Positions 1 through 64,000 of a stretch of DNA of 64,000 nt are shown piece by piece; the first letter of the stretch is position 1; each line of letters begins with the position of its first letter. This DNA comes from Chthoniobacteraceae bacterium. GTDB taxonomy: Bacteria > Verrucomicrobiota > Verrucomicrobiia > Chthoniobacterales > Chthoniobacteraceae. Position numbers and translations under genes: made by a program. Where the stretch lies: assembly GCA_044376515.1 (NCBI GenBank), contig JBILKV010000002.1:1209-65208 (forward strand). Reading direction: 5' to 3'. The notes under the pieces are model-generated. The model saw only the letters and a list, made by a program, of their open reading frames with translations, was not told the DNA's origin and did no database searches.

Positions 1-183
1 GCAAGAAGGCCCCGCATACGAGGGCGGACAGCGATCCGTTGAGACAAATTGTATTGAGCGTGCGCATGGGGATTTCGTGAGTACAAACACAAGGGGCGCT
101 TCGAGCCACCGGCAGGACACTCGTCCGCCCCCTCAAACACCCGGGCCGTCACCGACCCAACACTCCGAATCGTTCCCGCCCGC

Positions 184-1173
184 TCAAACGGCGGTCTGCG
201 AAACACTGTTTCTTGCAATGTGCGCCGCAGCAATGTCCTCAAGTTCGGCCAAACAACCGATCGAGGAAAAACGCATCCGCAACTCCCTTGCCTCCGCCAT
301 GCCACGGGAATAAGCCATCAAACGCGATCGCATGAACTGCATGGTAATCCCCTCCGCCCCGGATCGAACGGACGCCTCCCTGCAATGGCGCACGATGTGG
401 CCCCACTGCTCTTCCAGCGATGGCTCGGCTAGCAACTCGCCCGTTTCCAGATAGCGCCGCACCGCCCCAAACAGCCAGGGAGCGCTCATTGCAGAACGGC
501 CCAGCATCACTCCGGAGACCCCCGATTCGCTCCTGCGCCGGGCCACGTCCCTCGCGGAGGCCAGATCTCCGTTGCCGATCACGGGGATCCGCACCGCGGC
601 GGCTACCTCGGCGATCACATTCCAGTCGGCCTCCCCACTATAACCCTGCTCCTTGGTGCGCCCGTGAACGGCAAGCGCCTGCACGCCGCAGTCCTCCAAA
701 ATCCGCGCCGTTTCAACCGCATTAATCGAGGCCCTGTCCCAGCCGATCCGGATTTTGGCCGTCACCGGATGGGGCGCGACCGCGCCTACAACCGCCCGGG
801 CGACCCGTTCCAAAAGAGGGCAGTCGCGCAACAGGGCCGAGCCGCCATTTTTGGAAACCACCTTGTTAACAGGACAACCAAAGTTGAGGTCGATGAAGTC
901 GGGCCGCTTCCAGTCCAGCACCATCTGCGCTGCGCGCCCGAGGTGGTCGGGATCCGCCCCGAAGAGTTGGACGCCAAGGGGGCGTTCATGGTCGCCGAAG
1001 TCCAGGTATTCCAGCGTCCTTGCATTGCGCCGAAAAATGCCCTCCGCCGCCACAAACTCCGTCACGACCACGTCGGCCCCGTACTCCTTGCAATAGCCGC
1101 GAAACAACGAGTCGGTAACCCCCGCCATGGGCGCGAGATAAATGGGGAACCGATTCTGAAACCACGACAACAT
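184..1173 (-). CDS. dus: tRNA-dihydrouridine synthase (Dus family)
   Basis: 329-aa ORF. LAPMAGVTD N-terminus, GVQLFG, DLNFGCP and AVHGRT motifs are typical of the FMN TIM-barrel Dus enzymes. Confidence 0.85.
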   Translation of the reverse strand: MLSWFQNRFPIYLAPMAGVTDSLFRGYCKEYGADVVVTEFVAAEGIFRRNARTLEYLDFGDHERPLGVQLFGADPDHLGRAAQMVLDWKRPDFIDLNFGCPVNKVVSKNGGSALLRDCPLLERVARAVVGAVAPHPVTAKIRIGWDRASINAVETARILEDCGVQALAVHGRTKEQGYSGEADWNVIAEVAAAVRIPVIGNGDLASARDVARRRSESGVSGVMLGRSAMSAPWLFGAVRRYLETGELLAEPSLEEQWGHIVRHCREASVRSGAEGITMQFMRSRLMAYSRGMAEARELRMRFSSIGCLAELEDIAAAHIARNSVSQTAV

Positions 1174-1520
1174 GGGAAAAACCTAGCCTTGGGCGCTCCC
1201 CGAAGCAAATCTGCCTCTCACGTGCCGGTTGACCGGATTTTTTGGGAGCTTCCACGCGGCTGCCGCGGCGGGCGCACAGAATGTTCAGAGGAAAAACAGG
1301 CCGAACTTTTTCCAATGCTCCACGGCTACGCGGCTACGCGTGCATCTCCCCTCTCGGGTTCAAGCCACGTGGGGATCTAACAGAGGGCTTTCCGCGAATC
1401 ACTGACGTCTTTTCTGGGCCGTCGAACGCGAGCGATACGGCCGCGCCGTCGCTCTCATTGTGTGGGCGGTCTGGATATTTGGAGGGAACACTGCTACCCC
1501 AGTGCTCTCCGAGCTTTGAA

Positions 1521-2732
1521 ATGACTCCCCTTCTTGCCACCGTGATTGCTCGAATTCAGCGGGAGGGCCCCCTCACTTTCGCCGCGTTCATGGAAATCGC
1601 ATTGTACGATCCGGAGCACGGCTACTACGGTTCCGGGCGTGCGAAAATCGGTTCCGATGGCGATTTTCAGACGGCCGTCAGCGTCGGTCCCTTGTTTGGG
1701 GCCCTGCTGGCGCGGCAGTTCGTCCAAATGTGGGAACGGCAAGGCACCCCCTCGGAGTGGACGCTGGTGGAACAGGGTGCCTTCGACGGACAACTGGCTG
1801 CGGACGTGCTCAGCGGGCTTCAAACTTTTGCACCCGATTGCCTGAAGGCCACCACCCTGCGTCTGGTGGAGCCGCTGCCGAGGCTGCGGGAAAAGCAGTT
1901 GGAAACGCTGCGTTGCTTTGGCGACCGAGTGGCCTGGCATCCGGACATTGAATCCCTGCCCCAGTTCTGCGGGATCCATTACTCCAATGAGTTGTTGGAC
2001 GCATTTCCTGTCCACCGACTCCAGCGCAAGGACAAGGGCTGGCGGGAATGGCGTGTGGACACCGATGGCACGGCGCTGTTCTGGGTGGAAACCCAAATCG
2101 AGGATCCCGCCGTGCACAGAGCGGCGGAACGTTTCGGGCAGCGGGAGGTGGGCACGTTTGCGGAGGTCTGCACGGGATACACCCCCCACCTTCGCGCGGT
2201 GGGATCCAAACTCCAGAGCGGCTGGATGCTCGCCCTTGACTACGGAATGTCCGAAGCCGAACTCGCCCTTCCGATCAGGCGCGACGGCACCCTTTCCTCC
2301 TACCGGAAACAGAGGCGCGTCGCGGATCTCCTCGGCCGTCCCGGCGAGCAGGACCTGACCTCGCACGTTAATTTCTCAGCCCTGGCACTCGAGGCTCAGG
2401 CGCTTGGCTGGACGCTGGAGGGATACACCGAACAATACAGATTTTTCACCGGCCTGGCGCCGCTCCATTTTCGGGACGCCATCGCCCCTTTGACCGCGGA
2501 GGAGCAGCGGCGCCTGCTGTCTTTCCGGACACTCACGCACCCCCAGCTCATGGGCTTCCAGTTCAAGGCATTCTGCCTGCGACAACAGGTCGGAAGGGAG
2601 TCCTTCGACAACGGAGCCGCCGCGGTTGTCGGCGGACCGCTGCTTTCAGGTTTTGGACTGGCAAAAGACTCGGCTGGCATCCTTTTCGGCGAGAGGCCAA
2701 GTTTCACATCAATTCACGCAACGCCCGGCTGA
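1521..2732 (+). CDS. SAM-dependent methyltransferase, MidA/NDUFAF7 (DUF185) family
   Basis: ORF 1242..2732. The homology-like part starts at the internal ATG at 1521 (MTPLLATVIARIQREGPLTFAAFMEIALYDPEHGYYG...GDFQTAVSV). The 93 upstream codons are Arg-rich and look non-coding. Confidence 0.75.
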   Translation: MTPLLATVIARIQREGPLTFAAFMEIALYDPEHGYYGSGRAKIGSDGDFQTAVSVGPLFGALLARQFVQMWERQGTPSEWTLVEQGAFDGQLAADVLSGLQTFAPDCLKATTLRLVEPLPRLREKQLETLRCFGDRVAWHPDIESLPQFCGIHYSNELLDAFPVHRLQRKDKGWREWRVDTDGTALFWVETQIEDPAVHRAAERFGQREVGTFAEVCTGYTPHLRAVGSKLQSGWMLALDYGMSEAELALPIRRDGTLSSYRKQRRVADLLGRPGEQDLTSHVNFSALALEAQALGWTLEGYTEQYRFFTGLAPLHFRDAIAPLTAEEQRRLLSFRTLTHPQLMGFQFKAFCLRQQVGRESFDNGAAAVVGGPLLSGFGLAKDSAGILFGERPSFTSIHATPG

Positions 2733-2824
2733 TGGGAAAGTAAACCTCTGGCAGGCGTTTTCCTTAGTAAAAACAGGGATGTTCCGGATTGCTCTTCCAC
2801 AGCGGGTGCGGCTACGTTGCCAAC

Positions 2825-3793
2825 ATGTTCTCAAGATCTTCTTCCAGCCCCGTTTCCGTGGTCACCGGCGGGGCGGGCTTTCTTGGTTCTCACCTGACGG
2901 ATCGGCTTCTGACTGAGGGCCACCGGGTGATCGGTCTGGACAATTTCATCACCGGAAATCCTGAGAACATCGGGCACTTGGCGGGCAACCAGAACTACCG
3001 GTTTGTGCGGCAGGACGTGTCCAACTTTATCTTTCTCCCCGACGACGTCGATTTCGTCTTCCATCTGGCCTCTCCAGCGAGCCCGATTGACTACCTCGAG
3101 CACCCCATTCCGACCATGAAGGTGGGCGCCTTGGGGACGCACAACGCCCTGGGGCTCGCGAAGGCCAAGGACGCGACTTTTCTCCTCGCCTCCACCAGCG
3201 AGTCGTACGGGGACCCGCTCGTGCATCCCCAGAGGGAGGACTACTGGGGCAACGTCAACCCGATCGGACCCCGCGGCGTCTACGACGAAGCCAAGCGCTT
3301 TGCCGAGGCGCTCACCATGGCCTACCACCGCTTCCACGCGATGGACACCAAGATCATCCGCATCTTCAACACGTACGGCCCGAGGATGCGTCTCCGGGAC
3401 GGTCGCGTGGTGCCGGCCTTCATTGGTCAGGCGCTGACGGGGGAACCGCTCACGGTGTTCGGCGACGGTTCACAGACCCGCTCCTTTTGTTACGTCAGCG
3501 ATCTGGTCGACGGGATGTTCAGACTGGTGATGAGTGACTTTCACGATCCGGTGAACATCGGCAATCCGAGGGAGATGACCATCAAGGAATTCGGGGAGCA
3601 CATCATCCGGATTACCGGGACGCACTCGAGGCTGGAGTACCGCCCCCTTCCGGTTGACGATCCCAAGGTGAGGCAACCCGACATAGGGCGGGCCCGCAGT
3701 ATCCTCGGTTGGGAACCGAAGGTGGACTTTGAGGAAGGGATCCGTCACACTATCGAGTACTTTAGCAGCCGCGTTGGCCGACCGAATCCCTGA
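2825..3793 (+). CDS. uxs: UDP-glucuronate decarboxylase (UDP-xylose synthase), SDR family
   Basis: [10 protein letters not shown] Rossmann motif, catalytic YDEAKR (YxxxK), and [11 protein letters not shown] / [10 protein letters not shown] blocks typical of UXS. Start taken at ATG 2825; an alternative is 2789. Confidence 0.85.
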
Positions 3794-3856
3794 TCATCCT
3801 CCCTGTTCATCCCTGATCATAGGTACCAAACCCACTCCCTCACACCCCCAGGAACC

Positions 3857-4483
3857 ATGAAAGTAACGCCCCTTCTCGCTGGCCTTGCCTGTTTGGCGGC
3901 TTGCGTACTGGAAACTCAAGCAGCCAACCGCCCGGTCGACGGCGTTAAGATCAACTTCAACCTAATCGGATCGCCCGAGATCCTCGCGAATGTCAGGGGC
4001 ATGGCGGTGAAAAAGCCGCGCCCCATCATGGCAAACGAACCGGCCCCTGTCTGGTTGGAGGTGGAAACGGAATTTGACTCTTTTCAGGAGTTTCCGGAAC
4101 TTACCTTCAAATACTCCCTGATTCTTACAGGAAAGAACGGGGGGCCACCGAAGCTGTTGGAGGGTGAGGTGGTGCACGTGGATGTGGCACCCGGGCGGGA
4201 GCGGCACTCCGTGATGTACATCGCCCCCAAAACACTCAACCGTCTCTCCGACAACAAGATGTTTGCCATAAACAACATCTACGGCATTTACGTGGAAATC
4301 CTATCGGGGGGCCAGATCATTGCCTTCGGCCAGAAGTCCACGAAGGGTACCTACGAAAACTTCGTCAAAAGCAGGGACGCCCTCACGGACAAGATAACCG
4401 ACGCGTTCCTCACCAAAAGCCAGACCCCGTTTGCTCCCCTGTTCTTCGACTACCATGAGGCGGTCAAGCCTTCGGCACGCTAA
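3857..4483 (+). CDS. exported hypothetical protein, first gene of the PilM/secretin module (positional equivalent of Amuc_1102)
   Basis: 208-aa ORF with a signal peptide (MKVTPLLAGLACLAACVLETQAA). It ends 11 nt upstream of the PilM-like gene on the same strand. No recognisable catalytic motif. Confidence 0.55.
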   Translation: MKVTPLLAGLACLAACVLETQAANRPVDGVKINFNLIGSPEILANVRGMAVKKPRPIMANEPAPVWLEVETEFDSFQEFPELTFKYSLILTGKNGGPPKLLEGEVVHVDVAPGRERHSVMYIAPKTLNRLSDNKMFAINNIYGIYVEILSGGQIIAFGQKSTKGTYENFVKSRDALTDKITDAFLTKSQTPFAPLFFDYHEAVKPSAR

Positions 4484-4494
4484 GTAGAAGCCTC

Positions 4495-6390
4495 ATGTCC
4501 ACCCCGAAGCGGATTCTAACGCTCAGCTCTGGCTCCCAGACTGTTTCGCTGGCTGAGTTCAGGCCGGACGGCAGAGGGTCCATGCAGTTGCACGCCGTCG
4601 AGACACGGGAACTCATTCCGGATCCAGCGGCAGACGCAACCCGCGTGGCGCAATCTGCGCTCGCGTTGGGAGAGATGGTCGAGAGCTTGAAAGCGAAGGG
4701 ACTGCCCCTCCGCCTCACCCTGCCGGCGCAGTCGACCTTCAGCCGGATGGTCAAACTCCACGCAATGAGCGGGGCGGACCTCCAACAGACGATAATGTTC
4801 GAGGCCAAACAGAACATTCCGTATCCGCTCGAGGAGGTGGTCTGGGATCACCGGATCGTCTACGAAACCGAGGAGCACGAACCGGAGGTCCTCATCGCCG
4901 CCGCCAAGACGGACCTGTTGGAGGAATGGACTTCTGCCGTTGCCGGGTCGGGGTTGCAGCCAAACGGCATCGAACTGGCGACCATCGCCCTGTATAACGC
5001 GTTCCGCTTCAACTACGGGGAGCCCGAGGGGTGCACGCTTCTAATCGATCTTGGGGCGCGCACAACCAACTTACTTTTTATCGAGCCGGGCAAGTTTTTC
5101 ATCCGCACCATATCCTCTGGAGGCGGCAGCCTGACCGCCGCCGTATCCAAAGAGTTCGCGGAACCCTTTACGATGGCCGAGGCAAGGAAGCGGTCCACCG
5201 GGTTTATCGGGCAGGGCTCCAACTTCGCCGAACCGGACGACCCGGTTCAGGCGCGTTTGGCGAAAGTGCTGCGGAATGCAGCGACCCGACTCCATGCAGA
5301 GGTCACGCGGTCCATTTCCTTCTACCGTTCACAGCAGGCTGGAGCCGCACCACAGCGGGTGCTGTTGTGCGGCAACAGTGCGCAGACTCCGCTCATGCTG
5401 GAGTTCTGGGAGGAAAAGCTGGGAATTCCCGTGGAGCGTTTCAACCCGTTGCGCTGCGTGAGCGCCGCGAGGCACCTCCACGGCGGGCCCCTCGCGGAGT
5501 CCGCCGCCCACCTGGGCGAACACGTCGGTCTGGCGCTTCAGTCGATGCTTCACTGCCCCGTCTCGGTCAACCTGTTGCCGCCGGCGCTGCGCAGAAAATC
5601 AAGGGTTGGCCAGATCGCTCTTGTCATCGCACTTTCGGCCGCCTGCATCGCAGCGCCGTTGTTGGCGTGGGGATTCCACCTGCGCCATGATTCGGAGTGG
5701 ACTGCAAAGCAAGCGGAGGATCTCAAGCCCAAGATCTTGCGGGTCAACGGGATGGCCGGCCAACTCAAGAAGCTGCAGGAACAAATTGACGAGGTGGTGC
5801 GCCTCACCAAACCACTGGAGCAGGCAGTGTCGGAACGCGGTTATTGGCTGACTCTCCTCAATCAAATCCACGCTTGTCTGCCGGAAGAGTTGGTCTGGAT
5901 TACAAGTTTCGAACTCGAATCGCCCAAGAAAGCTGAATCGGAAGACCCAACTCCGCCGGCGAAGACTTCGGTTCCGGTGGCGGGAGCGGGAGGGAAGTCC
6001 TCGGCGCCCAAACAACCCGCGGCGCGCCTGATGTTGAAGGGCTTTTACATGGAAAATCCGAAGGGAGCCGAAGTGGTGGATGCATTCGGAAAGTCGCTAA
6101 AGTCCCAGAGCGACCTGATCTCCGAGTATTGGGCGGCGCAGGACCGATACAAGGCGCTGGGGTCAGCGCCCACCAGAGAAGCCCGGGAGAAGGCGGCGGA
6201 CGAACTCAAGCAGGCTACGGAAAACCTCAAGAAGGCCGGCCTCCACGATCACCCAGTCGCGTACGCCTTGGCACCGGTGGAGGAGTGGATCAAGACCAAC
6301 AAACCGAATCCCACGGAGTGGGTTCAGGATTTTGCGATTCCTCTGGAACTGGCCGCGCCTCCGGCCAAAGACGCCGTTTTGACGCCATGA
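4495..6390 (+). CDS. pilM: type IV pilus assembly protein PilM (actin-like ATPase fold) fused to a PilN-like transmembrane/coiled-coil region
   Basis: 631 aa. The N-terminal ~360 aa have PilM/FtsA-like blocks (LTLPAQSTFSRMVKL, FEAKQNIPYPLEEVVWD, LLIDLGARTTNL). One TM follows (IALVIALSAACIAAPLLAWGF), then a coiled-coil and a charged tail. Confidence 0.8.
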   Translation: MSTPKRILTLSSGSQTVSLAEFRPDGRGSMQLHAVETRELIPDPAADATRVAQSALALGEMVESLKAKGLPLRLTLPAQSTFSRMVKLHAMSGADLQQTIMFEAKQNIPYPLEEVVWDHRIVYETEEHEPEVLIAAAKTDLLEEWTSAVAGSGLQPNGIELATIALYNAFRFNYGEPEGCTLLIDLGARTTNLLFIEPGKFFIRTISSGGGSLTAAVSKEFAEPFTMAEARKRSTGFIGQGSNFAEPDDPVQARLAKVLRNAATRLHAEVTRSISFYRSQQAGAAPQRVLLCGNSAQTPLMLEFWEEKLGIPVERFNPLRCVSAARHLHGGPLAESAAHLGEHVGLALQSMLHCPVSVNLLPPALRRKSRVGQIALVIALSAACIAAPLLAWGFHLRHDSEWTAKQAEDLKPKILRVNGMAGQLKKLQEQIDEVVRLTKPLEQAVSERGYWLTLLNQIHACLPEELVWITSFELESPKKAESEDPTPPAKTSVPVAGAGGKSSAPKQPAARLMLKGFYMENPKGAEVVDAFGKSLKSQSDLISEYWAAQDRYKALGSAPTREAREKAADELKQATENLKKAGLHDHPVAYALAPVEEWIKTNKPNPTEWVQDFAIPLELAAPPAKDAVLTP

Positions 6391-7403
6391 ATCTCTTCTC
6401 TAAAGAGTACCGCGCGATTCTTGGGGCCTCCCTCTTCGCCCTGCTCGTTGTGGGCGGGAGCGCGGCGTTCGCTTGGACCGCCCTTCAAGAGCGCAATGGT
6501 GCCGTTGAGGAATTGCAAAAGCGCAGCAAGGACTTCGACCGACTGCGGTCGGTGACTCCAGCGCCGACGGAGGAGAGCCGCAAGCAACTTGAACAGCAGG
6601 AAAAGGAAACCAGGGCCAGCGCCAACAGGCTCTTCGCGGCCCTGACTGCCATGAACATCCCGCTTGAGAAAATTCAACCACAGGATTTCCAGACGGCTCT
6701 GAACGGCAAGACCCAGAGCTTCGCCGCCCGGGCCGCCAAAAGCAGGGTAACTATCCCGCGCGGTGTGCGGGAATCCGAACCTTTCTCGATGGACTTCGAC
6801 GAGTTCATCAAAAAGGTTCCCTCCGAAGAGCGGGCGCCAGCGGTCAACCGTCAGTTGTTCGCCGCCGACCGCCTTTTGAACACACTGCTCGACAGCAAAC
6901 CCATAGCGCTTATTGGCTTCAAAATTGAGCGGAAAGAGGAACCCAAAGACCCGGTGAAGGAAGCTAAGGAGGCGAAGGTGGAGGCCAAGTCAGGAAAGCC
7001 CGCTCAGGCGCAACCGCCCGTACGCGTCCTTGGGGCTCTCGGCTTCGAACTAAAATTCACAGCGACTCCTGACAGTCTCCGAGACTTTTTAAACGCAGTG
7101 ACCAAGGACAAAAAAGCGTTCTTTGTAGTGCGGCGCCTGAAGGTCACGACGCTCTCCAGAGAGGGAGTGCCAATGTTGGCGCCCAGCAAAGCCATCGCGG
7201 CGGCCCCTGCCGATCCATCGGCTGCGGGCCAGCCGCAGGCAGCCACAGTTGCGCAGTACATTCTTGGTGACGAACATGTTGAAGTGGAAATGCGCGTGGA
7301 CCTTATGACTTCGCTGCTCGCGGACGCTCCGCTTCCGGACAAGGCGGGCGGCTCTGCGGGGGACAAGACCGGGAAGCCTGCCTCCAAGGAGGGTGCCAAA
7401 TAG
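6387..7403 (+). CDS. bitopic PilO-like / Amuc_1100-family pilus-like protein
   Basis: Start ATG 6387 overlaps the pilM stop (ATGA). N-terminal TM (ILGASLFALLVVGGSAAFAW), a coiled coil, then GFELKFTATPDSLRDFLNAV...FFVVRRLKV. From memory this resembles the Amuc_1100 C-terminal half. The 6129..6386 extension in the ORF track overlaps pilM and was rejected. Confidence 0.6.
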   Translation: MNLFSKEYRAILGASLFALLVVGGSAAFAWTALQERNGAVEELQKRSKDFDRLRSVTPAPTEESRKQLEQQEKETRASANRLFAALTAMNIPLEKIQPQDFQTALNGKTQSFAARAAKSRVTIPRGVRESEPFSMDFDEFIKKVPSEERAPAVNRQLFAADRLLNTLLDSKPIALIGFKIERKEEPKDPVKEAKEAKVEAKSGKPAQAQPPVRVLGALGFELKFTATPDSLRDFLNAVTKDKKAFFVVRRLKVTTLSREGVPMLAPSKAIAAAPADPSAAGQPQAATVAQYILGDEHVEVEMRVDLMTSLLADAPLPDKAGGSAGDKTGKPASKEGAK

Positions 7404-7405
7404 CC

Positions 7406-8791
7406 ATGAGCTTTTTGAAAAACAATACCCACTGGCTTGTGCTCTCCGCGATGGCGGCATCCTCCGTCGCCGGAACCTGCCTGCTCCTGAAGGACCAGAT
7501 GGAACTGCCGGAACGCCACGCCAAACTCCGTCCGCAGGAGATTAGATCGGGTAAACTGCCTGCCCCGGACCTGTCTGCCAATCGAAAGGCGCTGGCCTAT
7601 CTGGATTCCCCGGGCCAGTGGGAAATCACCTACCCGACGGACCTATTTGTCTCCGAACCTTACCTGTTGGAGAACGACGGACCACGGCGTCCCAAGGAGG
7701 GAAGCCTCCACAGGCACAGCACGTTGGAACAGCCCATCCCCAACCAGTGGTTTCTTGACAACAAGCTTCCGCTTCGGACTCCAAACGTGTCGACGGATGA
7801 CACGGATGGCGACGGATTTACCAATGAAGACGAGTGGTGGTGGGGGACCGACCCGAACGAACCTGCACAGTACCCTCCTCTGGTAACCCGGCTCAATTTT
7901 CTGCCCCAAAAGCCCGCGCCCAACCGAATCGAGTTTGTCTCGTACGAGGGCAACCCTGAGAAGCCTGACACCGAACCTCTTCTGAGAATCAACCTGATCT
8001 GGCTCGACGCTCCCGATTTTCGCGTGGGCTGCACGGAGGCCGTACTCGTGGATCCTTCCAAACCCACTCAGCAGGCCTCCTACAAGTTTCGGTTGCGCAG
8101 GGACGACATTCCCGAAAGCGCACCCGTCGATGTGAAACCCTCGGACCTTATCCCGGGAACCAGCCTTAAGCTTATTAGTTGGACCCCCGGCATCGACGGA
8201 AAACCGACGGCAGTGGTTTTGAAAAATCTGGATGGTGACAAAAATCAGACCATTTCCGCGGGCATCGGAGGCCCATCAGTGCAGTTGGCTAGAGACCAGC
8301 GGCAAAAAAAATTCCGTCTCAGGGTGGGCGAGTTGATCCCCGGCACACAGATCAAACTACTGCGGTTCGAACCGCGGCGGGAAAAGATTGAGGGCGTGAA
8401 TGCCACAAAGGACAAATCGGTCATCTACCTCAGGGAAGAAAAAAGTGACTCCGCCCGGGAGCTTCCCGCCGTTTACAATGGCGACCGCGGCGAAAACGTG
8501 GCGAACTTTGCAGATCAGAAAATCATCTTCAAACAGGAGCCTCCCCAGCCTCGAGAGGCTTTCGTGTTGAAGCTAGCCGATCCCATCCAACTGGGTGACG
8601 GCAGTACCCTGAAGATCGAATCTCTTGGGGCTGACAGCGCGGTGCTTGTAATGTCCAGCGGTCCGAACAGTGGCAAAAAATGGCTGGTATCGGAGACACG
8701 CAGCCGCTTGCTGGACGCCGATGGCAGAGAACTCAACTCGCGGCCTGAGCCGCCGCACTGGACTCCCGCGCCCCCCCCCCCCGCGAAATGA
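7406..8791 (+). CDS. bitopic pilus-system protein with a TSP3-like Ca-binding motif and three PilP-like repeats (positional equivalent of Amuc_1099)
   Basis: 461 aa. N-terminal TM (WLVLSAMAASSVAGTCLLL), DDTDGDGFTNEDEWWWGTDPNEP motif, and three repeats of type FRLRxxELIPGTxxKLxxxxP. Starts 2 nt after the previous gene; its stop overlaps the secretin start. Confidence 0.55.
   Translation: MSFLKNNTHWLVLSAMAASSVAGTCLLLKDQMELPERHAKLRPQEIRSGKLPAPDLSANRKALAYLDSPGQWEITYPTDLFVSEPYLLENDGPRRPKEGSLHRHSTLEQPIPNQWFLDNKLPLRTPNVSTDDTDGDGFTNEDEWWWGTDPNEPAQYPPLVTRLNFLPQKPAPNRIEFVSYEGNPEKPDTEPLLRINLIWLDAPDFRVGCTEAVLVDPSKPTQQASYKFRLRRDDIPESAPVDVKPSDLIPGTSLKLISWTPGIDGKPTAVVLKNLDGDKNQTISAGIGGPSVQLARDQRQKKFRLRVGELIPGTQIKLLRFEPRREKIEGVNATKDKSVIYLREEKSDSARELPAVYNGDRGENVANFADQKIIFKQEPPQPREAFVLKLADPIQLGDGSTLKIESLGADSAVLVMSSGPNSGKKWLVSETRSRLLDADGRELNSRPEPPHWTPAPPPPAK
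8771..8782 (+). repeat. C12 homopolymer tract (encodes PPPP) 6 nt before the stop of 7406..8791 and 5 nt before the secretin ATG
   Basis: Read directly: gcg cccccccccccc gcg aaATGa. It is the longest mononucleotide run I noticed in the window. Confidence 0.9.
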
Positions 8792-11511
8792 ATTCCATCC
8801 GACGATTTACCCCCACAACTGTAATGCATGCGGCCAGCTTGGGGGCGTTTGGGGCGTGCACTTTGGGAGCGCTCCAGCTGAACCTGATGGCAGCCAAATC
8901 ACCGCCGCCGCCGAGGGCCGCCGAGGTTGCATCCGCCGACGTGACCGAGATGATGGAGATGAGCCGCAAGGAAGTGCAGCGGCGCGAGAATGGGCGCCTC
9001 AAAGCCGTGGAACAGCTCGAACTCGCACACGCGAAGATGGCGATCAAGGATTATAAGCCGGCAATCAAGCATTACCTTGAGGCGCTCAAAAATCTGCCGG
9101 AATCGCGGAATAACTGGAAGGAACGTGCCGCTGCGATGTCGGGCTTTCGTGACGCTTCCTTGGAGTTGGCCAAAGTCCGCGCAAGTGAGGGACGGTATTT
9201 TCACAAGGAAGGGCAACAACTCGAGAGCGCGGAGGATGTGCTGAATGCGCTGCTCGAAAAGGATCCGGATAACAGGACGGCTAGGCGGCAGCTTGAGAGG
9301 CTTTACGATCCGACCATTACCAACCGGATGTATACGCCGACGCACCGGGCCGAACTTGAGGATGTGAAACGGCTTCTCAACGAGGCGCAAGGATTCTACG
9401 ACATCGGCAAGTTTGACCTGGCCATCAAGCGGGCGGACCAAGTTCTGGACATCGACCCCTACAACAGTGCGGCGCGCAAAATCCAGCAACTGTCCGACGA
9501 CGCAATCACCCGTTACGGGGAGAACGCCTATGACGAAGCGCGGGCTCGAGCAATCCGAAACGTGCAAAAGGCCTGGGCAAGCCCGGTTAAGCGTTATGGC
9601 ACTGTCTCCACCAGCACCACCGCCCCCCAGCAGATGGAGGAAACCGGTGTGGAGCGGTTGCGTAAGAAAGTGGCGACCCTTGTGATACCAGAGGTGGAGT
9701 TCCGCGACTCCACCCTTACCGAAGTCGCCGCGATCCTGACGGAGGCGTCTAAAAACGCCGACCGTAGCAACGATCCACAGAAGGGCGTGACGATTCTGGT
9801 GAACATTCCAAACCTGCCCAAAGGAGGTGGGTCCGCACCCGCCGCCCCGGGCGGAAGCGTCCTCGATCTGTCGCCGCCCACGGGCGGCGGGGCGGGAGGG
9901 ATGAGCGCCATGCCGACAGTGACGCTCCCGAAGATTCCAAACTTCACCCTTGCCCGCATTTTGGACTACGTGACCGAGCAATCGGGGACAACCAAATGGA
10001 CGGTCAAGAAAGACTCCATCGAAATCGTGCCGAAGACGGCCCAAACCGACACGCTCATTCTGAGGACTTGGACGGTATCGCCTTTTATTTTCAGCAGCTC
10101 GGCCCCCAAGGTGGATGCAGAGCTCAGCTCCACCGGACTGGGCGGACTCGGACTCGGAGGCGCCACCGGCGGAGCCGCCCCAAAACCAAACAACTCCCGC
10201 CGGATCGACGCCAAAGAATTCCTCAGCGGCCAGAATGTGAGTTTCGCGGCGCCCAACTCCACGGCCACGTACAATCCCCGCACGAAATCGCTCACTGTAT
10301 TCAACACGGCGGAAATGCTGGAACTCGTCGACCAACTGGTGGCGGACGGGGCCGACAGCAGTCCCGTTCAGGTGGATATTCAGGCCCGTTTTGTCGAGTT
10401 TACCCAGCAGAACCTCAAGGAACTTTCCTTTGACTGGCTCATGGGCCAATCCAACGTGCCGGGAGGCGAGAGAATCTTCACCGGAGGAGGAACCACGGGT
10501 TCCCAACGGCCATCGCTCAATTCCTCGGACTTCCCCTTCACGATCCCCTCGGGCGGCGCTTTTCCAAATGGCGGAAACCCGGTGGGCGTCTTTCCGGTCA
10601 CAGGCGGAAACCGCTCCGGCAAACTCGCTCTGAGTTCGAGTGCCATCGACGCTTTGCTCGCGGGAGCCACGGGTGGCGGAGGACTCGCCGGCCCGGCGGC
10701 ATTCTCGGTCGCGGGGGCGTTTACGGACCCTCAGTTTCAGATGGTAATTCGTGCCATGAACCAGTCCAAGGCGATCGACCTGCTCTCGAGTCCGAGCATC
10801 GTGGCGCGCAATCAGGAAGAAGCCAACATCGACATCGTCCGGGAGTTCATGTACCCCACGGCCTTCACCCCGCCCCAGATTGGGGGGGCCGCAGGCGGGG
10901 CAGGTGCTGCTGCCGGTGGCGGCGCGGTTGGGAACGCTGCAGCGCCCGCCGCGAGCATACCGGTCACTCCGACGACCCCGTCGGACTTCCTCAAGCGCGA
11001 CACAGGAGTGAAGCTCAAGGTAAACCCAACCATTCAGCCGGACCGCTATTCTGTTGACCTTGACCTCCGCCCAGAAGTCATAGAGTTTGAAGGATTTATT
11101 AATTACGGGAGCCCGATCCAAACCGTTGCCACCCAGAGCGCCATCACCACGGCCGTCGGCGGAATCGCCTCCACCCCAAAAGCAGTCACCCTCACCGACA
11201 ACGTCATCAACCAGCCCATCTTTGCCGTGCGTCGCATTCAGACCAACGTGACCCTGCTCGACGGGGAAACCATCGCCCTTGGAGGTCTCATCCGGGAGGA
11301 TGTCCAAAAGGTGGACGACAAAGTCCCCATCCTCGGTGACATTCCGGGTTTGGGGCGCCTCTTCCGATCCAAGGTGGACCAGCATATCAAGAAGAACCTC
11401 ACCATCTTTGTGACCGCCCGCATCATCGACGCCGCCGGGCAGCCCATCAAAATCAACAAGGCCGAACAGGAGCCTCCTGAGGAGGTTCCGGCGCTCACCG
11501 CTCCACGCTAG
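8788..11511 (+). CDS. pilQ: secretin (PilQ/GspD family outer-membrane channel) with N-terminal TPR region
   Basis: 907 aa with a signal-like N-terminus. TPR-like helices (AIKHYLEALKNLPE, GFYDIGKFDLAIKRADQVLDIDPYNSAARK). Secretin C-domain blocks: LLSSPSIVARNQEEANI, VTLLDGETIALGGLIRED, VPILGDIPGLGRLFR, LTIFVTARIID. Confidence 0.85.
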   Translation: MNSIRRFTPTTVMHAASLGAFGACTLGALQLNLMAAKSPPPPRAAEVASADVTEMMEMSRKEVQRRENGRLKAVEQLELAHAKMAIKDYKPAIKHYLEALKNLPESRNNWKERAAAMSGFRDASLELAKVRASEGRYFHKEGQQLESAEDVLNALLEKDPDNRTARRQLERLYDPTITNRMYTPTHRAELEDVKRLLNEAQGFYDIGKFDLAIKRADQVLDIDPYNSAARKIQQLSDDAITRYGENAYDEARARAIRNVQKAWASPVKRYGTVSTSTTAPQQMEETGVERLRKKVATLVIPEVEFRDSTLTEVAAILTEASKNADRSNDPQKGVTILVNIPNLPKGGGSAPAAPGGSVLDLSPPTGGGAGGMSAMPTVTLPKIPNFTLARILDYVTEQSGTTKWTVKKDSIEIVPKTAQTDTLILRTWTVSPFIFSSSAPKVDAELSSTGLGGLGLGGATGGAAPKPNNSRRIDAKEFLSGQNVSFAAPNSTATYNPRTKSLTVFNTAEMLELVDQLVADGADSSPVQVDIQARFVEFTQQNLKELSFDWLMGQSNVPGGERIFTGGGTTGSQRPSLNSSDFPFTIPSGGAFPNGGNPVGVFPVTGGNRSGKLALSSSAIDALLAGATGGGGLAGPAAFSVAGAFTDPQFQMVIRAMNQSKAIDLLSSPSIVARNQEEANIDIVREFMYPTAFTPPQIGGAAGGAGAAAGGGAVGNAAAPAASIPVTPTTPSDFLKRDTGVKLKVNPTIQPDRYSVDLDLRPEVIEFEGFINYGSPIQTVATQSAITTAVGGIASTPKAVTLTDNVINQPIFAVRRIQTNVTLLDGETIALGGLIREDVQKVDDKVPILGDIPGLGRLFRSKVDQHIKKNLTIFVTARIIDAAGQPIKINKAEQEPPEEVPALTAPR

Positions 11512-11518
11512 GCGCGCC

Positions 11519-12124
11519 ATGCCTGTTCTAGGCATCACGGGGGGAGCGGCCTGCGGGAAATCCGCCTTCGTCTCCGAACTGCTCGCGCTTCTGCCCGGTG
11601 CGGAGGCCTTCAGTGCGGACGTAGCGGTCGGGGAGCTGGCCGAAAATGACCCAGCGGTGCGCGAAGAACTCACAAGCCTCTTCGGACCCGGATGCCTGAC
11701 CCCTGAGGGGCACTACAACCGCCCCTGGGTCCGCGAACGCGCCTTTTCCGACCCGGCGCTCCGCTCCGGCCTGAACGCGATTTTCCACCCACGGGTGCGC
11801 CAACTTTGGAGTGCAGTCGCCGAAAAAGCCCGGCACTCTTCCCACTGGCTCTTGGCAGAAATTCCGCTTCTTTACGAAACGGGCGGGGAAGCCCTGTGCG
11901 ACCGGGTCGCCACCGTGGCCTGTTCCGCTACGCTCCAGTGGCACCGCCTCACGGCGGGCCGCGGCTTGGATCAAAAAACTGCGTCGCAAATCAGGGTTGC
12001 CCAAAGCAGTCTGGAGGAGAAGAGTAACAAAGCCGATTATCTCATCTGGAATGACTTCCCCTTCCCCTGCCTCCAACGACAGGCCGGACTCTGCGCCGCC
12101 TGCCTCCTCCGCTTCAGCACCTAG
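11519..12124 (+). CDS. coaE: dephospho-CoA kinase
   Basis: 201 aa. P-loop LGITGGAACGKS at the N-terminus, IFHPRV and EIPLLYETG blocks typical of CoaE. Confidence 0.8.
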   Translation: MPVLGITGGAACGKSAFVSELLALLPGAEAFSADVAVGELAENDPAVREELTSLFGPGCLTPEGHYNRPWVRERAFSDPALRSGLNAIFHPRVRQLWSAVAEKARHSSHWLLAEIPLLYETGGEALCDRVATVACSATLQWHRLTAGRGLDQKTASQIRVAQSSLEEKSNKADYLIWNDFPFPCLQRQAGLCAACLLRFST

Positions 12125-12221
12125 CCATACCGCCGAAGACGGCTCCCCCGCCTCCGTGGGCGGAAACAACACCTCCGGTACTGCGCCTGCGGTACAGTCC
12201 CCGGAACCTCCCCCCTCCAAG

Positions 12222-13475
12222 ATGGATGTGGACGAGCTTCACGAACTGACCAGCCAGGAACTCGCCACCCACGCCCAAAGGCTGGGCATCCGTTTCCATG
12301 CGGACAAGTCAAGGCACCATCTTGTTTTTGAGATCTGTCGGTTTTGCGTGGAACACGGGACGTTGCTGACCGCAACCGCGATCGTCGATGTGAATGCGCA
12401 GGGCGCCGCTTTTCTGCGCTGGCCGAGGTACAACTTCCGTCCCCTCCCTCAGGACATTCAAGTTCCGCACAACCTCGAACGCCAACTGCGGCTGAAGCCG
12501 GGGCTCCGGGTTTCAGCCCGGCTGCGGGCGCCAAGGGACAGAGACCGCTTTCTCGCAGTAGATGAAGTACTTGAGGTGGAGGGAATTCCCGCGGCCGACT
12601 GGCGCGAACCAAAGGACTTCGAGCGGCTCACCGCGATGCATCCCGTTGAGCGCATAGTGCTGGAACATCCCGGAACCCGCTCGATCACCCCGCGTGCCGT
12701 GGATCTGATCGCGCCGCTTGGCAGGGGCCAGCGCGGGCTGGTCGTGGCCCCTCCTCGGACGGGCAAGACCATCCTCCTCAAGGAGATCGCGCATGCCATC
12801 CGGACCACTTCTCCCGAGACGGCCCTCATCCTCTTGCTCGTGGACGAGCGCCCTGAAGAAGTCACCGATTTCAAGCGCTCCCTCGACTGCGAAATCTATT
12901 CCTCCACCTTCGACGAACCCGCCCTCCGCCATACGCAGGTGGCCGACATGGTGTTGGAGCGCGCCAAACGCCTCGTCGAACTCGGAAGGCACGTCGTCAT
13001 CCTCTTGGATTCCATTACCCGTCTGGCGCGGGGCTACAACAACCTGCAGCCCGGCAAGGGACGAATCATGTCCGGCGGCGTCGACGCCAAGGCACTAGTC
13101 AAACCCAAGAAGTTCTTCGGTGCGGCAAGAAACACGGAGGAGGGCGGAAGCCTCACGATTCTGGCCACGGCCCTGGTCGAGACCCAGAGCCGTATGGACG
13201 ACCTGATCTTTGAGGAGTTCAAAGGCACGGGAAACATGGAGCTCCGACTGGACCGGGCGCTTTCGGATAAGCGCATCTTTCCCGCAATCAACATTCCCCA
13301 GTCGGGAACGCGGCGTGATGAGCTGCTCTACCACCCCAAAGAGTTTGAACGCCTGAGCCTCCTGCGGCGCCAACTCGCGGCGCTTCCCGCTCAGGAAGCC
13401 ACGGAAATCCTGAATCAAAACCTGCGCAACTTTGGTTCCAACGCCGAACTTTTAATACGTGGCATCCGCGCATGA
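12222..13475 (+). CDS. rho: transcription termination factor Rho
   Basis: Rho N-terminal helix bundle ([18 protein letters not shown]), cold-shock-like RNA-binding domain (GAAFLRWP), Walker [13 protein letters not shown], and [40 protein letters not shown]. In-frame alternative starts are GTG 12156 and ATG 12051 (the latter overlaps coaE). Confidence 0.9.
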
Positions 13476-14794
13476 ACGACGGAGCGCCCCGAGACGAGCG
13501 GTTGAAAAAAGGTTGGTTGTCGACTTTCTTTGGGCGCCTGTTTGGAAAAACGGAAGCACCGGCGCCACCCTCGGGACGCCTCACAGACCACCAAAAATCC
13601 AGCAATCCCAGGAGACGTCCGCCCCGTAAGCCAGACGGCCAGAGATCCCTACCCCAAGAGCCTCGACACGCCGGGCGTTCGCACGCGCTACACGCGGCGC
13701 CTAGGCGGTCAGTGACGCTTACCCCCTTCCGCATGATTTCAAGCACCCCTGAACTCGAAGAAGCCGTCTCGGCGTTCGCGGACCATCCACGCATCGCCCT
13801 CGACACGGAGGCAGACAGTCTGCACTGCTACTTTGACAAGCTCTGCCTTCTTCAAATTTCAATCCCCGGCTCCAACCTGCTGATTGACCCCCTTGCGGAC
13901 ATTTCACTGGCCCCCCTTTTTCAAGCACTTGAGGGGAAGACGATTGTCATCCACAGCGCCGACTATGACCTGCGCCTTCTGCGCCGGGTGGGATACGCGG
14001 GTCCAACCGTGCTCTTTGACACCATGATCGGCGCCCGCCTCTGTGGCGCTACCGAATTTGGTTTGGCCTCCCTGCTGCACCAGCACTTTGGAGTCACCCT
14101 CGCAAAGGCATCCCAAAAGGCCAACTGGGCGCGCCGGCCCCTGCCCGCGGAGATGCTCGAATATGCCGTCAACGACACTGTCAACCTCCTGACCCTCGCC
14201 CAGATTCAGGAGAACCGCCTACGCGAGCTCGGCCGATGGGAGTGGTTCGAGCAAATGTGCGAAAAACAGATCCGCTCCTCCGCCTTCACTCGGGAGCGCG
14301 ATCCGGACACCCTCTGGCGCATCTCCGGCTACGCCGAGCTGAGCCCCCGTGGAGCGGCGGTGCTGCGGTCGCTCTGGTCTTGGCGCGACCAAGAGGCCCA
14401 ATCCGTCGACAAGCCCGCCTTCCACATCCTCGCCAACGACCTGCTTCTGGACTTCTGCCACCGTTTCGACCGGGGGCAACCGGTGGAACCCCGACACCTG
14501 CGCGGCAACCGGTGGAACCGCCTCCGGGAGATGGCAGAAGCAGCCCTCCAACTGCCGGAAAGCGAATGGCCCACTCCGATTCGAAAGCCCCGTTTACGCA
14601 CCACCCACGAGCAAGAGTCGCGTTTCAAGCAACTGCGCGACAAGCGCGATGCCGCGGCTGAACTTCTCGAACTAGACCCGACGCTGATCGCGCCAAAGGG
14701 AATCCTCGAGCAACTTTCCCGCCGCGAACCGCAGGCCTTTGAAGCGCTCCTTCCTTGGCAGCGCGAATGCCTCGGCCTGGGGCCGCTCCCCTAA
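13472..14794 (+). CDS. rnd: ribonuclease D (DEDD 3'-5' exonuclease + HRDC)
   Basis: DEDD exonuclease blocks: IALDTEADSL, LLQIS, VIHSADYDLRLL, YAVNDTVNLL. ATG 13472 overlaps the rho stop (ATGA). The domain-supported core begins at ATG 13733, so the first 87 basic/Pro-rich codons are uncertain. Confidence 0.75.
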   Translation: MNDGAPRDERLKKGWLSTFFGRLFGKTEAPAPPSGRLTDHQKSSNPRRRPPRKPDGQRSLPQEPRHAGRSHALHAAPRRSVTLTPFRMISSTPELEEAVSAFADHPRIALDTEADSLHCYFDKLCLLQISIPGSNLLIDPLADISLAPLFQALEGKTIVIHSADYDLRLLRRVGYAGPTVLFDTMIGARLCGATEFGLASLLHQHFGVTLAKASQKANWARRPLPAEMLEYAVNDTVNLLTLAQIQENRLRELGRWEWFEQMCEKQIRSSAFTRERDPDTLWRISGYAELSPRGAAVLRSLWSWRDQEAQSVDKPAFHILANDLLLDFCHRFDRGQPVEPRHLRGNRWNRLREMAEAALQLPESEWPTPIRKPRLRTTHEQESRFKQLRDKRDAAAELLELDPTLIAPKGILEQLSRREPQAFEALLPWQRECLGLGPLP

Positions 14795-14812
14795 GGACCG
14801 TCGCCGAGCGTT

Positions 14813-15607
14813 TCACTGCACCGCCAGCAGATCCCCGATGCACGCGTGCACGTCGGGCGCGCGCATGAGGGTCTCGCCCACCAGAATCGCGTTGCAACCG
14901 GAGTCAAAGGCGCGCTGGCAGTCCGCCCGGGTCTTGATGCCGCTTTCACACACGAGGATCACGCCCTCGGGCACCTCCTCGCTGAGACGCTCGGTGGTGG
15001 CCAGATCCACCGCAAAAGTCGTCAGATTGCGGTTGTTGATACCGATCAGGCGGGCACCAAGGTCGAGGGCCCTGTCAAGCTCCTCAGCGTCGTGCACTTC
15101 CACAAGAACATCGAGTTGGAGGCGCAGCGCCTCCTCGTAAAGCGCCTCGAGTCGCTCCTGCCCAAGCGCAGCCACGATCAAAAGCACCGCGTCTGCGCCC
15201 GCCACGGAAGCCTCCGCGATCTGCACCTCGTGAATGATGAAGTCCTTCCGCAGCAAAGGCAGCGCCACCTCAGACCGAATCCGGCTCAGGTAGGAGAGGT
15301 TTCCCTGAAAGAACTCCCGGTCTGTCAACACCGAGAGGGCATGCGCACCCGCCGACTCGTAGGCGCGCGCAATGGCCACCGGATCAAATGCCTCGGCAAT
15401 GACTCCGACCGAGGGACTGGCTTTTTTGACCTCGGCAATCAGTCCCAAGGCCTCAGGCCCCCGGTCCAGGGCGGAGGCGAACGGCCGAAAGTCGTTGCGT
15501 TCCAGCGCGGCCGCGCGCAGATGGGCCGCACGGGGCAGGATCCGAGCGACTTCCTGCTCCTTGACCGCGAGGATTTGTTGGAGACGGTTTGCAGCCATGG
15601 TCCCCAT
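14813..15607 (-). CDS. trpC: indole-3-glycerol-phosphate synthase
   Basis: 264 aa. LIAEVKKASPSVG, LSVLTDREFFQG, LLRKDFI, IGINNRNL and ESGI blocks of TrpC. Confidence 0.85.
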   Translation of the reverse strand: MGTMAANRLQQILAVKEQEVARILPRAAHLRAAALERNDFRPFASALDRGPEALGLIAEVKKASPSVGVIAEAFDPVAIARAYESAGAHALSVLTDREFFQGNLSYLSRIRSEVALPLLRKDFIIHEVQIAEASVAGADAVLLIVAALGQERLEALYEEALRLQLDVLVEVHDAEELDRALDLGARLIGINNRNLTTFAVDLATTERLSEEVPEGVILVCESGIKTRADCQRAFDSGCNAILVGETLMRAPDVHACIGDLLAVQ

Positions 15608-15692
15608 TTAAACTGGAATTGGGGCCTGTGCGCAAGCGGTGCGCGCTTTGCCCTTTGCCACGGGACGCCCTCCCAGTGCAAACTCCGGTCTC

Positions 15693-16436
15693 ATGCCCGA
15701 GTCATCTCAAAGCCCAAACCAACCTCGCTACAAGCGGGTCGTCCTCAAGATTAGCGGCGAGGCCCTCAAGGAGGCCGGAAGTATGGAATCCATTTCGCCC
15801 CAGATCGTTGCGCAGGTGGCCCAGCAGATCAAGGACGTGCATGCCCTCGGCGTGGAAATAGCGATTGTCATCGGAGGCGGCAATATCTGGCGCGGCCTCT
15901 CAGCCAGTCACCGCGGCATGGAACGCACCACGGCCGACTACATGGGCATGCTTGCCACCGTGATCAACGGCATGGCGCTGCAATCCTCTCTGGAGGCCAT
16001 CGGCGTCGCGACCCGTGTCCAGACCGCCATCCCCATCCAGAGCGTTGCGGAACCCTTCATCCGAAGGCGGGCCATGCGCCACATGGAGGTGGGACGGGTG
16101 GTCATTTTTGTCGCCGGCACTGGAAACCCCTTTTTCTCAACCGACACGGCGGCCGCCCTTCGGGCGAGCGAAATCGGCGCGGAGGCAATCCTTAAGGCAA
16201 CCAAGGTCGACGGCATCTACACGGCCGACCCGAAGAAGGATCCCACAGCGACGAAATACGAGCGGATCAGTTACAGCCAGGCGCTTGCCCAGCGCCTGGA
16301 GGTCATGGACTCCACAGCCTTCACCCTGTGCATGGACAACCGGGTGCCGATCCTTGTCTTCGATCTGATGACGCCCAATAATATCCGGAACGCGATCCTC
16401 GGCCACCGCATCGGCACCCTTGTCGCCGCGGATTAG
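15693..16436 (+). CDS. pyrH: UMP kinase
   Basis: [69 protein letters not shown]. Start set at ATG 15693. Confidence 0.9.
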
Positions 16437-16473
16437 GAACCCCGGACCGGCGCCCCCCTTTGACGACCCATTT

Positions 16474-17034
16474 ATGGACCCAGACGAAATCATCCTCGAA
16501 ACCGAGTCGGCCATGGAGAAGGCCTTCGACTACCTCACCCACGAATTCGCCGCGGTACGGACGGGAAAAGCCTCTCCCGCCCTCGTGGAAAACATCGACG
16601 TGGAGGCATACGGCTCCACGATGAAGCTCAAGCAACTCGCCCTGATCTCCACGCCGGAGCCCCGCCTGATCGTTATCCAACCCTTCGACGCCGGCACCAC
16701 CAAGGACGTGGAAAGGGCCATCAAGGAATCGAAGCTGGGCATCAACCCGATCAGCGACGGGAAGCTCATCCGGTTGCCGATCCCCCCGCTCACCGAGGAG
16801 CGGCGCCGCGACCTGGTCAAGTCGGTCAAGCAAATGTCCGAGGAGTCCCGGATCCGGGTACGTTCCGCGCGGAGGGACGGAATCGACGGCATCCGCAAAC
16901 TGGGCAAGGAGGGCGGAATGGCAGAGGACGCGGTGGAGAGTTGCGAAAAGGAGATTCAGAAGATTACCGACGCCTTTGTCAAAAAGATCGACGATACCAC
17001 CGCGCTCAAAGAGGCGGACATCATGAAGGTCTAG
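16474..17034 (+). CDS. frr: ribosome recycling factor
   Basis: 186 aa. EFAAVRTGKASPALVENI and IRLPIPPLTEERRRDLVK blocks; sits immediately after pyrH, the conserved pyrH-frr pair. Start at ATG 16474. Confidence 0.9.
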   Translation: MDPDEIILETESAMEKAFDYLTHEFAAVRTGKASPALVENIDVEAYGSTMKLKQLALISTPEPRLIVIQPFDAGTTKDVERAIKESKLGINPISDGKLIRLPIPPLTEERRRDLVKSVKQMSEESRIRVRSARRDGIDGIRKLGKEGGMAEDAVESCEKEIQKITDAFVKKIDDTTALKEADIMKV

Positions 17035-17060
17035 GGCTCAAGGACTTTAGGATCTCCGCC

Positions 17061-17573
17061 ATGAAACGCTTGCGGGCACTTGTTTTTCTCACCCTTCCGG
17101 CGGTGATGGTCCTCTGGGCCCCACTGGGAAGAACGGAAGTCGTACGTCCCGCCCCCGACCTCGCCTTCCCGGGGCAAACGGGGAAGGCCAGAAGCCTCTC
17201 CTCGTTCAGGGGACAGCCGCTGGTCCTCTTACTGGCGGATTCCCCGAAACGCGGCGCGTTCAAATCGCAACTTAGGGCGCTCGAGGGTTCTTTTGACAGG
17301 CTCGCCAACCGTGGTGCCGTGGTAGCGGTCGGGTTCAAAAAAGGTGCTCCGCAAACCTTGCGCACGAACATCCCGTTGGTGGAACTTCCCGATGGCCCCA
17401 CCGCCTGCAACGCCCTCGGACTCCAGGGGGACTTTGCCATCGTCCTTATCGGACCCGACGGAAACATCGATTATCAAACCGGAAAGGTAATCAACATCAA
17501 CAGAATCCTCGAGGTGATGCAGAACTCCTTCGAGGTTCAACAAGCCTCTCTTCGAGGAGGCACGGGACGCTGA
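17061..17573 (+). CDS. exported thioredoxin-fold (redoxin/AhpC-TSA-like) protein lacking the CxxC/peroxidatic Cys
   Basis: Signal peptide MKRLRALVFLTLPAVMVLWA. The layout FPGQTGKARSLSSFRGQPLVLLLADSP resembles redoxins, but the active-site Cys position reads SP. Weak call. Confidence 0.4.
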   Translation: MKRLRALVFLTLPAVMVLWAPLGRTEVVRPAPDLAFPGQTGKARSLSSFRGQPLVLLLADSPKRGAFKSQLRALEGSFDRLANRGAVVAVGFKKGAPQTLRTNIPLVELPDGPTACNALGLQGDFAIVLIGPDGNIDYQTGKVININRILEVMQNSFEVQQASLRGGTGR

Positions 17574-17640
17574 CCACCGTCCGTCGGTCCCCCCACGGAC
17601 CGTGGTGGTCCTGCGGATGCACCGGAATCCACCCGGGGCG

Positions 17641-17676
17641 GTTTTGAAAAGGATGCAAGCCGGACCTTCGTCCGGC
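17641..17676 (-). terminator. candidate intrinsic terminator after motB (end of flagellar supercluster)
   Basis: Perfect 7-bp stem GCCGGAC/GTCCGGC (17659..17676) with a 4-nt loop, 5 nt after the motB stop. On the minus strand it is followed by TTGCATCCTTTTCAAAA. Confidence 0.45.
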
Positions 17677-17680
17677 GTGC

Positions 17681-18412
17681 CTAGTGAATTCCCATGTGCA
17701 CTGTGAGCCTACGCTGCTCTTCGTAGGTCGGGTGAAACCCTTCCATCGGCCGTTTGTCCGCGTATCCGCTCACCCTGACGATCTGTTCGGGCTTGAGATC
17801 GTAGTTCAAAAGGCGCCGCCGCGAGGCCGCCGCCCGCTCCGCGCTCAGTTCCCACGCTCCGCGTTCCAGACGCAGGAAATCTGCCGCCGTCGGGCCGAAG
17901 GCCCGGGAAGTATGACCATCCAAAAGGAGCAGCATCTCATGACGGCCCGCAACAAACGCGAGGTTCTTCAGCACGAAATCGCCCCACTCCGTGACTTCGG
18001 TCGAATCCACCTTGAAAAACGGCTTTTTCTGCCGGTCAAACAACGTGACCTTGATCGTTTCGTTAACCAACTTGACGTCCACCGCGCGATCCTTGTCGGT
18101 CTGGTCAATCTTGAGCAACTTGATGAGCTCATCCGCGATGAACTGGAGGTCCTTGAGTTTCCTCGACCCGCCGGCCTCCCCGACTTTGTCCATGTTCTTC
18201 TCCCCGGGGGTTTTCTGCTCTCCACCTTGGGCGGAGGGCTCATTGTCATCCGGAGGCGCAGTGTCGATTTCATCCTCGTAGACGATCTTGTTGTCGTTGG
18301 GATCTGGCGCAATAATCCACATGACGATGAAAAGCGCCATCATTGCGGTCACAAAATCCGCGTAGGCGACCTTCCACGCCCCCCCGTGATGTCCGTCTTT
18401 TTTCTTCGCCAT
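17681..18412 (-). CDS. motB: flagellar stator protein MotB paralog (distal copy, no recognisable plug helix)
   Basis: 243 aa. N-terminus GGAWKVAYADFVTAMMALFIVMWI with the conserved channel Asp. Acidic linker. OmpA-like C-domain (LLLDGHTS...WELSAERAAASRRRLL). Confidence 0.75.
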   Translation of the reverse strand: MAKKKDGHHGGAWKVAYADFVTAMMALFIVMWIIAPDPNDNKIVYEDEIDTAPPDDNEPSAQGGEQKTPGEKNMDKVGEAGGSRKLKDLQFIADELIKLLKIDQTDKDRAVDVKLVNETIKVTLFDRQKKPFFKVDSTEVTEWGDFVLKNLAFVAGRHEMLLLLDGHTSRAFGPTAADFLRLERGAWELSAERAAASRRRLLNYDLKPEQIVRVSGYADKRPMEGFHPTYEEQRRLTVHMGIH

Positions 18413-18437
18413 GGGTCAATGAGTCAAACCGAGCGCC

Positions 18438-18818
18438 CTAATAGGTGCAGTCCAATTCGATCCTCCGGGAACAGGAGCAGGTCACGATCACCTTCTCTAT
18501 CCGGCCATTGTTGGTGACCAGTTCGACAGTGGGTTCGGTCAGGTCATGCTCATGCCCAGCACCGCGCGCATGAGCTTCCAAGCCCGTCGCGGCCTCTTTC
18601 TGCCGACTGGCCCGGCTCACCTCCTCGGCGTCCAGCACGCTGCCCGCCTCCAGAAGAGCCGATTTCAAAGATTGAAAACCACCCGTTTGCGGCAGGGCGG
18701 ACATAAAACTTTCCGCGCCGTCCAGCGGATCACGGAAAGCCATGCCCTCCGAAGGATCCAGGGATTCCAGATGCTCTGAAGCGGGCATTTTGGGCCGGTT
18801 GGCGAGGTAGCTGTCCAT
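18438..18818 (-). CDS. hypothetical protein between the two motB paralogs
   Basis: 126-aa ORF with coding-like GC-rich third positions. It starts 5 nt after the upstream motB stop and ends 25 nt before the downstream motB start. Acidic N-half; Cys-containing tail VTCSCSRRIELDCTY. No motif I recognise. Confidence 0.6.
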   Translation of the reverse strand: MDSYLANRPKMPASEHLESLDPSEGMAFRDPLDGAESFMSALPQTGGFQSLKSALLEAGSVLDAEEVSRASRQKEAATGLEAHARGAGHEHDLTEPTVELVTNNGRIEKVIVTCSCSRRIELDCTY

Positions 18819-18823
18819 AGTGT

Positions 18824-19531
18824 CTATTTGAAAGGATCCACGTTCAGAGTGAACATCATCCGATCGTTCTCCTCGGACTCGGGCTCCGTATCCGGAAGCG
18901 GCTTGCTGTCACCGAAGCCCGTGATCCGATAGATCAGGGTGGGCGGGCAGGCGTAGTTCACAAGCGAGCGCCGGCAGGCATTGGCCCGGTCTACGCTCAA
19001 TTCCCACAGACCGTAGTCCTTCTTGAAATTGTTGCCCTCGGAAGTGGCCACGTGGCCGTCGATGAACACACTCAGGCGGTTTTTGTCGATGATCCACGAA
19101 AGGCTTTCCATCACAAACTCGCCCCACTTGGTCAGCGTGGCGGTTTTGGGCTGGAACAGGGGTTTCTTCGGGTTATCGAACAACAGAATTTTGAGCCCGT
19201 CGGATGTAACCTGAACCTCCATCGTGTTCTGGTCCGGGTCCTCCTTGTCCATCAGCTTTTGGAGCTCAGCAGCGATTTTCTCAATGGTCTTGTTGATCTC
19301 GTCCTGAGTCATCCGGACCTCGTCCACCGACTGGTCCCCCTCCTTGTCTTGGGATCCGCCGAAGAACCATTCCGCCAATGGCACTTTGAACTGGCTGGAA
19401 ATCATGGCCGCCAGCTTGGGCTTATCCTTGCAAATCCACAGCACGATGAACAAAGCCATCATCGCGGTCACGAAGTCGGCGTAGGCTACTTTCCAAGCCC
19501 CTCCGTGATGCTCGTCCTTTTTTTTACCCAT
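18824..19531 (-). CDS. motB: flagellar stator protein MotB paralog (proximal copy, plug-like helix present)
   Basis: 235 aa. GGAWKVAYADFVTAMMALFIVLWI is nearly identical to the other copy. It is followed by KPKLAAMISSQFKVPLAEWF (plug-like amphipathic segment) and an OmpA-like C-domain (FIDGHVATSEGN...WELSVDRANACRRSLV). Confidence 0.8.
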   Translation of the reverse strand: MGKKKDEHHGGAWKVAYADFVTAMMALFIVLWICKDKPKLAAMISSQFKVPLAEWFFGGSQDKEGDQSVDEVRMTQDEINKTIEKIAAELQKLMDKEDPDQNTMEVQVTSDGLKILLFDNPKKPLFQPKTATLTKWGEFVMESLSWIIDKNRLSVFIDGHVATSEGNNFKKDYGLWELSVDRANACRRSLVNYACPPTLIYRITGFGDSKPLPDTEPESEENDRMMFTLNVDPFK

Positions 19532-19577
19532 GGCTCCGCCTCAACTCTGCGAACAAACTGGGAGTGCCCCCACGGCC

Positions 19578-20435
19578 CTACTTGCCGGCACCCTTGAGGA
19601 TTTCCTCAAGCTTTTCCGCTGAAGGCGTGAGGTGGTGGTCCAGACAGCGGCGGGCCACTTCCACCGCCATCACCGGGTTCATCCCTTGGGCGAATCCACA
19701 CAACCCCTTCATCAGGCCGACGTAGTAACCGTATTCCAAAGTGTTCAGGTGCTTGACTTTGGCTGCCGTAGGATTGATGAACCCGTAGGCCCCCAGAATC
19801 CCCATCAGCGTCCCGGTCAATGCCGCAGCCACGCTTTTGCCCACCATCTGCGGACCGGAATCAACGATGGCCATCGTGTGAATGATCCCGAGCACCGCCG
19901 CGATAATCCCGATCCCCGGCAGAGAGTCTCCAATGAGCTGCATCAGGTGGATAGGCTCGGCCGCCTCCTCCTCGTGAGCATCCACAGTGACTTGCATCAG
20001 GGCTTCCAAATCCTCGGGTTTGATACGGCCGTCGATGAGCGGCTTGAGGCCGTTGATCAAAAAATCGAGCCGGTGATGGTTCTTCACCAAAGTTGGAAAC
20101 TTGGAAAAAATCGCACTCTTTTGCGGATCCATCACATGGTCTTCCAAGGCAATCAGGCCATTGCGGCGGGCGGTGTTGAACAGCTCGTAAAGCAGCTTGA
20201 GCAATTCTTCCGCATCCTTTTTCTGTACCGATCCCCCCTTGAGCACCGACATGATCGACCCGATCATCGCCTTGATCCCCGCCGGGGACGTTGCGATCAA
20301 CAGCAGTCCGCCGGTGATGCCTCCAAGAGTGACAATCTCAGAAGGAACAATCAAATGTTCCGCATGGCCCCCGGCCATAGTGAAACCAATGAGACAGCCA
20401 GCAATAACGACAATGTAGCCTACGATTAGGAGCAT
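19578..20435 (-). CDS. motA: flagellar stator protein MotA
   Basis: 285 aa, four TM segments. Blocks: IIAAVLGIIHTM, GPQMVGKSVAAALTGTLMGIL, MAVEVARR. Confidence 0.85.
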   Translation of the reverse strand: MLLIVGYIVVIAGCLIGFTMAGGHAEHLIVPSEIVTLGGITGGLLLIATSPAGIKAMIGSIMSVLKGGSVQKKDAEELLKLLYELFNTARRNGLIALEDHVMDPQKSAIFSKFPTLVKNHHRLDFLINGLKPLIDGRIKPEDLEALMQVTVDAHEEEAAEPIHLMQLIGDSLPGIGIIAAVLGIIHTMAIVDSGPQMVGKSVAAALTGTLMGILGAYGFINPTAAKVKHLNTLEYGYYVGLMKGLCGFAQGMNPVMAVEVARRCLDHHLTPSAEKLEEILKGAGK

Positions 20436-21211
20436 AAGTTGGAGTTGTTAATACGTCTTACGAAATTCCGAAGACTGATTACCGCCTGCGTGTGGATCTG
20501 CGATATCCGGCCTTCGGTCAACCGGAAAACAGCGGCAATCTCAGCGAGCCGCATGTTTTCAAAATAATACATGGACAGGACCTTGCGCGTAAGATCCGGC
20601 ATTTTCTTCATCTGACCGACGACCAGTTGCAGCATCTCGCGGCGGTCGAGCTGTTCCAAGGTCCCCTCGAGATTTTCATCAGGTATCCGGTCATGAAACC
20701 GACTTTCAGACCCGCCCTCCTCATTAGTCAACTCCTCATCCAAGGGGACGAAACTAATCGGTCGAATCTCATCTAGCAGCCCCCAGTACACCTCCAGCGT
20801 AACCCCCAGTTCCTCGGCAACCTCGGACTCGAGACTGGGTCGACCAAGCCGCTGCTCCACTCTCTCCATGGCTTCCCGCAGCCGCTTCGCCTTTTCGCGG
20901 ATGCTGCGGGGCGTCCAGTCCATCCTCCTTAACTCGTCCCGCACCGAGCCCCTGATGTGCAAGGCGGCGAAGCTGGCGAAGGGCGTGCCATGCGTCGGGT
21001 CGAACTTGCGGACCGCCGACATCAGGCCGGTGATCCCCACGCTGTAAAGGTCCTCCAAATCAAGCGAGGGCGGCAAAAATATCCGCATCCGGTCCACCAC
21101 GGACTTCACCAAGGGAATATTCGTCTCCATCAGTTGGGTGCGATCCTCCTCTGTCTGGTAGACACGCGCTACCGTCGAAGCATTTACAGGGGTGGATTCG
21201 TGGGACTGCAT
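20426..21211 (-). CDS. fliA: flagellar sigma factor FliA (sigma-28)
   Basis: 261 aa. Region 2 (LYSVGITGLMSAVRKFDP, FASFAALHIRGSVRDELR), region 3, and region 4 HTH (LAEIAAVFRLTEGRISQIHTQAV). Overlaps the motA start by 10 nt. Confidence 0.85.
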   Translation of the reverse strand: MQSHESTPVNASTVARVYQTEEDRTQLMETNIPLVKSVVDRMRIFLPPSLDLEDLYSVGITGLMSAVRKFDPTHGTPFASFAALHIRGSVRDELRRMDWTPRSIREKAKRLREAMERVEQRLGRPSLESEVAEELGVTLEVYWGLLDEIRPISFVPLDEELTNEEGGSESRFHDRIPDENLEGTLEQLDRREMLQLVVGQMKKMPDLTRKVLSMYYFENMRLAEIAAVFRLTEGRISQIHTQAVISLRNFVRRINNSNLCS

Positions 21212-21232
21212 GAAATCTCAATTCGCCCGACG

Positions 21233-21484
21233 TTACCTGCGATTCGACGTGTCGAACTCCTCCCCGTCCTGAGCGCTTCTGTTTCCCCGTGACCTGTCCG
21301 CAATGCACCCCTTGATCCCTGCGATGTAGGCCGAGTGCAACATCCGGAAGAGGAGTCCTCCGACGAAGCACGCAATCGCGGCGTCCCGCAGCGCCACCGC
21401 GGGCCGGTTTCCAGCGAAAAAGTAGCTGGAAACCAAGACCGCCGCGAAACCGGCAAAGCCTCCGAGTAAGAGAAAGTACTTCAT
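21233..21484 (-). CDS. small two-TM membrane protein, unknown function, in the slot where flhG usually lies
   Basis: 83 aa. Its ATG overlaps the flhF stop (ATGA). Two hydrophobic helices (FLLLGGFAGFAAVLVSSYFF; AIACFVGGLLFRMLHSAYIAG). Coding-like third-position bias. Confidence 0.55.
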   Translation of the reverse strand: MKYFLLLGGFAGFAAVLVSSYFFAGNRPAVALRDAAIACFVGGLLFRMLHSAYIAGIKGCIADRSRGNRSAQDGEEFDTSNRR

Positions 21485-22599
21485 GCGCTCGCAGCTTGGT
21501 TAGCAGTTTCCAAACCAACTCCGGAAAAGGTTCGCGAAAGTACCGCCTCAAACACGTTCTCCTCGCAGTCCCCGGCGATGTTTTGGCCCGTGCTTAGGAA
21601 CAACGGAGTCAAACCGGAGCGCAGCAGGAAGTCCCACATCTTACCCCAGTGCTGTAGTTCATCCAGATGGGTGAAAACGACATGGGTGCAGTCCAACTGG
21701 GCCCCCACCTCGAAGCACCTGCGGATCAATGACGGATCGTAAGCCGCATTGATCACAATGGCGCGGCTCGTGGTGAACAATGGGGCAAGCGCCGAGCGGA
21801 TCTCGTTCAATTCATCAGCCGCCCAGAGCGAAAATCCGGGTAGATCTATGTAAAGGGTCCGGCCATGCCCCGGACGGGGCGCCTCCATCGGCGTCCTGAT
21901 GTAACTCGCCCCGAGCGCCTCGCAGAACACCGAGAGCGCGTCCCCCGGATTTGCGCGGTCCAGATCCAGTTTGAGGGCCGCGGGCGCCTGACTCCGCAGG
22001 AAGACGTCCATTGCGAGCCGCTTGCACAGCGCCGTTGTCTTGCCAGAACCCGCCGGCCCCACGAAAGCCACCCGGTCGCCGAGCGGCCTGCGCGGGATTG
22101 TCCGGTACTCCGCCCGCAGCAACCCGCTGACCTCAGGCAGCGCCCGCCCAAACGGCATCGTTTCAATCGTGCTCCACGCAGGGTACATTTGAAGCCTGGC
22201 AAGCACCTGTTTCGAAATCCCGCCCGCCTCCAACAGCCTGACCAGCCGGCTCCCCGGTCCCGCCGACTCGGCATAGGCGGAGGCGGCGGCGACCGCAGCC
22301 ATGTGGCCGTCCTGCGGGGCGCTACGCGGCATTTCGGTGACCACTGTGCGCATCTGCTGGACCGGTTGGCCGGCGGCCTCGGGGCCATTCGCAATCGGGG
22401 TGGCCACCGGGACAGGGAGCGGTGCATCGCCTACCGCGGCAATCACCTCCAACTTCGGCGCCTGCAGAAAACGCGCGAGGCCGCGCCCCTCCACCTGGCG
22501 CACCGACACCACGCGGGCGCGCGCGCCGAAGCGCTGACGCAACACCGAAACGGCCTCCTCCGCGCTTCCCACCACGAATCTGTAACGCTGTTCAGACAT
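21481..22599 (-). CDS. flhF: flagellar biosynthesis GTPase FlhF (SRP-type)
   Basis: 372 aa. G1 VAFVGPAGSGKTT, LYIDLPG and FTHLDE blocks of the SRP-GTPase family. Position after flhA. Confidence 0.8.
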   Translation of the reverse strand: MSEQRYRFVVGSAEEAVSVLRQRFGARARVVSVRQVEGRGLARFLQAPKLEVIAAVGDAPLPVPVATPIANGPEAAGQPVQQMRTVVTEMPRSAPQDGHMAAVAAASAYAESAGPGSRLVRLLEAGGISKQVLARLQMYPAWSTIETMPFGRALPEVSGLLRAEYRTIPRRPLGDRVAFVGPAGSGKTTALCKRLAMDVFLRSQAPAALKLDLDRANPGDALSVFCEALGASYIRTPMEAPRPGHGRTLYIDLPGFSLWAADELNEIRSALAPLFTTSRAIVINAAYDPSLIRRCFEVGAQLDCTHVVFTHLDELQHWGKMWDFLLRSGLTPLFLSTGQNIAGDCEENVFEAVLSRTFSGVGLETANQAASA

Positions 22600-22669
22600 A
22601 CATTTGCATCACGCTGAAGCCACCAAAGTGCAAATCAAATTCATCCTGCTTGAGCCGGTCGCCCCAAGG

Positions 22670-24856
22670 CTAGGCGGCTTGCTGGCCGGATTGCTGGGCC
22701 GCAGGCGGGGGCAGCACTATGCCCACGTTTTGAATCTCAGTTTGCGCCGGCAACTCCTGGTACGACAACACCACGAGTTTGGAAAGCGACGGCTCGAAGA
22801 AGCGGCGGAAAGCCAGACGGAGTTCGGAAGTGGTGATCAACACGGGAATCTGTCCCCGCTCAGCCATCTCCGCCATTTTCCTGGAAAGTTCCTGCAAAAG
22901 GTGTTGGGCCAGCTGCGGATCAATCACCAAGCCGACATCAAACTGGGTACGGTGGACCTTGCTGGTCAGGGCCTGTTCCATGCGCGGCTCAATCGTCAGC
23001 GCCTTCAACACGCCGGGCTCCGCCTCAAACTCCGCCACGAAATACGTGCCCAAGCGCCGCCGTACATGTTCGGAAAGCTCGTCGGGATTCTTGGTGAGCG
23101 CCGCGACGTCCCCAAGGCTTTCCATGATCGAAGGCAGATTCTTCACAGAAATGCCCTCGCGCAGAAGGTTTTGAAGCACCCGTTGCACCACGCCGACCCC
23201 AAGCGGTTCCGGCACCACGTCGTTGACCAACACCGGCTGGGTTTCCTTGAGGGAATCCAACAGGGCCTGCACATCCTGCCGCCCCAAGATCAGGTAGGCG
23301 TTGCGTTTGAGCATCTCCGAAAGATGGGTGATCAACACCGAACTGGGGTCTACCACAGTGAACCCATGGATTTCTGCCGTGCGTCTCTCCTCGTCGTCCA
23401 CCCAGGTGGCCTTGATTCCAAACACGGGCTCCACCGTGGGCACCCCGCGCAGCACCACGGTACTGTTGGAAACATTCATCGCCAACCAGTGCTTGAGGAG
23501 CACCTTGCCCCGTGAAATTTCGCGTCCACGCAACAGGAACCGGTACTCCGAATTTTCCAAATCGAGGCTGTCCCGGATCGCAATCGGAGGAATGACCATC
23601 CCCATGTCGCGGGCAAAATTCCTGCGGACGCCGGTCACCCGGTCCAGCAGGTCGCCACCGGTCTTTTTGTCGGCCAATCCAACGAGTCCCAGACCGAGTT
23701 CGATGCAGATCACATCCACCTCCATCAACTTCCGGAACTCCTCTGAGACCGCCCGCGGCTTGGCATCCCCTCCTCCCGCAGGTTTTTCACCCGCGCCAGG
23801 GGCAGCCCCCGAGGCAGCCGGGGAAAGGCTCTTGGCGGTTCCGGCCATCGCGGCGGCCATCGCCTTTTCCTCCTCCTCCTCCACGGCGCGCTTCAGCTTC
23901 CATGTGAGGAGCGAGAGGAGGACGGAAATGACGAGGAAGGGCATCGTGGGCATTCCCGGGACCAGGGCGAAGACGCCCATCATTCCCGCGGCGATCCCCA
24001 TGGCGCGCGGGTAGAAGGTGAGCTGCTTGGAAAGGTAGGTGCCCAAGTCGGAATCCTCCGAGGCGCGCGTCACCAAAATACCGGCTGCCAGCGAAACCAC
24101 GAGGGCGGGCACCTGTGCGACCAGTCCGTCCCCGATTGAAAGCAGGGTGTACTGGCGCAGGGCCTGTTCGACCGGCATGTTTTTTTGCACAACGCCGATG
24201 ACGATGCCCCCTACGATGTTGATCAAGGTGATGAGGATGCCCGCGATGGCGTCCCCACGCACAAACTTGCTGGCCCCGTCCATCGCGCCGTAGAAATCGG
24301 CTTCCTTCTGGATCTTTGCGCGGCGCCGCGTGGCGGTCGCCTCTTCAATGAGGCCGGCGTTCAACTCCGCGTCGATCGCCATCTGCTTGCCGGGCATCGC
24401 GTCCAAGGTGAAACGCGCAGCCACCTCGGCGATGCGGCCAGCCCCCTTGGTGATGACCATGAAGTTGATGACCACCAGAATGAGAAAGACCACCGCCCCC
24501 ACCACGTAGTTCCCTTGCACCACGAAATCACCGAAGGACTGGATGATGTTGCCCGCATGACCGTCCACCAAAATGAGCCGGGTTGAGGCCACGTTGAGCG
24601 CCAACCGGTAAAGCGTCACCGAAAGCAGCAACGTCGGGAACCCGGAGAAATCCTCTGGCTCCTTCACGTAAACGATGATCAGCAGGATGAGCAGCGAAAT
24701 CGCAATGCTGGTCGCCAGCAAAAGATCCAAAACGCCCGGCCCCACCGGCACCACCAACAGCACCACGGTCCCGAACAGAGCCGCGACAAAGGCAAGGTCC
24801 CCTTTCTTGAGACTCTCAAAAATCTTGGTTGGCGATGGGAAAGCGAGGGCGCTCAT
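22670..24856 (-). CDS. flhA: flagellar export apparatus protein FlhA
   Basis: 728 aa. FPTLLL, VVGAVVFLILVVINFMVITKGAGRIAEVAARFTLDAMPGKQMAIDA, ADFYGAMDGASKFVRGDAIAGI. Confidence 0.95.
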   Translation of the reverse strand: MSALAFPSPTKIFESLKKGDLAFVAALFGTVVLLVVPVGPGVLDLLLATSIAISLLILLIIVYVKEPEDFSGFPTLLLSVTLYRLALNVASTRLILVDGHAGNIIQSFGDFVVQGNYVVGAVVFLILVVINFMVITKGAGRIAEVAARFTLDAMPGKQMAIDAELNAGLIEEATATRRRAKIQKEADFYGAMDGASKFVRGDAIAGILITLINIVGGIVIGVVQKNMPVEQALRQYTLLSIGDGLVAQVPALVVSLAAGILVTRASEDSDLGTYLSKQLTFYPRAMGIAAGMMGVFALVPGMPTMPFLVISVLLSLLTWKLKRAVEEEEEKAMAAAMAGTAKSLSPAASGAAPGAGEKPAGGGDAKPRAVSEEFRKLMEVDVICIELGLGLVGLADKKTGGDLLDRVTGVRRNFARDMGMVIPPIAIRDSLDLENSEYRFLLRGREISRGKVLLKHWLAMNVSNSTVVLRGVPTVEPVFGIKATWVDDEERRTAEIHGFTVVDPSSVLITHLSEMLKRNAYLILGRQDVQALLDSLKETQPVLVNDVVPEPLGVGVVQRVLQNLLREGISVKNLPSIMESLGDVAALTKNPDELSEHVRRRLGTYFVAEFEAEPGVLKALTIEPRMEQALTSKVHRTQFDVGLVIDPQLAQHLLQELSRKMAEMAERGQIPVLITTSELRLAFRRFFEPSLSKLVVLSYQELPAQTEIQNVGIVLPPPAAQQSGQQAA

Positions 24857-24888
24857 GAATCAATCCATATGGGAAGCAAGCCGCGTGC

Positions 24889-25983
24889 TCAGGACTCGGA
24901 TCTTCTGCGCTTCAACTCGCGGAAATAATCCTTGTGCGTCCGGTATACGAACGCAAGGATCTCCGCAACAGCACGATAAAGATTTACGGGAATGGGCTTC
25001 CCCACCCTTCCAAACTTGTACAAAATGCGGGCAACCGTGGGGTTCTCAACCACCGGCACCCCTTTTTCGGCGGCGATCGCCTTCAGGCGCCTCGCAAAGG
25101 CCTGCTCCCCCTTGGCCACGACGATCGGCGCCGCTTCCGTGCGGCGGTCATACCGTAGCGCCACCGCAAAGTGGGTAGGGTTGGTCACCAGCACGTCCGC
25201 CGTCTGCACGGACTGGAGCATCTGGCGCTGGAGGATCCGCCGGGCCATCGCACGCAGCGCGCTCTTGATCTTGGGGTCCCCTTCGGACTGCTTCGCCTCA
25301 TCGCGGACCTCCTGTTTGGTCATCATCAGGCTCTTCCGGATCCGATAGGCCTGGTAGGTGTAGTTGAGACCACCGATGATCCCCAGCGCCAGAATACAGC
25401 GCCAAAGTAATACCATTCCAGCTTCCACGATGAAGCCACCGATGCGCTCCACGGGGGCGGGAGTGAAAAAAATGGGATCCTTGAGCACGCTCACCAGCGC
25501 GCCGCGGATCACCCATGCCACGGCTACAAGCCGGAACGCGTCGGTGGCCACCTTGACCAGACCTTGCATCGAAAAAATCCTCTGAAACCCCTGTACGGGG
25601 TCCAGTTTGTCGGGATTCGGTTCCAGAACCTTCGGAGAAAGGGCGAATTTGGTCTGCACCCCCCCCACGAGAATCGCCGCCACGGTACACACCCCCGCCA
25701 GCGGGATGCTCAACCCAAACATGGTCTTGAAGGCCTCCAGGCCCCACGTCTTGGCCGCCTCCGGACGAATCTCCGTTCTGGAAAGGTGTCCGAAGATATC
25801 CACGGCGATGGAGGAGACCCGTGCGGCGATCTCACTGCCCAGTGTTGAAATCACCCAGAGCGCTCCTGCAAGGATCGCCACGGCCTGCAGGTCGGGCGCC
25901 CTGGCGAAGTTGCCCATGTCCTGCGCCTCCTGCAGGCGCTTGGGCGTCGGCTGCTCCGTTTTGTTCTGGTCATCTTCGGCCAT
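24889..25983 (-). CDS. flhB: flagellar export switch protein FlhB
   Basis: 364 aa. KTEQPTPKRL N-terminus, MTKQEVRDEAKQSEGDPKIK, NPTH autocleavage site (LVTNPTHFAVAL). Confidence 0.9.
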   Translation of the reverse strand: MAEDDQNKTEQPTPKRLQEAQDMGNFARAPDLQAVAILAGALWVISTLGSEIAARVSSIAVDIFGHLSRTEIRPEAAKTWGLEAFKTMFGLSIPLAGVCTVAAILVGGVQTKFALSPKVLEPNPDKLDPVQGFQRIFSMQGLVKVATDAFRLVAVAWVIRGALVSVLKDPIFFTPAPVERIGGFIVEAGMVLLWRCILALGIIGGLNYTYQAYRIRKSLMMTKQEVRDEAKQSEGDPKIKSALRAMARRILQRQMLQSVQTADVLVTNPTHFAVALRYDRRTEAAPIVVAKGEQAFARRLKAIAAEKGVPVVENPTVARILYKFGRVGKPIPVNLYRAVAEILAFVYRTHKDYFRELKRRRSES

Positions 25984-26014
25984 TTCGCGGGACGTTCAGG
26001 AATTGGTTCGCCGT

Positions 26015-26770
26015 CTAGGGAATGATCCGGAGCATCGACTCGGGCACCAAGCTGAAGGACTCGAGCAACAACTGCGCCGCTAGGGTCAGGGTGATGCCAA
26101 GCAGGGTCAGCCCCACCACGATCCGCACCGCGAAACTTTCGCCAAACACGTTCATGGAGGGAGCCACCTTGCCCAAAATCGAGAACGTGAACGAGATGAC
26201 AAAGTTGATCGCGATCAACGGAGCGGCAATCTGCATTCCTATGTGGAAAATTTTGCCCGTCGCGGTCACCAGCAGCTCTGGGGCACTCACGTTCCCCCGC
26301 AACATCGCCAGAGGCGCCACATCAAAGCTGCGCAGAAACGCCGCCAACACCGATTGGTGCGCCTCTGAAATAAAAAAGGTCATTGCGGCGAACGACGTCA
26401 GAAGCTGTCCGACGGGACTTTCAGGGGTGTCGCTCATCGGGTCGATCTGCTGACCCATCGACAGCCCCAGTTCACTGGAGATCACCTGCGCAGCGACCTC
26501 CACGGAGTTCATCGTGAGCCGTACCACCCACCCCATCAGCAGGCCGATCAGCGACTCCTGCGCCATCGCCACCACAATCTCCCCGATGCTCGCCGGCAGA
26601 TTGTCGGGTGCCTTGCGCATCCAGACCGCCAGCATCGCCACAAACAACGCCATCATCAACCGGATCATCGCCGGAACCGCTTTGGAGGAGAAAACCGGGG
26701 AAACCACCATCACCCCCGTCGCGCGCACGGAAGCCAGGAACCACATCATCAGGAATTCCCCGTTCAGCAT
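26015..26770 (-). CDS. fliR: flagellar export apparatus protein FliR
   Basis: 251 aa polytopic membrane protein between fliQ and flhB, with FliR-like helices (RATGVMVVSPVFSS...). Confidence 0.85.
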   Translation of the reverse strand: MLNGEFLMMWFLASVRATGVMVVSPVFSSKAVPAMIRLMMALFVAMLAVWMRKAPDNLPASIGEIVVAMAQESLIGLLMGWVVRLTMNSVEVAAQVISSELGLSMGQQIDPMSDTPESPVGQLLTSFAAMTFFISEAHQSVLAAFLRSFDVAPLAMLRGNVSAPELLVTATGKIFHIGMQIAAPLIAINFVISFTFSILGKVAPSMNVFGESFAVRIVVGLTLLGITLTLAAQLLLESFSLVPESMLRIIP

Positions 26771-27033
26771 AGAAAGGTTCGTCCTTAAAAAAGGCGCTCA
26801 CGCGGAGCCACCGGGCCACCGGGCGGCGGAGAAGTGGAAACGGTTCGGCCCGTTTCTTCTGCAAATATCCCCGACGTTGCCGCTCCGGGTCCTGTTTGTC
26901 GGCGGCACACTGGCATTCGGATTACATTCCGCATGACACCGATCCCCGTCGGACGAATCCTTTCACCCCTCCAAACCGACTGGAAACTGAGAGCGGGCCG
27001 TTTCATCGGTGCGCACGGATCAGGCACCCCGCC

Positions 27034-27303
27034 CTACTGCGTTGCCTCCGGAAGTCGGTTTAGAAAAACAATGGTGAAGTCCATCAGGGTCCGCAAAATC
27101 CACGGCGCCACCACGACCATTGTGATCCCGATCGCCGTCACCTTGGGAATGAACGCCAAGGAAGCCTCCTGAATGCTTGTCACCGCCTGCAAGAGGCTCA
27201 CCACCACCCCCACCGTCACCGCAATGATGAGGATCGGGCTGGACACCGTCAGCGAAGTCGTCACCAGCGAGCGCAGGATATCAACGGACTGTTCGATGTT
27301 CAT
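27034..27303 (-). CDS. fliQ: flagellar export apparatus protein FliQ
   Basis: 89 aa from ATG 27303, which overlaps the fliP stop (ATGA). PILIIAVTVGVVVSLLQAVTSIQEASLAFIPK is the FliQ signature. Confidence 0.85.
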   Translation of the reverse strand: MNIEQSVDILRSLVTTSLTVSSPILIIAVTVGVVVSLLQAVTSIQEASLAFIPKVTAIGITMVVVAPWILRTLMDFTIVFLNRLPEATQ

Positions 27304-28133
27304 GACGCAAAACTTTGCACCAAAGACCGCACAATCAAGTGCCACCCGTCCACCAAAACAAACAACAAGAGCTTAAAGGGCAGCGAAATCATCATTGGCG
27401 GCATCATCATCATCCCCATAGACATCAATGTCGCCGACACGAGGAAGTCGATCACCAGGAATGGAACATAGATCATGAATCCCATCTGGAAAGCCGTCCG
27501 CAACTCACTCAGCACAAACGCCGGCACCACCACCGTGATCGGCAGATCCTCCGTCTTGGTCACCCCCTGCCCGGAGAGTCCAAGGAAAAAATCCACCTCG
27601 GACGCCCGCGATTGTTTTATCATGAAGTTTTTCAGGGGCTGCGCCGCGCGTTCGGCAAACTGGACCGTGTTGATCTCACGGTCCATGTAGGGCTTCAAGG
27701 CCTCCTCATTCACCCGCTTCAAGGTTGGAGTCATCACGAACATCGTGAGGAACAAAGACATCCCGATGATGATCTGATTCGAGGGGGCGCCCTGCAATCC
27801 GATCGCGCTCCGGATGAACCCCAGCACAATCACCATTCGCGTGAAGCTCGTCATCAGCATCACGAAGGACGGGGCCAAAGTCAGCACCGTCATCAACGCC
27901 ACGATCTGAATCGCGGTGGAAACGTTCTTCAAATCGTTCTCACCGCCCAGCGCAATCGTCAGGGAGGCGCCTCCCGGCGCCGCAGCAGCCGCGACCGGTG
28001 CCGCCGGGGCTTGGGCGATACCAGATAAAGGAAACAGCAACAGGATCCCAAAAAGACCAACAAACAGTCCCACCCTCCACCCAAGGGCGCGGCGGGACAG
28101 AGAGACGAAACCCTCCTTTTCAATACAGTTCAT
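27300..28133 (-). CDS. fliP: flagellar export apparatus protein FliP
   Basis: 277 aa. TSFTRMVIVLGFIRSAIG, PSNQIIIGMSLFLTMFVM, AFVLSELRTAFQMGFMIYVPFLVIDFLV. Confidence 0.9.
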   Translation of the reverse strand: MNCIEKEGFVSLSRRALGWRVGLFVGLFGILLLFPLSGIAQAPAAPVAAAAAPGGASLTIALGGENDLKNVSTAIQIVALMTVLTLAPSFVMLMTSFTRMVIVLGFIRSAIGLQGAPSNQIIIGMSLFLTMFVMTPTLKRVNEEALKPYMDREINTVQFAERAAQPLKNFMIKQSRASEVDFFLGLSGQGVTKTEDLPITVVVPAFVLSELRTAFQMGFMIYVPFLVIDFLVSATLMSMGMMMMPPMMISLPFKLLLFVLVDGWHLIVRSLVQSFAS

Positions 28134-28648
28134 TGAACCTCCTTTGTTCCTACGTCCCGCCCTTCAGTCTTTGTCGGGGAAAACGCCGCCGAGGTTGCAT
28201 CCGAGAGCGCCTCCGCGAACGCAACGCCCTGCCCGGCTTGATCGCCTTCCAGACCGCATAGGAAATCAATCCGCCCCGGCGAAATTCCGATCAGCACACG
28301 TTTGCCCTCGTACTCTGCCACCACCAGATGCTGACGGTTGCCCACCACACGGCTCTCCTCGATGTGGAGTTTGCGGGCAGTCTTCGCTGCACCCCAGGAA
28401 ACTCCGAAAAAACCTCCCCTTAAGAGCACCGTAAAACCCGCCGCGCCAAGCACGACGATCGTCAGCACATAGCCTAGGAGAGAAACCGATCCCCCACCGT
28501 CGAAGGACCAGCGTTCCCCCGTTGGGAATGCTGCAGGTGGCGCGACGGACGGTCCCTGCGGAGAAGCCTTTTCCTGCGCCCAAATCGAGCCGCCCCAAAG
28601 GGAAACAACCCAGAGGAGGACGGTCGGAAACCGGGCGGCGTAAGCCAT
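28130..28648 (-). CDS. fliO: flagellar protein FliO
   Basis: One central TM (LLGYVLTIVVLGAAGFTVLL), then LHIEESRVVGNRQHLVVAEYEGKRVLIGISPG, typical of FliO; position before fliP. Start set at ATG 28648. The longer ORF would overlap fliN. Confidence 0.55.
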   Translation of the reverse strand: MAYAARFPTVLLWVVSLWGGSIWAQEKASPQGPSVAPPAAFPTGERWSFDGGGSVSLLGYVLTIVVLGAAGFTVLLRGGFFGVSWGAAKTARKLHIEESRVVGNRQHLVVAEYEGKRVLIGISPGRIDFLCGLEGDQAGQGVAFAEALSDATSAAFSPTKTEGRDVGTKEVQ

Positions 28649-28661
28649 AAGGCACGCGGCC

Positions 28662-28922
28662 CTAGGCTGGCCCGCCAACCATTGTGGTGACCTTGATCGC
28701 AAACTTCTCCTCCACCACAACCACCTCGCCCAGCGCAATCAGTTTGTCGTTGATGTACAGCCCAACGGGATCATCCGCGCGCTGTCCCAACTGGACTACC
28801 GTCCCGGGTTGCAGTTCGAGGACGTCGCGCATCGCCATCTGACAAGATCCAAGCCGGACCGTGAGTTGCACTTTTACATCCAGCACCGCGCTCAGTCTGG
28901 AATCATCGAGAGCATTAACCAT
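28662..28922 (-). CDS. fliN: flagellar motor switch protein FliN (SpoA domain only)
   Basis: 86 aa. LDVKVQLTVRLGSCQMAMRDVLELQPGTVVQL...DPVGLYINDKLIALGEVVVV. Confidence 0.8.
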   Translation of the reverse strand: MVNALDDSRLSAVLDVKVQLTVRLGSCQMAMRDVLELQPGTVVQLGQRADDPVGLYINDKLIALGEVVVVEEKFAIKVTTMVGGPA

Positions 28923-28924
28923 AA

Positions 28925-29914
28925 CTATTCCTTTGAGATTCTTTCGTTCAAGTGCACTGCAAGGCGCCCCTCCTCCACCCCGATGGTTCCGTAGAACTCC
29001 TCGGTCTCGGACACCGACAACTTTGTTTGGTCTATCAATTCCTGGGGAAGATGAATCAGGTCGCCTACAGACAAACCCGCAGCCTCCCCGAGAGTAATGT
29101 CACGCACATCCCAAACTGCAGTGATCGGCACCTCAATCATTGCATAGGGCGAACGCCAATGGAGCGGCTTCTGCTTGATTTCAGGAGCGGCCTTCCCACC
29201 GATGCCCGTCTCATGGGTCAGTCCGTCCATTAGCGAAAAGGGAACCGCAATCTGAAGAACTTCCTTCAAGTCACCCACAGAAAGATCGACCTTGAAGACA
29301 AAGAGCGAGGTGTCATCCGAGGCAATCTGCAAAAACCGGCAGCTCGACTCATGACCGACAATCGCAGGGCGCTTGCCCGCGGAGCGCTCGAAAAGCGAAC
29401 ACCATTCCTTCAGAATCATCACCGCGATCTCGTCCAAAAGCGCAATTTCAATCTCGGTGGGACTCCGGTCCCCCTCGGGCGCAACCCCCTTCCCACCGAG
29501 CAAACGGTTCGCCAGCGCAATGCTTGAGAGCGGCCGCATGTCCAGAACCCCAGCCCCCTCCAAACCTTCGATCTGAAACACTGTCAGGTGCGTCGGAACG
29601 GCGAGCGCGTCGCAAAAAGAGCGGAACGTGGTACTCGCACAGGAAACCGAACTTTTCGCCAGAACAACGTCCATTCTCAGGTACGTCGCAAGCCGGGCAG
29701 AAAGATCGGCGGCGAACTTCTGATGCAACGCCGCGAGTTGGCTCGTGTCCTTCTGCGAGAGAAATCCGGGCTGGCGGAAGTTGTAGGACGTCACCACCGA
29801 GGAGTCCACCTGCATCCGCAGTCCGTTCGCCGCAATGACCTCCACCAACTGGCCGGTTTTGGTGACCGGCGAGACGAGATCCTCCACCTTGGGTGCTTCG
29901 GAAAGGTCGGTCAT
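28925..29914 (-). CDS. fliM: flagellar motor switch protein FliM
   Basis: 329 aa. YNFRQP, FAADLSARLATYLR and a C-terminal SpoA-like domain (GDLIHL...). ATGA overlap with fliL. Confidence 0.85.
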   Translation of the reverse strand: MTDLSEAPKVEDLVSPVTKTGQLVEVIAANGLRMQVDSSVVTSYNFRQPGFLSQKDTSQLAALHQKFAADLSARLATYLRMDVVLAKSSVSCASTTFRSFCDALAVPTHLTVFQIEGLEGAGVLDMRPLSSIALANRLLGGKGVAPEGDRSPTEIEIALLDEIAVMILKEWCSLFERSAGKRPAIVGHESSCRFLQIASDDTSLFVFKVDLSVGDLKEVLQIAVPFSLMDGLTHETGIGGKAAPEIKQKPLHWRSPYAMIEVPITAVWDVRDITLGEAAGLSVGDLIHLPQELIDQTKLSVSETEEFYGTIGVEEGRLAVHLNERISKE

Positions 29915-30639
29915 TGGATCACGAACTCCGTGAAGAAAATCTGCTTCACAACGTTGGAATTGAGCGCTTTGTTGAAGTTGGCCGCCAATTCGCTGCGAAG
30001 GATGTTCTTGGCTCCCGAGGCCTCCATATCGGCAAGGGAACGCGCGCTCAGGACGGTCAACGCAGCGTCCCGCAGCTTGCTTTTATTTTCCTCGACGATC
30101 ACACCGATATTCTGGTCGTCGCTCACCACGCTGAAAGCGCACTTCACATACTTTGTCCCAAGGGAGCCAGTCAGGTTCGAAACTACGTTGGTAAAGCTGT
30201 AAGACCAGCCGTCCTTGGAGTACTGAACCGTAGGCTTTTTCTCCTTATCGCCACCGCCTGCGGGCGCCGCGTCCGCTTTGTGGCCATCCTTGGCGGGCGC
30301 CGCGTCTTTGCCGTGCGCATCCTTCCCATGAGCGTCCTTCGCAGGAGCCGCATCCTTCCCCGCAGGCTTGGCTGCCTCCGGTTTGGCTCCCGCATCCCCC
30401 CCAGAAGGCGTGATGAGCGGAGCGGCATTTTCCGCCGCCACCGCCGACGCCTTGGCCTTTTCCACCATCTCGCCTAGAGACTTTTCCAGTTTCGGAAGGA
30501 ACACAGACTTCACCATCACGAAGGAGACCGCCGGCATCGCGACCAGCATGACCGCCAAGGGGATGAACGGATTCGCTTTCTTTACCGGAACCGGAGGGGC
30601 GCCGGCGTCGGCGGGTGGACTGGTTGCTTCGTCTGCCAT
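29911..30639 (-). CDS. fliL: flagellar basal-body-associated protein FliL with low-complexity K/D/A/H insert
   Basis: 242 aa. One TM (FIPLAVMLVAMPAVSFVMV). C-terminal FliL domain (KYVKCAFSVVSDDQN...RDAALTVLSARSLADM...LNSNVVKQIFFTEFVIQ). Confidence 0.7.
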   Translation of the reverse strand: MADEATSPPADAGAPPVPVKKANPFIPLAVMLVAMPAVSFVMVKSVFLPKLEKSLGEMVEKAKASAVAAENAAPLITPSGGDAGAKPEAAKPAGKDAAPAKDAHGKDAHGKDAAPAKDGHKADAAPAGGGDKEKKPTVQYSKDGWSYSFTNVVSNLTGSLGTKYVKCAFSVVSDDQNIGVIVEENKSKLRDAALTVLSARSLADMEASGAKNILRSELAANFNKALNSNVVKQIFFTEFVIQ

Positions 30640-30689
30640 GGAAAAGTGAAGTAGAATTGAACAAAACCGCTAGTCTACCGAGCTCTATA

Positions 30690-32645
30690 CTAACGCTTGA
30701 GATTGACGGCTTCTTCCATCATTTGGTCGGCGATCGTGATCACCCGGGAACCAGCTTGGAAGGCGCGCTGCGTCACAATCATTGTCGAGAACTCCTCCCC
30801 AATGTCCACGTTGGAGAGTTCCAAGGCACCGCCGTTGATCGAACCAAGCCCGCCCAAGCTCGGAGTAAGCCTGTTGATGTTTTCCGCGTCCCATGGCCCA
30901 TTATAAGGTCCGGCGGTAAATATTCCCGAGAATAGGTTATCTCCTTCGCGAATCAAAGCTCCTGGATCCTTAAAGCTCTGGATCAGCACGGAACCACCAT
31001 TGAACGTCTGACCGTTTGAAAGGATCACATTCACCTGTCCGTTCGTGCCTACGTTGAAGGTCCGGATCCGCGGTGCGGCAGCGCGGGCCGCCTCCAAAGG
31101 AATGCCAACCAGTTCAACACCGTTCGTCCCGTAGAACGTGAAATCTCTCGACTCATCAAAACTCACTCGAAGATCACCCAATCTAGATGCGGGAGTGTAC
31201 TGGGTGGAAACTGACAGTGATGCCGTGTCAAACGTGTTTGCATTCGGACGCTTGTTGAGGACCACGGTCTGCTCGCCAAAACCGAGAGCGACCTCGCTGT
31301 AAGAAGAGGTTGACACGTTCTTCGGATTTCCAGCACCCGTGTCGGAGTCCACAAGTGTCAGAACAAAATCGTTGAAAGTGGGATCCTGCGTGATCGTTCC
31401 AACGTAGGCTCCGCTGGGCAAACCATCACCTGAAACTCGCATGCCGGAAACAATACCAGCAACATCCGGAAGGCGAATCGTGTTAGTCCCAGCCACCAAC
31501 GTTTTGTCGCCCGATGCCACAGCACTGGAATTCGTTAAAGAGCCGGTAGCCACCTGATTCACATCAATCGTCGGAGGATTGGTAGTGGAATCTATCGCGG
31601 TGATCTTAATTTTTTGCCCCGGAGTAAACCCCGAAGAAAGAGAAACCACCATTCCTATGTCCAACCCCGCCACCGAATCCACGGTGATCCGCGTGGTGGT
31701 GGCACCACCGGTTGGCGGCGTGAATGACACACCCGTCAGTGTGACCGATGAAGCGGAGGCTGCGATCGATGTCCTGAGATTACCTTGGGCGCTCTCGATC
31801 CGAGTTCCGGGCTCGATACCAGGACCGGAAAGCACCATCCCTGGGATCAAAGCAGGTCGCGCAAAGTCTGGGGGAAATACGAGGTTCAGGGATTCCGAAT
31901 CGACGCTCAAGAGACTGGCATTTAAGGTCACCGCACCGGATGTTGTGGCTTTGGAACTCAATGTAACCACCCCACCAACAATCGATTTAATGAAAGTTCC
32001 AGGGGGGTAAGTCCCACCTGCAATCGGCATACCAACCTTCAGGACAGCGGCGTCAGTCGCAGACAACCCACTGAGCAAAGCACTGTTAGCCGTGGAGGTT
32101 CCAGCGATAGATTGAGTGCGCAAGCCTGAAGGGATCGTGATTTTCACGTTGTCCTGAGGCCCCTTCACATCATAACTTCCGCTCACCGCGTCATACACCA
32201 CCTTCGTCGTTGCTCCAACTGCCCCTTGCACACGGAAGCCCTGCTGCGTGACCATGTAACCATCCGCATCAACACGGAAATTTCCAGCGCGCGTCACGTA
32301 GTCCTGGCCAGTCTGCGGGTTTTTAACGCGGAAGAAACCGTTGCCCGCGATCGCAAGATCGCTATTGGAACTGGTAGTCTGAATGGTGCCCTGCGAAAAC
32401 ACCGGCGCGATCGCCTGCACTTGCACCCCGCCGCCAACCTGCGTCGGAGCAATCTTCACAGCGGTGTTGTTCTCATTCGGCACCAGCGGTTTGATGATGT
32501 TCGAGAAGGTGTCCGAGTACTGGGCCCTGGAAACCTTGTACCCCACCGTGTTCACATTCGCGATGTTGTTGGATACCACTTGAAGCCCTTCCGAATAGGA
32601 ACGGAGTGCGCTTACACCGACATTGAGACTGGAAGCGAGAGACAT
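30690..32645 (-). CDS. flgE: flagellar hook protein FlgE (enlarged, 651 aa)
   Basis: N-terminus LQVVSNNIANVNTVGYK, GNGFF. C-terminus LELSNVDIGEEFSTMIVTQRAFQAGSRVITIADQMMEE. The central ~250 aa hold four tandem repeats. Confidence 0.85.
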   Translation of the reverse strand: MSLASSLNVGVSALRSYSEGLQVVSNNIANVNTVGYKVSRAQYSDTFSNIIKPLVPNENNTAVKIAPTQVGGGVQVQAIAPVFSQGTIQTTSSNSDLAIAGNGFFRVKNPQTGQDYVTRAGNFRVDADGYMVTQQGFRVQGAVGATTKVVYDAVSGSYDVKGPQDNVKITIPSGLRTQSIAGTSTANSALLSGLSATDAAVLKVGMPIAGGTYPPGTFIKSIVGGVVTLSSKATTSGAVTLNASLLSVDSESLNLVFPPDFARPALIPGMVLSGPGIEPGTRIESAQGNLRTSIAASASSVTLTGVSFTPPTGGATTTRITVDSVAGLDIGMVVSLSSGFTPGQKIKITAIDSTTNPPTIDVNQVATGSLTNSSAVASGDKTLVAGTNTIRLPDVAGIVSGMRVSGDGLPSGAYVGTITQDPTFNDFVLTLVDSDTGAGNPKNVSTSSYSEVALGFGEQTVVLNKRPNANTFDTASLSVSTQYTPASRLGDLRVSFDESRDFTFYGTNGVELVGIPLEAARAAAPRIRTFNVGTNGQVNVILSNGQTFNGGSVLIQSFKDPGALIREGDNLFSGIFTAGPYNGPWDAENINRLTPSLGGLGSINGGALELSNVDIGEEFSTMIVTQRAFQAGSRVITIADQMMEEAVNLKR

Positions 32646-32700
32646 AACGTTTAGATATTTACAGTTTTGCTACGGGTGGGTTTCTTTTAAATTCTTGGAG

Positions 32701-33129
32701 CTATTTCGGGAGCGTCACAGCGATAATCTGGCTGGTGGGGTATGTCTTATTATCTACAAGCACCTTCGGCACACCTTCCTCCATAACCACGCCGGAGACG
32801 GAGCCAGTGACTTCGGTGCCACCGACGCTGAGCGTGATATTCTTTCCGAGGAACTGCTGGGCGGAAGAGAATCCAAAAGAAGAGGACAGGGTGTTGACTG
32901 TTTTGGTGAGTTCCTTGGCCTGTTCCAAAGACGCGAACTGAGCCATCTGCCCCATAAACTGGGCATCCTCCATGGGCTTCAAGGGATCCTGATTCTGCAA
33001 CTGCACCGTGAGCAGCCTCAGGAAATCATCCTGAGTGAGAGTTGACTTATTTTCCTTAATCTTGAATCCCTCAAGCGCCTTCTGGACCTCGGGAGCCAAT
33101 GAGCTGGTACTGGAAGTGACTGTTGGCAT
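32701..33129 (-). CDS. flgD: flagellar hook capping/assembly protein FlgD
   Basis: 142 aa. LTQDDFLRLLTVQLQNQDPLKPMEDAQFMGQMAQFASLEQ is the FlgD signature. Confidence 0.8.
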   Translation of the reverse strand: MPTVTSSTSSLAPEVQKALEGFKIKENKSTLTQDDFLRLLTVQLQNQDPLKPMEDAQFMGQMAQFASLEQAKELTKTVNTLSSSFGFSSAQQFLGKNITLSVGGTEVTGSVSGVVMEEGVPKVLVDNKTYPTSQIIAVTLPK

Positions 33130-33149
33130 AAAAACTTTTTCTTTTCCTG

Positions 33150-35135
33150 TTACGCGTACAACGCCATGCCCCGTTGGGCCGCCACGGGCACAGACTGAGT
33201 GTTGATCTGCGACTTCCCGGGAGAAAGGTTCTTCGGATTGAAGGCACCGAGGAGGGCTGAGGAAGCATTATCTTCCATCCGCTCGCGCCGATCGCTCGCA
33301 TCGGAGTTGTTGTCAGAAAGTCCGCCAAAACCCGACCTTCCCTCAAACGCAGCCGAAACCATCTTCTGATCGGCGGCCTCCTTGGCAATAAAGGTAGCCC
33401 AGTTGTTTTCAAGGGCCCGCAACAGCGGTTGAGACTCGGAACGGAAGGACGCCTGCAAACCCGCTGCGTTCATGCGAACCTCCAAACCAAATGACGACCC
33501 GTCTTCCAAGCGAACTTCCACCGCGAGATGGGAAGGATTTTCGGAACGCGCTCTCTCGAGCGCCCGATGAATCACATTAGCGAGGTCGGCCGACCTTGCA
33601 TCAACTGGAGGAAGCACGGTCGGCTTGGAAGAAGTCGCACGGACCACACTGGGTTGGGTTCCAGACTGAATCGCAGCCTTCTGAGTGCCGGAAAATTCAA
33701 GCCCTTCGGTCAGTGCGTTCCCCTGCGGAAAAGAATCGTCCTCAGACACAACGGTAAGCGCGGACCTTTCGTCCACGGGCGCTGCTATCACTAGGGGTCT
33801 TGCTTCCACGCCACCTTCTTCAGCACCAAACGTGCCAATCGTGCTGAGGCCCTCGGCGTCGAGTCTGTCTGCCTCGGCCGAATCTCCTCCAGCGAGCGAT
33901 CCGAGCCCGTTCCGATGCTCAAGATTTGAGCCTCCTTCACTGTCGCCGCGCGACCTGTTACCCGATCCAGACTCTTGATCCCTGCCAACCTGCAAGTCGG
34001 TCGAAGAACCAACGGACAGCGCCGTAAGATCGGAAGCGGAAGCATTTCCATCATCGGCCGGGGAGTCGACAGGCGGGGCCTCCGAGGTCCTTGCGTCCGG
34101 CTTGGCGGCAAAAAATGCCGCAGCAGGATTTTCAGGGTTGGCCGAGACCAGAAATGCGTCGTCAGTCGCTGTTAATCCACTTTGGACATCCGCCCCGGGG
34201 AGGACTGCCACGCCGTTGTCGGCGCCTGTCAAATCATCCGTCCGTTTTTGCAGCAACAGGACGTCCGCAGCATCTGCGTCTGCGGCGATGCGGTCACTGA
34301 GGGCGATGGCCGCGGACGAATTAGCGAGGGCAGCTACCTGAGACGGATCGGCTTCAACAACCACCGTCGAAACCAGAGCGGTCGGAACGATCTTTGGAAC
34401 GACCCGGGTAATCTGCGAAGAGGACGCAGACCGAGACGGCTGTTCCACCTTAGGCTGGCCTACGATCATTGCCTCCTCCATAGCGGTCTTCACGAGGATC
34501 TCCACAGGCTGCCCCGTCGGATTCTTCGGCAGTCCTTCTACGGTTGAATTTGGCTGATCGCTACCGGTCTTCAGCGCAGTTAAGGGCGACAGCCAATCGG
34601 ACGCCAATGAGGGCTCCTCCTGCGAAAAATTAGCGCTTCCCTGATCTGCATTCGCGCCGAGTTGCGACTCATCTGAAAGCGCCAGCGGAGGCGCGACCTG
34701 CGGTTGTTGCTGCACGATCGACGAGGCGAGGGCGATGGCAGCGGCTTCCAACGCAAGTTCAAGCGGGTCGTCAAGCCGAGGGTCGCGGGGCAGCGGCGCC
34801 TCAGTTTCCAGCGGCGACGAAAACGCGGCAGAAGAATCGTTTGACGAACCACGATCAGAGCGAGGCTCAACGGAGGCGCCGGACGCTGGGCTTGCGACAG
34901 TTTCCGGGCCGTCTTTCCTTTCCGCCCTCGAGGCCGCGGTCTCTGCAGTGCCGGTCGCACGGCGCGGACCTATCTTCGCCGCACGGTCAACCTGCGCAGG
35001 GGAGTCGGAGACCTGAATCAAACTGGAGAAGTCCGACGCAGACGAATCCTGCTGAGCGGACTTCGGGGCAGGCCCCGACAAACCCATTCCAGAACCAGTT
35101 CCGGGAACGGCGGGAATAAAACTGGAGACAATCAT
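33150..35135 (-). CDS. fliK: flagellar hook-length control protein FliK
   Basis: 661 aa, mostly disordered and S/A/P/D-rich. C-terminal Flg_hook-like domain (HLAVEVRLEDGSSFGLEVRMNAAGLQASFRSESQPLLRALE). Position between ylxF-like and flgD. Confidence 0.7.
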   Translation of the reverse strand: MIVSSFIPAVPGTGSGMGLSGPAPKSAQQDSSASDFSSLIQVSDSPAQVDRAAKIGPRRATGTAETAASRAERKDGPETVASPASGASVEPRSDRGSSNDSSAAFSSPLETEAPLPRDPRLDDPLELALEAAAIALASSIVQQQPQVAPPLALSDESQLGANADQGSANFSQEEPSLASDWLSPLTALKTGSDQPNSTVEGLPKNPTGQPVEILVKTAMEEAMIVGQPKVEQPSRSASSSQITRVVPKIVPTALVSTVVVEADPSQVAALANSSAAIALSDRIAADADAADVLLLQKRTDDLTGADNGVAVLPGADVQSGLTATDDAFLVSANPENPAAAFFAAKPDARTSEAPPVDSPADDGNASASDLTALSVGSSTDLQVGRDQESGSGNRSRGDSEGGSNLEHRNGLGSLAGGDSAEADRLDAEGLSTIGTFGAEEGGVEARPLVIAAPVDERSALTVVSEDDSFPQGNALTEGLEFSGTQKAAIQSGTQPSVVRATSSKPTVLPPVDARSADLANVIHRALERARSENPSHLAVEVRLEDGSSFGLEVRMNAAGLQASFRSESQPLLRALENNWATFIAKEAADQKMVSAAFEGRSGFGGLSDNNSDASDRRERMEDNASSALLGAFNPKNLSPGKSQINTQSVPVAAQRGMALYA

Positions 35136-35782
35136 TGGGCTGCGAGTTCCTTCTTGGGAGCTTTCATCAATCGGAGTTTGTCAGAGATCCGTGCCGCCCG
35201 CCGGGCGGACGGTTCGTCGGAATTTTTGTCCACAATGCGAGCCATCTCCCCGAGCACAAGGGCGGCGCTCTTTGCCTTCATTTGGGACAGAATCTTGACC
35301 GCGGAGTCCTCGTCGATCTCACGAAGGATGGACGCGGCGCCCAATGGCAGCATTGCCGTGTAAGTCTGGGCAAGGGTCTTGAGGTTCTCAATTTCAACAT
35401 CAGAGATCTCCACGATCCGAGCCTCGAAATCCCTGCGAAGCTTGAGGATCTCTTCCTTCACTTTTTCGACCTCCTGACGCTCGGCGGTCACTTGTGAGGA
35501 CATTGCAGCAAGATCTTTCTGCTCCTCAATAATGGCCTCGCGTTCCTTCTTTAGCTCCGCGATCAGTTCATCCACTGCGTTTGTTTTGAAACTCCAAAGC
35601 TGCGGAGGCGGAGCGGCCGCCTCGACGGCCTTGGCCTCGGCGACCGCCACCTCTACAGGGTCCGGGGGTGGCGTGAAGTCAGGTTTGGGAAGTTTCGAGA
35701 CCGCAGAATTGAGCATCACCACGGTGCAAACCATGTTGATCACGAATCCAACGAGGGCCAAAAACCAAGGTGCTGCCAGCAT
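35132..35782 (-). CDS. flagellar-operon protein with MgtE_N-like domain (YlxF/FlbB-like)
   Basis: 216 aa. N-terminal TM, coiled coil, then LGAASILREIDEDSAVKILSQMKAKSAALVLGEMARI (MgtE intracellular N-domain pattern). Same slot as B. subtilis ylxF, between fliJ and fliK. Confidence 0.55.
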   Translation of the reverse strand: MLAAPWFLALVGFVINMVCTVVMLNSAVSKLPKPDFTPPPDPVEVAVAEAKAVEAAAPPPQLWSFKTNAVDELIAELKKEREAIIEEQKDLAAMSSQVTAERQEVEKVKEEILKLRRDFEARIVEISDVEIENLKTLAQTYTAMLPLGAASILREIDEDSAVKILSQMKAKSAALVLGEMARIVDKNSDEPSARRAARISDKLRLMKAPKKELAAQ

Positions 35783-35799
35783 AATTATTCAGTCAGTAA

Positions 35800-36264
35800 T
35801 TAGACGGCGTAAGCGAGTTGCCGCTGAATGCCCACCCATCGGGCGGAAACCAGATCCTCGACGGCTTTTTCTTCAAGCCTGGCCTGTTCGGCGTTGTGAC
35901 GCTCCCGGTGGCGTTCCTTCAACCGCACCAACATCTGGGTCTTGGTGCGCGCTTCCATCCAGAGCTTGAAACGGACCTCTTTGAGTTGGTCCGCGCGCGC
36001 GAGACGCTGGGTGAGGGTGTCGCAGTAGTTCCTCTGCTGGCGGATGGTCTGCAGATAGAGGAGTTGGTCCTCCTTGTCCGAGACGCCCTGACGTTTCTCC
36101 GAAAGGGTGGCCTGAAGTTGCTCCAGATCGCCGAGTCCGTTTTCAAGGGCCACGACGGTCCGGTTGTAGAAAGCAACTGCCTCGGCATAGGAATTCTTCG
36201 CCACGTCCTCCTCTTGGGTACGCAGCATCAACACAGATTCGAGGCTGAATTTAAACGGTTTCAT
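35800..36264 (-). CDS. fliJ: flagellar export chaperone/stalk protein FliJ
   Basis: 154-aa all-helical protein (FKFSLESVLMLRTQEEDVAK...). Overlaps the fliI stop; canonical position after fliI. Confidence 0.6.
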   Translation of the reverse strand: MKPFKFSLESVLMLRTQEEDVAKNSYAEAVAFYNRTVVALENGLGDLEQLQATLSEKRQGVSDKEDQLLYLQTIRQQRNYCDTLTQRLARADQLKEVRFKLWMEARTKTQMLVRLKERHRERHNAEQARLEEKAVEDLVSARWVGIQRQLAYAV

Positions 36265-37580
36265 TGTGCGGCGAGGGCGATCTTATCCCAGGCTTCTGCG
36301 CGCGAACTCTTGGTCCCCATGGTCTGCTTGAGGAAGGTCATGAGCGGTTCGTACCGCTCAATGGCCATATCCACCTTGGGGCTGGACCCGCGCGCGTAAG
36401 CCCCGATGGTGATCAGGTCTTCGTTGCGTCTGTACACAGCCAGCAGATCCCGCGCCCGCGCGGACAAGTTATATTGAGATTCTGAACAAAGATCTCGAGT
36501 CAGACGGCTGACGCTCTCGAGGACGTCAATTGCCGGGAAGTGGTTTGCCGTCGCAAGTGCCCGCGTGAGAACGATATGTCCGTCCAAAATACCGCGGGTC
36601 GCATCCGCGATGGGCTCATTCATGTCGTCGCCCTCCACGAGAACCGTGTAGAAAGCTGTAATGGCACCGTGCTCCCCAGCCCCGGTCCGCTCCATCAACC
36701 TGGGCAGAAGGGCAAAAACGGAGGGGGTGTAGCCGCGGCTGCTCGGAGGCTCGCCGATGGCCAGTCCCACCTCCCGCTGCGCCATCGCAAAACGGGTCAC
36801 CGAATCCATCATAAAAAGCACCTGCTTGCCCGCGTCACGGAAGTACTCGGCGATCGCAGTCGCGGTGAAGGCGGCCCGGAGACGCACGAGGGCGGGCTGG
36901 TCCGATGTGGAAACCACGATTACGGAACGTTTTAGCCCCTCCTCTCCAAGGTCCTTCTCCACAAACTCGCGCAACTCACGGCCGCGCTCGCCCACCAGCG
37001 CGATCACGTTCACATCGCTCTCCGCCCCCCGGGCCATCATCCCCATGAGGGTGGACTTCCCCACGCCGCTCCCGGAAAAAATGCCCATTCGCTGGCCGCG
37101 GCCAACCGGGGTGAATACATCCAGCGCACGCACGCCGGTAGAAAGCGGTTCAAGAATACGCCTCCTCCGAAGGGGATGCGGAGGTTCGTTGTGGAGGGGA
37201 GCCAGGGGCATGGGCGGGAGGGGGCCCTTTCCATCGATCGGGCGCGCCATGCCGTCGAGGATGCGGCCCTGGAGCGCCGATCCGACGGGCACGCCAGTGG
37301 CATAGTTTGCCGTCGTCACCTCGGAACCCACCCGGATGTTGCTCATCTCCCCGAGGGGCATCAGCAGGAGCCTGTGCCCCCGAAACCCAACCACCTCGGC
37401 AAAGATCGGTTCCTCACCGGGAACGGAACTTACCTGGCAAACCTCGCCCAGCGACAAGTTCGGTCCGTCGGACTCCATCACCAAACCCGTCACCTGAACC
37501 ACGTGACCGATGCGCCGGGAGAGACGGCCACCGCGCAGACGCTCCGCCAAGCGATCGCCAGACCAGAAGTCAGTGCTCAT
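36261..37580 (-). CDS. fliI: flagellum-specific ATPase FliI
   Basis: 439 aa. Walker A GIFSGSGVGKSTL, Walker B VLFMMDSVTRFAMAQRE, ITAFYTVLVEGDDMNEPIAD. Confidence 0.95.
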   Translation of the reverse strand: MSTDFWSGDRLAERLRGGRLSRRIGHVVQVTGLVMESDGPNLSLGEVCQVSSVPGEEPIFAEVVGFRGHRLLLMPLGEMSNIRVGSEVTTANYATGVPVGSALQGRILDGMARPIDGKGPLPPMPLAPLHNEPPHPLRRRRILEPLSTGVRALDVFTPVGRGQRMGIFSGSGVGKSTLMGMMARGAESDVNVIALVGERGRELREFVEKDLGEEGLKRSVIVVSTSDQPALVRLRAAFTATAIAEYFRDAGKQVLFMMDSVTRFAMAQREVGLAIGEPPSSRGYTPSVFALLPRLMERTGAGEHGAITAFYTVLVEGDDMNEPIADATRGILDGHIVLTRALATANHFPAIDVLESVSRLTRDLCSESQYNLSARARDLLAVYRRNEDLITIGAYARGSSPKVDMAIERYEPLMTFLKQTMGTKSSRAEAWDKIALAAQ

Positions 37581-37625
37581 TTGCTCAAAACGTGTGGGCA
37601 GATCGGAAATGCGTGGATACGCGGC

Positions 37626-38213
37626 TTAGCTCAGCAGCCCCTCCACGGATTTGAGCTTCGAGGCGACACGGCCGTCCAGCACCCCGAAGCGCGTCTTTAC
37701 CACGCAATCCTTGGGCTGCAACTCACGGTTCTCCGTCAGATGGATGTTAGGAAATTTGTGGCGCAGTTCTTGGTCAAACCCGCTGACACGGGCGAGGTCC
37801 GCCGGACAGAGTTGGACTTCCACCGTGTCGGATCCGGGGGTGACATCCCCGAGCAGTTCATTGACGACGGACCGTACCAATTCGCCGCTGACCTCCACCC
37901 CGGCGATTACCCGGCCGGTCGCCTCGCTCACCAGTCTCGGAAGCAGCGCCCTGATCCGGTCGAGGGCATCCTCATGTCTTTCCGAAACCTTCGAAAGGGA
38001 GCCATCGATGACAGCCTTGGCGTCGGTGCGAAGCTTGGAAAGCTCTGCCTCCGCGGCATCTCTCGCCTCGGAAAACCCACGCTGGTAGGCGCCGCGAACG
38101 GCCTCGTCCAGTTCGTCGACCGTGTAGGTGAGGTTGTTCACCTGGCCGGGAAGACCGATGAACCTCAACGGTTCGGTGAACGTTATCGTGGACCGGGCTG
38201 CGACTTGGGTCAT
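37626..38213 (-). CDS. fliH: flagellar assembly protein FliH
   Basis: 195 aa from ATG 38213 (8 nt after the fliG stop). Charged helical N-half plus a FliH/NtpE-like C-domain (VEVQLCPADLARV...VVKTRFGVLDGRV). The longer ORF to 38699 runs out of frame through fliG and was rejected. Confidence 0.65.
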   Translation of the reverse strand: MTQVAARSTITFTEPLRFIGLPGQVNNLTYTVDELDEAVRGAYQRGFSEARDAAEAELSKLRTDAKAVIDGSLSKVSERHEDALDRIRALLPRLVSEATGRVIAGVEVSGELVRSVVNELLGDVTPGSDTVEVQLCPADLARVSGFDQELRHKFPNIHLTENRELQPKDCVVKTRFGVLDGRVASKLKSVEGLLS

Positions 38214-38221
38214 GGATCGTC

Positions 38222-39217
38222 TTAGCCTTCGCCGTCGAGTGAAATCTCCCCGGCCTCGTCGAGTTTGCGCGCAGCAGCGATCACGAGTTCCTGGGCCTTC
38301 TCGATGTCCTTGGCGCGCTGGGGCGGGAGCATGTCCACTTCCTCCATCACGCCGGCAGCCTGACGCTTCGACATGATCTTGTAGAAGGAGGCCACCGTCT
38401 CGGGCTTCGCCCCCTTGAATGCCTTCGCCAAGTCGCCGACGTCGACCTCCTTGAGCACCCTTTGCAGATCGCCGGGGAGCAGACGGGCCAGATCTTCGAA
38501 CCCAAACACTTTTTTGCGGATTGCGCTGCCCAGGTCCGCATTGCGGACATCCATCGCAGAAAGCAGCTCCTTCTTGGTTTCCTTGTCCAGGGAGTTGAGA
38601 ATGTCCGCACAGGCGTCCACTCCCCCTGTCTTCTGGATCCCCTGCTGGCTGCGGCGGTCGAAATGGCGCTGCAGATTCATCGAAACCTTCCTCACCCACT
38701 CGCGGGAGGTGGGCTCCATGGTACCCAAGCGTTCGATAACTTCTTCCCGCTGTTCGGCGGGCATCATCCGGACGACGTCCGCCGCCTTCTTGGAATCCAT
38801 GAAAGAAAGGATGAACGCAATGGTCTGCACCTGCTCGGCGCGCAGCAGGTTGTAGATCTGGCGACCGTCCATCTCAGAGACGCCGGCGTCCATATCAGAC
38901 AGTCTGGGCGGCGAAACACGATTCATCAGTTTCAGCGCCAAGTAGTCCCCCTTCGCTGCCTCGAGCGAAGACTGCGTGAAGAGCGGCCCCCCGATTGCCG
39001 CCTGAATCGCCTCGAAGACAACCGAGGAGAATTCCTCGAGAATCGAATCCCGGAGGGAGGGATCCACATACGGAATGGCCACCATCTCGCGTGCGACAGA
39101 CTCCAATTGTTCCGCGTTGAAATGCCGTAGCAATTCTCCGGCCGTCTCCGGCCCTAGCAGGATGAGGAAGGCCGCCAGTTTCTGCGTGCGGTTGAGGCTT
39201 GAGTAGGCTGCTGTCAT
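38222..39217 (-). CDS. fliG: flagellar motor switch protein FliG
   Basis: 331 aa. KLAAFLILLGPE, MNRVSPPRLSDMD, FGFEDLARL, LSAMDVRNA, and a C-terminal torque-helix region. Confidence 0.9.
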   Translation of the reverse strand: MTAAYSSLNRTQKLAAFLILLGPETAGELLRHFNAEQLESVAREMVAIPYVDPSLRDSILEEFSSVVFEAIQAAIGGPLFTQSSLEAAKGDYLALKLMNRVSPPRLSDMDAGVSEMDGRQIYNLLRAEQVQTIAFILSFMDSKKAADVVRMMPAEQREEVIERLGTMEPTSREWVRKVSMNLQRHFDRRSQQGIQKTGGVDACADILNSLDKETKKELLSAMDVRNADLGSAIRKKVFGFEDLARLLPGDLQRVLKEVDVGDLAKAFKGAKPETVASFYKIMSKRQAAGVMEEVDMLPPQRAKDIEKAQELVIAAARKLDEAGEISLDGEG

Positions 39218-39282
39218 GGTTTCCGGTGGAAGTGGTTGGAGTTCCCCCTGTTGAAGGATTGGTTGCAGTTCCTCGCGGGGGC

Positions 39283-40866
39283 CTAGCCAGCCCCGTTGCC
39301 CTTATCGGTTTCCATCCAACTGCGAAGGGCGGCTCCGATGTTCTCGGGCTTCCGCCGGATCATGTCGTTGATGAGGTCCACCGTGACCGGTTGCGGTGCC
39401 GCAAAATTGTTCTGTTGTCCCCCTGGAAGCGACCCCACGGGCTCAGCTTCGGTCTGCGCGGAGAGCATTTCCATCGGGATTTCATCCGGCTTGGTCCTCC
39501 TCAGCATCCGCACGAAGGCCCCAAACAGCAGCACCGCAACGAGCACCGCACCAGCGTCGCGCAACAAATCGGAGTTCCGCGCCAGCATGTCCACGATTCC
39601 CTGGTCAGATACGGGAAGCTCCGAGAAAGGCATCTCTTCAATTGATACCACCCGCTTCAACTCATCCTCCGTACCCTTCACACCCAGCGCGTTGGCAACC
39701 ATCCCACGGAGCATCGCCTTGCGGTCTTCCGTCTTTTTCTCGGCCTTCTTTGCGTCTTTTTCCTGCGCGTTGGCCGGGTCTGGCGCAACGACCACAGCCG
39801 CAGTGAGACGGGAGACGCTCCCAGGCGCCTTCACCGAGTTGAGCACCACCTTGTTGATCTCGAAGGTCGTGGTCTTGTTCTTCTTCTGCTGGTCGCTTGT
39901 CTTGCTGTTGTTCTTGCCACCCCCGTCCGTATTCAGGTTGGCGGTTGCCCCCACGGGCGCCGCTCCGGGCTCAGACTCATTGGTGACCAGCGTGTCATCC
40001 GTGGTAGTCTCGTTCCGGATCACCTGACCATCCGGATCAAACTTTTCCTCACTCCGGGTGAGCGCCTCGGACTCCAGTTCCGCGGAGACGCGCACCACGG
40101 CTTTCCCGGGCCCAAGAACACGCGCTAACATTGTCTCAACCTTCGAGGCAAAGTAGTCCTCAACATTCTTGCGGAGACGCATCTGCCCGGTCGCCGCCCC
40201 CAATACAGGGTCGTCTTTGAGACTCTCCGTCAGGTTCTGGCCCCGGTTGTCCACGATCGAAACATCTTCCGCCTTCAGTCCTTCCACCGAGTTGGCGACA
40301 AGAAACCGCACGGAATTCACCTGTTCCGTCGAAAGCGACCCCTCGATGAAGACTGAAGCGGTCGGCTTGGTCCGCACATCCGTAAACAGAAGCTTGTTTT
40401 CCGGAATGACCACCAGTACGCGGGCGCTCCGGACCCCCTGCAACTGCGAGATGGTCCGTCCCAACTCGCCCTGCAGCGCCCGGTTGTAGTTTGTGCGCTG
40501 AATGAAATCGGAGACCCCGAAATTGCCGCGGTCGAAGATTTCAAAACCCACGCCCTCCCCTGAGGGAATCCCCTTGGCAGCGAGGCTCATGCGGACCTTA
40601 TGGACCTGGTCCGAGGGCACGTAGATGGCGGTGCCTGCCCCCCCCATCTCGCTTTTCACCCCGAGTTCCTGAATGGAGGCCATCACCGAGGTGACATCCT
40701 TGGGACTCAGCCGTCCGTAAAGAAGCTGCATTTGGGGGCGCTGCGACCAGGCAATCAGCCCAACCATTCCAGCCAAGACAGCCACGCCGGTCACTGAGAG
40801 GGTCACGCGCTGGTTCAATCCCAGTTGTGACCACAATTGCCGCAGTTGTTGAAGAAGCGAATTCAT
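39283..40866 (-). CDS. fliF: flagellar MS-ring protein FliF
   Basis: 527 aa. N-terminal TM, YNRALQGELGRTISQLQGVRSARVLVVIPE, TASVFIE, and a C-terminal TM plus FliG-binding tail. Confidence 0.9.
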   Translation of the reverse strand: MNSLLQQLRQLWSQLGLNQRVTLSVTGVAVLAGMVGLIAWSQRPQMQLLYGRLSPKDVTSVMASIQELGVKSEMGGAGTAIYVPSDQVHKVRMSLAAKGIPSGEGVGFEIFDRGNFGVSDFIQRTNYNRALQGELGRTISQLQGVRSARVLVVIPENKLLFTDVRTKPTASVFIEGSLSTEQVNSVRFLVANSVEGLKAEDVSIVDNRGQNLTESLKDDPVLGAATGQMRLRKNVEDYFASKVETMLARVLGPGKAVVRVSAELESEALTRSEEKFDPDGQVIRNETTTDDTLVTNESEPGAAPVGATANLNTDGGGKNNSKTSDQQKKNKTTTFEINKVVLNSVKAPGSVSRLTAAVVVAPDPANAQEKDAKKAEKKTEDRKAMLRGMVANALGVKGTEDELKRVVSIEEMPFSELPVSDQGIVDMLARNSDLLRDAGAVLVAVLLFGAFVRMLRRTKPDEIPMEMLSAQTEAEPVGSLPGGQQNNFAAPQPVTVDLINDMIRRKPENIGAALRSWMETDKGNGAG

Positions 40867-40891
40867 TCGTCAGTCCCTAGTCACAGCCGCA

Positions 40892-41272
40892 TCAGACCTG
40901 CATCCGGAGCATTTCCTGGTACGATTCCACCAGTTTATTACGGACCTCCACCATCAGAGAGAAAGCCAGGCCGGCCTCCGATGCTGCGATCGTCGCCTGA
41001 TGCAGATTGTTGGTCTCCCCAGTCAACACCTTTTGCTTCTCGACCTCGGCCGCCCGCATCTTACCCTCCACCTCGGTCACCGCCTTGTTCAAAAAAGAGG
41101 AGAACTCCGCGCGCATCGCGCCGCCAACGCCAAGGGAGGGAGAAGCCACTCCCAGACCGGGTCCCTTGATCCCCGCGGCCATTCCAGGCGCGAGCGACCC
41201 AGACATTTCTTCGAGCTTCTGAAGCGGGTTCATTTCGTTCGGTGAGACACCCGGAAGAGGTCCAATACGCAT
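40892..41272 (-). CDS. fliE: flagellar hook-basal body complex protein FliE
   Basis: C-terminus NNLHQATIAASEAGLAFSLMVEVRNKLVESYQEMLRMQV is the FliE signature. An alternative start is ATG 41233. Confidence 0.75.
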   Translation of the reverse strand: MRIGPLPGVSPNEMNPLQKLEEMSGSLAPGMAAGIKGPGLGVASPSLGVGGAMRAEFSSFLNKAVTEVEGKMRAAEVEKQKVLTGETNNLHQATIAASEAGLAFSLMVEVRNKLVESYQEMLRMQV

Positions 41273-41281
41273 AAATCAAAA

Positions 41282-41689
41282 CTATTTGCCAATCGTTAAA
41301 GCCTTGAGCGCGAGGGAACGGGAGTTCCGCGCCACGCTTAAATTCGCCTCGTACGCGCGGGACGCTGCCATCAGGTCCACCATTTCCACAGGCAACTGGA
41401 CATTCGGCATCTGCACAAGCCCATCCGGACCAGCGTGCGGGTGACCCGGCATGTGAATCACCTCGCCGGGCTTCTGGTCCTCGGAAACTTTCCCAATCCG
41501 GACCCCGTGCTCGGATTTCTCATTCCCCGCAAGCACCGATTCAAACGTCACCATCCGGCGCTTGTAAGGTCCGCCATTGACGTCCTTGGTCGTGTAGGCG
41601 TTGGCAATATTCTGAGCAACGATGTCCATGCGGACCTGCTCCGCGGTGAGCGCACTGGACGTTGCGTTAATTCCAGAAAGAAAATTCAT
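41282..41689 (-). CDS. flgC: flagellar basal-body rod protein FlgC
   Basis: 135 aa. VRMDIVAQNIANAYTT, GPYKRR, VQLPVEMVDLMAASRAYEANLSV. Confidence 0.9.
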   Translation of the reverse strand: MNFLSGINATSSALTAEQVRMDIVAQNIANAYTTKDVNGGPYKRRMVTFESVLAGNEKSEHGVRIGKVSEDQKPGEVIHMPGHPHAGPDGLVQMPNVQLPVEMVDLMAASRAYEANLSVARNSRSLALKALTIGK

Positions 41690-41764
41690 GTCGTATGATA
41701 AACTGAAGTTTGCTGGGTAGCCTTAACCCTCGGAGGACCAACGGGTTCGTTACACTCTGCCGCA

Positions 41765-42142
41765 CTACTGACTTCTCCCCGTGATTGCCATCTTCAAGGT
41801 CCGCATCGACCCGCTGACAAAATCAACGAGGGCTTCGTACTCCGACGCGTTCTTGCCCATGCCAAGCAGTTCGTCCTGCAAAACGACGTTGTTCCCGTCC
41901 TTGCGCTGCGACGGGCTCATCAAGTCCTTCGATGCGGCTGGCATCTGAACCTTCGAGAGATTGCCGGCCTTCAGGGCCTCGTTGAAGACCTTGTTGAAGT
42001 CCCCGCTGACGTGGAGGCGCTTAAAGCCGGGAGTCTCCAGATTTGCAATGTTGGAGGCAAAGATTTCCTGACGCATCGTAGACACGTCCATCATCAGCTT
42101 GGACGCGTCGTAGCTCGGGAGTGCAAAAATTTGATCGATCAT
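41765..42142 (-). CDS. flgB: flagellar basal-body rod protein FlgB
   Basis: 125 aa. RQEIFASNIANLETPGFK, NNVVLQDELLGMGKNASEYEALV. Confidence 0.85.
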   Translation of the reverse strand: MIDQIFALPSYDASKLMMDVSTMRQEIFASNIANLETPGFKRLHVSGDFNKVFNEALKAGNLSKVQMPAASKDLMSPSQRKDGNNVVLQDELLGMGKNASEYEALVDFVSGSMRTLKMAITGRSQ

Positions 42143-42204
42143 GGAGCGAATATCACCTTCCTAACAAGCAATGCTCATGCCACCGGAAGCTTGTCGGCCC
42201 GATT

Positions 42205-42693
42205 TCAGCGAAGGGCTGTTCCCTGAACCATCTGGAGGGGTAGCACCAGCGGCGCCTGAGTGGCACTATTTGCCGCGGCAACCCCCGCAGCGGCTTGAAC
42301 CGCGGAAGCGGAGTAGACCGCCTGAGCCAATTCACGCGTGGCGCTCCCCAATTGAACGGCAACGGGTCCGGCGCTTGTACGCAGAGAGAGGGAACCGTCC
42401 GGACGCAGTTCCAAGCCGGTTACCGATCCGGGAGGCTGGCTGTAGATCGCCGCCTCGACTTCCGGACGCTGCATCAGGCGCTGACGAAGGTCCGCCACCT
42501 GCTGCTGGCCCGCCTGCCTCTCCCGGGAACCTCCGGCCTTGTTCAGGGCGCGCTCGAACTCCTTGGGTTCCAGCATAACGTTGCCGGAAGGGGAGGAACT
42601 GTGACCGGAGACCTTGCGGATGAGAACGCCGGCTAGCGAGGCTGCGCCGGATGCGACAATCGGATTCATGCTTCCTGATAGAGCAGGGAACAT
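42205..42693 (-). CDS. hypothetical protein immediately upstream of flgB
   Basis: 162-aa ORF with coding-like codon bias, same strand, 62 nt before flgB and 18 nt after the HD-GYP gene. A/S/G-rich. No motif recognised. Confidence 0.5.
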   Translation of the reverse strand: MFPALSGSMNPIVASGAASLAGVLIRKVSGHSSSPSGNVMLEPKEFERALNKAGGSRERQAGQQQVADLRQRLMQRPEVEAAIYSQPPGSVTGLELRPDGSLSLRTSAGPVAVQLGSATRELAQAVYSASAVQAAAGVAAANSATQAPLVLPLQMVQGTALR

Positions 42694-42711
42694 GCCAAAC
42701 GGCGCGTCGGA

Positions 42712-43986
42712 TTAGGTGTAAACCATCAAGCGCTCCGTCACGAGATTGAGCCGGTTGTGGTTGACAAGTTTCAGAACGGCCAGCTCGGAAAGCTCCTGCC
42801 CCTCGGGAATCAGAAGCATCCCGGAAGGGGTTACAATTCCGCGGGCCAGCTGCATCCCGGGCTTCAGATCCGTCAACAGCACCTCCGTCACATTCCTTGG
42901 CAGATCGGACAGTTTGGAGGTCCGGAAAAACAAGCGGACCGCTTCCGGATCAAAACCCTTGCCGGATTCTTCCTGCAGGTATTCGGAGGCCTGCTCCTTG
43001 GGCATGCCCGACTGCACGAACGCAACGGCCACCGCCAGACAACGTGCCGTCCATGGGATACTCTCGCCCGCATGACCGTCGGGATAGCCCGAGCCGTCGA
43101 AGCGCTCGTGATGGGCGCGGATTGTCGTCCCCACCTCCTGGAGTTGGTCCACAAAAGCCGCCAGCGTCTGCCCGATAACCGGGTGGTACCGCAGCAGCGC
43201 ATGTTCCTCCGGCGTACAGGCTTCCGGCCGTGTGAACAGTTTGTGGAGCAGCGCCCGGTCCAGGGCCACCAGTCCGATGTCGTAAATCCACGCGCTCGTC
43301 ATCAGCACGTGCCGTTCGGTTTCGGTAAAATACTCCGTCGCCGCCATCGCCCGGCAAATTTCCACCACCGCCTGAGCCTGCTTGCCCAGAAGCGGATAGA
43401 AAGTGCTGATCAGACGAAAGCACAGCCCGAGGGAATGCTCAAAGTTTTGCCTCAGCGCGTCGTGGGCGCGGTCGATCGAGTCCCTCTGCTCGGTCACCAG
43501 TTCCAGGTTCTGCTGGAGTTTTTCGTTGGCCGCCGCAAGCTGGAGGTTCAGCTCCCGGGTTGCCTCGTTCAACCGCCGGTTCTCCACGAGCAGGGCGTAC
43601 CGCTGCACCGCATTTTCAACGGTGGCAACCACCTCGCCGCGGCTCCAGGGTTTCGCGATGAACCGGAAGATTTCTCCGGTGTTGATCGCGCCGATCAGCG
43701 TGTCCACCTGCAGCATCCCAGTGATGAGCAACCGGGAGGCGTCAGGCTGCAGCGAGCGCGTTTTCTCAAGCAACTGGAGGCCGTTCATGCCCGGCATGTG
43801 CTGGTCGGAAATCACCGCCGCAAAAGATTGCCGCTCCAGATGAACCAGCGCCTGCTCAGCGTTCCCACAACACACCAAAGTGTAATCGACGCTCTGTAGC
43901 GTGGCGCCAAGAGCCGCCAGTACGTCGGCATCGTCGTCGACAATGAGAATATGTTGTGAGTGAGACAGTTCCTTGTTCATGTTCAT
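42712..43986 (-). CDS. response regulator: REC + coiled coil + HD-GYP domain (HD dyad reads YD)
   Basis: 424 aa. REC: ILIVDDD, phospho-acceptor in AAVISDQHMPGMNG, LLITG, AKPW. HD-GYP: HHERFDGSGYPDG is intact, but the usual LHDIGK block reads IYDIGL. Confidence 0.8.
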   Translation of the reverse strand: MNMNKELSHSQHILIVDDDADVLAALGATLQSVDYTLVCCGNAEQALVHLERQSFAAVISDQHMPGMNGLQLLEKTRSLQPDASRLLITGMLQVDTLIGAINTGEIFRFIAKPWSRGEVVATVENAVQRYALLVENRRLNEATRELNLQLAAANEKLQQNLELVTEQRDSIDRAHDALRQNFEHSLGLCFRLISTFYPLLGKQAQAVVEICRAMAATEYFTETERHVLMTSAWIYDIGLVALDRALLHKLFTRPEACTPEEHALLRYHPVIGQTLAAFVDQLQEVGTTIRAHHERFDGSGYPDGHAGESIPWTARCLAVAVAFVQSGMPKEQASEYLQEESGKGFDPEAVRLFFRTSKLSDLPRNVTEVLLTDLKPGMQLARGIVTPSGMLLIPEGQELSELAVLKLVNHNRLNLVTERLMVYT

Positions 43987-43995
43987 TAGGGCGCG

Positions 43996-44406
43996 CTATC
44001 CTTCGGCAATGGGCGGGCGCTGCCCGTCCTCATCAGCGTACGCATCTTTTAGGGAACGCAAACGTCTCTGACCAGTCGAAAGCCCGGCCAGCTCTTCCCG
44101 GATCTGCATTGCACCCTGCCGGGCCACCTCCTCGTTACGCCGCTCCGCCCACTCCAACTCCTGCAACCGGGACGCGAGCGTCGGGTTGGTCCGGTCAATG
44201 CCCAAGCGCCTGCCTAGGCCAACCAACCGCACGAAGTCCGACCTCTTGGCCTCGTGGAGAATCTCCAGCGAATTGAAGTCCCTTGCCTCAAGCGCCTGAG
44301 CCTCCAGCCTTGTGGTGCGCTCAATCGCTTCGAGTAGCGCCCAAAACACATTGGAACCCGACTGCCTCGGCCTGCGCGGTTGAGCCATAACCCTCCGCAG
44401 ATTCAT
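43996..44406 (-). CDS. FlgN-like flagellar export chaperone (tentative)
   Basis: 136-aa helical protein. LLEAIERTTRLEAQALEARDFNSLEILHEAKRSDFVRL matches the FlgN family pattern by eye. Lies directly after fliS. Confidence 0.45.
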   Translation of the reverse strand: MNLRRVMAQPRRPRQSGSNVFWALLEAIERTTRLEAQALEARDFNSLEILHEAKRSDFVRLVGLGRRLGIDRTNPTLASRLQELEWAERRNEEVARQGAMQIREELAGLSTGQRRLRSLKDAYADEDGQRPPIAEG

Positions 44407-44455
44407 TCAAACCCCGCAGCCCCTGATGCACAGTCGGGGACCCATAAAAACTCAC

Positions 44456-44857
44456 CTAAACGCCCGAGGTTGGCGCCGACCGCAGCATTTCCTCCCAAGC
44501 GTCTCGGATATCCTGGAGCATCTCCCTCACCGGCCCCAGTCCTTCCTGACTCTTTTTCACGTTCGCCTCGAATATACGGTCGAGCATGAATCCATACAAG
44601 GCGTACATCCGTTCTCCGAACTCTGTCTCAACCTCTAGGTCGAGGGACTGCTGGAGTTCACGGAGAATCTCATGAGCGCGCATTAGGCCGTTGTGGATTT
44701 CCTCGTTGCGCTTCACAAAGTTTTCCTGAGCGAAGCCGTACTCGGCGCGCCCCAAGGCCTGCAAAACGCCATCGTAAAGCATCAAAACCAACAATCCCGG
44801 GCTCGCCGTATTCACGGCGGCCTCTTTGTAGATCTGAACCGATTGCGCTTCCTGCAT
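44456..44857 (-). CDS. fliS: flagellar export chaperone FliS
   Basis: 133 aa. YKEAAVNTASPGLLVLMLYDGVLQAL and the four-helix-bundle pattern of FliS. Confidence 0.8.
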   Translation of the reverse strand: MQEAQSVQIYKEAAVNTASPGLLVLMLYDGVLQALGRAEYGFAQENFVKRNEEIHNGLMRAHEILRELQQSLDLEVETEFGERMYALYGFMLDRIFEANVKKSQEGLGPVREMLQDIRDAWEEMLRSAPTSGV

Positions 44858-44880
44858 GAAAAGCCACCCAGATTACCGAC

Positions 44881-45183
44881 CTAGGAACCACTCAGCAGCC
44901 TGGAGGCGACCGCCTCCATCACTGTATCCGCGGGATAACCTTTACTGTTCGCCAGTTCGTTGCCCCGCGAGACCGCATCCATCCGCATGTACTCGTCGGC
45001 CCTCATTGAACGAACCAGACGAGAAATCACCCCGGGCGGGCTGAACACGTTCTGGTCTTCAGTGCTCCGCACTTTTCGGGCCTGCACCATGGCGCGGACC
45101 GGAACGGGAGGAGCAGGATTGACCTGCGCTGCGGGCGGGGTGGGAAGTCCCACACCGACGGGACGAACTGATTGGATGCTCAT
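44881..45183 (-). CDS. FlgM-like anti-sigma-28 factor (tentative)
   Basis: 100 aa, with a disordered Pro-rich N-half starting MSIQSVRPV. C-terminal MRMDAVSRGNELANSKGYPADTVMEAVASRLL fits the FlgM C-terminal helix pattern by eye. FlaG is an alternative. Confidence 0.45.
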   Translation of the reverse strand: MSIQSVRPVGVGLPTPPAAQVNPAPPVPVRAMVQARKVRSTEDQNVFSPPGVISRLVRSMRADEYMRMDAVSRGNELANSKGYPADTVMEAVASRLLSGS

Positions 45184-45255
45184 GCCTCTTAGATCGGATA
45201 AACGTTCGAAAACCTTTAGTGAAACTCGCAGTTTCCCAGCGGAGTTGGCGCCGGG

Positions 45256-45915
45256 TCAGTGTTTTAAGCTAGCATAGTTTGAGAAAGCCGCAAACTGTGC
45301 GAAAAGGCGCGGGCTCATCAGTACCGTGCCCCCGTCGCTCCGCACGGGCGAGTTGTCCCCGCAGAGCAACTTTTGGTAGGCCCGAGCCGAGGCGGCCACG
45401 CTTGCGTTCCCGGAATCCAACATCACGTCGCTCGCCCACTGGATGCTGCCGGTTTCAATGTCTACCAGCTTGGATCGCACCCCCAAAGAGACGGGTTTGT
45501 AGGGCGAGTACTGGGTGAGGTCGTTGAACATCACACCTTCCACGCCGTACTGGTCGCGCAGCTTCCGGAACAGGTCTCCTGGGACCCGCTCCACGGAGGA
45601 AACCTCCCTCCGATCGGTCAGGAGTTCCATCGCCGAACGTGTGATCGGCACCACCTCGAAGACGGCTTTTTTAGACAGCTCCGCGTTGAGTGCCATATCG
45701 ATTTCCTTGAGCACTTCTCCCTGCAGTTTGGGATGGTAGGCGGGCAGGATGGCCACGCGCCGGATGACGCGCCCCGGGCCGGAAGGTGCCATCCAACTCT
45801 GCGGGGCATCCAACTCAGGCTTGACGTAGGCTGTCTTACGGGTGTGGCAGCCTGTGTTGAGCAGGGAAACACACAAGACCAGAGAGGCGGAGTAAACAGC
45901 TTGTGAAGACTTCAT
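45256..45915 (-). CDS. lipoprotein, DUF799/LpoB/FlgO-like fold (tentative), inside the late flagellar block
   Basis: 219 aa. Lipobox LLNTGC. VAILPAYHP...YGVEGVMFNDLTQYSPYKPVSLGVRSKLVDIETGSIQWAS resembles the DUF799/GNA1162-type pattern. Its start overlaps the fliD stop by 4 nt. Confidence 0.5.
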   Translation of the reverse strand: MKSSQAVYSASLVLCVSLLNTGCHTRKTAYVKPELDAPQSWMAPSGPGRVIRRVAILPAYHPKLQGEVLKEIDMALNAELSKKAVFEVVPITRSAMELLTDRREVSSVERVPGDLFRKLRDQYGVEGVMFNDLTQYSPYKPVSLGVRSKLVDIETGSIQWASDVMLDSGNASVAASARAYQKLLCGDNSPVRSDGGTVLMSPRLFAQFAAFSNYASLKH

Positions 45916-47660
45916 TTGTTCGAATTAAAGGCAGAAGTAATCTGGGCAGACATGCTGTTGTACCTCGACTGGGCCCGTTCCATCGCGATGAAACTCGCCT
46001 CCAGCGATGCCCGCTGCTGCTCCAAAGAGCGGTCCATTGCGCTGATCTGAGTCTGCAGGCGCTTCGTCTGCGAAGTAATCGCGGTCGTTGCGGAAGCGAC
46101 CAACCCACCCGTCCCGGTCAGCGAAGTCATCAGGTTGACCAACCGGGTGACCACCCCCTGTTCTGCAACCGGGACACTGGTTCCAGTGCTTCCGGCGTTG
46201 AGAAGGGTGTCGATAGCGCTCGGGTTGTTGGTCAGGGCGGCGTCCAGTTTCGCGGAATCCACCACGGACATCGTACCGTTCCGGTCAAAGCCTATGCCAA
46301 TCTTCCCCATCGTGTTGTACTGGGTGCTCACTCCCGTTGCCTTGACCTCCGAGTACACGCGACTCCGTATGTTCGAGAGCAAACTGTTGACGTCCGAACG
46401 GTTAGAGAAGACGCTCGCGCTGACCTTGCCACCGGTCCCCGTGGTCACCTTGGTGGACTCGTCCACCATTTGCTTGAGGGTGTTGTAGGCGGATATTAAC
46501 GAGTTGATCTTCGCTCTGTTGTCCGAAGCGTTAGCGGTCACCCTGACCGAGAAAACGCCCGTCGCCGACGGCGTGATCTTGGTGGCACCGTAGCCATACT
46601 GGGAAAGATCGATGTCGCCAGTAGTACTCGTTTCGGGTCCAGACGCCGCTTCACCGTTGACCGAAAGTTCAAACTTGGTCCCTGCACCGGGTTTGAAAGA
46701 CGCAAACGTGGGGGCCAATCCCAGGGCTCGGGCGGCGGCTCCATCCTCTACACTGATCGCATAGGCCCCGTTCGCATTGGCGGTCAATCGCAACGCACCG
46801 CTGGATGGGTCGATGGTGGCAGTCACTCCCGTAGCGGATGCGCTATTAATCTTCGAAACCACCGAACCCAAATCCACCGTTGGCCCGATCAGACCCAAAT
46901 CCACACCGTTGATTCTCAAGTTATCTTCGGCAAAGGACCCGCCATTCAGGTCTCCAAGGGATATTTTGGAAAGAACATCTAGAGGAACGGTCTGGGTATA
47001 TTTTGAGGATCCCTCCCGAATTCCGAGAGCACTCATGAAACTGCTCGAGTCCCCTGGCCCCCCCATCGCAATGGACGCCCCGTTAATCCCCTCAAGCACC
47101 AGGGCATTCTTACCATCCAGCGATCCAGCCACGTTAGCCACCATGCCAGCGCTGCCTAAATTCACCCCCCCTCCGGCAAGGAAAACATCAACAATCTTCA
47201 TGTCCAAATCGCTGTCGGCCAGCGTGTACTGATTCCCATTGATTGTCACAGTTCCCTCCGTAACCTTGTAGTCCCGTAGAGTGAGGTTCTGAGCCTTCAC
47301 GAGGCTGGGAAAAAGATTCGCGGATCCAAGCGCTGTTGATGCCTTCGGCAGGCTAAGCACATTGATGCTGTAAGTGCCAAGCACCGCCCCGCTGGAGGTC
47401 GACGCAGTCCCTTTTCCGTCCCCTGAAGCAACAGACACCGTCCGAGGCGATCCCGTGAAACTGGTGCTGAGTGCCGATGCGGCCGTCTTAAGCGCAGTCA
47501 AGTTGGTCTTCAGCGTGTCGAAGGCCGCCTGCAACTTTTCAGCCGCCGCCTGCTGTTTCCTCAGGTTGTCCTGAGGAACACGCTCGATTGCCATCAACTG
47601 GGTGACCGTGCTTTTCCAGTCAAAACCCGAAGCCAAACCTGACAGTTGAATTCCAGCCAT
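45912..47660 (-). CDS. fliD: flagellar filament cap protein FliD
   Basis: N-terminus MAGIQLSGLASGFDWKSTVTQLMAIERVPQ and a C-terminal coiled coil (RLQTQISAMDRSLEQQRASLEASFIAMERAQSRYNS). Start set at ATG 47660; the ORF extends to 47720. Confidence 0.8.
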   Translation of the reverse strand: MAGIQLSGLASGFDWKSTVTQLMAIERVPQDNLRKQQAAAEKLQAAFDTLKTNLTALKTAASALSTSFTGSPRTVSVASGDGKGTASTSSGAVLGTYSINVLSLPKASTALGSANLFPSLVKAQNLTLRDYKVTEGTVTINGNQYTLADSDLDMKIVDVFLAGGGVNLGSAGMVANVAGSLDGKNALVLEGINGASIAMGGPGDSSSFMSALGIREGSSKYTQTVPLDVLSKISLGDLNGGSFAEDNLRINGVDLGLIGPTVDLGSVVSKINSASATGVTATIDPSSGALRLTANANGAYAISVEDGAAARALGLAPTFASFKPGAGTKFELSVNGEAASGPETSTTGDIDLSQYGYGATKITPSATGVFSVRVTANASDNRAKINSLISAYNTLKQMVDESTKVTTGTGGKVSASVFSNRSDVNSLLSNIRSRVYSEVKATGVSTQYNTMGKIGIGFDRNGTMSVVDSAKLDAALTNNPSAIDTLLNAGSTGTSVPVAEQGVVTRLVNLMTSLTGTGGLVASATTAITSQTKRLQTQISAMDRSLEQQRASLEASFIAMERAQSRYNSMSAQITSAFNSNK

Positions 47661-47783
47661 AAGAGTATTCTTTAAGGGATTTCGCTCTTTTTGAGCAGGA
47701 AGCGTACCCGATGCCGACACTTCCGGGCTTTTCTCACGACCGTCCCCGGCCTCTGTGGCCGATGAGATCCCCCGCCGGGTGCC

Positions 47784-48536
47784 TCATTCCGTTCCGCTGG
47801 CAATCTCTGACAGCCGGACCTTGAGTTTTTTGGCAGCCCACTGACCGGGAACCTGGGGGCGGTCCAGATAGCCATAGTTCAAAAGTGAACCGCAACTGCC
47901 GAACAGGAGACGCGACACCTGCCCCTGTGGCCCCATGCCCATCACCGAAACCCGCCCCGGTTCCCTAAGGTTCGCCCAGTTGAAGAAGGCGAAAAGCCTT
48001 TCCAAGTCCTCCGGAGTGTTCGTCAAGGCCGCCACCTTGAACGCTGACGGCCTTGACAACCGGGCCTCTTCAAAGCGCCGCTGAAGCACTTCCACCGAAG
48101 GAGTGCGGGCAAAGTGATGCTCGGAAAGCACAACGGCCACCCCAAGTTCACCCGCCAAGGCAATTTCTTCCTCCATGGCCTCCACGGATCGGGTCTCAAA
48201 ATCGGCCCACTGCACGAGCGGCAAAAACTGCCGAAACAACCGGCGGCGTTCCCGGACGTTGAGCTCCGTTACCGCTCCCTCAGCCGGGTGGCGCACTGTT
48301 GCCAAAAGTGGAAACCGCGCCGCCAGTCTGGGCACCGCCCGCTGGAGCGCGTCCACAGCAGGGGCAAAGGCGTCCACCCTCAGCTCCAGTACATCCACCT
48401 CCCCGGGACGAAGCTTCAGCGCACACGCGAGCGCGCCGGGCGAATGTACGGTTCCCACCACCAATGGGGGGGCTGGAAGCAGGGTTTTCGGATACACGGC
48501 GCTATCTTCAGACAACCCGGGTGTAAAAGGCAACAC
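47784..48536 (-). CDS. aroD: 3-dehydroquinate dehydratase, type I
   Basis: VDVLELRVDAF, LLATVRHPAEGA, VVLSEHHF, a Schiff-base Lys context (AFKVAAL) and MGMGPQGQVSRLL. The annotated GTG 48536 lies inside the upstream terminator stem; TTG 48515 or GTG 48497 are alternatives. Confidence 0.7.
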   Translation of the reverse strand: MLPFTPGLSEDSAVYPKTLLPAPPLVVGTVHSPGALACALKLRPGEVDVLELRVDAFAPAVDALQRAVPRLAARFPLLATVRHPAEGAVTELNVRERRRLFRQFLPLVQWADFETRSVEAMEEEIALAGELGVAVVLSEHHFARTPSVEVLQRRFEEARLSRPSAFKVAALTNTPEDLERLFAFFNWANLREPGRVSVMGMGPQGQVSRLLFGSCGSLLNYGYLDRPQVPGQWAAKKLKVRLSEIASGTE

Positions 48537-48565
48537 GGGCCGGCACCTGTGTGCCGGCCCGTGTT
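48532..48565 (-). terminator. intrinsic terminator after the giant PA14 gene
   Basis: Perfect 15-bp inverted repeat AACACGGGCCGGCAC / GTGCCGGCCCGTGTT with a 4-nt loop, 37 nt after the stop at 48603. On the minus strand it is followed by GCCTTTTAC. Confidence 0.7.
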
Positions 48566-48602
48566 TTGATCCCTCCCAACCCCGCCCAAGGCTGCAGCCG
48601 AC

Positions 48603-51600
48603 TCAGGGACTGCTCAGTGACGCAGCCGGAATCACCCGCTTGGATTGACCGGGAGGAGTCCAGAGCAACCGCAGTGTCGCACTGCCAGCCCGCTCATAAT
48701 ACTCCGCACGGAGATTGATCCACGTGCCCGCTGGAAGCGCCAGCGAACCGCTGTTCTCCGTCAGGGCGTGATCGCTCCAGTTGTTGACCACCAACTGTCC
48801 ATTCACCCACAGCCGCACCCCGTCATCAGATTGCACAGAAAATCCGTACAGCCCCGCCGCCTCGGTCTTTACCCGGCCCGTCCAACGGACCGCAAACAGG
48901 TCCAACGGCAGCCTTGGATCTGCGCTCCCCAACCCCCAGGTGAAGTCGATTACCGGATCAATGCGGCTGAACTTCAGCGCACTGAGACTGACTCCACTGA
49001 AGTACTCGCCGGTCACACCACTGCTGCGGAGTTCCGTCAGCTCGAGGTCCTCGAGCTGGGCGACTCCAGCCACGGCGCCTGCCCCGCCGTGCACCCACGC
49101 CCCGACGTAAACCAACTGGGGTATCCCCTGCAGCTCGAGGGTTCCAGCCGCCGTATAGGTTACATCATCCGAGGACGTTGCCAGCGCAAGCCTGTCGCCA
49201 CGGCGTTCCAACAGCAGCCACGCGCCAGGGGGCACCAACCTGCCAGAGACAGCGCTTGAGGACACCGGACCGCCAAATGCCGCGCGGCTCCTCACCCCGA
49301 GGGAACCGTCCCCGCCCAGCTGTAACGCAACAAACCGGTCCCCCGCACCGAGCCCTTCCCGCAGCATCAACGCCACGGCCGGAGCTCCTCCGCCGGAAAC
49401 GGAGCGCACCCGCATCGCGACTTGGAAATCGCCTGAGTGCGGTTGGTGCCAGAAGCCGCCCTGGTCCCCAGCACCAGCCGCCCCGAAGCCAACACCCGCC
49501 GCCGATACCTGCCTGACTCCGTCCGAAAGCAGCGTCACAACCGGTGCCGCCACTCCTCCCACCGCAGAGCCGCTCATTGCAGGACGAAGCACCGCTGCCG
49601 GCACAGGCTGTTTGGCAATCCCCGGACCGCTCCACCACAGTTTGCAAACCGCCTGGGCGCCGCTCTCGAAGAATTCGAGCCGGATGTCGACGGGGACCCC
49701 CGCCTGCAACTGGACCGCACCGGAATTTTCCGTCACTGCATGCAACGTCCAGTTGTTGACTACCGGCTGGCCGTTGACCCACAGCCGTACGCCATCGTCG
49801 GACTGCGTGTAGAAGGTGTACTGTCCCGCCGTCGCCGGCACCAGTTGCCCGGTCCATCGCGCGGACCAACCGTCCGCCCCAAGCGCTGCGTGGGGAGAGC
49901 CGGTGGCCCAGTCAAAGTTGACCGTTTCGTCCACACGCGCCACGACCGGCGCCGTCAAATCGGGGCGGGAAAAGTACACTCCCAACAGGCCGTTCTGAAC
50001 AGCGGTAGCCCCCGCCACCTCGCGGGACACACTCCACTGATCCAGCACTGCCCGCGCGGAAACGTCCGTCACGCCACTTGACACAAACACCCCAACCTGA
50101 ACGCTCGCCGTCAAACCACCGAGGCTGTACGCACCCACCGGACGGAACGCCGCGCCATCCGTGGATGACGAAAGCCTGACGACATCCCCCGCTCGCTCGA
50201 GCAACACCCATCCCTCGGGCAGCGACGCCAGGGCATCCGCTCCGGCCGGTTGGCTCTCGACATACGCCCCGCCAGCGGCAATCCGCGCCCCCACGTAGTA
50301 CCGTCCGTCGGGACCGACGCCCACCGTGGCGCAACGCGCCCCGGCGCTGGTGCCCTCACGCAGCATCAGCCCCGCACGCGACCCAGCCGGGCCCGACACC
50401 GAACGTACGCGCAACACCGCGCGAAAGTTCCCCTCCACCGGCACCGCCTCCAGTCGCACCGCGTCCGCTGTCCCAGCGAGGCCGATGCCGGCGCCGGTCA
50501 GCTCCCAGTTGCCGTCGGCCAAGATTTTTGACGACCCTGTCGCGCCGCCCACCTGCACGGGTGAAAGCCCCGCAGAACTCAGGTCATTGGCACGCGCCGA
50601 ACTCACCACTGTCACGGTGACCGTTGTACCCGCACTGAGAGCGCCATCGCTCACCGTGTACCCAAACGTGTCCGTTCCGACAAACCCCGCGCTGGGGGTG
50701 TACCGAATCCCGCCGGTGACCGACACCGCGGTGCCGCGGGACGGCTGGGTGAGGGACGCAACCGTCAGCGGCTGCGGGCCCGCATCCGGATCCGAATCGT
50801 TCGCCAGGACGGGCACCAAGACCGCCACCACCTCCTGGGTGGAAGCCGCATCGGGCAAGGCCACCGGCGCTTTATTGGTCACGGGCACCACCGGCGGAGT
50901 CCCTCCGAGCAGCTCAGTCGAAAGCGCCCACTGCGGAACCACTTCCTGCGGCGTGTTAGCACTGGACCACCTTAGTACGGCCATCGCCCCGCCGGTACTT
51001 TCGTAGTACTCGACCTTGATATCCGCGGGCCTGCCAGCCACCAGCCCGATACTCCCCGACACCTCCGCCGGAGCATGGTCGCTCCAGTTTTGGGCGATCA
51101 CCACACCGTTGACCCACACACGCACCCCGTCGTCCGAGGTAGCCGAGAACGTGTAGGTTTCACTGAACCGCGGAGTCACCGTTCCCGACCAGCGCACCGA
51201 AAAGCCGTCCTTCGGCAGCAACGGATCGGGGGACGCATCGCCCCAGTTCTGGTTGATTGTTCCGTCCAGACGAGTCAGCACCGGATTGGTTAAATCGATC
51301 TTGCCGAAGTACGCGCCCTTCAGCCCGTTCGACCGAGCCGGGTCCGCCCCCGCGACAGTGATGCTCACCGTCGCCGTCGCGCTCAAATCACCATCGGTTA
51401 CCGTATAGGTGAAACTATCGGTCCCTTGGTATCCGGCAGCGGGCACGTACTGCACAACGTTTCCGTTCAAGACCGCCGTTCCGCGCGCCGGCGAGCCAAG
51501 GCCGCTCACGCGAAGTTCCGCGGGACCCAGGTCCGGATCCCGGTCATTGGTAAGCACGCTGATGTTCACGGGCATTCCCACTGGCGTCCAAACCGCATCG

Positions 51601-54512
51601 GCCGAGGCCACGGGCGCCTTGTTCGCGGGCGCCACGAGCGGGCCCGCCGCACCCACTGTCAGGGCATCGAACGGCACCACCTCGCGCGGTTGGCTTGAAC
51701 TGCTCCATTGCAGGGTGATCTGAGCGCCGCCACCGCCCTGGAAATATTCCAAACGGATGTCCACCGGTTGACCGGCCACCAGCGGGAGACTGACCTGATC
51801 CCAGGCCGCCGCGTGGGGTGACCAGTGATTGATCAACAGTTTGCCATCGACCCAAAGCCGGACACCGTCGTCTGAAAGGGTGTACAGAGTGTAGGTCTCC
51901 GTAAACCTCGGCGTCAGTCTGCCGCTCCAGCGGACTGAGAAGGATCCGGCGTCCACCGCGGGATCCGGGGCGTTGGTACCCCAGTTGTTGTCCACGTAGG
52001 GATCCACGCGGGCCATGACAAGGCTGGTGAAATCGGGATTGTTGTACCACTCGGCATAGAACCCGTGCGTGTCAGGTGAAAGCACCCCGGACGCGGCTGA
52101 AACCGTTACCTCCACTGCTCCGGTCGCCGTGGAAAACCCGTCGCTTACAACGTAGCTGAACGAATCGGTTCCGCTCAAGCCGGGCGATGCAGTGTAGACC
52201 ACCTGGTCGCCCGAAATCGCGGCGCTTCCGCGGGTGGGCGCGCTGACGCTGAGCAACCGCAGCGGATACGGCCCGGTTGCACCCGCACTGTCATTCGCAA
52301 GCACCGGAATGGCGACGCTTCCCCCGCGAGAACACGCGGCCTTGTCCGCCACGGCAACCGGTGCGCCGGCCGCCGCAACCCCCAATCCAGAGCGATACAC
52401 CTCGATCTCGCGCAGATTCAACTGATGTTCACCGCCCTGCGCGCCTGCGTCCTTCAACTCTTTGTTTGACGCGCCACCCCAAGTGACGTCGTTGACCAGA
52501 AGCCGGATTTTGCGCGTGGTCACGGGAGCGAAGCTGTGCGTGAAGACACAACGCTCGCTGTAAAAACTGTCCACCGTGGTCCGGTTGGTCTGGGTGTAGG
52601 CCCGGAACGTATTGACCGGTTCCTGAACTCTTTCGAGCGAAACCCACTGCCCCCCCTGCTCCACCTGCAGTTCGTAGTCGAGGATCGACCCGTCCCACTG
52701 CCAAGGAATGCCGGCGTAAATCACCACACGGTCCATGGTCGTGTCCGCAGGGAACCGTAGTTCGAACCAGGCGGGGAAGGTGGCATTGTTGCTTTCCCAG
52801 ATCCGGGCGTCGCGCCCCTGGGACCAGTACCAAGTGTCCAACTGTCCGTTGAACACCTTGGTGATCGTGTTGTTGATGCCGGCGTCGATCGGATGAACCG
52901 TCGAACCGGAAGCGGCTGCGCTCATGCCGCTCTGCACGGCGAGATTGGGACCCCAGTTCGCCGGTGTCACCGCGAGCGTGCCGCTATACTCCACATAGGT
53001 TGGAAGCTCGCTCAACGCCACGCTCACCTTGCCGTTGACCACGGCAAGCTGCTGTTCGCCGCCGAAGGGCGAAACCACCTTCACCGTGGAAGCGCCCGTC
53101 ACAGAAAGCTCCATCCGGCCGCGGTTTTCGCCTGAGGTCATCAACGCCGCCACCTGCTTGCCCGGGCCTTGGAAGATACTCCCGACAAACAGCTTGTTAC
53201 CCGGATTTCCAAAATCCAGTGACGAGGCAAACCGCGTTCCCGCCAGCTCCTCAGACCATACACGGAGGAGCACGCCCACCGGATTGATCGAACCGTCCTC
53301 GTTCTGTACCCAGCGCGGTTCGTCCCAAAAGCCCCCGTTGCGGTCGTACCAGTAGTGGTTGTGCTCCTTTGGGATCCCGTGCTGCTCGTAGACCATCATT
53401 TGGAGCATGGTCCAACGCCCCTGCAGACGCGGTTGGTAGGCGCCATACACCGGACCGAGGTAACCCTGTTCGGTCTGCCACTTTTCGATGCCCGCCAAGT
53501 TGTAGCGGCTCAACCAGGTGTTGACCTGCTCGAGCGCCATCCGCGTCAGGCCGAGGTCGCCGTTGACGCAGTTATAAGCGTGAAAGGAAAACGCGTCGAT
53601 GTACTTCCCGCCGCCCGCGCGAAAGAACTCCTCGTTCCAACCCGCCATCGGCGGTCCAACCGTGACCGCTCCCGGCGCGATCACCTTCAGCGAGGGATCG
53701 ATGCTTTTGACCAGCTCGTAAAACGGCTTCAGTTCGTTCTGCACAAAGGCCGTCGCGCTCGTGCTGAAATTCGGCTCGTTCCGTGGTTCCCAGTACTTCA
53801 CCACCCCCTTGAAACGCTCCACGATTTTGCGCACACCCGCCAAGTCCCACGTGCCATTCGGAAATACGACCAACAGGTCGCGCTTCCGGTAGGTGTCGTA
53901 GGGAAGGTAGTACTTCTGATCCAGACCGAGCTCGCGCTCCAAGCGCGGAATCTCGGCATCCGCCGCCGCAGCGTTGTCGACCTTGTGCCGCTGTGGCCCG
54001 TAGCCCAGCACGCCCCGCGTCACCTCGTCGACCAATCCCTCACCTCCGAAGGTGCCGGGTACGGGCATTTTCGGAAAATTCGGATCATCCCGCAGGATGC
54101 AAAACATCCCGCTTCCGACCGAGTCACCGAACGGCATGCCCTGATTACCCCCATGGAGGTTCACCTTGTACCAACCGGGCTCGCGAACCGAAGGCACCAA
54201 CATCGTGCCGGAAAGCAATCCCTGCTCAACCGTATTGCCGTAGTAGTCGCGGATGATGTAGCGCGAGGCGCCGGGACCACTCAACTTGAGGACAACGGCC
54301 TCGCCTTTGTAGAACACGTGGCCTCTCCGCGTAGATTGCAAATGCACGAGCACGGGCGGTTGGTTCCACTGCCACGCGGCCTCCACTTGGGGAAGCAGCG
54401 CAGACAGCGCAACCAGCGTACAGAGCAGGACACGCCACGCGAAACGACGGCATGCGGAGAACGGGAGCGGAGACGGCGCCGCCAAGGGCGCCCAGGGTGG
54501 GATTGGTTTCAT
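48603..54512 (-). CDS. giant secreted multidomain protein: clan GH-A-like glycoside hydrolase + discoidin-like domain + 3 Ig/cadherin-like + 2 jelly-roll + 4 PA14 domains
   Basis: Start at ATG 54512 (MKPIPP..., signal ...ALLPQVEAA). YWEPRNEPNF acid/base-type motif. Discoidin-like WYWSQGRD...AWFELRF. Ig-like VLANDS...TDSFSYVVSDG x3. PA14-type blocks ...SVRWSG...SDDGVRLWVNG...IRLEY... x4. Confidence 0.8.
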   Translation of the reverse strand: MKPIPPWAPLAAPSPLPFSACRRFAWRVLLCTLVALSALLPQVEAAWQWNQPPVLVHLQSTRRGHVFYKGEAVVLKLSGPGASRYIIRDYYGNTVEQGLLSGTMLVPSVREPGWYKVNLHGGNQGMPFGDSVGSGMFCILRDDPNFPKMPVPGTFGGEGLVDEVTRGVLGYGPQRHKVDNAAAADAEIPRLERELGLDQKYYLPYDTYRKRDLLVVFPNGTWDLAGVRKIVERFKGVVKYWEPRNEPNFSTSATAFVQNELKPFYELVKSIDPSLKVIAPGAVTVGPPMAGWNEEFFRAGGGKYIDAFSFHAYNCVNGDLGLTRMALEQVNTWLSRYNLAGIEKWQTEQGYLGPVYGAYQPRLQGRWTMLQMMVYEQHGIPKEHNHYWYDRNGGFWDEPRWVQNEDGSINPVGVLLRVWSEELAGTRFASSLDFGNPGNKLFVGSIFQGPGKQVAALMTSGENRGRMELSVTGASTVKVVSPFGGEQQLAVVNGKVSVALSELPTYVEYSGTLAVTPANWGPNLAVQSGMSAAASGSTVHPIDAGINNTITKVFNGQLDTWYWSQGRDARIWESNNATFPAWFELRFPADTTMDRVVIYAGIPWQWDGSILDYELQVEQGGQWVSLERVQEPVNTFRAYTQTNRTTVDSFYSERCVFTHSFAPVTTRKIRLLVNDVTWGGASNKELKDAGAQGGEHQLNLREIEVYRSGLGVAAAGAPVAVADKAACSRGGSVAIPVLANDSAGATGPYPLRLLSVSAPTRGSAAISGDQVVYTASPGLSGTDSFSYVVSDGFSTATGAVEVTVSAASGVLSPDTHGFYAEWYNNPDFTSLVMARVDPYVDNNWGTNAPDPAVDAGSFSVRWSGRLTPRFTETYTLYTLSDDGVRLWVDGKLLINHWSPHAAAWDQVSLPLVAGQPVDIRLEYFQGGGGAQITLQWSSSSQPREVVPFDALTVGAAGPLVAPANKAPVASADAVWTPVGMPVNISVLTNDRDPDLGPAELRVSGLGSPARGTAVLNGNVVQYVPAAGYQGTDSFTYTVTDGDLSATATVSITVAGADPARSNGLKGAYFGKIDLTNPVLTRLDGTINQNWGDASPDPLLPKDGFSVRWSGTVTPRFSETYTFSATSDDGVRVWVNGVVIAQNWSDHAPAEVSGSIGLVAGRPADIKVEYYESTGGAMAVLRWSSANTPQEVVPQWALSTELLGGTPPVVPVTNKAPVALPDAASTQEVVAVLVPVLANDSDPDAGPQPLTVASLTQPSRGTAVSVTGGIRYTPSAGFVGTDTFGYTVSDGALSAGTTVTVTVVSSARANDLSSAGLSPVQVGGATGSSKILADGNWELTGAGIGLAGTADAVRLEAVPVEGNFRAVLRVRSVSGPAGSRAGLMLREGTSAGARCATVGVGPDGRYYVGARIAAGGAYVESQPAGADALASLPEGWVLLERAGDVVRLSSSTDGAAFRPVGAYSLGGLTASVQVGVFVSSGVTDVSARAVLDQWSVSREVAGATAVQNGLLGVYFSRPDLTAPVVARVDETVNFDWATGSPHAALGADGWSARWTGQLVPATAGQYTFYTQSDDGVRLWVNGQPVVNNWTLHAVTENSGAVQLQAGVPVDIRLEFFESGAQAVCKLWWSGPGIAKQPVPAAVLRPAMSGSAVGGVAAPVVTLLSDGVRQVSAAGVGFGAAGAGDQGGFWHQPHSGDFQVAMRVRSVSGGGAPAVALMLREGLGAGDRFVALQLGGDGSLGVRSRAAFGGPVSSSAVSGRLVPPGAWLLLERRGDRLALATSSDDVTYTAAGTLELQGIPQLVYVGAWVHGGAGAVAGVAQLEDLELTELRSSGVTGEYFSGVSLSALKFSRIDPVIDFTWGLGSADPRLPLDLFAVRWTGRVKTEAAGLYGFSVQSDDGVRLWVNGQLVVNNWSDHALTENSGSLALPAGTWINLRAEYYERAGSATLRLLWTPPGQSKRVIPAASLSSP

Positions 54513-54671
54513 TAGAATAGGGTGGACTGACGGCCAGCAACAAAACCCAAGTTTTGCGCTTGTCAAATTTACCCTCACTTACCCTCTTCCAATGAACTAC
54601 TTACAAATATTTTTTGCTTTTGGAACGCACTAAAATACGGCGCAAGGCTCCCCCCCCGCGATATCGACCTC

Positions 54672-55928
54672 CTACTGCGCACTCTTCTCCTGCGCAACGC
54701 CCGCCTCCAGTGCCAACACCTCGCCCACGAGATAAAGGGAGCCGGTGACCAAACGCCGGAACTCCCCGGCTTCCCCGGAGAGCGCGGAAGCCACATCCCG
54801 CGCCTCAAAAATTCCGATCCGATCCGCCTCTCCGTCCAAACCAAACACGGCTTCCGCGATGAGACGAAGATCGTTCAGCCCGAGTGTCCTCGGACTCTGT
54901 ACGGGGACCAGTGTCAGACGGCCCGTGATCGGAGCGAGACGCCGCAACACTTCCGCCGCGTCCTTGTCCTGCAACGCCCCGAAGACAAGCGAAGCCTTTT
55001 CCCCAGGGTACGCCTCGCGCCACGTCTCCACCAGCGCCGACGCCGCGGCAGGATTGTGCGCTCCGTCCACAACCAGTTGCCCTCCGATTTTCTGAAACCG
55101 GCCCGGCCATTGCACCCGCGCAAACCCCGACCGGAGGGCCTCCATGTCCGGTTGGTCCCCGGCGGCCCGCAGTGCTGCAGCTGCGAGCGCCGCATTCCAA
55201 CGCTGCACCTCCCCGGCCAGTCCCACCGGCCCGAGCATCCATGGCGCGGAAACCACCTCCAGACCGGCACCCCAGCTTTGGGCAGTCCGACAAAACACCT
55301 CGAGCACCTCCGGCATTTGGGGCGCGCTCACCACGGGCACCCCGGGCTTGATGATGCCCGCCTTTTCGAAAGCGATTTGGACGAACCCCTGCCCCAGGTA
55401 TTGCTGGTGGTCCAGGCCGATCGGAGTGAGCACGCTCACCACAGGCTGGACAACATTGGTTGCGTCGAGACGCCCGCCCATGCCCGTCTCCAGAACGACC
55501 CACTCCGCGCCACTGCGTTGAAACCACTCCAGGCTGAGCGCCGTCACAATTTCAAAAAAAGTAGGGTGCGGATCCCAGTTGGAAACTATCCCGCGGATGC
55601 GGCGGAGCCCGTCGCGGAGTTCCGCCTCCCCGATAAGTTCGCCATCCAGACGAAACCGCTCACGAAGCGAAACCAGGTGGGGCGAGGTATACAGTCCGGT
55701 CCGGCGTCCCGCGGCACGGCAAGCGGATGCGATCAAAGCGCAGGTGGAGCCCTTTCCGTTGGTGCCGGCAACGTGGATGAAGCGCGGCGCACCCGCTCCG
55801 CCAAGGTTCAAGTGCAACGCGCCCGCCAGCCGACGCATGCCCTCCAGACCCAGCTTCACGCCGAAAACCTGCGTGCCGTAAAGCCACGCCACCTCCTCCT
55901 TCAAGTCGTCTGCGCCGTCCCGCTCCAT
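54672..55928 (-). CDS. folC: bifunctional folylpolyglutamate synthase / dihydrofolate synthase
   Basis: IHVAGTNGKGST P-loop, LYTSPHLVSLRERF, VLETGMGGRLDATN, DGAHNPAA. Start ATG 55928 overlaps the fumarase stop (ATGA). Confidence 0.85.
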   Translation of the reverse strand: MERDGADDLKEEVAWLYGTQVFGVKLGLEGMRRLAGALHLNLGGAGAPRFIHVAGTNGKGSTCALIASACRAAGRRTGLYTSPHLVSLRERFRLDGELIGEAELRDGLRRIRGIVSNWDPHPTFFEIVTALSLEWFQRSGAEWVVLETGMGGRLDATNVVQPVVSVLTPIGLDHQQYLGQGFVQIAFEKAGIIKPGVPVVSAPQMPEVLEVFCRTAQSWGAGLEVVSAPWMLGPVGLAGEVQRWNAALAAAALRAAGDQPDMEALRSGFARVQWPGRFQKIGGQLVVDGAHNPAAASALVETWREAYPGEKASLVFGALQDKDAAEVLRRLAPITGRLTLVPVQSPRTLGLNDLRLIAEAVFGLDGEADRIGIFEARDVASALSGEAGEFRRLVTGSLYLVGEVLALEAGVAQEKSAQ

Positions 55929-57586
55929 CACCCCTGGCGCTCCCCCGCCGCCGCCAAGGGGCACTTGCCGCAGCCTTCGGCGAAAAAGTCGTTTCCCTTG
56001 TCATCCACAAGAATGAACGCGGGGAAATCCTCGACCTCGATTTTCCAGACCGCCTCCATTCCGAGTTCCGGATATTCGAGCACCTCGACTTTTTTGATGT
56101 TTTCCTGCGCCAGAATGGCCGCGGGCCCCCCGATACTTCCGAGGTAAAAACCCCCGTGTTTTTTGCAGGCGGCGGTCACCTGCGCGCTCCGGTTTCCCTT
56201 GGCCAGCATCACCAGCGATCCTCCGGCCTCCTGAAACGCATCGACGTAACTGTCCATACGGCCGGCTGTTGTGGGCCCGAAGCTTCCCGAGGCGTAACCC
56301 TTCGGCGTTTTGGCGGGGCCCGCATAGTACACCGGATGGTCCTTGAGGTACTGCGGCAGGCCCTGCCCGGCGTCGAGGCGTTCCTTCAGTTTTGCGTGTG
56401 CGATGTCGCGGGCGACTACCAGAGGACCGCTCAGGAGCAGTCTGGTCGTGACGGGATGCTTTGAGAGCTCCGCCACAATCTCCGCCATCGGCTTGTTGAG
56501 GTCGATGTGGACCGATTGGTCATCCCTGAGCCTCCGCTGGGACTCCTGGATCAACCGACCCGGATTGGTCTCCATCTGCTCCAGCCAGATCCCGTCGCGG
56601 TTGATCTTCGCCTTGATGTTGCGGTCGGCGGAACAAGAGACACCGATCCCAACCGGACAACTCGCACCATGCCGCGGCAGGCGCACCACACGGACATCCA
56701 GTGCGAAATACTTCCCGCCAAACTGCGCGCCGATCCCGGTGGTTTGGGCGAGCTTCAAAGCCAGCGCCTCGGTTTCGAGATCGCGGAACGCGCGACCGTG
56801 GGCGTCACCCGTGGTCGGCAGCGCATCGAGGTACTTCGCCGAAGCGAGCTTCACCGTCTTGAGACAGGCCTCGGCGCTCGTGCCGCCGATGACAAAAACC
56901 AAGTGGTAGGGCGGGCAGGCCGCCGTCCCCAAGGCGCTCATTTTTTCCAACAAAAACTTCTCCAATGCTTTGGGGTTGAGCAGCGCCTTTGTTTCCTGAA
57001 ACAGGTAGGTCTTGTTGGCGGACCCACCTCCCTTCGCCACGAAAAGAAACTCATACTGCTCACCTTCGGTGGCATGCAGATCGATCTGGGCGGGCAGGTT
57101 GGTGCCGGTGTTGGCCTCCCTGTACATGTCGAGGGCAGCAGTCTGCGAGTAGCGCAGGTTTTCTTGCGTGTAGCACTCGTAGACCCCCTTGGAAAGGGCT
57201 TCCGCATCGTTCGCACCCGTCCAGACGCGCTGGCCTTTTTTGCCAATAATAGTCGCGGTTCCCGTGTCCTGACAAAAGGGCAGGATCCCGCGGGCCGCGA
57301 TCTCGGCGTTTTTGAGAAGCGTCAGGGCGACGTAGCGGTCGTTATCGGAAGCTTCCGGGTCGTCAAGAATGGAGGCAACCTGCTTGAGGTGTTTCTCGCG
57401 CAGCATGAAGGAGCAGTCGTGAAACGCCTGCCGCGCGAGATACTCCAGCACCAAAGGTTCGACCTTGAGGATTTCGCGCCCCTCGAAGGAAGCGAGGCTG
57501 ACGCCTTCAGTGGAGAGAAGCCGGTACTGCGTTTCATCCGGCCCAAGCGGCAAAGGGTCCTGATAGAGAAAGGGAGGAGTCGCCAT
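55928..57586 (-). CDS. fumA: class I (Fe-S) fumarate hydratase
   Basis: 552 aa. [42 protein letters not shown], and a C-terminal beta domain with GPTTAGRMD. Confidence 0.9.
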
Positions 57587-57838
57587 GGCGGAATCCTATC
57601 CCGAAGCCGGGTCGGAATGAAAAGCGGGAACCGTTTTGCGCAATTGCAACAGCACTGATTTTGCAGCATCCACCCTGTCTCGTCGCCGGATGGCGAATCT
57701 GACCCAAGGTTTTGAGCTCCATCCACGCGGTGCGGGCCACTCTGCGGGACGGGGAGTAGACCCGGATCACCAACCCCAGACTCATCCCGCGCCTGTAGCC
57801 GGGAACGAAGAGCGCGCTCCGCTCCGCACCAGACACCG

Positions 57839-59956
<2,118 letters not shown>

Positions 59957-60039
59957 TCACAACACCCCCGTCCCGCCCCGGGTGGTGAGGGCCATCCACC
60001 GGACGAGCGCTCAGCGTTCGCCGGGAGGCACGGTCATCC

Positions 60040-60075
60040 AAAAAAAAGGAGCGCGGCAGTGGATTGCCGCGCCCC
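60040..60075 (-). terminator. intrinsic terminator after the cupin isomerase-like gene
   Basis: Minus strand reads GGGGCGCGGCA-ATCCAC-TGCCGCGCTCC followed by TTTTTTTT, about 30 nt after the stop at 60106. Confidence 0.8.
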
Positions 60076-60105
60076 TCACATTGTCCGGGTTTGGTCTCCG
60101 TCGCG

Positions 60106-61371
60106 TTAGAAGGCGTTGTGCCGGTAGGCGCCCATTTCGGGAGCGTCCGGATTCACCTCGGGGCCGAAGTAACGCAGGACGACGAGCGGTTCGGTTTCAC
60201 TCAGGTTTTCAAACTTCACCCCGGCCTTCGCACCGGCCTCGGTGCAGAAATACTCGTCCTCGGTCAACTCTGTGAACCGGATCAGTTTGGGGCTGTTGAG
60301 CGGATGCCCGTTGATCTTGCCCACTCCCTGAACGCAGGTCAGCCCGTAGGCGCCGTTGTCACGGATGGTGCAGGTGTGGCCGGGTTCGAGCGTGAGTTCT
60401 TTTGCGGTGAAAAGCTGCTCGCCCTTGATCCGTCCGTAGACAATCCAACGGTCTACAAAACCCTCGGCCCGCGTGTCAGCGACTGGGACGGGTTCGAGGT
60501 AGTGGTTGTCCTTGAAGTTGGGGTCGCAGTTCCCCTCCCAATCCAACTGGTCGACGATGAAGTCGATGTCGTGGTGGTGTTCCTTGGGCATGTCCTTGAC
60601 CAAAAGCTCCCACGGCACGTAACGGCCTTCGACGAGGTTCTGATACATCCCGAAGACGTCGCTTCCCCATTGGGGTTCATAGGTGCAAAGCGACCCCGGG
60701 GCATGCAGCACGCAGGGCGGGATGAGCCAGCCCGTGCCGGGCTTGAGCCGGTAGGCGCGGGAGAGGTCGAGGATGCCGTTGTCCCCCTTGTTCCAGTCGG
60801 CGATGCAGCGGCGCACCTGCTCCTTGGTCGTGCCGGGCTCGAGGCCCATGAAGGTGTAGGGGAAGTTGTTGCCCACATTGTTGTGCTGCGGTGGGAAATA
60901 GTAGGACTCCGGCTTGCCTTCCTGGCCGACAAGCTTCGCCTGCGCGGCGCTCTGGTGCATGTGATGCGGGATGGGCCCCATGTTGTCGAAGAACTTGGAG
61001 TAGACAGGCCACTTGCCGTACTTGTTCCAGATGGAGGCACCGATCAGGTCCGCACCGCATTCGGCGACAGCTTCCTGTAGAGTGAACCGGGTGTGGCCGG
61101 CCACGACGTAAGAAAGGCCCTCGTCAGGTGTACGGTTGTCGTTTGCCGCGGGCGTGGTCGAAGCAAACCAGCGCTCGTCGATGCCGCCGCGATTCAGACC
61201 GAAGGCGTACAGGTCGTCCGGGTGCAGCTTGAGACGCTTTCCAGGCTGCAGAAAAGAACGGGGAACCCAGCAGGGAGCCAACCGGAGCAGTCCGCCGGTG
61301 GCCTCAAGCTGCGCCTCCACGGCGGGACGGACATTTGATGTCAGAGTTTGAAGGGAAGTGACGTGGTTCAT
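60106..61371 (-). CDS. cupin-fold sugar isomerase-like protein (type I phosphomannose-isomerase-like layout)
   Basis: Blocks KFFDNMGPIPHHMHQ, GKPESYYF, PGTGWLIPPCVLHAPGSLCTYEPQWGSDVF occur in the order of the PMI type I metal-binding motifs. Start uncertain (ATG 61371, ATG 61389 or GTG 61443). Confidence 0.4.
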   Translation of the reverse strand: MNHVTSLQTLTSNVRPAVEAQLEATGGLLRLAPCWVPRSFLQPGKRLKLHPDDLYAFGLNRGGIDERWFASTTPAANDNRTPDEGLSYVVAGHTRFTLQEAVAECGADLIGASIWNKYGKWPVYSKFFDNMGPIPHHMHQSAAQAKLVGQEGKPESYYFPPQHNNVGNNFPYTFMGLEPGTTKEQVRRCIADWNKGDNGILDLSRAYRLKPGTGWLIPPCVLHAPGSLCTYEPQWGSDVFGMYQNLVEGRYVPWELLVKDMPKEHHHDIDFIVDQLDWEGNCDPNFKDNHYLEPVPVADTRAEGFVDRWIVYGRIKGEQLFTAKELTLEPGHTCTIRDNGAYGLTCVQGVGKINGHPLNSPKLIRFTELTEDEYFCTEAGAKAGVKFENLSETEPLVVLRYFGPEVNPDAPEMGAYRHNAF

Positions 61372-61551
61372 GTTTGAGGCGACAAGCATGCTAAAGGTTC
61401 CGCTCAAAAGGCGACTTGTTTTCGCGTGGCGTGCCCTGCCCACCCCCCGTTTTGAAAACGCTCCATCCGGCCGTTTGGCGCGGGCGTGCGTCCGGCCACG
61501 CTTTCCCGCGCTTGACTCCGAAGCGCATCCGCCTTCCCCTTCCTTTCACCT

Positions 61552-62400
61552 ATGAAATGGTTCCCCACACTCACCGCTTCCGCGATTGTTCTCAACATCG
61601 CGGCAATTGCCGCCACGGTCATTCCAGCTGAGGTCCGCACCAACGGCTTCGCCCTCGGCACCCAGTCCTACACCTTCAAGGAGTTCACTTTTGAAGAGGC
61701 CTGCGCCAAGACCGCAGCAGCCGGACTCCACACCACGGAGCTTTTCCCGGGCCAGAAAATTTCAGCCTCCCTGCCCGATCAAAAAACCGGCCCGGGCGTT
61801 TCTCCCGAGGGCCTGAAGGCCATCAAGGACATCCTCAAAAAGAACAACATTCAGGCCGTGGCCATCGGAGTCATTGGGATTCCTGTCGAGGAGGAAGCCG
61901 CCCGGAAGGTGTTCTCCTTTGCCAAGGAACTGGGCATCGGAGTGATCAACACGGAAAGCACCAACGCGATCGACACCATTGAGAAGATGGTCAAGGAGTT
62001 CGACATCAAGGTCGGTTATCACAACCATCCCCGCCGTCCCAACGACGAGAACTACAAGGTCTGGGACCCGAACTACATTCTGGAACTGACCAAGGACCGC
62101 GACGCCCGCATCGGGTCCTGCGCGGACATGGGACACTGGACCAACTCAGGCCTCGCGGCGGCAGACTGCATCCGGATCCTCAAGGGGCGAGTGGTTTCGA
62201 GCCATATCAAGGACATAGCCAAGGGCGGCACCTCGGTCGTCCCCGCCGGCACCGGACGCGCCAATCTGGGCGAGGCGCTCACCGCCCTCAAGGAGGTCGG
62301 CTTCAGCGGGCCTATTTCCATCGAGCACGAGAACAACTGGAAGGACAACGTGGGCGACGTGATCACCTACGTGGACTTGGTGAAGGCGCACGGCAAGTAG
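61552..62400 (+). CDS. exported sugar phosphate isomerase/epimerase (xylose isomerase-like TIM barrel)
   Basis: 282 aa. Signal peptide, then GTQSYTFKEF, YHNHP, GHWTNSG, SIEHEN blocks typical of the AP_endonuc_2/IolE-like family. Confidence 0.7.
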   Translation: MKWFPTLTASAIVLNIAAIAATVIPAEVRTNGFALGTQSYTFKEFTFEEACAKTAAAGLHTTELFPGQKISASLPDQKTGPGVSPEGLKAIKDILKKNNIQAVAIGVIGIPVEEEAARKVFSFAKELGIGVINTESTNAIDTIEKMVKEFDIKVGYHNHPRRPNDENYKVWDPNYILELTKDRDARIGSCADMGHWTNSGLAAADCIRILKGRVVSSHIKDIAKGGTSVVPAGTGRANLGEALTALKEVGFSGPISIEHENNWKDNVGDVITYVDLVKAHGK

Positions 62401-62430
62401 ACCGTCCCGCCTCATCTGCAGTTTCCTCAA

Positions 62431-62466
62431 GCAGGCGGCCTCCTCGCGGGGGCCGCCTGTTTGTTG
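62431..62466 (+). terminator. intrinsic terminator
   Basis: Perfect 9-bp stem CAGGCGGCC/GGCCGCCTG (62432..62459) with a 10-nt loop, followed by TTTGTTG, 31 nt after the stop at 62400. Confidence 0.7.
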
Positions 62467-62679
62467 CTAAACGCAAAGTCAAACAGGCGCGGGCGAAACA
62501 AGAGCCGCCTGGAAGACGGACCCCTCAGCCCCACGCATCCGGGCAGTCGGTTGACATTCAGAGACGACCGCGGAAATTTGCGTGCACCGGCAGGGCCAAA
62601 CCGCCTCGAGTCCAACCCGCAGCTCCACGCCTCCGCGTGAACCGCGGTTTCCGGTTTCAATCGTGAAAAGCCGGGGGCG

Positions 62680-62753
62680 TGCGCCCGACAGGATTCGAAC
62701 CTGTGACCGACGGATTAGAAATCCGTTGCTCTATCCAGCTGAGCTACGGGCGC
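62680..62753 (-). tRNA. tRNA-Arg (anticodon TCT)
   Basis: The reverse complement GCGCCCGTAGCTCAGCTGGATAGAGCAACGGATTTCTAATCCGTCGGTCACAGGTTCGAATCCTGTCGGGCGCA folds as a 74-nt cloverleaf: 7-bp acceptor, GCTC/GAGC D stem, ACGGA/TCCGT anticodon stem, loop TTTCTAA, ACAGG/CCTGT T stem with TTCGAAT loop. CCA is not encoded. Confidence 0.9.
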
Positions 62754-62876
62754 GGCGCACCTTCTTTTCGCCTCTGCGGCGGTCTGCGGCAAGCGCGAAG
62801 CACCGGGCCCGGGCGCCTCGGCTGCGGCGAGTTTTCTCCTCTTCACGATCTGTCCCGCTTCTGTTTAGCTCGCTAT

Positions 62877-63974
62877 ATGCCATCCTCCCGTCGTCATTTT
62901 CTCGCTGCCTTGTCGGGTGCCGCCGCCTCCTACGTAGTTCCAAAGAGCGCCTTTGGCGCCCCCGCCGCCCTCCTGCCGATCGCTCTGGGCATCGACAACT
63001 TCGCAGTGCGGGCCATGGGTTGGAAAGCCCCGGAACTCATTCAGTACGCGGCCAAACTCCACCTCGACACCCTCTTTCTGTCGGACTTGGACTGCCTCCC
63101 GTCCTTCGAGGAACCGCAACTGGCCGAAATCAAAGCGCAGGCCGACGCGGCGGCGCTAAAGCTGTACGTGGGCTCTTGGAGCATCTGCCCGACCTCCCCC
63201 CGGTTTAAGCCGAAGTGGGGAACAGCCGAGGAACACCTCCGCCTTGGAATACGCGTCGCAAAGTCTCTCGGCTCACCGGTGTTCCGCGTGATCCTTGGCG
63301 GGGCGGACGATCGCAAGACGCCCGGGGGCATCCGGGCCCGGATGGCGGACTGCGTGCAGGTTCTCAAAAGCTGCCGTTCGGCCGCACTCGACGCCGGGAT
63401 CAAGGTCGCTGTCGAAAATCATGCGGGCGACATGCATTCCTGGGAGCTTCGGGAGCTGGTGGAAAAGGCGGGGCCTGAGTTCGTCGGAGTCAACATCGAC
63501 TCAGGAAACGCGGCTTGGACGTTGGAGGACCCACTGGACCTACTGGAACGTCTCGGGCCCTACACCGTCTGTTCGAGCCTCCGCGACGACATGATCTGGG
63601 AAACACCCGAGGGGGCGTCCATCCAGTGGACTGCCGTCGGTGACGGCCTCATCGACTGGCACCGGTATCTGGAGCGCTGGCGCGCCCTGTGTCCCAACGT
63701 GCCTTTCCAGATTGAAACCATCTCCGGCTTCGCGAAGCCCTTTGCCTACAAAACCGAAGCGTTTTGGGAGCACTACGACCGCCGGCCCGAGGCCCTCGCA
63801 AAATTTGAGGCGCTCGCCAAAAAAGGCCGTCCGATGACGCCGTTTCAAGCCGCTCCCGGTGCGGATAAAAAGCTCGCGGAACGGACCTTTCAAAAAGAGG
63901 AACTGGAGCGCAGCCTCAGGTATTGTAGGGAAACCCTCGGCCTCGGCCGCAAGCAAGCGCCTGCAAAGTCCTGA
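62877..63974 (+). CDS. Tat-exported sugar phosphate isomerase/epimerase (xylose isomerase-like TIM barrel)
   Basis: Start ATG 62877 (MPSSRRHFLAALSGAAASYVVPKSAFGA, twin-arginine signal). VAVENHAGD and NIDSGNA blocks. The ORF-track extension back to 62679 overlaps the tRNA and was rejected. Confidence 0.7.
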   Translation: MPSSRRHFLAALSGAAASYVVPKSAFGAPAALLPIALGIDNFAVRAMGWKAPELIQYAAKLHLDTLFLSDLDCLPSFEEPQLAEIKAQADAAALKLYVGSWSICPTSPRFKPKWGTAEEHLRLGIRVAKSLGSPVFRVILGGADDRKTPGGIRARMADCVQVLKSCRSAALDAGIKVAVENHAGDMHSWELRELVEKAGPEFVGVNIDSGNAAWTLEDPLDLLERLGPYTVCSSLRDDMIWETPEGASIQWTAVGDGLIDWHRYLERWRALCPNVPFQIETISGFAKPFAYKTEAFWEHYDRRPEALAKFEALAKKGRPMTPFQAAPGADKKLAERTFQKEELERSLRYCRETLGLGRKQAPAKS

Positions 63975-64000
63975 AGCTTTCCTCCGGGGCGTTCAAACTC

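Follow-up and report, generated by a model that had tools for sequence, protein, structure and literature searches.

A freshwater Chthoniobacterales copy of the Amuc_1102-to-1098 (MUL2) gene cluster

The five-gene locus analyzed here is ordinary and widely conserved: it is the known Amuc_1102-to-1098 (MUL2) cluster of Akkermansia muciniphila as carried by a freshwater relative. With a probability of roughly 60%, we consider this Chthoniobacterales ortholog of MUL2 to be the half of a type IV filament-class machine that spans the envelope and contains no motor, with the partners of this half encoded elsewhere in the genome. The homologies, topology and synteny of the five proteins, and a prepilin gene farther along their contig, were observed directly; from these we infer that the parts of the module function together with partners encoded elsewhere. 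The machine may serve the capture and acquisition of a polymer (glycan or glycoprotein) at the cell surface, a role ascribed to MUL2 of A. muciniphila by secondary sources, which also propose it for Akkermansiaceae from aquatic habitats; the literature behind it deals with A. muciniphila and marine members of that family.

In such a machine, P2 would contribute PilN and, fused to it, a cytoplasmic PilM domain, P3 (Amuc_1100 family) a PilO-like partner, P4 a family-specific bitopic periplasmic beta protein in place of PilP or GspC, and P5 the TPR-bearing outer-membrane secretin, while P1 would be an accessory beta protein exported by the Sec route. Such a system would be split, with its motor, platform, prepilin peptidase and substrates (pilins or pseudopilins) encoded at other places in the genome.

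The locus and its conservation

The window, that is, the whole 64-kb stretch of DNA that was analyzed, contains the five genes as a packed, co-directional run with spacings of 11, –4, 2 and –4 nt, just where the earlier note had placed them (Table 1). The start of P3 is an ATG inside a longer TTG ORF beginning at 6129, while that of P5 is ambiguous, with 8788 and 8824 both used in public gene calls. The tight same-strand run extends past the five genes to CoaE (after a 7-nt gap), Rho and RNase D. By Pfam, the module is flanked by housekeeping genes, and a flagellar cluster at about 17.7–45 kb of the window agrees with the description of the genome as flagellated. A promoter and terminator scan of positions 2700–15000 gave nothing exceeding shuffled expectation, and the sole find of the Rfam and tRNA scans was a tRNA-Arg at 62679–62753.

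Table 1. Genes of the module and their conserved neighbors in the window
Feature	Coordinates	Strand	Assignment
P1, 208 aa	3857..4483	+	ORF, Amuc_1102 family
P2, 631 aa	4495..6390	+	ORF, Amuc_1101 family
P3, 338 aa	6387..7403	+	ORF, Amuc_1100 family
P4, 461 aa	7406..8791	+	ORF, Amuc_1099 family
P5, 907 aa	8788..11511	+	ORF, Amuc_1098-family secretin
NAD-dependent sugar-nucleotide epimerase/dehydratase, conserved upstream neighbor	2789..3793	+	Pfam Epimerase, GDP_Man_Dehyd; context only
CoaE, Rho, RNase D, conserved downstream neighbors	11519..14794	+	Pfam CoaE, Rho_RNA_bind, DNA_pol_A_exo1/HRDC; context only

For each protein, the best NCBIfam match was the corresponding family, Amuc_1102, 1101, 1100, 1099 and 1098 for P1 to P5, and the homology and gene order claimed from the letters alone hold for 5/5 families. 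P1 and P4 scored above the NCBIfam cutoffs; P2, P3 and P5 were below the equivalog cutoffs, with matches nearly full length (E 1e-37 to 1e-211).

Among the 80 best Chthoniobacterales loci, nearly all share the order epimerase, P1–P5, CoaE, Rho, RNase D, the counts being taken over related loci that extend far enough to show the neighbors. The epimerase is upstream of P1 in most of these 80 loci (73–93% identity), and CoaE, Rho and RNase D are 3' of the secretin in most related loci reaching that far. For Akkermansiaceae, the MUL2 neighbors named in the legend of Fig. 2B (PMC13174399) include a secretion-system channel protein, dephospho-CoA kinase and Rho. The same source reports the synteny to be conserved beyond Akkermansia in a 2026 survey across Verrucomicrobiota. 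The literature uses the names type IV pili cluster and MUL2 and links the cluster to mucin acquisition; a preprint has it define MUL2 and describes it as important for mucin acquisition (bioRxiv 10.64898/2025.12.30.696933). With the cluster already named and its synteny in Verrucomicrobiota published (PMC13174399), the novelty implied by the earlier note falls away, and the locus reveals no new kind of system.

Amuc_1100 and Amuc_1098 are among the Akkermansia proteins most studied for host effects, and the cluster's job in the bacterium is only inferred. A free-living, flagellated member of Chthoniobacterales with the five genes in the same housekeeping block, together with P2 relatives in at least 597 species-level genomes, supports a view of the cluster as core envelope machinery that Verrucomicrobiota have inherited vertically since ancient times, and not as an adaptation to the gut host. 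It also suggests that Amuc_1100 has its host-signaling properties only incidentally, beside its native role. In practical terms the locus is of modest value: it is a comparative data point, and it gives a sharper form to the question about the motor and pilins that belong with the module.

The five proteins and the likeness to type II secretion

The predicted topology followed the earlier description, with a signal peptide in P1 and one TM segment each in P2, P3 and P4. P2 is indeed a PilM fused to a PilN, consisting of a cytoplasmic actin-like PilM domain (1–355), a TM segment at about 373–393, a long coiled coil and a PilN-like periplasmic domain. It matched NCBIfam Amuc_1101_fam at 508 bits (below the equivalog cutoff of 650) and Pfam PilM_2 at E=1e-25, and its family profile matched both PilM (3JC8_M, E=1.4e-53) and PilN (3JC8_N, E=3.2e-8) of M. 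xanthus. The AF2 model (pLDDT 80.9) has a helix at 363–460, and its best Foldseek matches were PilM structures with TM 0.82–0.85. We found more than 2,055 homologs of P2, and most of the 120 listed are 560–660 aa long; the Amuc_1101-family protein has been named MUL2B in the literature.

P3 is bitopic, with an N-terminal TM segment at 13–33, and its suspected kinship with Amuc_1100 was confirmed. Its best NCBIfam match was Amuc_1100_fam (130 bits, cutoff 180; E=1.2e-37), and a protein identical to it has a precomputed match to Pfam PF28028 (Amuc_1100). A PDB search with the single sequence gave no match, and it took the family profile to reach the Amuc_1100 structures 6KNY, 6LAD and 6LAF, nearly full length at E=3e-32. 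The literature describes Amuc_1100 as PilO/PilN/GspM-like and reports a PilO/PilN/T2SS-like fold; P3 itself gave no direct PilO match and only a weak N-terminal match to GspM (E=5e-4, 19.7 bits vs. a 60-bit cutoff).

P4 is bitopic as well, with an N-terminal TM segment, a TSP3-type Ca-binding loop (DTDGDGFTNEDE; Pfam TSP3_bac, E=8e-5) and an all-beta C-terminal part. It passed the cutoff of NCBIfam Amuc_1099_fam (92.9 bits, cutoff 50) over residues 14–188 only. A clade-specific insertion of about 110 aa, seen in the alignment with relatives of 311–343 aa, makes it longer than the 321-aa family profile. The earlier note had called this gene PilP-like, for which we found no support. The P4 profile had no match in the PDB at E≤10, and a Foldseek search of the PDB with the AF2 model (pLDDT 77.5) returned noise only (best E 0.012, TM below 0.1; none at E<0.001). 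As neither search gave any relative, an identity as PilP or GspC was dropped.

P1 is a beta-rich protein with a predicted Sec-type signal peptide. It passed NCBIfam Amuc_1102_rel (59 bits, cutoff 55), its family profile matched PDB 7DSZ (Amuc_1102) at E=7.9e-21, and a protein identical to it has a precomputed match to Pfam PF28178 (Amuc_1102); the literature names the Amuc_1102-family protein MUL2A. The homologs listed from 73 related loci have mostly A-x-A type Sec signal peptides, and neither a conserved lipobox nor a G/FTLIE leader was seen among them. The window protein contains "LAAC", but a lipoprotein was rejected because the cysteine is not conserved in the homologs, and a canonical type IV pilin was rejected because P1 has neither a prepilin leader nor a hydrophobic N-terminal helix. 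No PilP-type beta-sandwich lipoprotein was thus found in the module, P4 having no PDB relative and the P1 homologs no conserved lipobox.

P5 proved to be the secretin with N-terminal TPR repeats that had been proposed. It matched Pfam Secretin at E=2e-32 and NCBIfam Amuc_1098_fam at 702.7 bits over residues 46–888 (below the cutoff of 750), and TPR_14, TPR_2 and Fis1_TPR_C matches fall at residues 75–242, N-terminal to the Secretin domain, in agreement with the N-terminal TPR (BamD-like) region described for Amuc_1098 (PMC4960237). There was no Pfam match to PilQ-type AMIN domains. In the PDB, GspD and PilQ matched equally well, the best being a GspD; against the NCBIfam models, both GspD (143 bits, cutoff 351) and PilQ (102 bits) stayed below cutoff.

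Part of this evidence would also fit a machine of the type II secretion kind, in which P2 corresponds to GspL, P3 to GspM, P4 to GspC and P5 to GspD and a short pseudopilus expels folded exoenzymes, for example glycoside hydrolases, sulfatases and proteases, from the periplasm. The mucin defect in Akkermansia would then result from failed enzyme export and not from a pilus. The fused PilM–PilN architecture equals the layout of GspL, P3 shows the weak GspM match, and the secretin scores higher with GspD than with PilQ and has a GspD as its best PDB match. However, all top Foldseek and HMM matches of the P2 cytoplasmic domain were PilM and none GspL, and the scores with all T2SS models were far under their cutoffs. 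Neither a GspC HR nor a PDZ domain was found in P4 (Pfam, Foldseek and PDB profile), searches of Pfam, NCBIfam and PDB profiles gave no match to GspL or GspC among the module proteins, and in no locus were gspE–K genes nearby. We regard a T2SS-like exporter as unlikely.

Partner genes and further readings

The module and its adjoining genes lack pilin, ATPase and platform genes, as the earlier note had remarked, and the same is true of nearly all of the 80 related loci. No prepilin motif was present in the six frames of the 64-kb window, and no T2SSE or T2SSF domain among its larger ORFs scanned with Pfam, the few ORFs outside the scan including 39283–40866, presumably FliF. The window plus about 14 kb yielded no PilB/GspE assembly ATPase, no PilC/GspF platform and no prepilin peptidase. 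A classic prepilin (MKRTILPRPQSRRLG/FTLIELLVV..., Pfam N_methyl) begins 70 nt past the end of the window, on the same 351-kb contig and about 52.5 kb downstream of the module. At this distance of about 52 kb, it could serve another system. The gene after it encodes an exported protein of 927 aa that has a zinc-protease motif (HExxH), which counts toward a T2SS-like role.

Among the relatives, one MAG has a PilT-like T2SSE ATPase on the module's contig at a distance of 1.15 Mb, and in one locus (L055) such an ATPase is directly upstream of P1. A motif scan of the flanks of related loci gave three prepilin genes and one ATPase in 1.28 Mb, with no conserved linkage and, within these flanks taken by themselves, no sign of enrichment. 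The PilC of A. muciniphila is reported to be Amuc_1584, away from the cluster (PMC12619756). The term "stand-alone" in the earlier note thus describes the locus correctly but is overstated for the system, given the same-contig prepilin, the PilT-like ATPases in relatives and Amuc_1584.

The same parts could also be arranged as the core of a Verrucomicrobiota-specific trans-envelope device for polymer import, a "selfish" uptake of glycans or glycoproteins into the periplasm, which we find quite unlikely. A PilT-like retraction-type ATPase and unlinked pilins would drive the TPR-secretin and the scaffold of PilMN, Amuc_1100 and Amuc_1099, with the Sec-exported, Amuc_1102-like P1 as the substrate-binding element. 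The process would be analogous to DNA uptake through PilQ, and the device would neither build an adhesive pilus nor secrete proteins.

Highly doubtful is a pilin-independent machine in which P1 itself is the fibre subunit or the cargo of the secretin and pilin, ATPase and platform are unneeded. The module invariably begins with P1, and pilin or ATPase neighbors are almost never seen, both of which would fit. The assembly of type IV filaments, however, depends on a hydrophobic N-terminal helix, and P1 and the inspected homologs have ordinary Sec signal peptides with neither such a helix nor a prepilin leader. Without a cytoplasmic motor to pair with, moreover, a conserved cytoplasmic PilM domain would be hard to explain, and prepilin and PilT-like genes do occur in these genomes. 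This truly stand-alone reading was the one favored by the earlier note.

That the secretin and scaffold export an exopolymer, as GspD/PilQ-family secretins are reported to do in cyanobacteria and myxobacteria (PMC12475490), is hardly credible: besides that precedent, it could draw on the sugar-nucleotide epimerase/dehydratase upstream of P1 in most related loci, but this adjacency proves little because the epimerase belongs to a long syntenic housekeeping block (Dus, methyltransferase, CoaE, Rho, RNase D), and glycosyltransferase, Wzx/Wzy and Wza genes are absent beside the module in the window.

Comparison with known systems

Of the systems compared, type II secretion resembles the module in the layout of P2, where a TM segment joins an actin-like cytoplasmic domain to a periplasmic one as in GspL, in the GspM-like P3, in a third bitopic protein encoded before the secretin and in the GspD-like secretin itself. 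It differs in that the cytoplasmic domain of P2 is PilM-type and not GspL-type, no score reaches its family cutoff, HR and PDZ domains are missing from P4 and no gspE–K genes are nearby.

The PilMNOP alignment subcomplex and PilQ secretin of the type IVa pilus (M. xanthus, P. aeruginosa and T. thermophilus) include PilM and PilN, which are homologous to P2 in sequence and fold, and both systems have a secretin last in the gene order, with the bitopic P3 as the putatively PilO-like partner in the module. Unlike in the type IVa pilus, PilM and PilN are fused here, an extra Sec-exported protein (P1) is encoded first, no PilP-like lipoprotein was detected, the TPR repeats of the secretin replace the AMIN domains, and pilA, pilB, pilC, pilD and pilT are unlinked to the module.

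From the cluster of A. muciniphila, which joins the MUL2 locus and the PilQ secretin in a non-motile gut mucin specialist, the present one differs in its host, a flagellated freshwater member of Chthoniobacterales, in that three of the five proteins are under the NCBIfam equivalog cutoffs and in the length of P4 (461 aa vs. the 321-aa profile). As described in PMC4960237 and PMC13174399, the Akkermansia cluster, too, is without pilin, ATPase and platform genes and has CoaE and Rho downstream. The two clusters have the same five families in the same order, a PilM–TM–PilN fusion and a TPR secretin.

The five-gene module and its families

All five ORFs that the earlier note had placed in the module were present on the forward strand (see the table; P1–P5 denote the proteins in gene order), with spacings of 11, –4, 2, and –4 nt. 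By hydropathy, P1 begins with a signal peptide, and P2, P3, and P4 each carry a single transmembrane segment (residues ~373–393, 13–33, and 10–29, respectively). The co-directional packed run extends beyond P5, with the CoaE start 7 nt past the secretin and Rho and RNase D next. Public gene calls on identical DNA differ in the secretin start, using either the overlapping ATG at 8788 or a position 12 codons on, at 8824; the later start turns the –4 overlap with P4 into a 32-nt gap and gives a protein beginning MHAASLGAFGAC..., a possible lipobox. The antisense ORF opposite the secretin gene we take to be a GC-rich shadow ORF and not a gene.

Module genes and other features of the window and of related loci (L055, L073, and L081, related loci; L086, the DNA of the window end continued on the public contig; L coordinates are local to each locus)
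Feature	Location	Strand	Length	Top NCBIfam match (bits; family cutoff)	Remarks
P1	3857-4483	+	208 aa	Amuc_1102_rel (59; 55)	
P2	4495-6390	+	631 aa	Amuc_1101_fam (508; 650)	Also TIGR01175 pilM, 121 bits
P3	6387-7403	+	338 aa	Amuc_1100_fam (130; 180)	ATG start within longer TTG ORF
P4	7406-8791	+	461 aa	Amuc_1099_fam (92.9; 50)	Match covers residues 14-188 only
P5 (secretin)	8788-11511	+	907 aa	Amuc_1098_fam (702.7; 750)	
ORF opposite secretin	8899-11673	-	924 aa		
MotB paralogs and intervening ORF	17681-20435	-			
ORFs within flagellar cluster	33150-35782	-	661 aa, 216 aa		No Pfam match
PA14 protein	48603-54578	-	1991 aa		
ORF near TGT	60106-61443	-	445 aa		No Pfam match
Prepilin	L086:12519-13154 (window-equivalent 64070-64705)		211 aa		Leader RRLG/FTLIELLVV; N_methyl
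PilT-like T2SSE ATPase, unknown protein (~250-270 aa), TPR protein	L055:5279-9249	-			
PilT-like T2SSE ATPase, unknown protein (~250-270 aa), TPR protein	L081:10001-14233				
Extra TPR protein and secretin	L073:16308-18882		Secretin 500 aa		

We scored the proteins against NCBIfam with the family cutoffs and against Pfam. The top NCBIfam match was in each case the corresponding Akkermansia family, and the proposed homology to Amuc_1102–1098 is thus correct, five for five. The Pfam domains detected among the module proteins were PilM_2, Secretin, TPR repeats, and a TSP3 repeat; the newer families PF28178 (Amuc_1102) and PF28028 (Amuc_1100) appear in the precomputed annotation of identical proteins. 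For P1 and P3, homologs from related loci served to build profiles, with which the PDB was searched. The P3 profile matched the Amuc_1100 structures 6KNY, 6LAD, and 6LAF over almost the full length (E = 3e-32), the aligned region containing the blocks that the earlier note had named as shared with Amuc_1100 (GFELK..., FxVxxxRIxN), and the P1 profile matched the Amuc_1102 structure 7DSZ (E = 7.9e-21).

Component proteins and the machine they may form

Our preferred reading, to which we assign a probability of roughly 0.6, is that the module supplies the scaffold and channel, one half of a split machine of the type IV filament class, which would serve the capture and acquisition of polymers at the surface. 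The suggestion that gene 2 joins PilM to a PilN-like part was borne out by profile, model, and fold comparison alike. The P2 family profile matched M. xanthus PilM at positions 1–350 (E = 1.4e-53) and, separately, PilN at positions 356–481 (E = 3.2e-8); the AF2 model (pLDDT 80.9) consists of an actin-like domain, a ~100-residue helix (363–460), and a small alpha/beta domain; and every top Foldseek match was a PilM, the TM score, normalised to the target, reaching 0.85. These results make P2 a genuine PilM–PilN fusion, and, with the best 120 homologs listed being mostly 560–660 aa, fusion is the norm of the family. For the P5 secretin, structures of GspD and of PilQ were matches of similar quality. 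The GspL-like fusion in P2 and a lean of the secretin scores toward GspD would fit a T2SS-like exporter of degradative enzymes, but the P2 homology is PilM-type and the scores are sub-cutoff, and we regard such an exporter as unlikely.

Amuc_1102 has been compared with an archaeal pilin fold. The P1 homologs that we inspected from 73 related loci had mostly ordinary A-x-A Sec signal peptides, with no conserved lipobox or prepilin leader among them, and a role for P1 as a canonical type IV pilin was rejected on these grounds. That the machine works independently of pilins, with P1 as its fibre or cargo, is rather improbable, as P1 has a Sec signal and is devoid of a pilin helix.

P4 is the least understood of the module proteins. 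Its relatives are mostly 311–343 aa, and in the clade to which the window belongs (identity 58% or more) nearly all are 461 aa, with a clade-specific insertion of ~110 aa (residues about 195–305) that looks like a tandem duplication of an "IPGT..KL" beta module. The AF2 model (pLDDT 77.5) is all-beta beyond residue 163. Because neither a Foldseek search with the model nor the family profile gave a PDB relative, the label "PilP-like" for gene 4 is unsupported.

Conservation and neighborhood

Upstream of the module lie Dus, a methyltransferase, and a sugar-nucleotide epimerase, and downstream CoaE, Rho, RNase D, TrpC, PyrH, and Frr. A polysaccharide exporter, for which the adjacent epimerase is the sole argument, is highly improbable. 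Beyond Frr, the window contains a large flagellar cluster (MotAB, a sigma factor, FlhF, FlhA, FlhB, FliR, FliP, FliO, FliM, FliL, FlgE, FlgD, FliJ, FliI, and FliG). At its edge, two MotB paralogs adjoin one MotA, and between the paralogs is a 126-aa ORF that lacks any Pfam match. For the larger of two ORFs inside the cluster, a hook-length or FliK-like identity is possible. The 1991-aa protein combines four copies of PA14 with Big_9, cadherin-like, GLEYA, and F5/8 type C domains and looks like a giant carbohydrate-binding adhesin.

Scanning one genome per GTDB species, we found at least 597 loci encoding a P2 relative. The best 80 of these are by title mostly Chthoniobacterales, Chthoniobacteraceae, or Chthoniobacter MAGs, the remainder being Verrucomicrobiota, Verrucomicrobiae, Spartobacteria, one Terrimicrobiaceae, and two "Akkermansia muciniphila"; many of the MAG names suggest a freshwater lake origin, and the closest loci have 89 and 78% identity. 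The order epimerase-P1-P2-P3-P4-P5-CoaE-Rho-RNaseD is kept in nearly all of the 80, and the Fig. 2B legend on synteny of MUL2, the current name of the Akkermansia cluster, in Akkermansiaceae includes dephospho-CoA kinase and Rho, with a secretion-system channel protein, among the neighbors (PMC13174399), which together argue that the block is old and vertically inherited. The two loci titled "Akkermansia muciniphila" (P2 identity to the window 78 and 50%) share the module and the upstream Dus-methyltransferase-epimerase synteny with the window as far as their contigs reach, and their species label is probably wrong. One related locus has an extra pair of TPR protein and secretin genes directly after the module's TPR-secretin; the pair resembles the fused architecture divided over two genes.

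Possible motor and filament partners, and comparison with Akkermansia

The earlier note had called the module stand-alone. At the locus, this holds consistently: no prepilin motif was found in any frame of the window, no T2SSE or T2SSF protein among its larger ORFs scanned with Pfam, and in the 1.28 Mb of related loci no more than three true prepilin genes and a single T2SSE ATPase. At the genome level, the evidence points the other way. A prepilin gene with the classic leader MKRTILPRPQSRRLG/FTLIELLVV starts 70 nt past the window end on the same 351-kb contig, ENA ERZ28008831:k141_1254099, and the genome therefore encodes type IV pilin-like substrates. The gene after it encodes an exported protein of 927 aa that carries HEVGH, a zinc-protease motif. 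Among relatives, a conserved three-gene unit with a PilT-like ATPase lies directly upstream of P1 and divergent to the module in L055, and in another MAG the unit recurs on the 1.78-Mb contig that carries the module, at a distance of 1.15 Mb. The conserved cytoplasmic PilM domain, by inference, likewise argues for a cytoplasmic motor partner. For A. muciniphila, PilC is reported to be Amuc_1584 (PMC12619756), and several proteins resembling pilins (Amuc_1523-24, Amuc_1583, and others) are described as encoded away from the cluster. The module is likely part of a split system, with motor and filament parts encoded elsewhere in the genome.

Amuc_1098–1102 was described as a pili-like cluster (PMC5332112), and Amuc_1100, which has a pair of alpha-beta-beta motifs similar to type IV pilus and T2SS proteins, as PilO/PilN-like. 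MUL2 reportedly has an important part in acquiring mucin (bioRxiv 10.64898/2025.12.30.696933). A 2026 ISME J survey describes its synteny across Akkermansiaceae and other Verrucomicrobiales, with MUL2 "less conserved" among Chthoniobacterales and missing from Methylacidiphilales (PMC13174399). For the motor partner, filament partner, and channel cargo, the present locus is no more tractable than Akkermansia. It is an ortholog of an already named, profiled, and recently surveyed cluster, and the strong conservation of MUL2 in many Chthoniobacterales loci extends that survey modestly.
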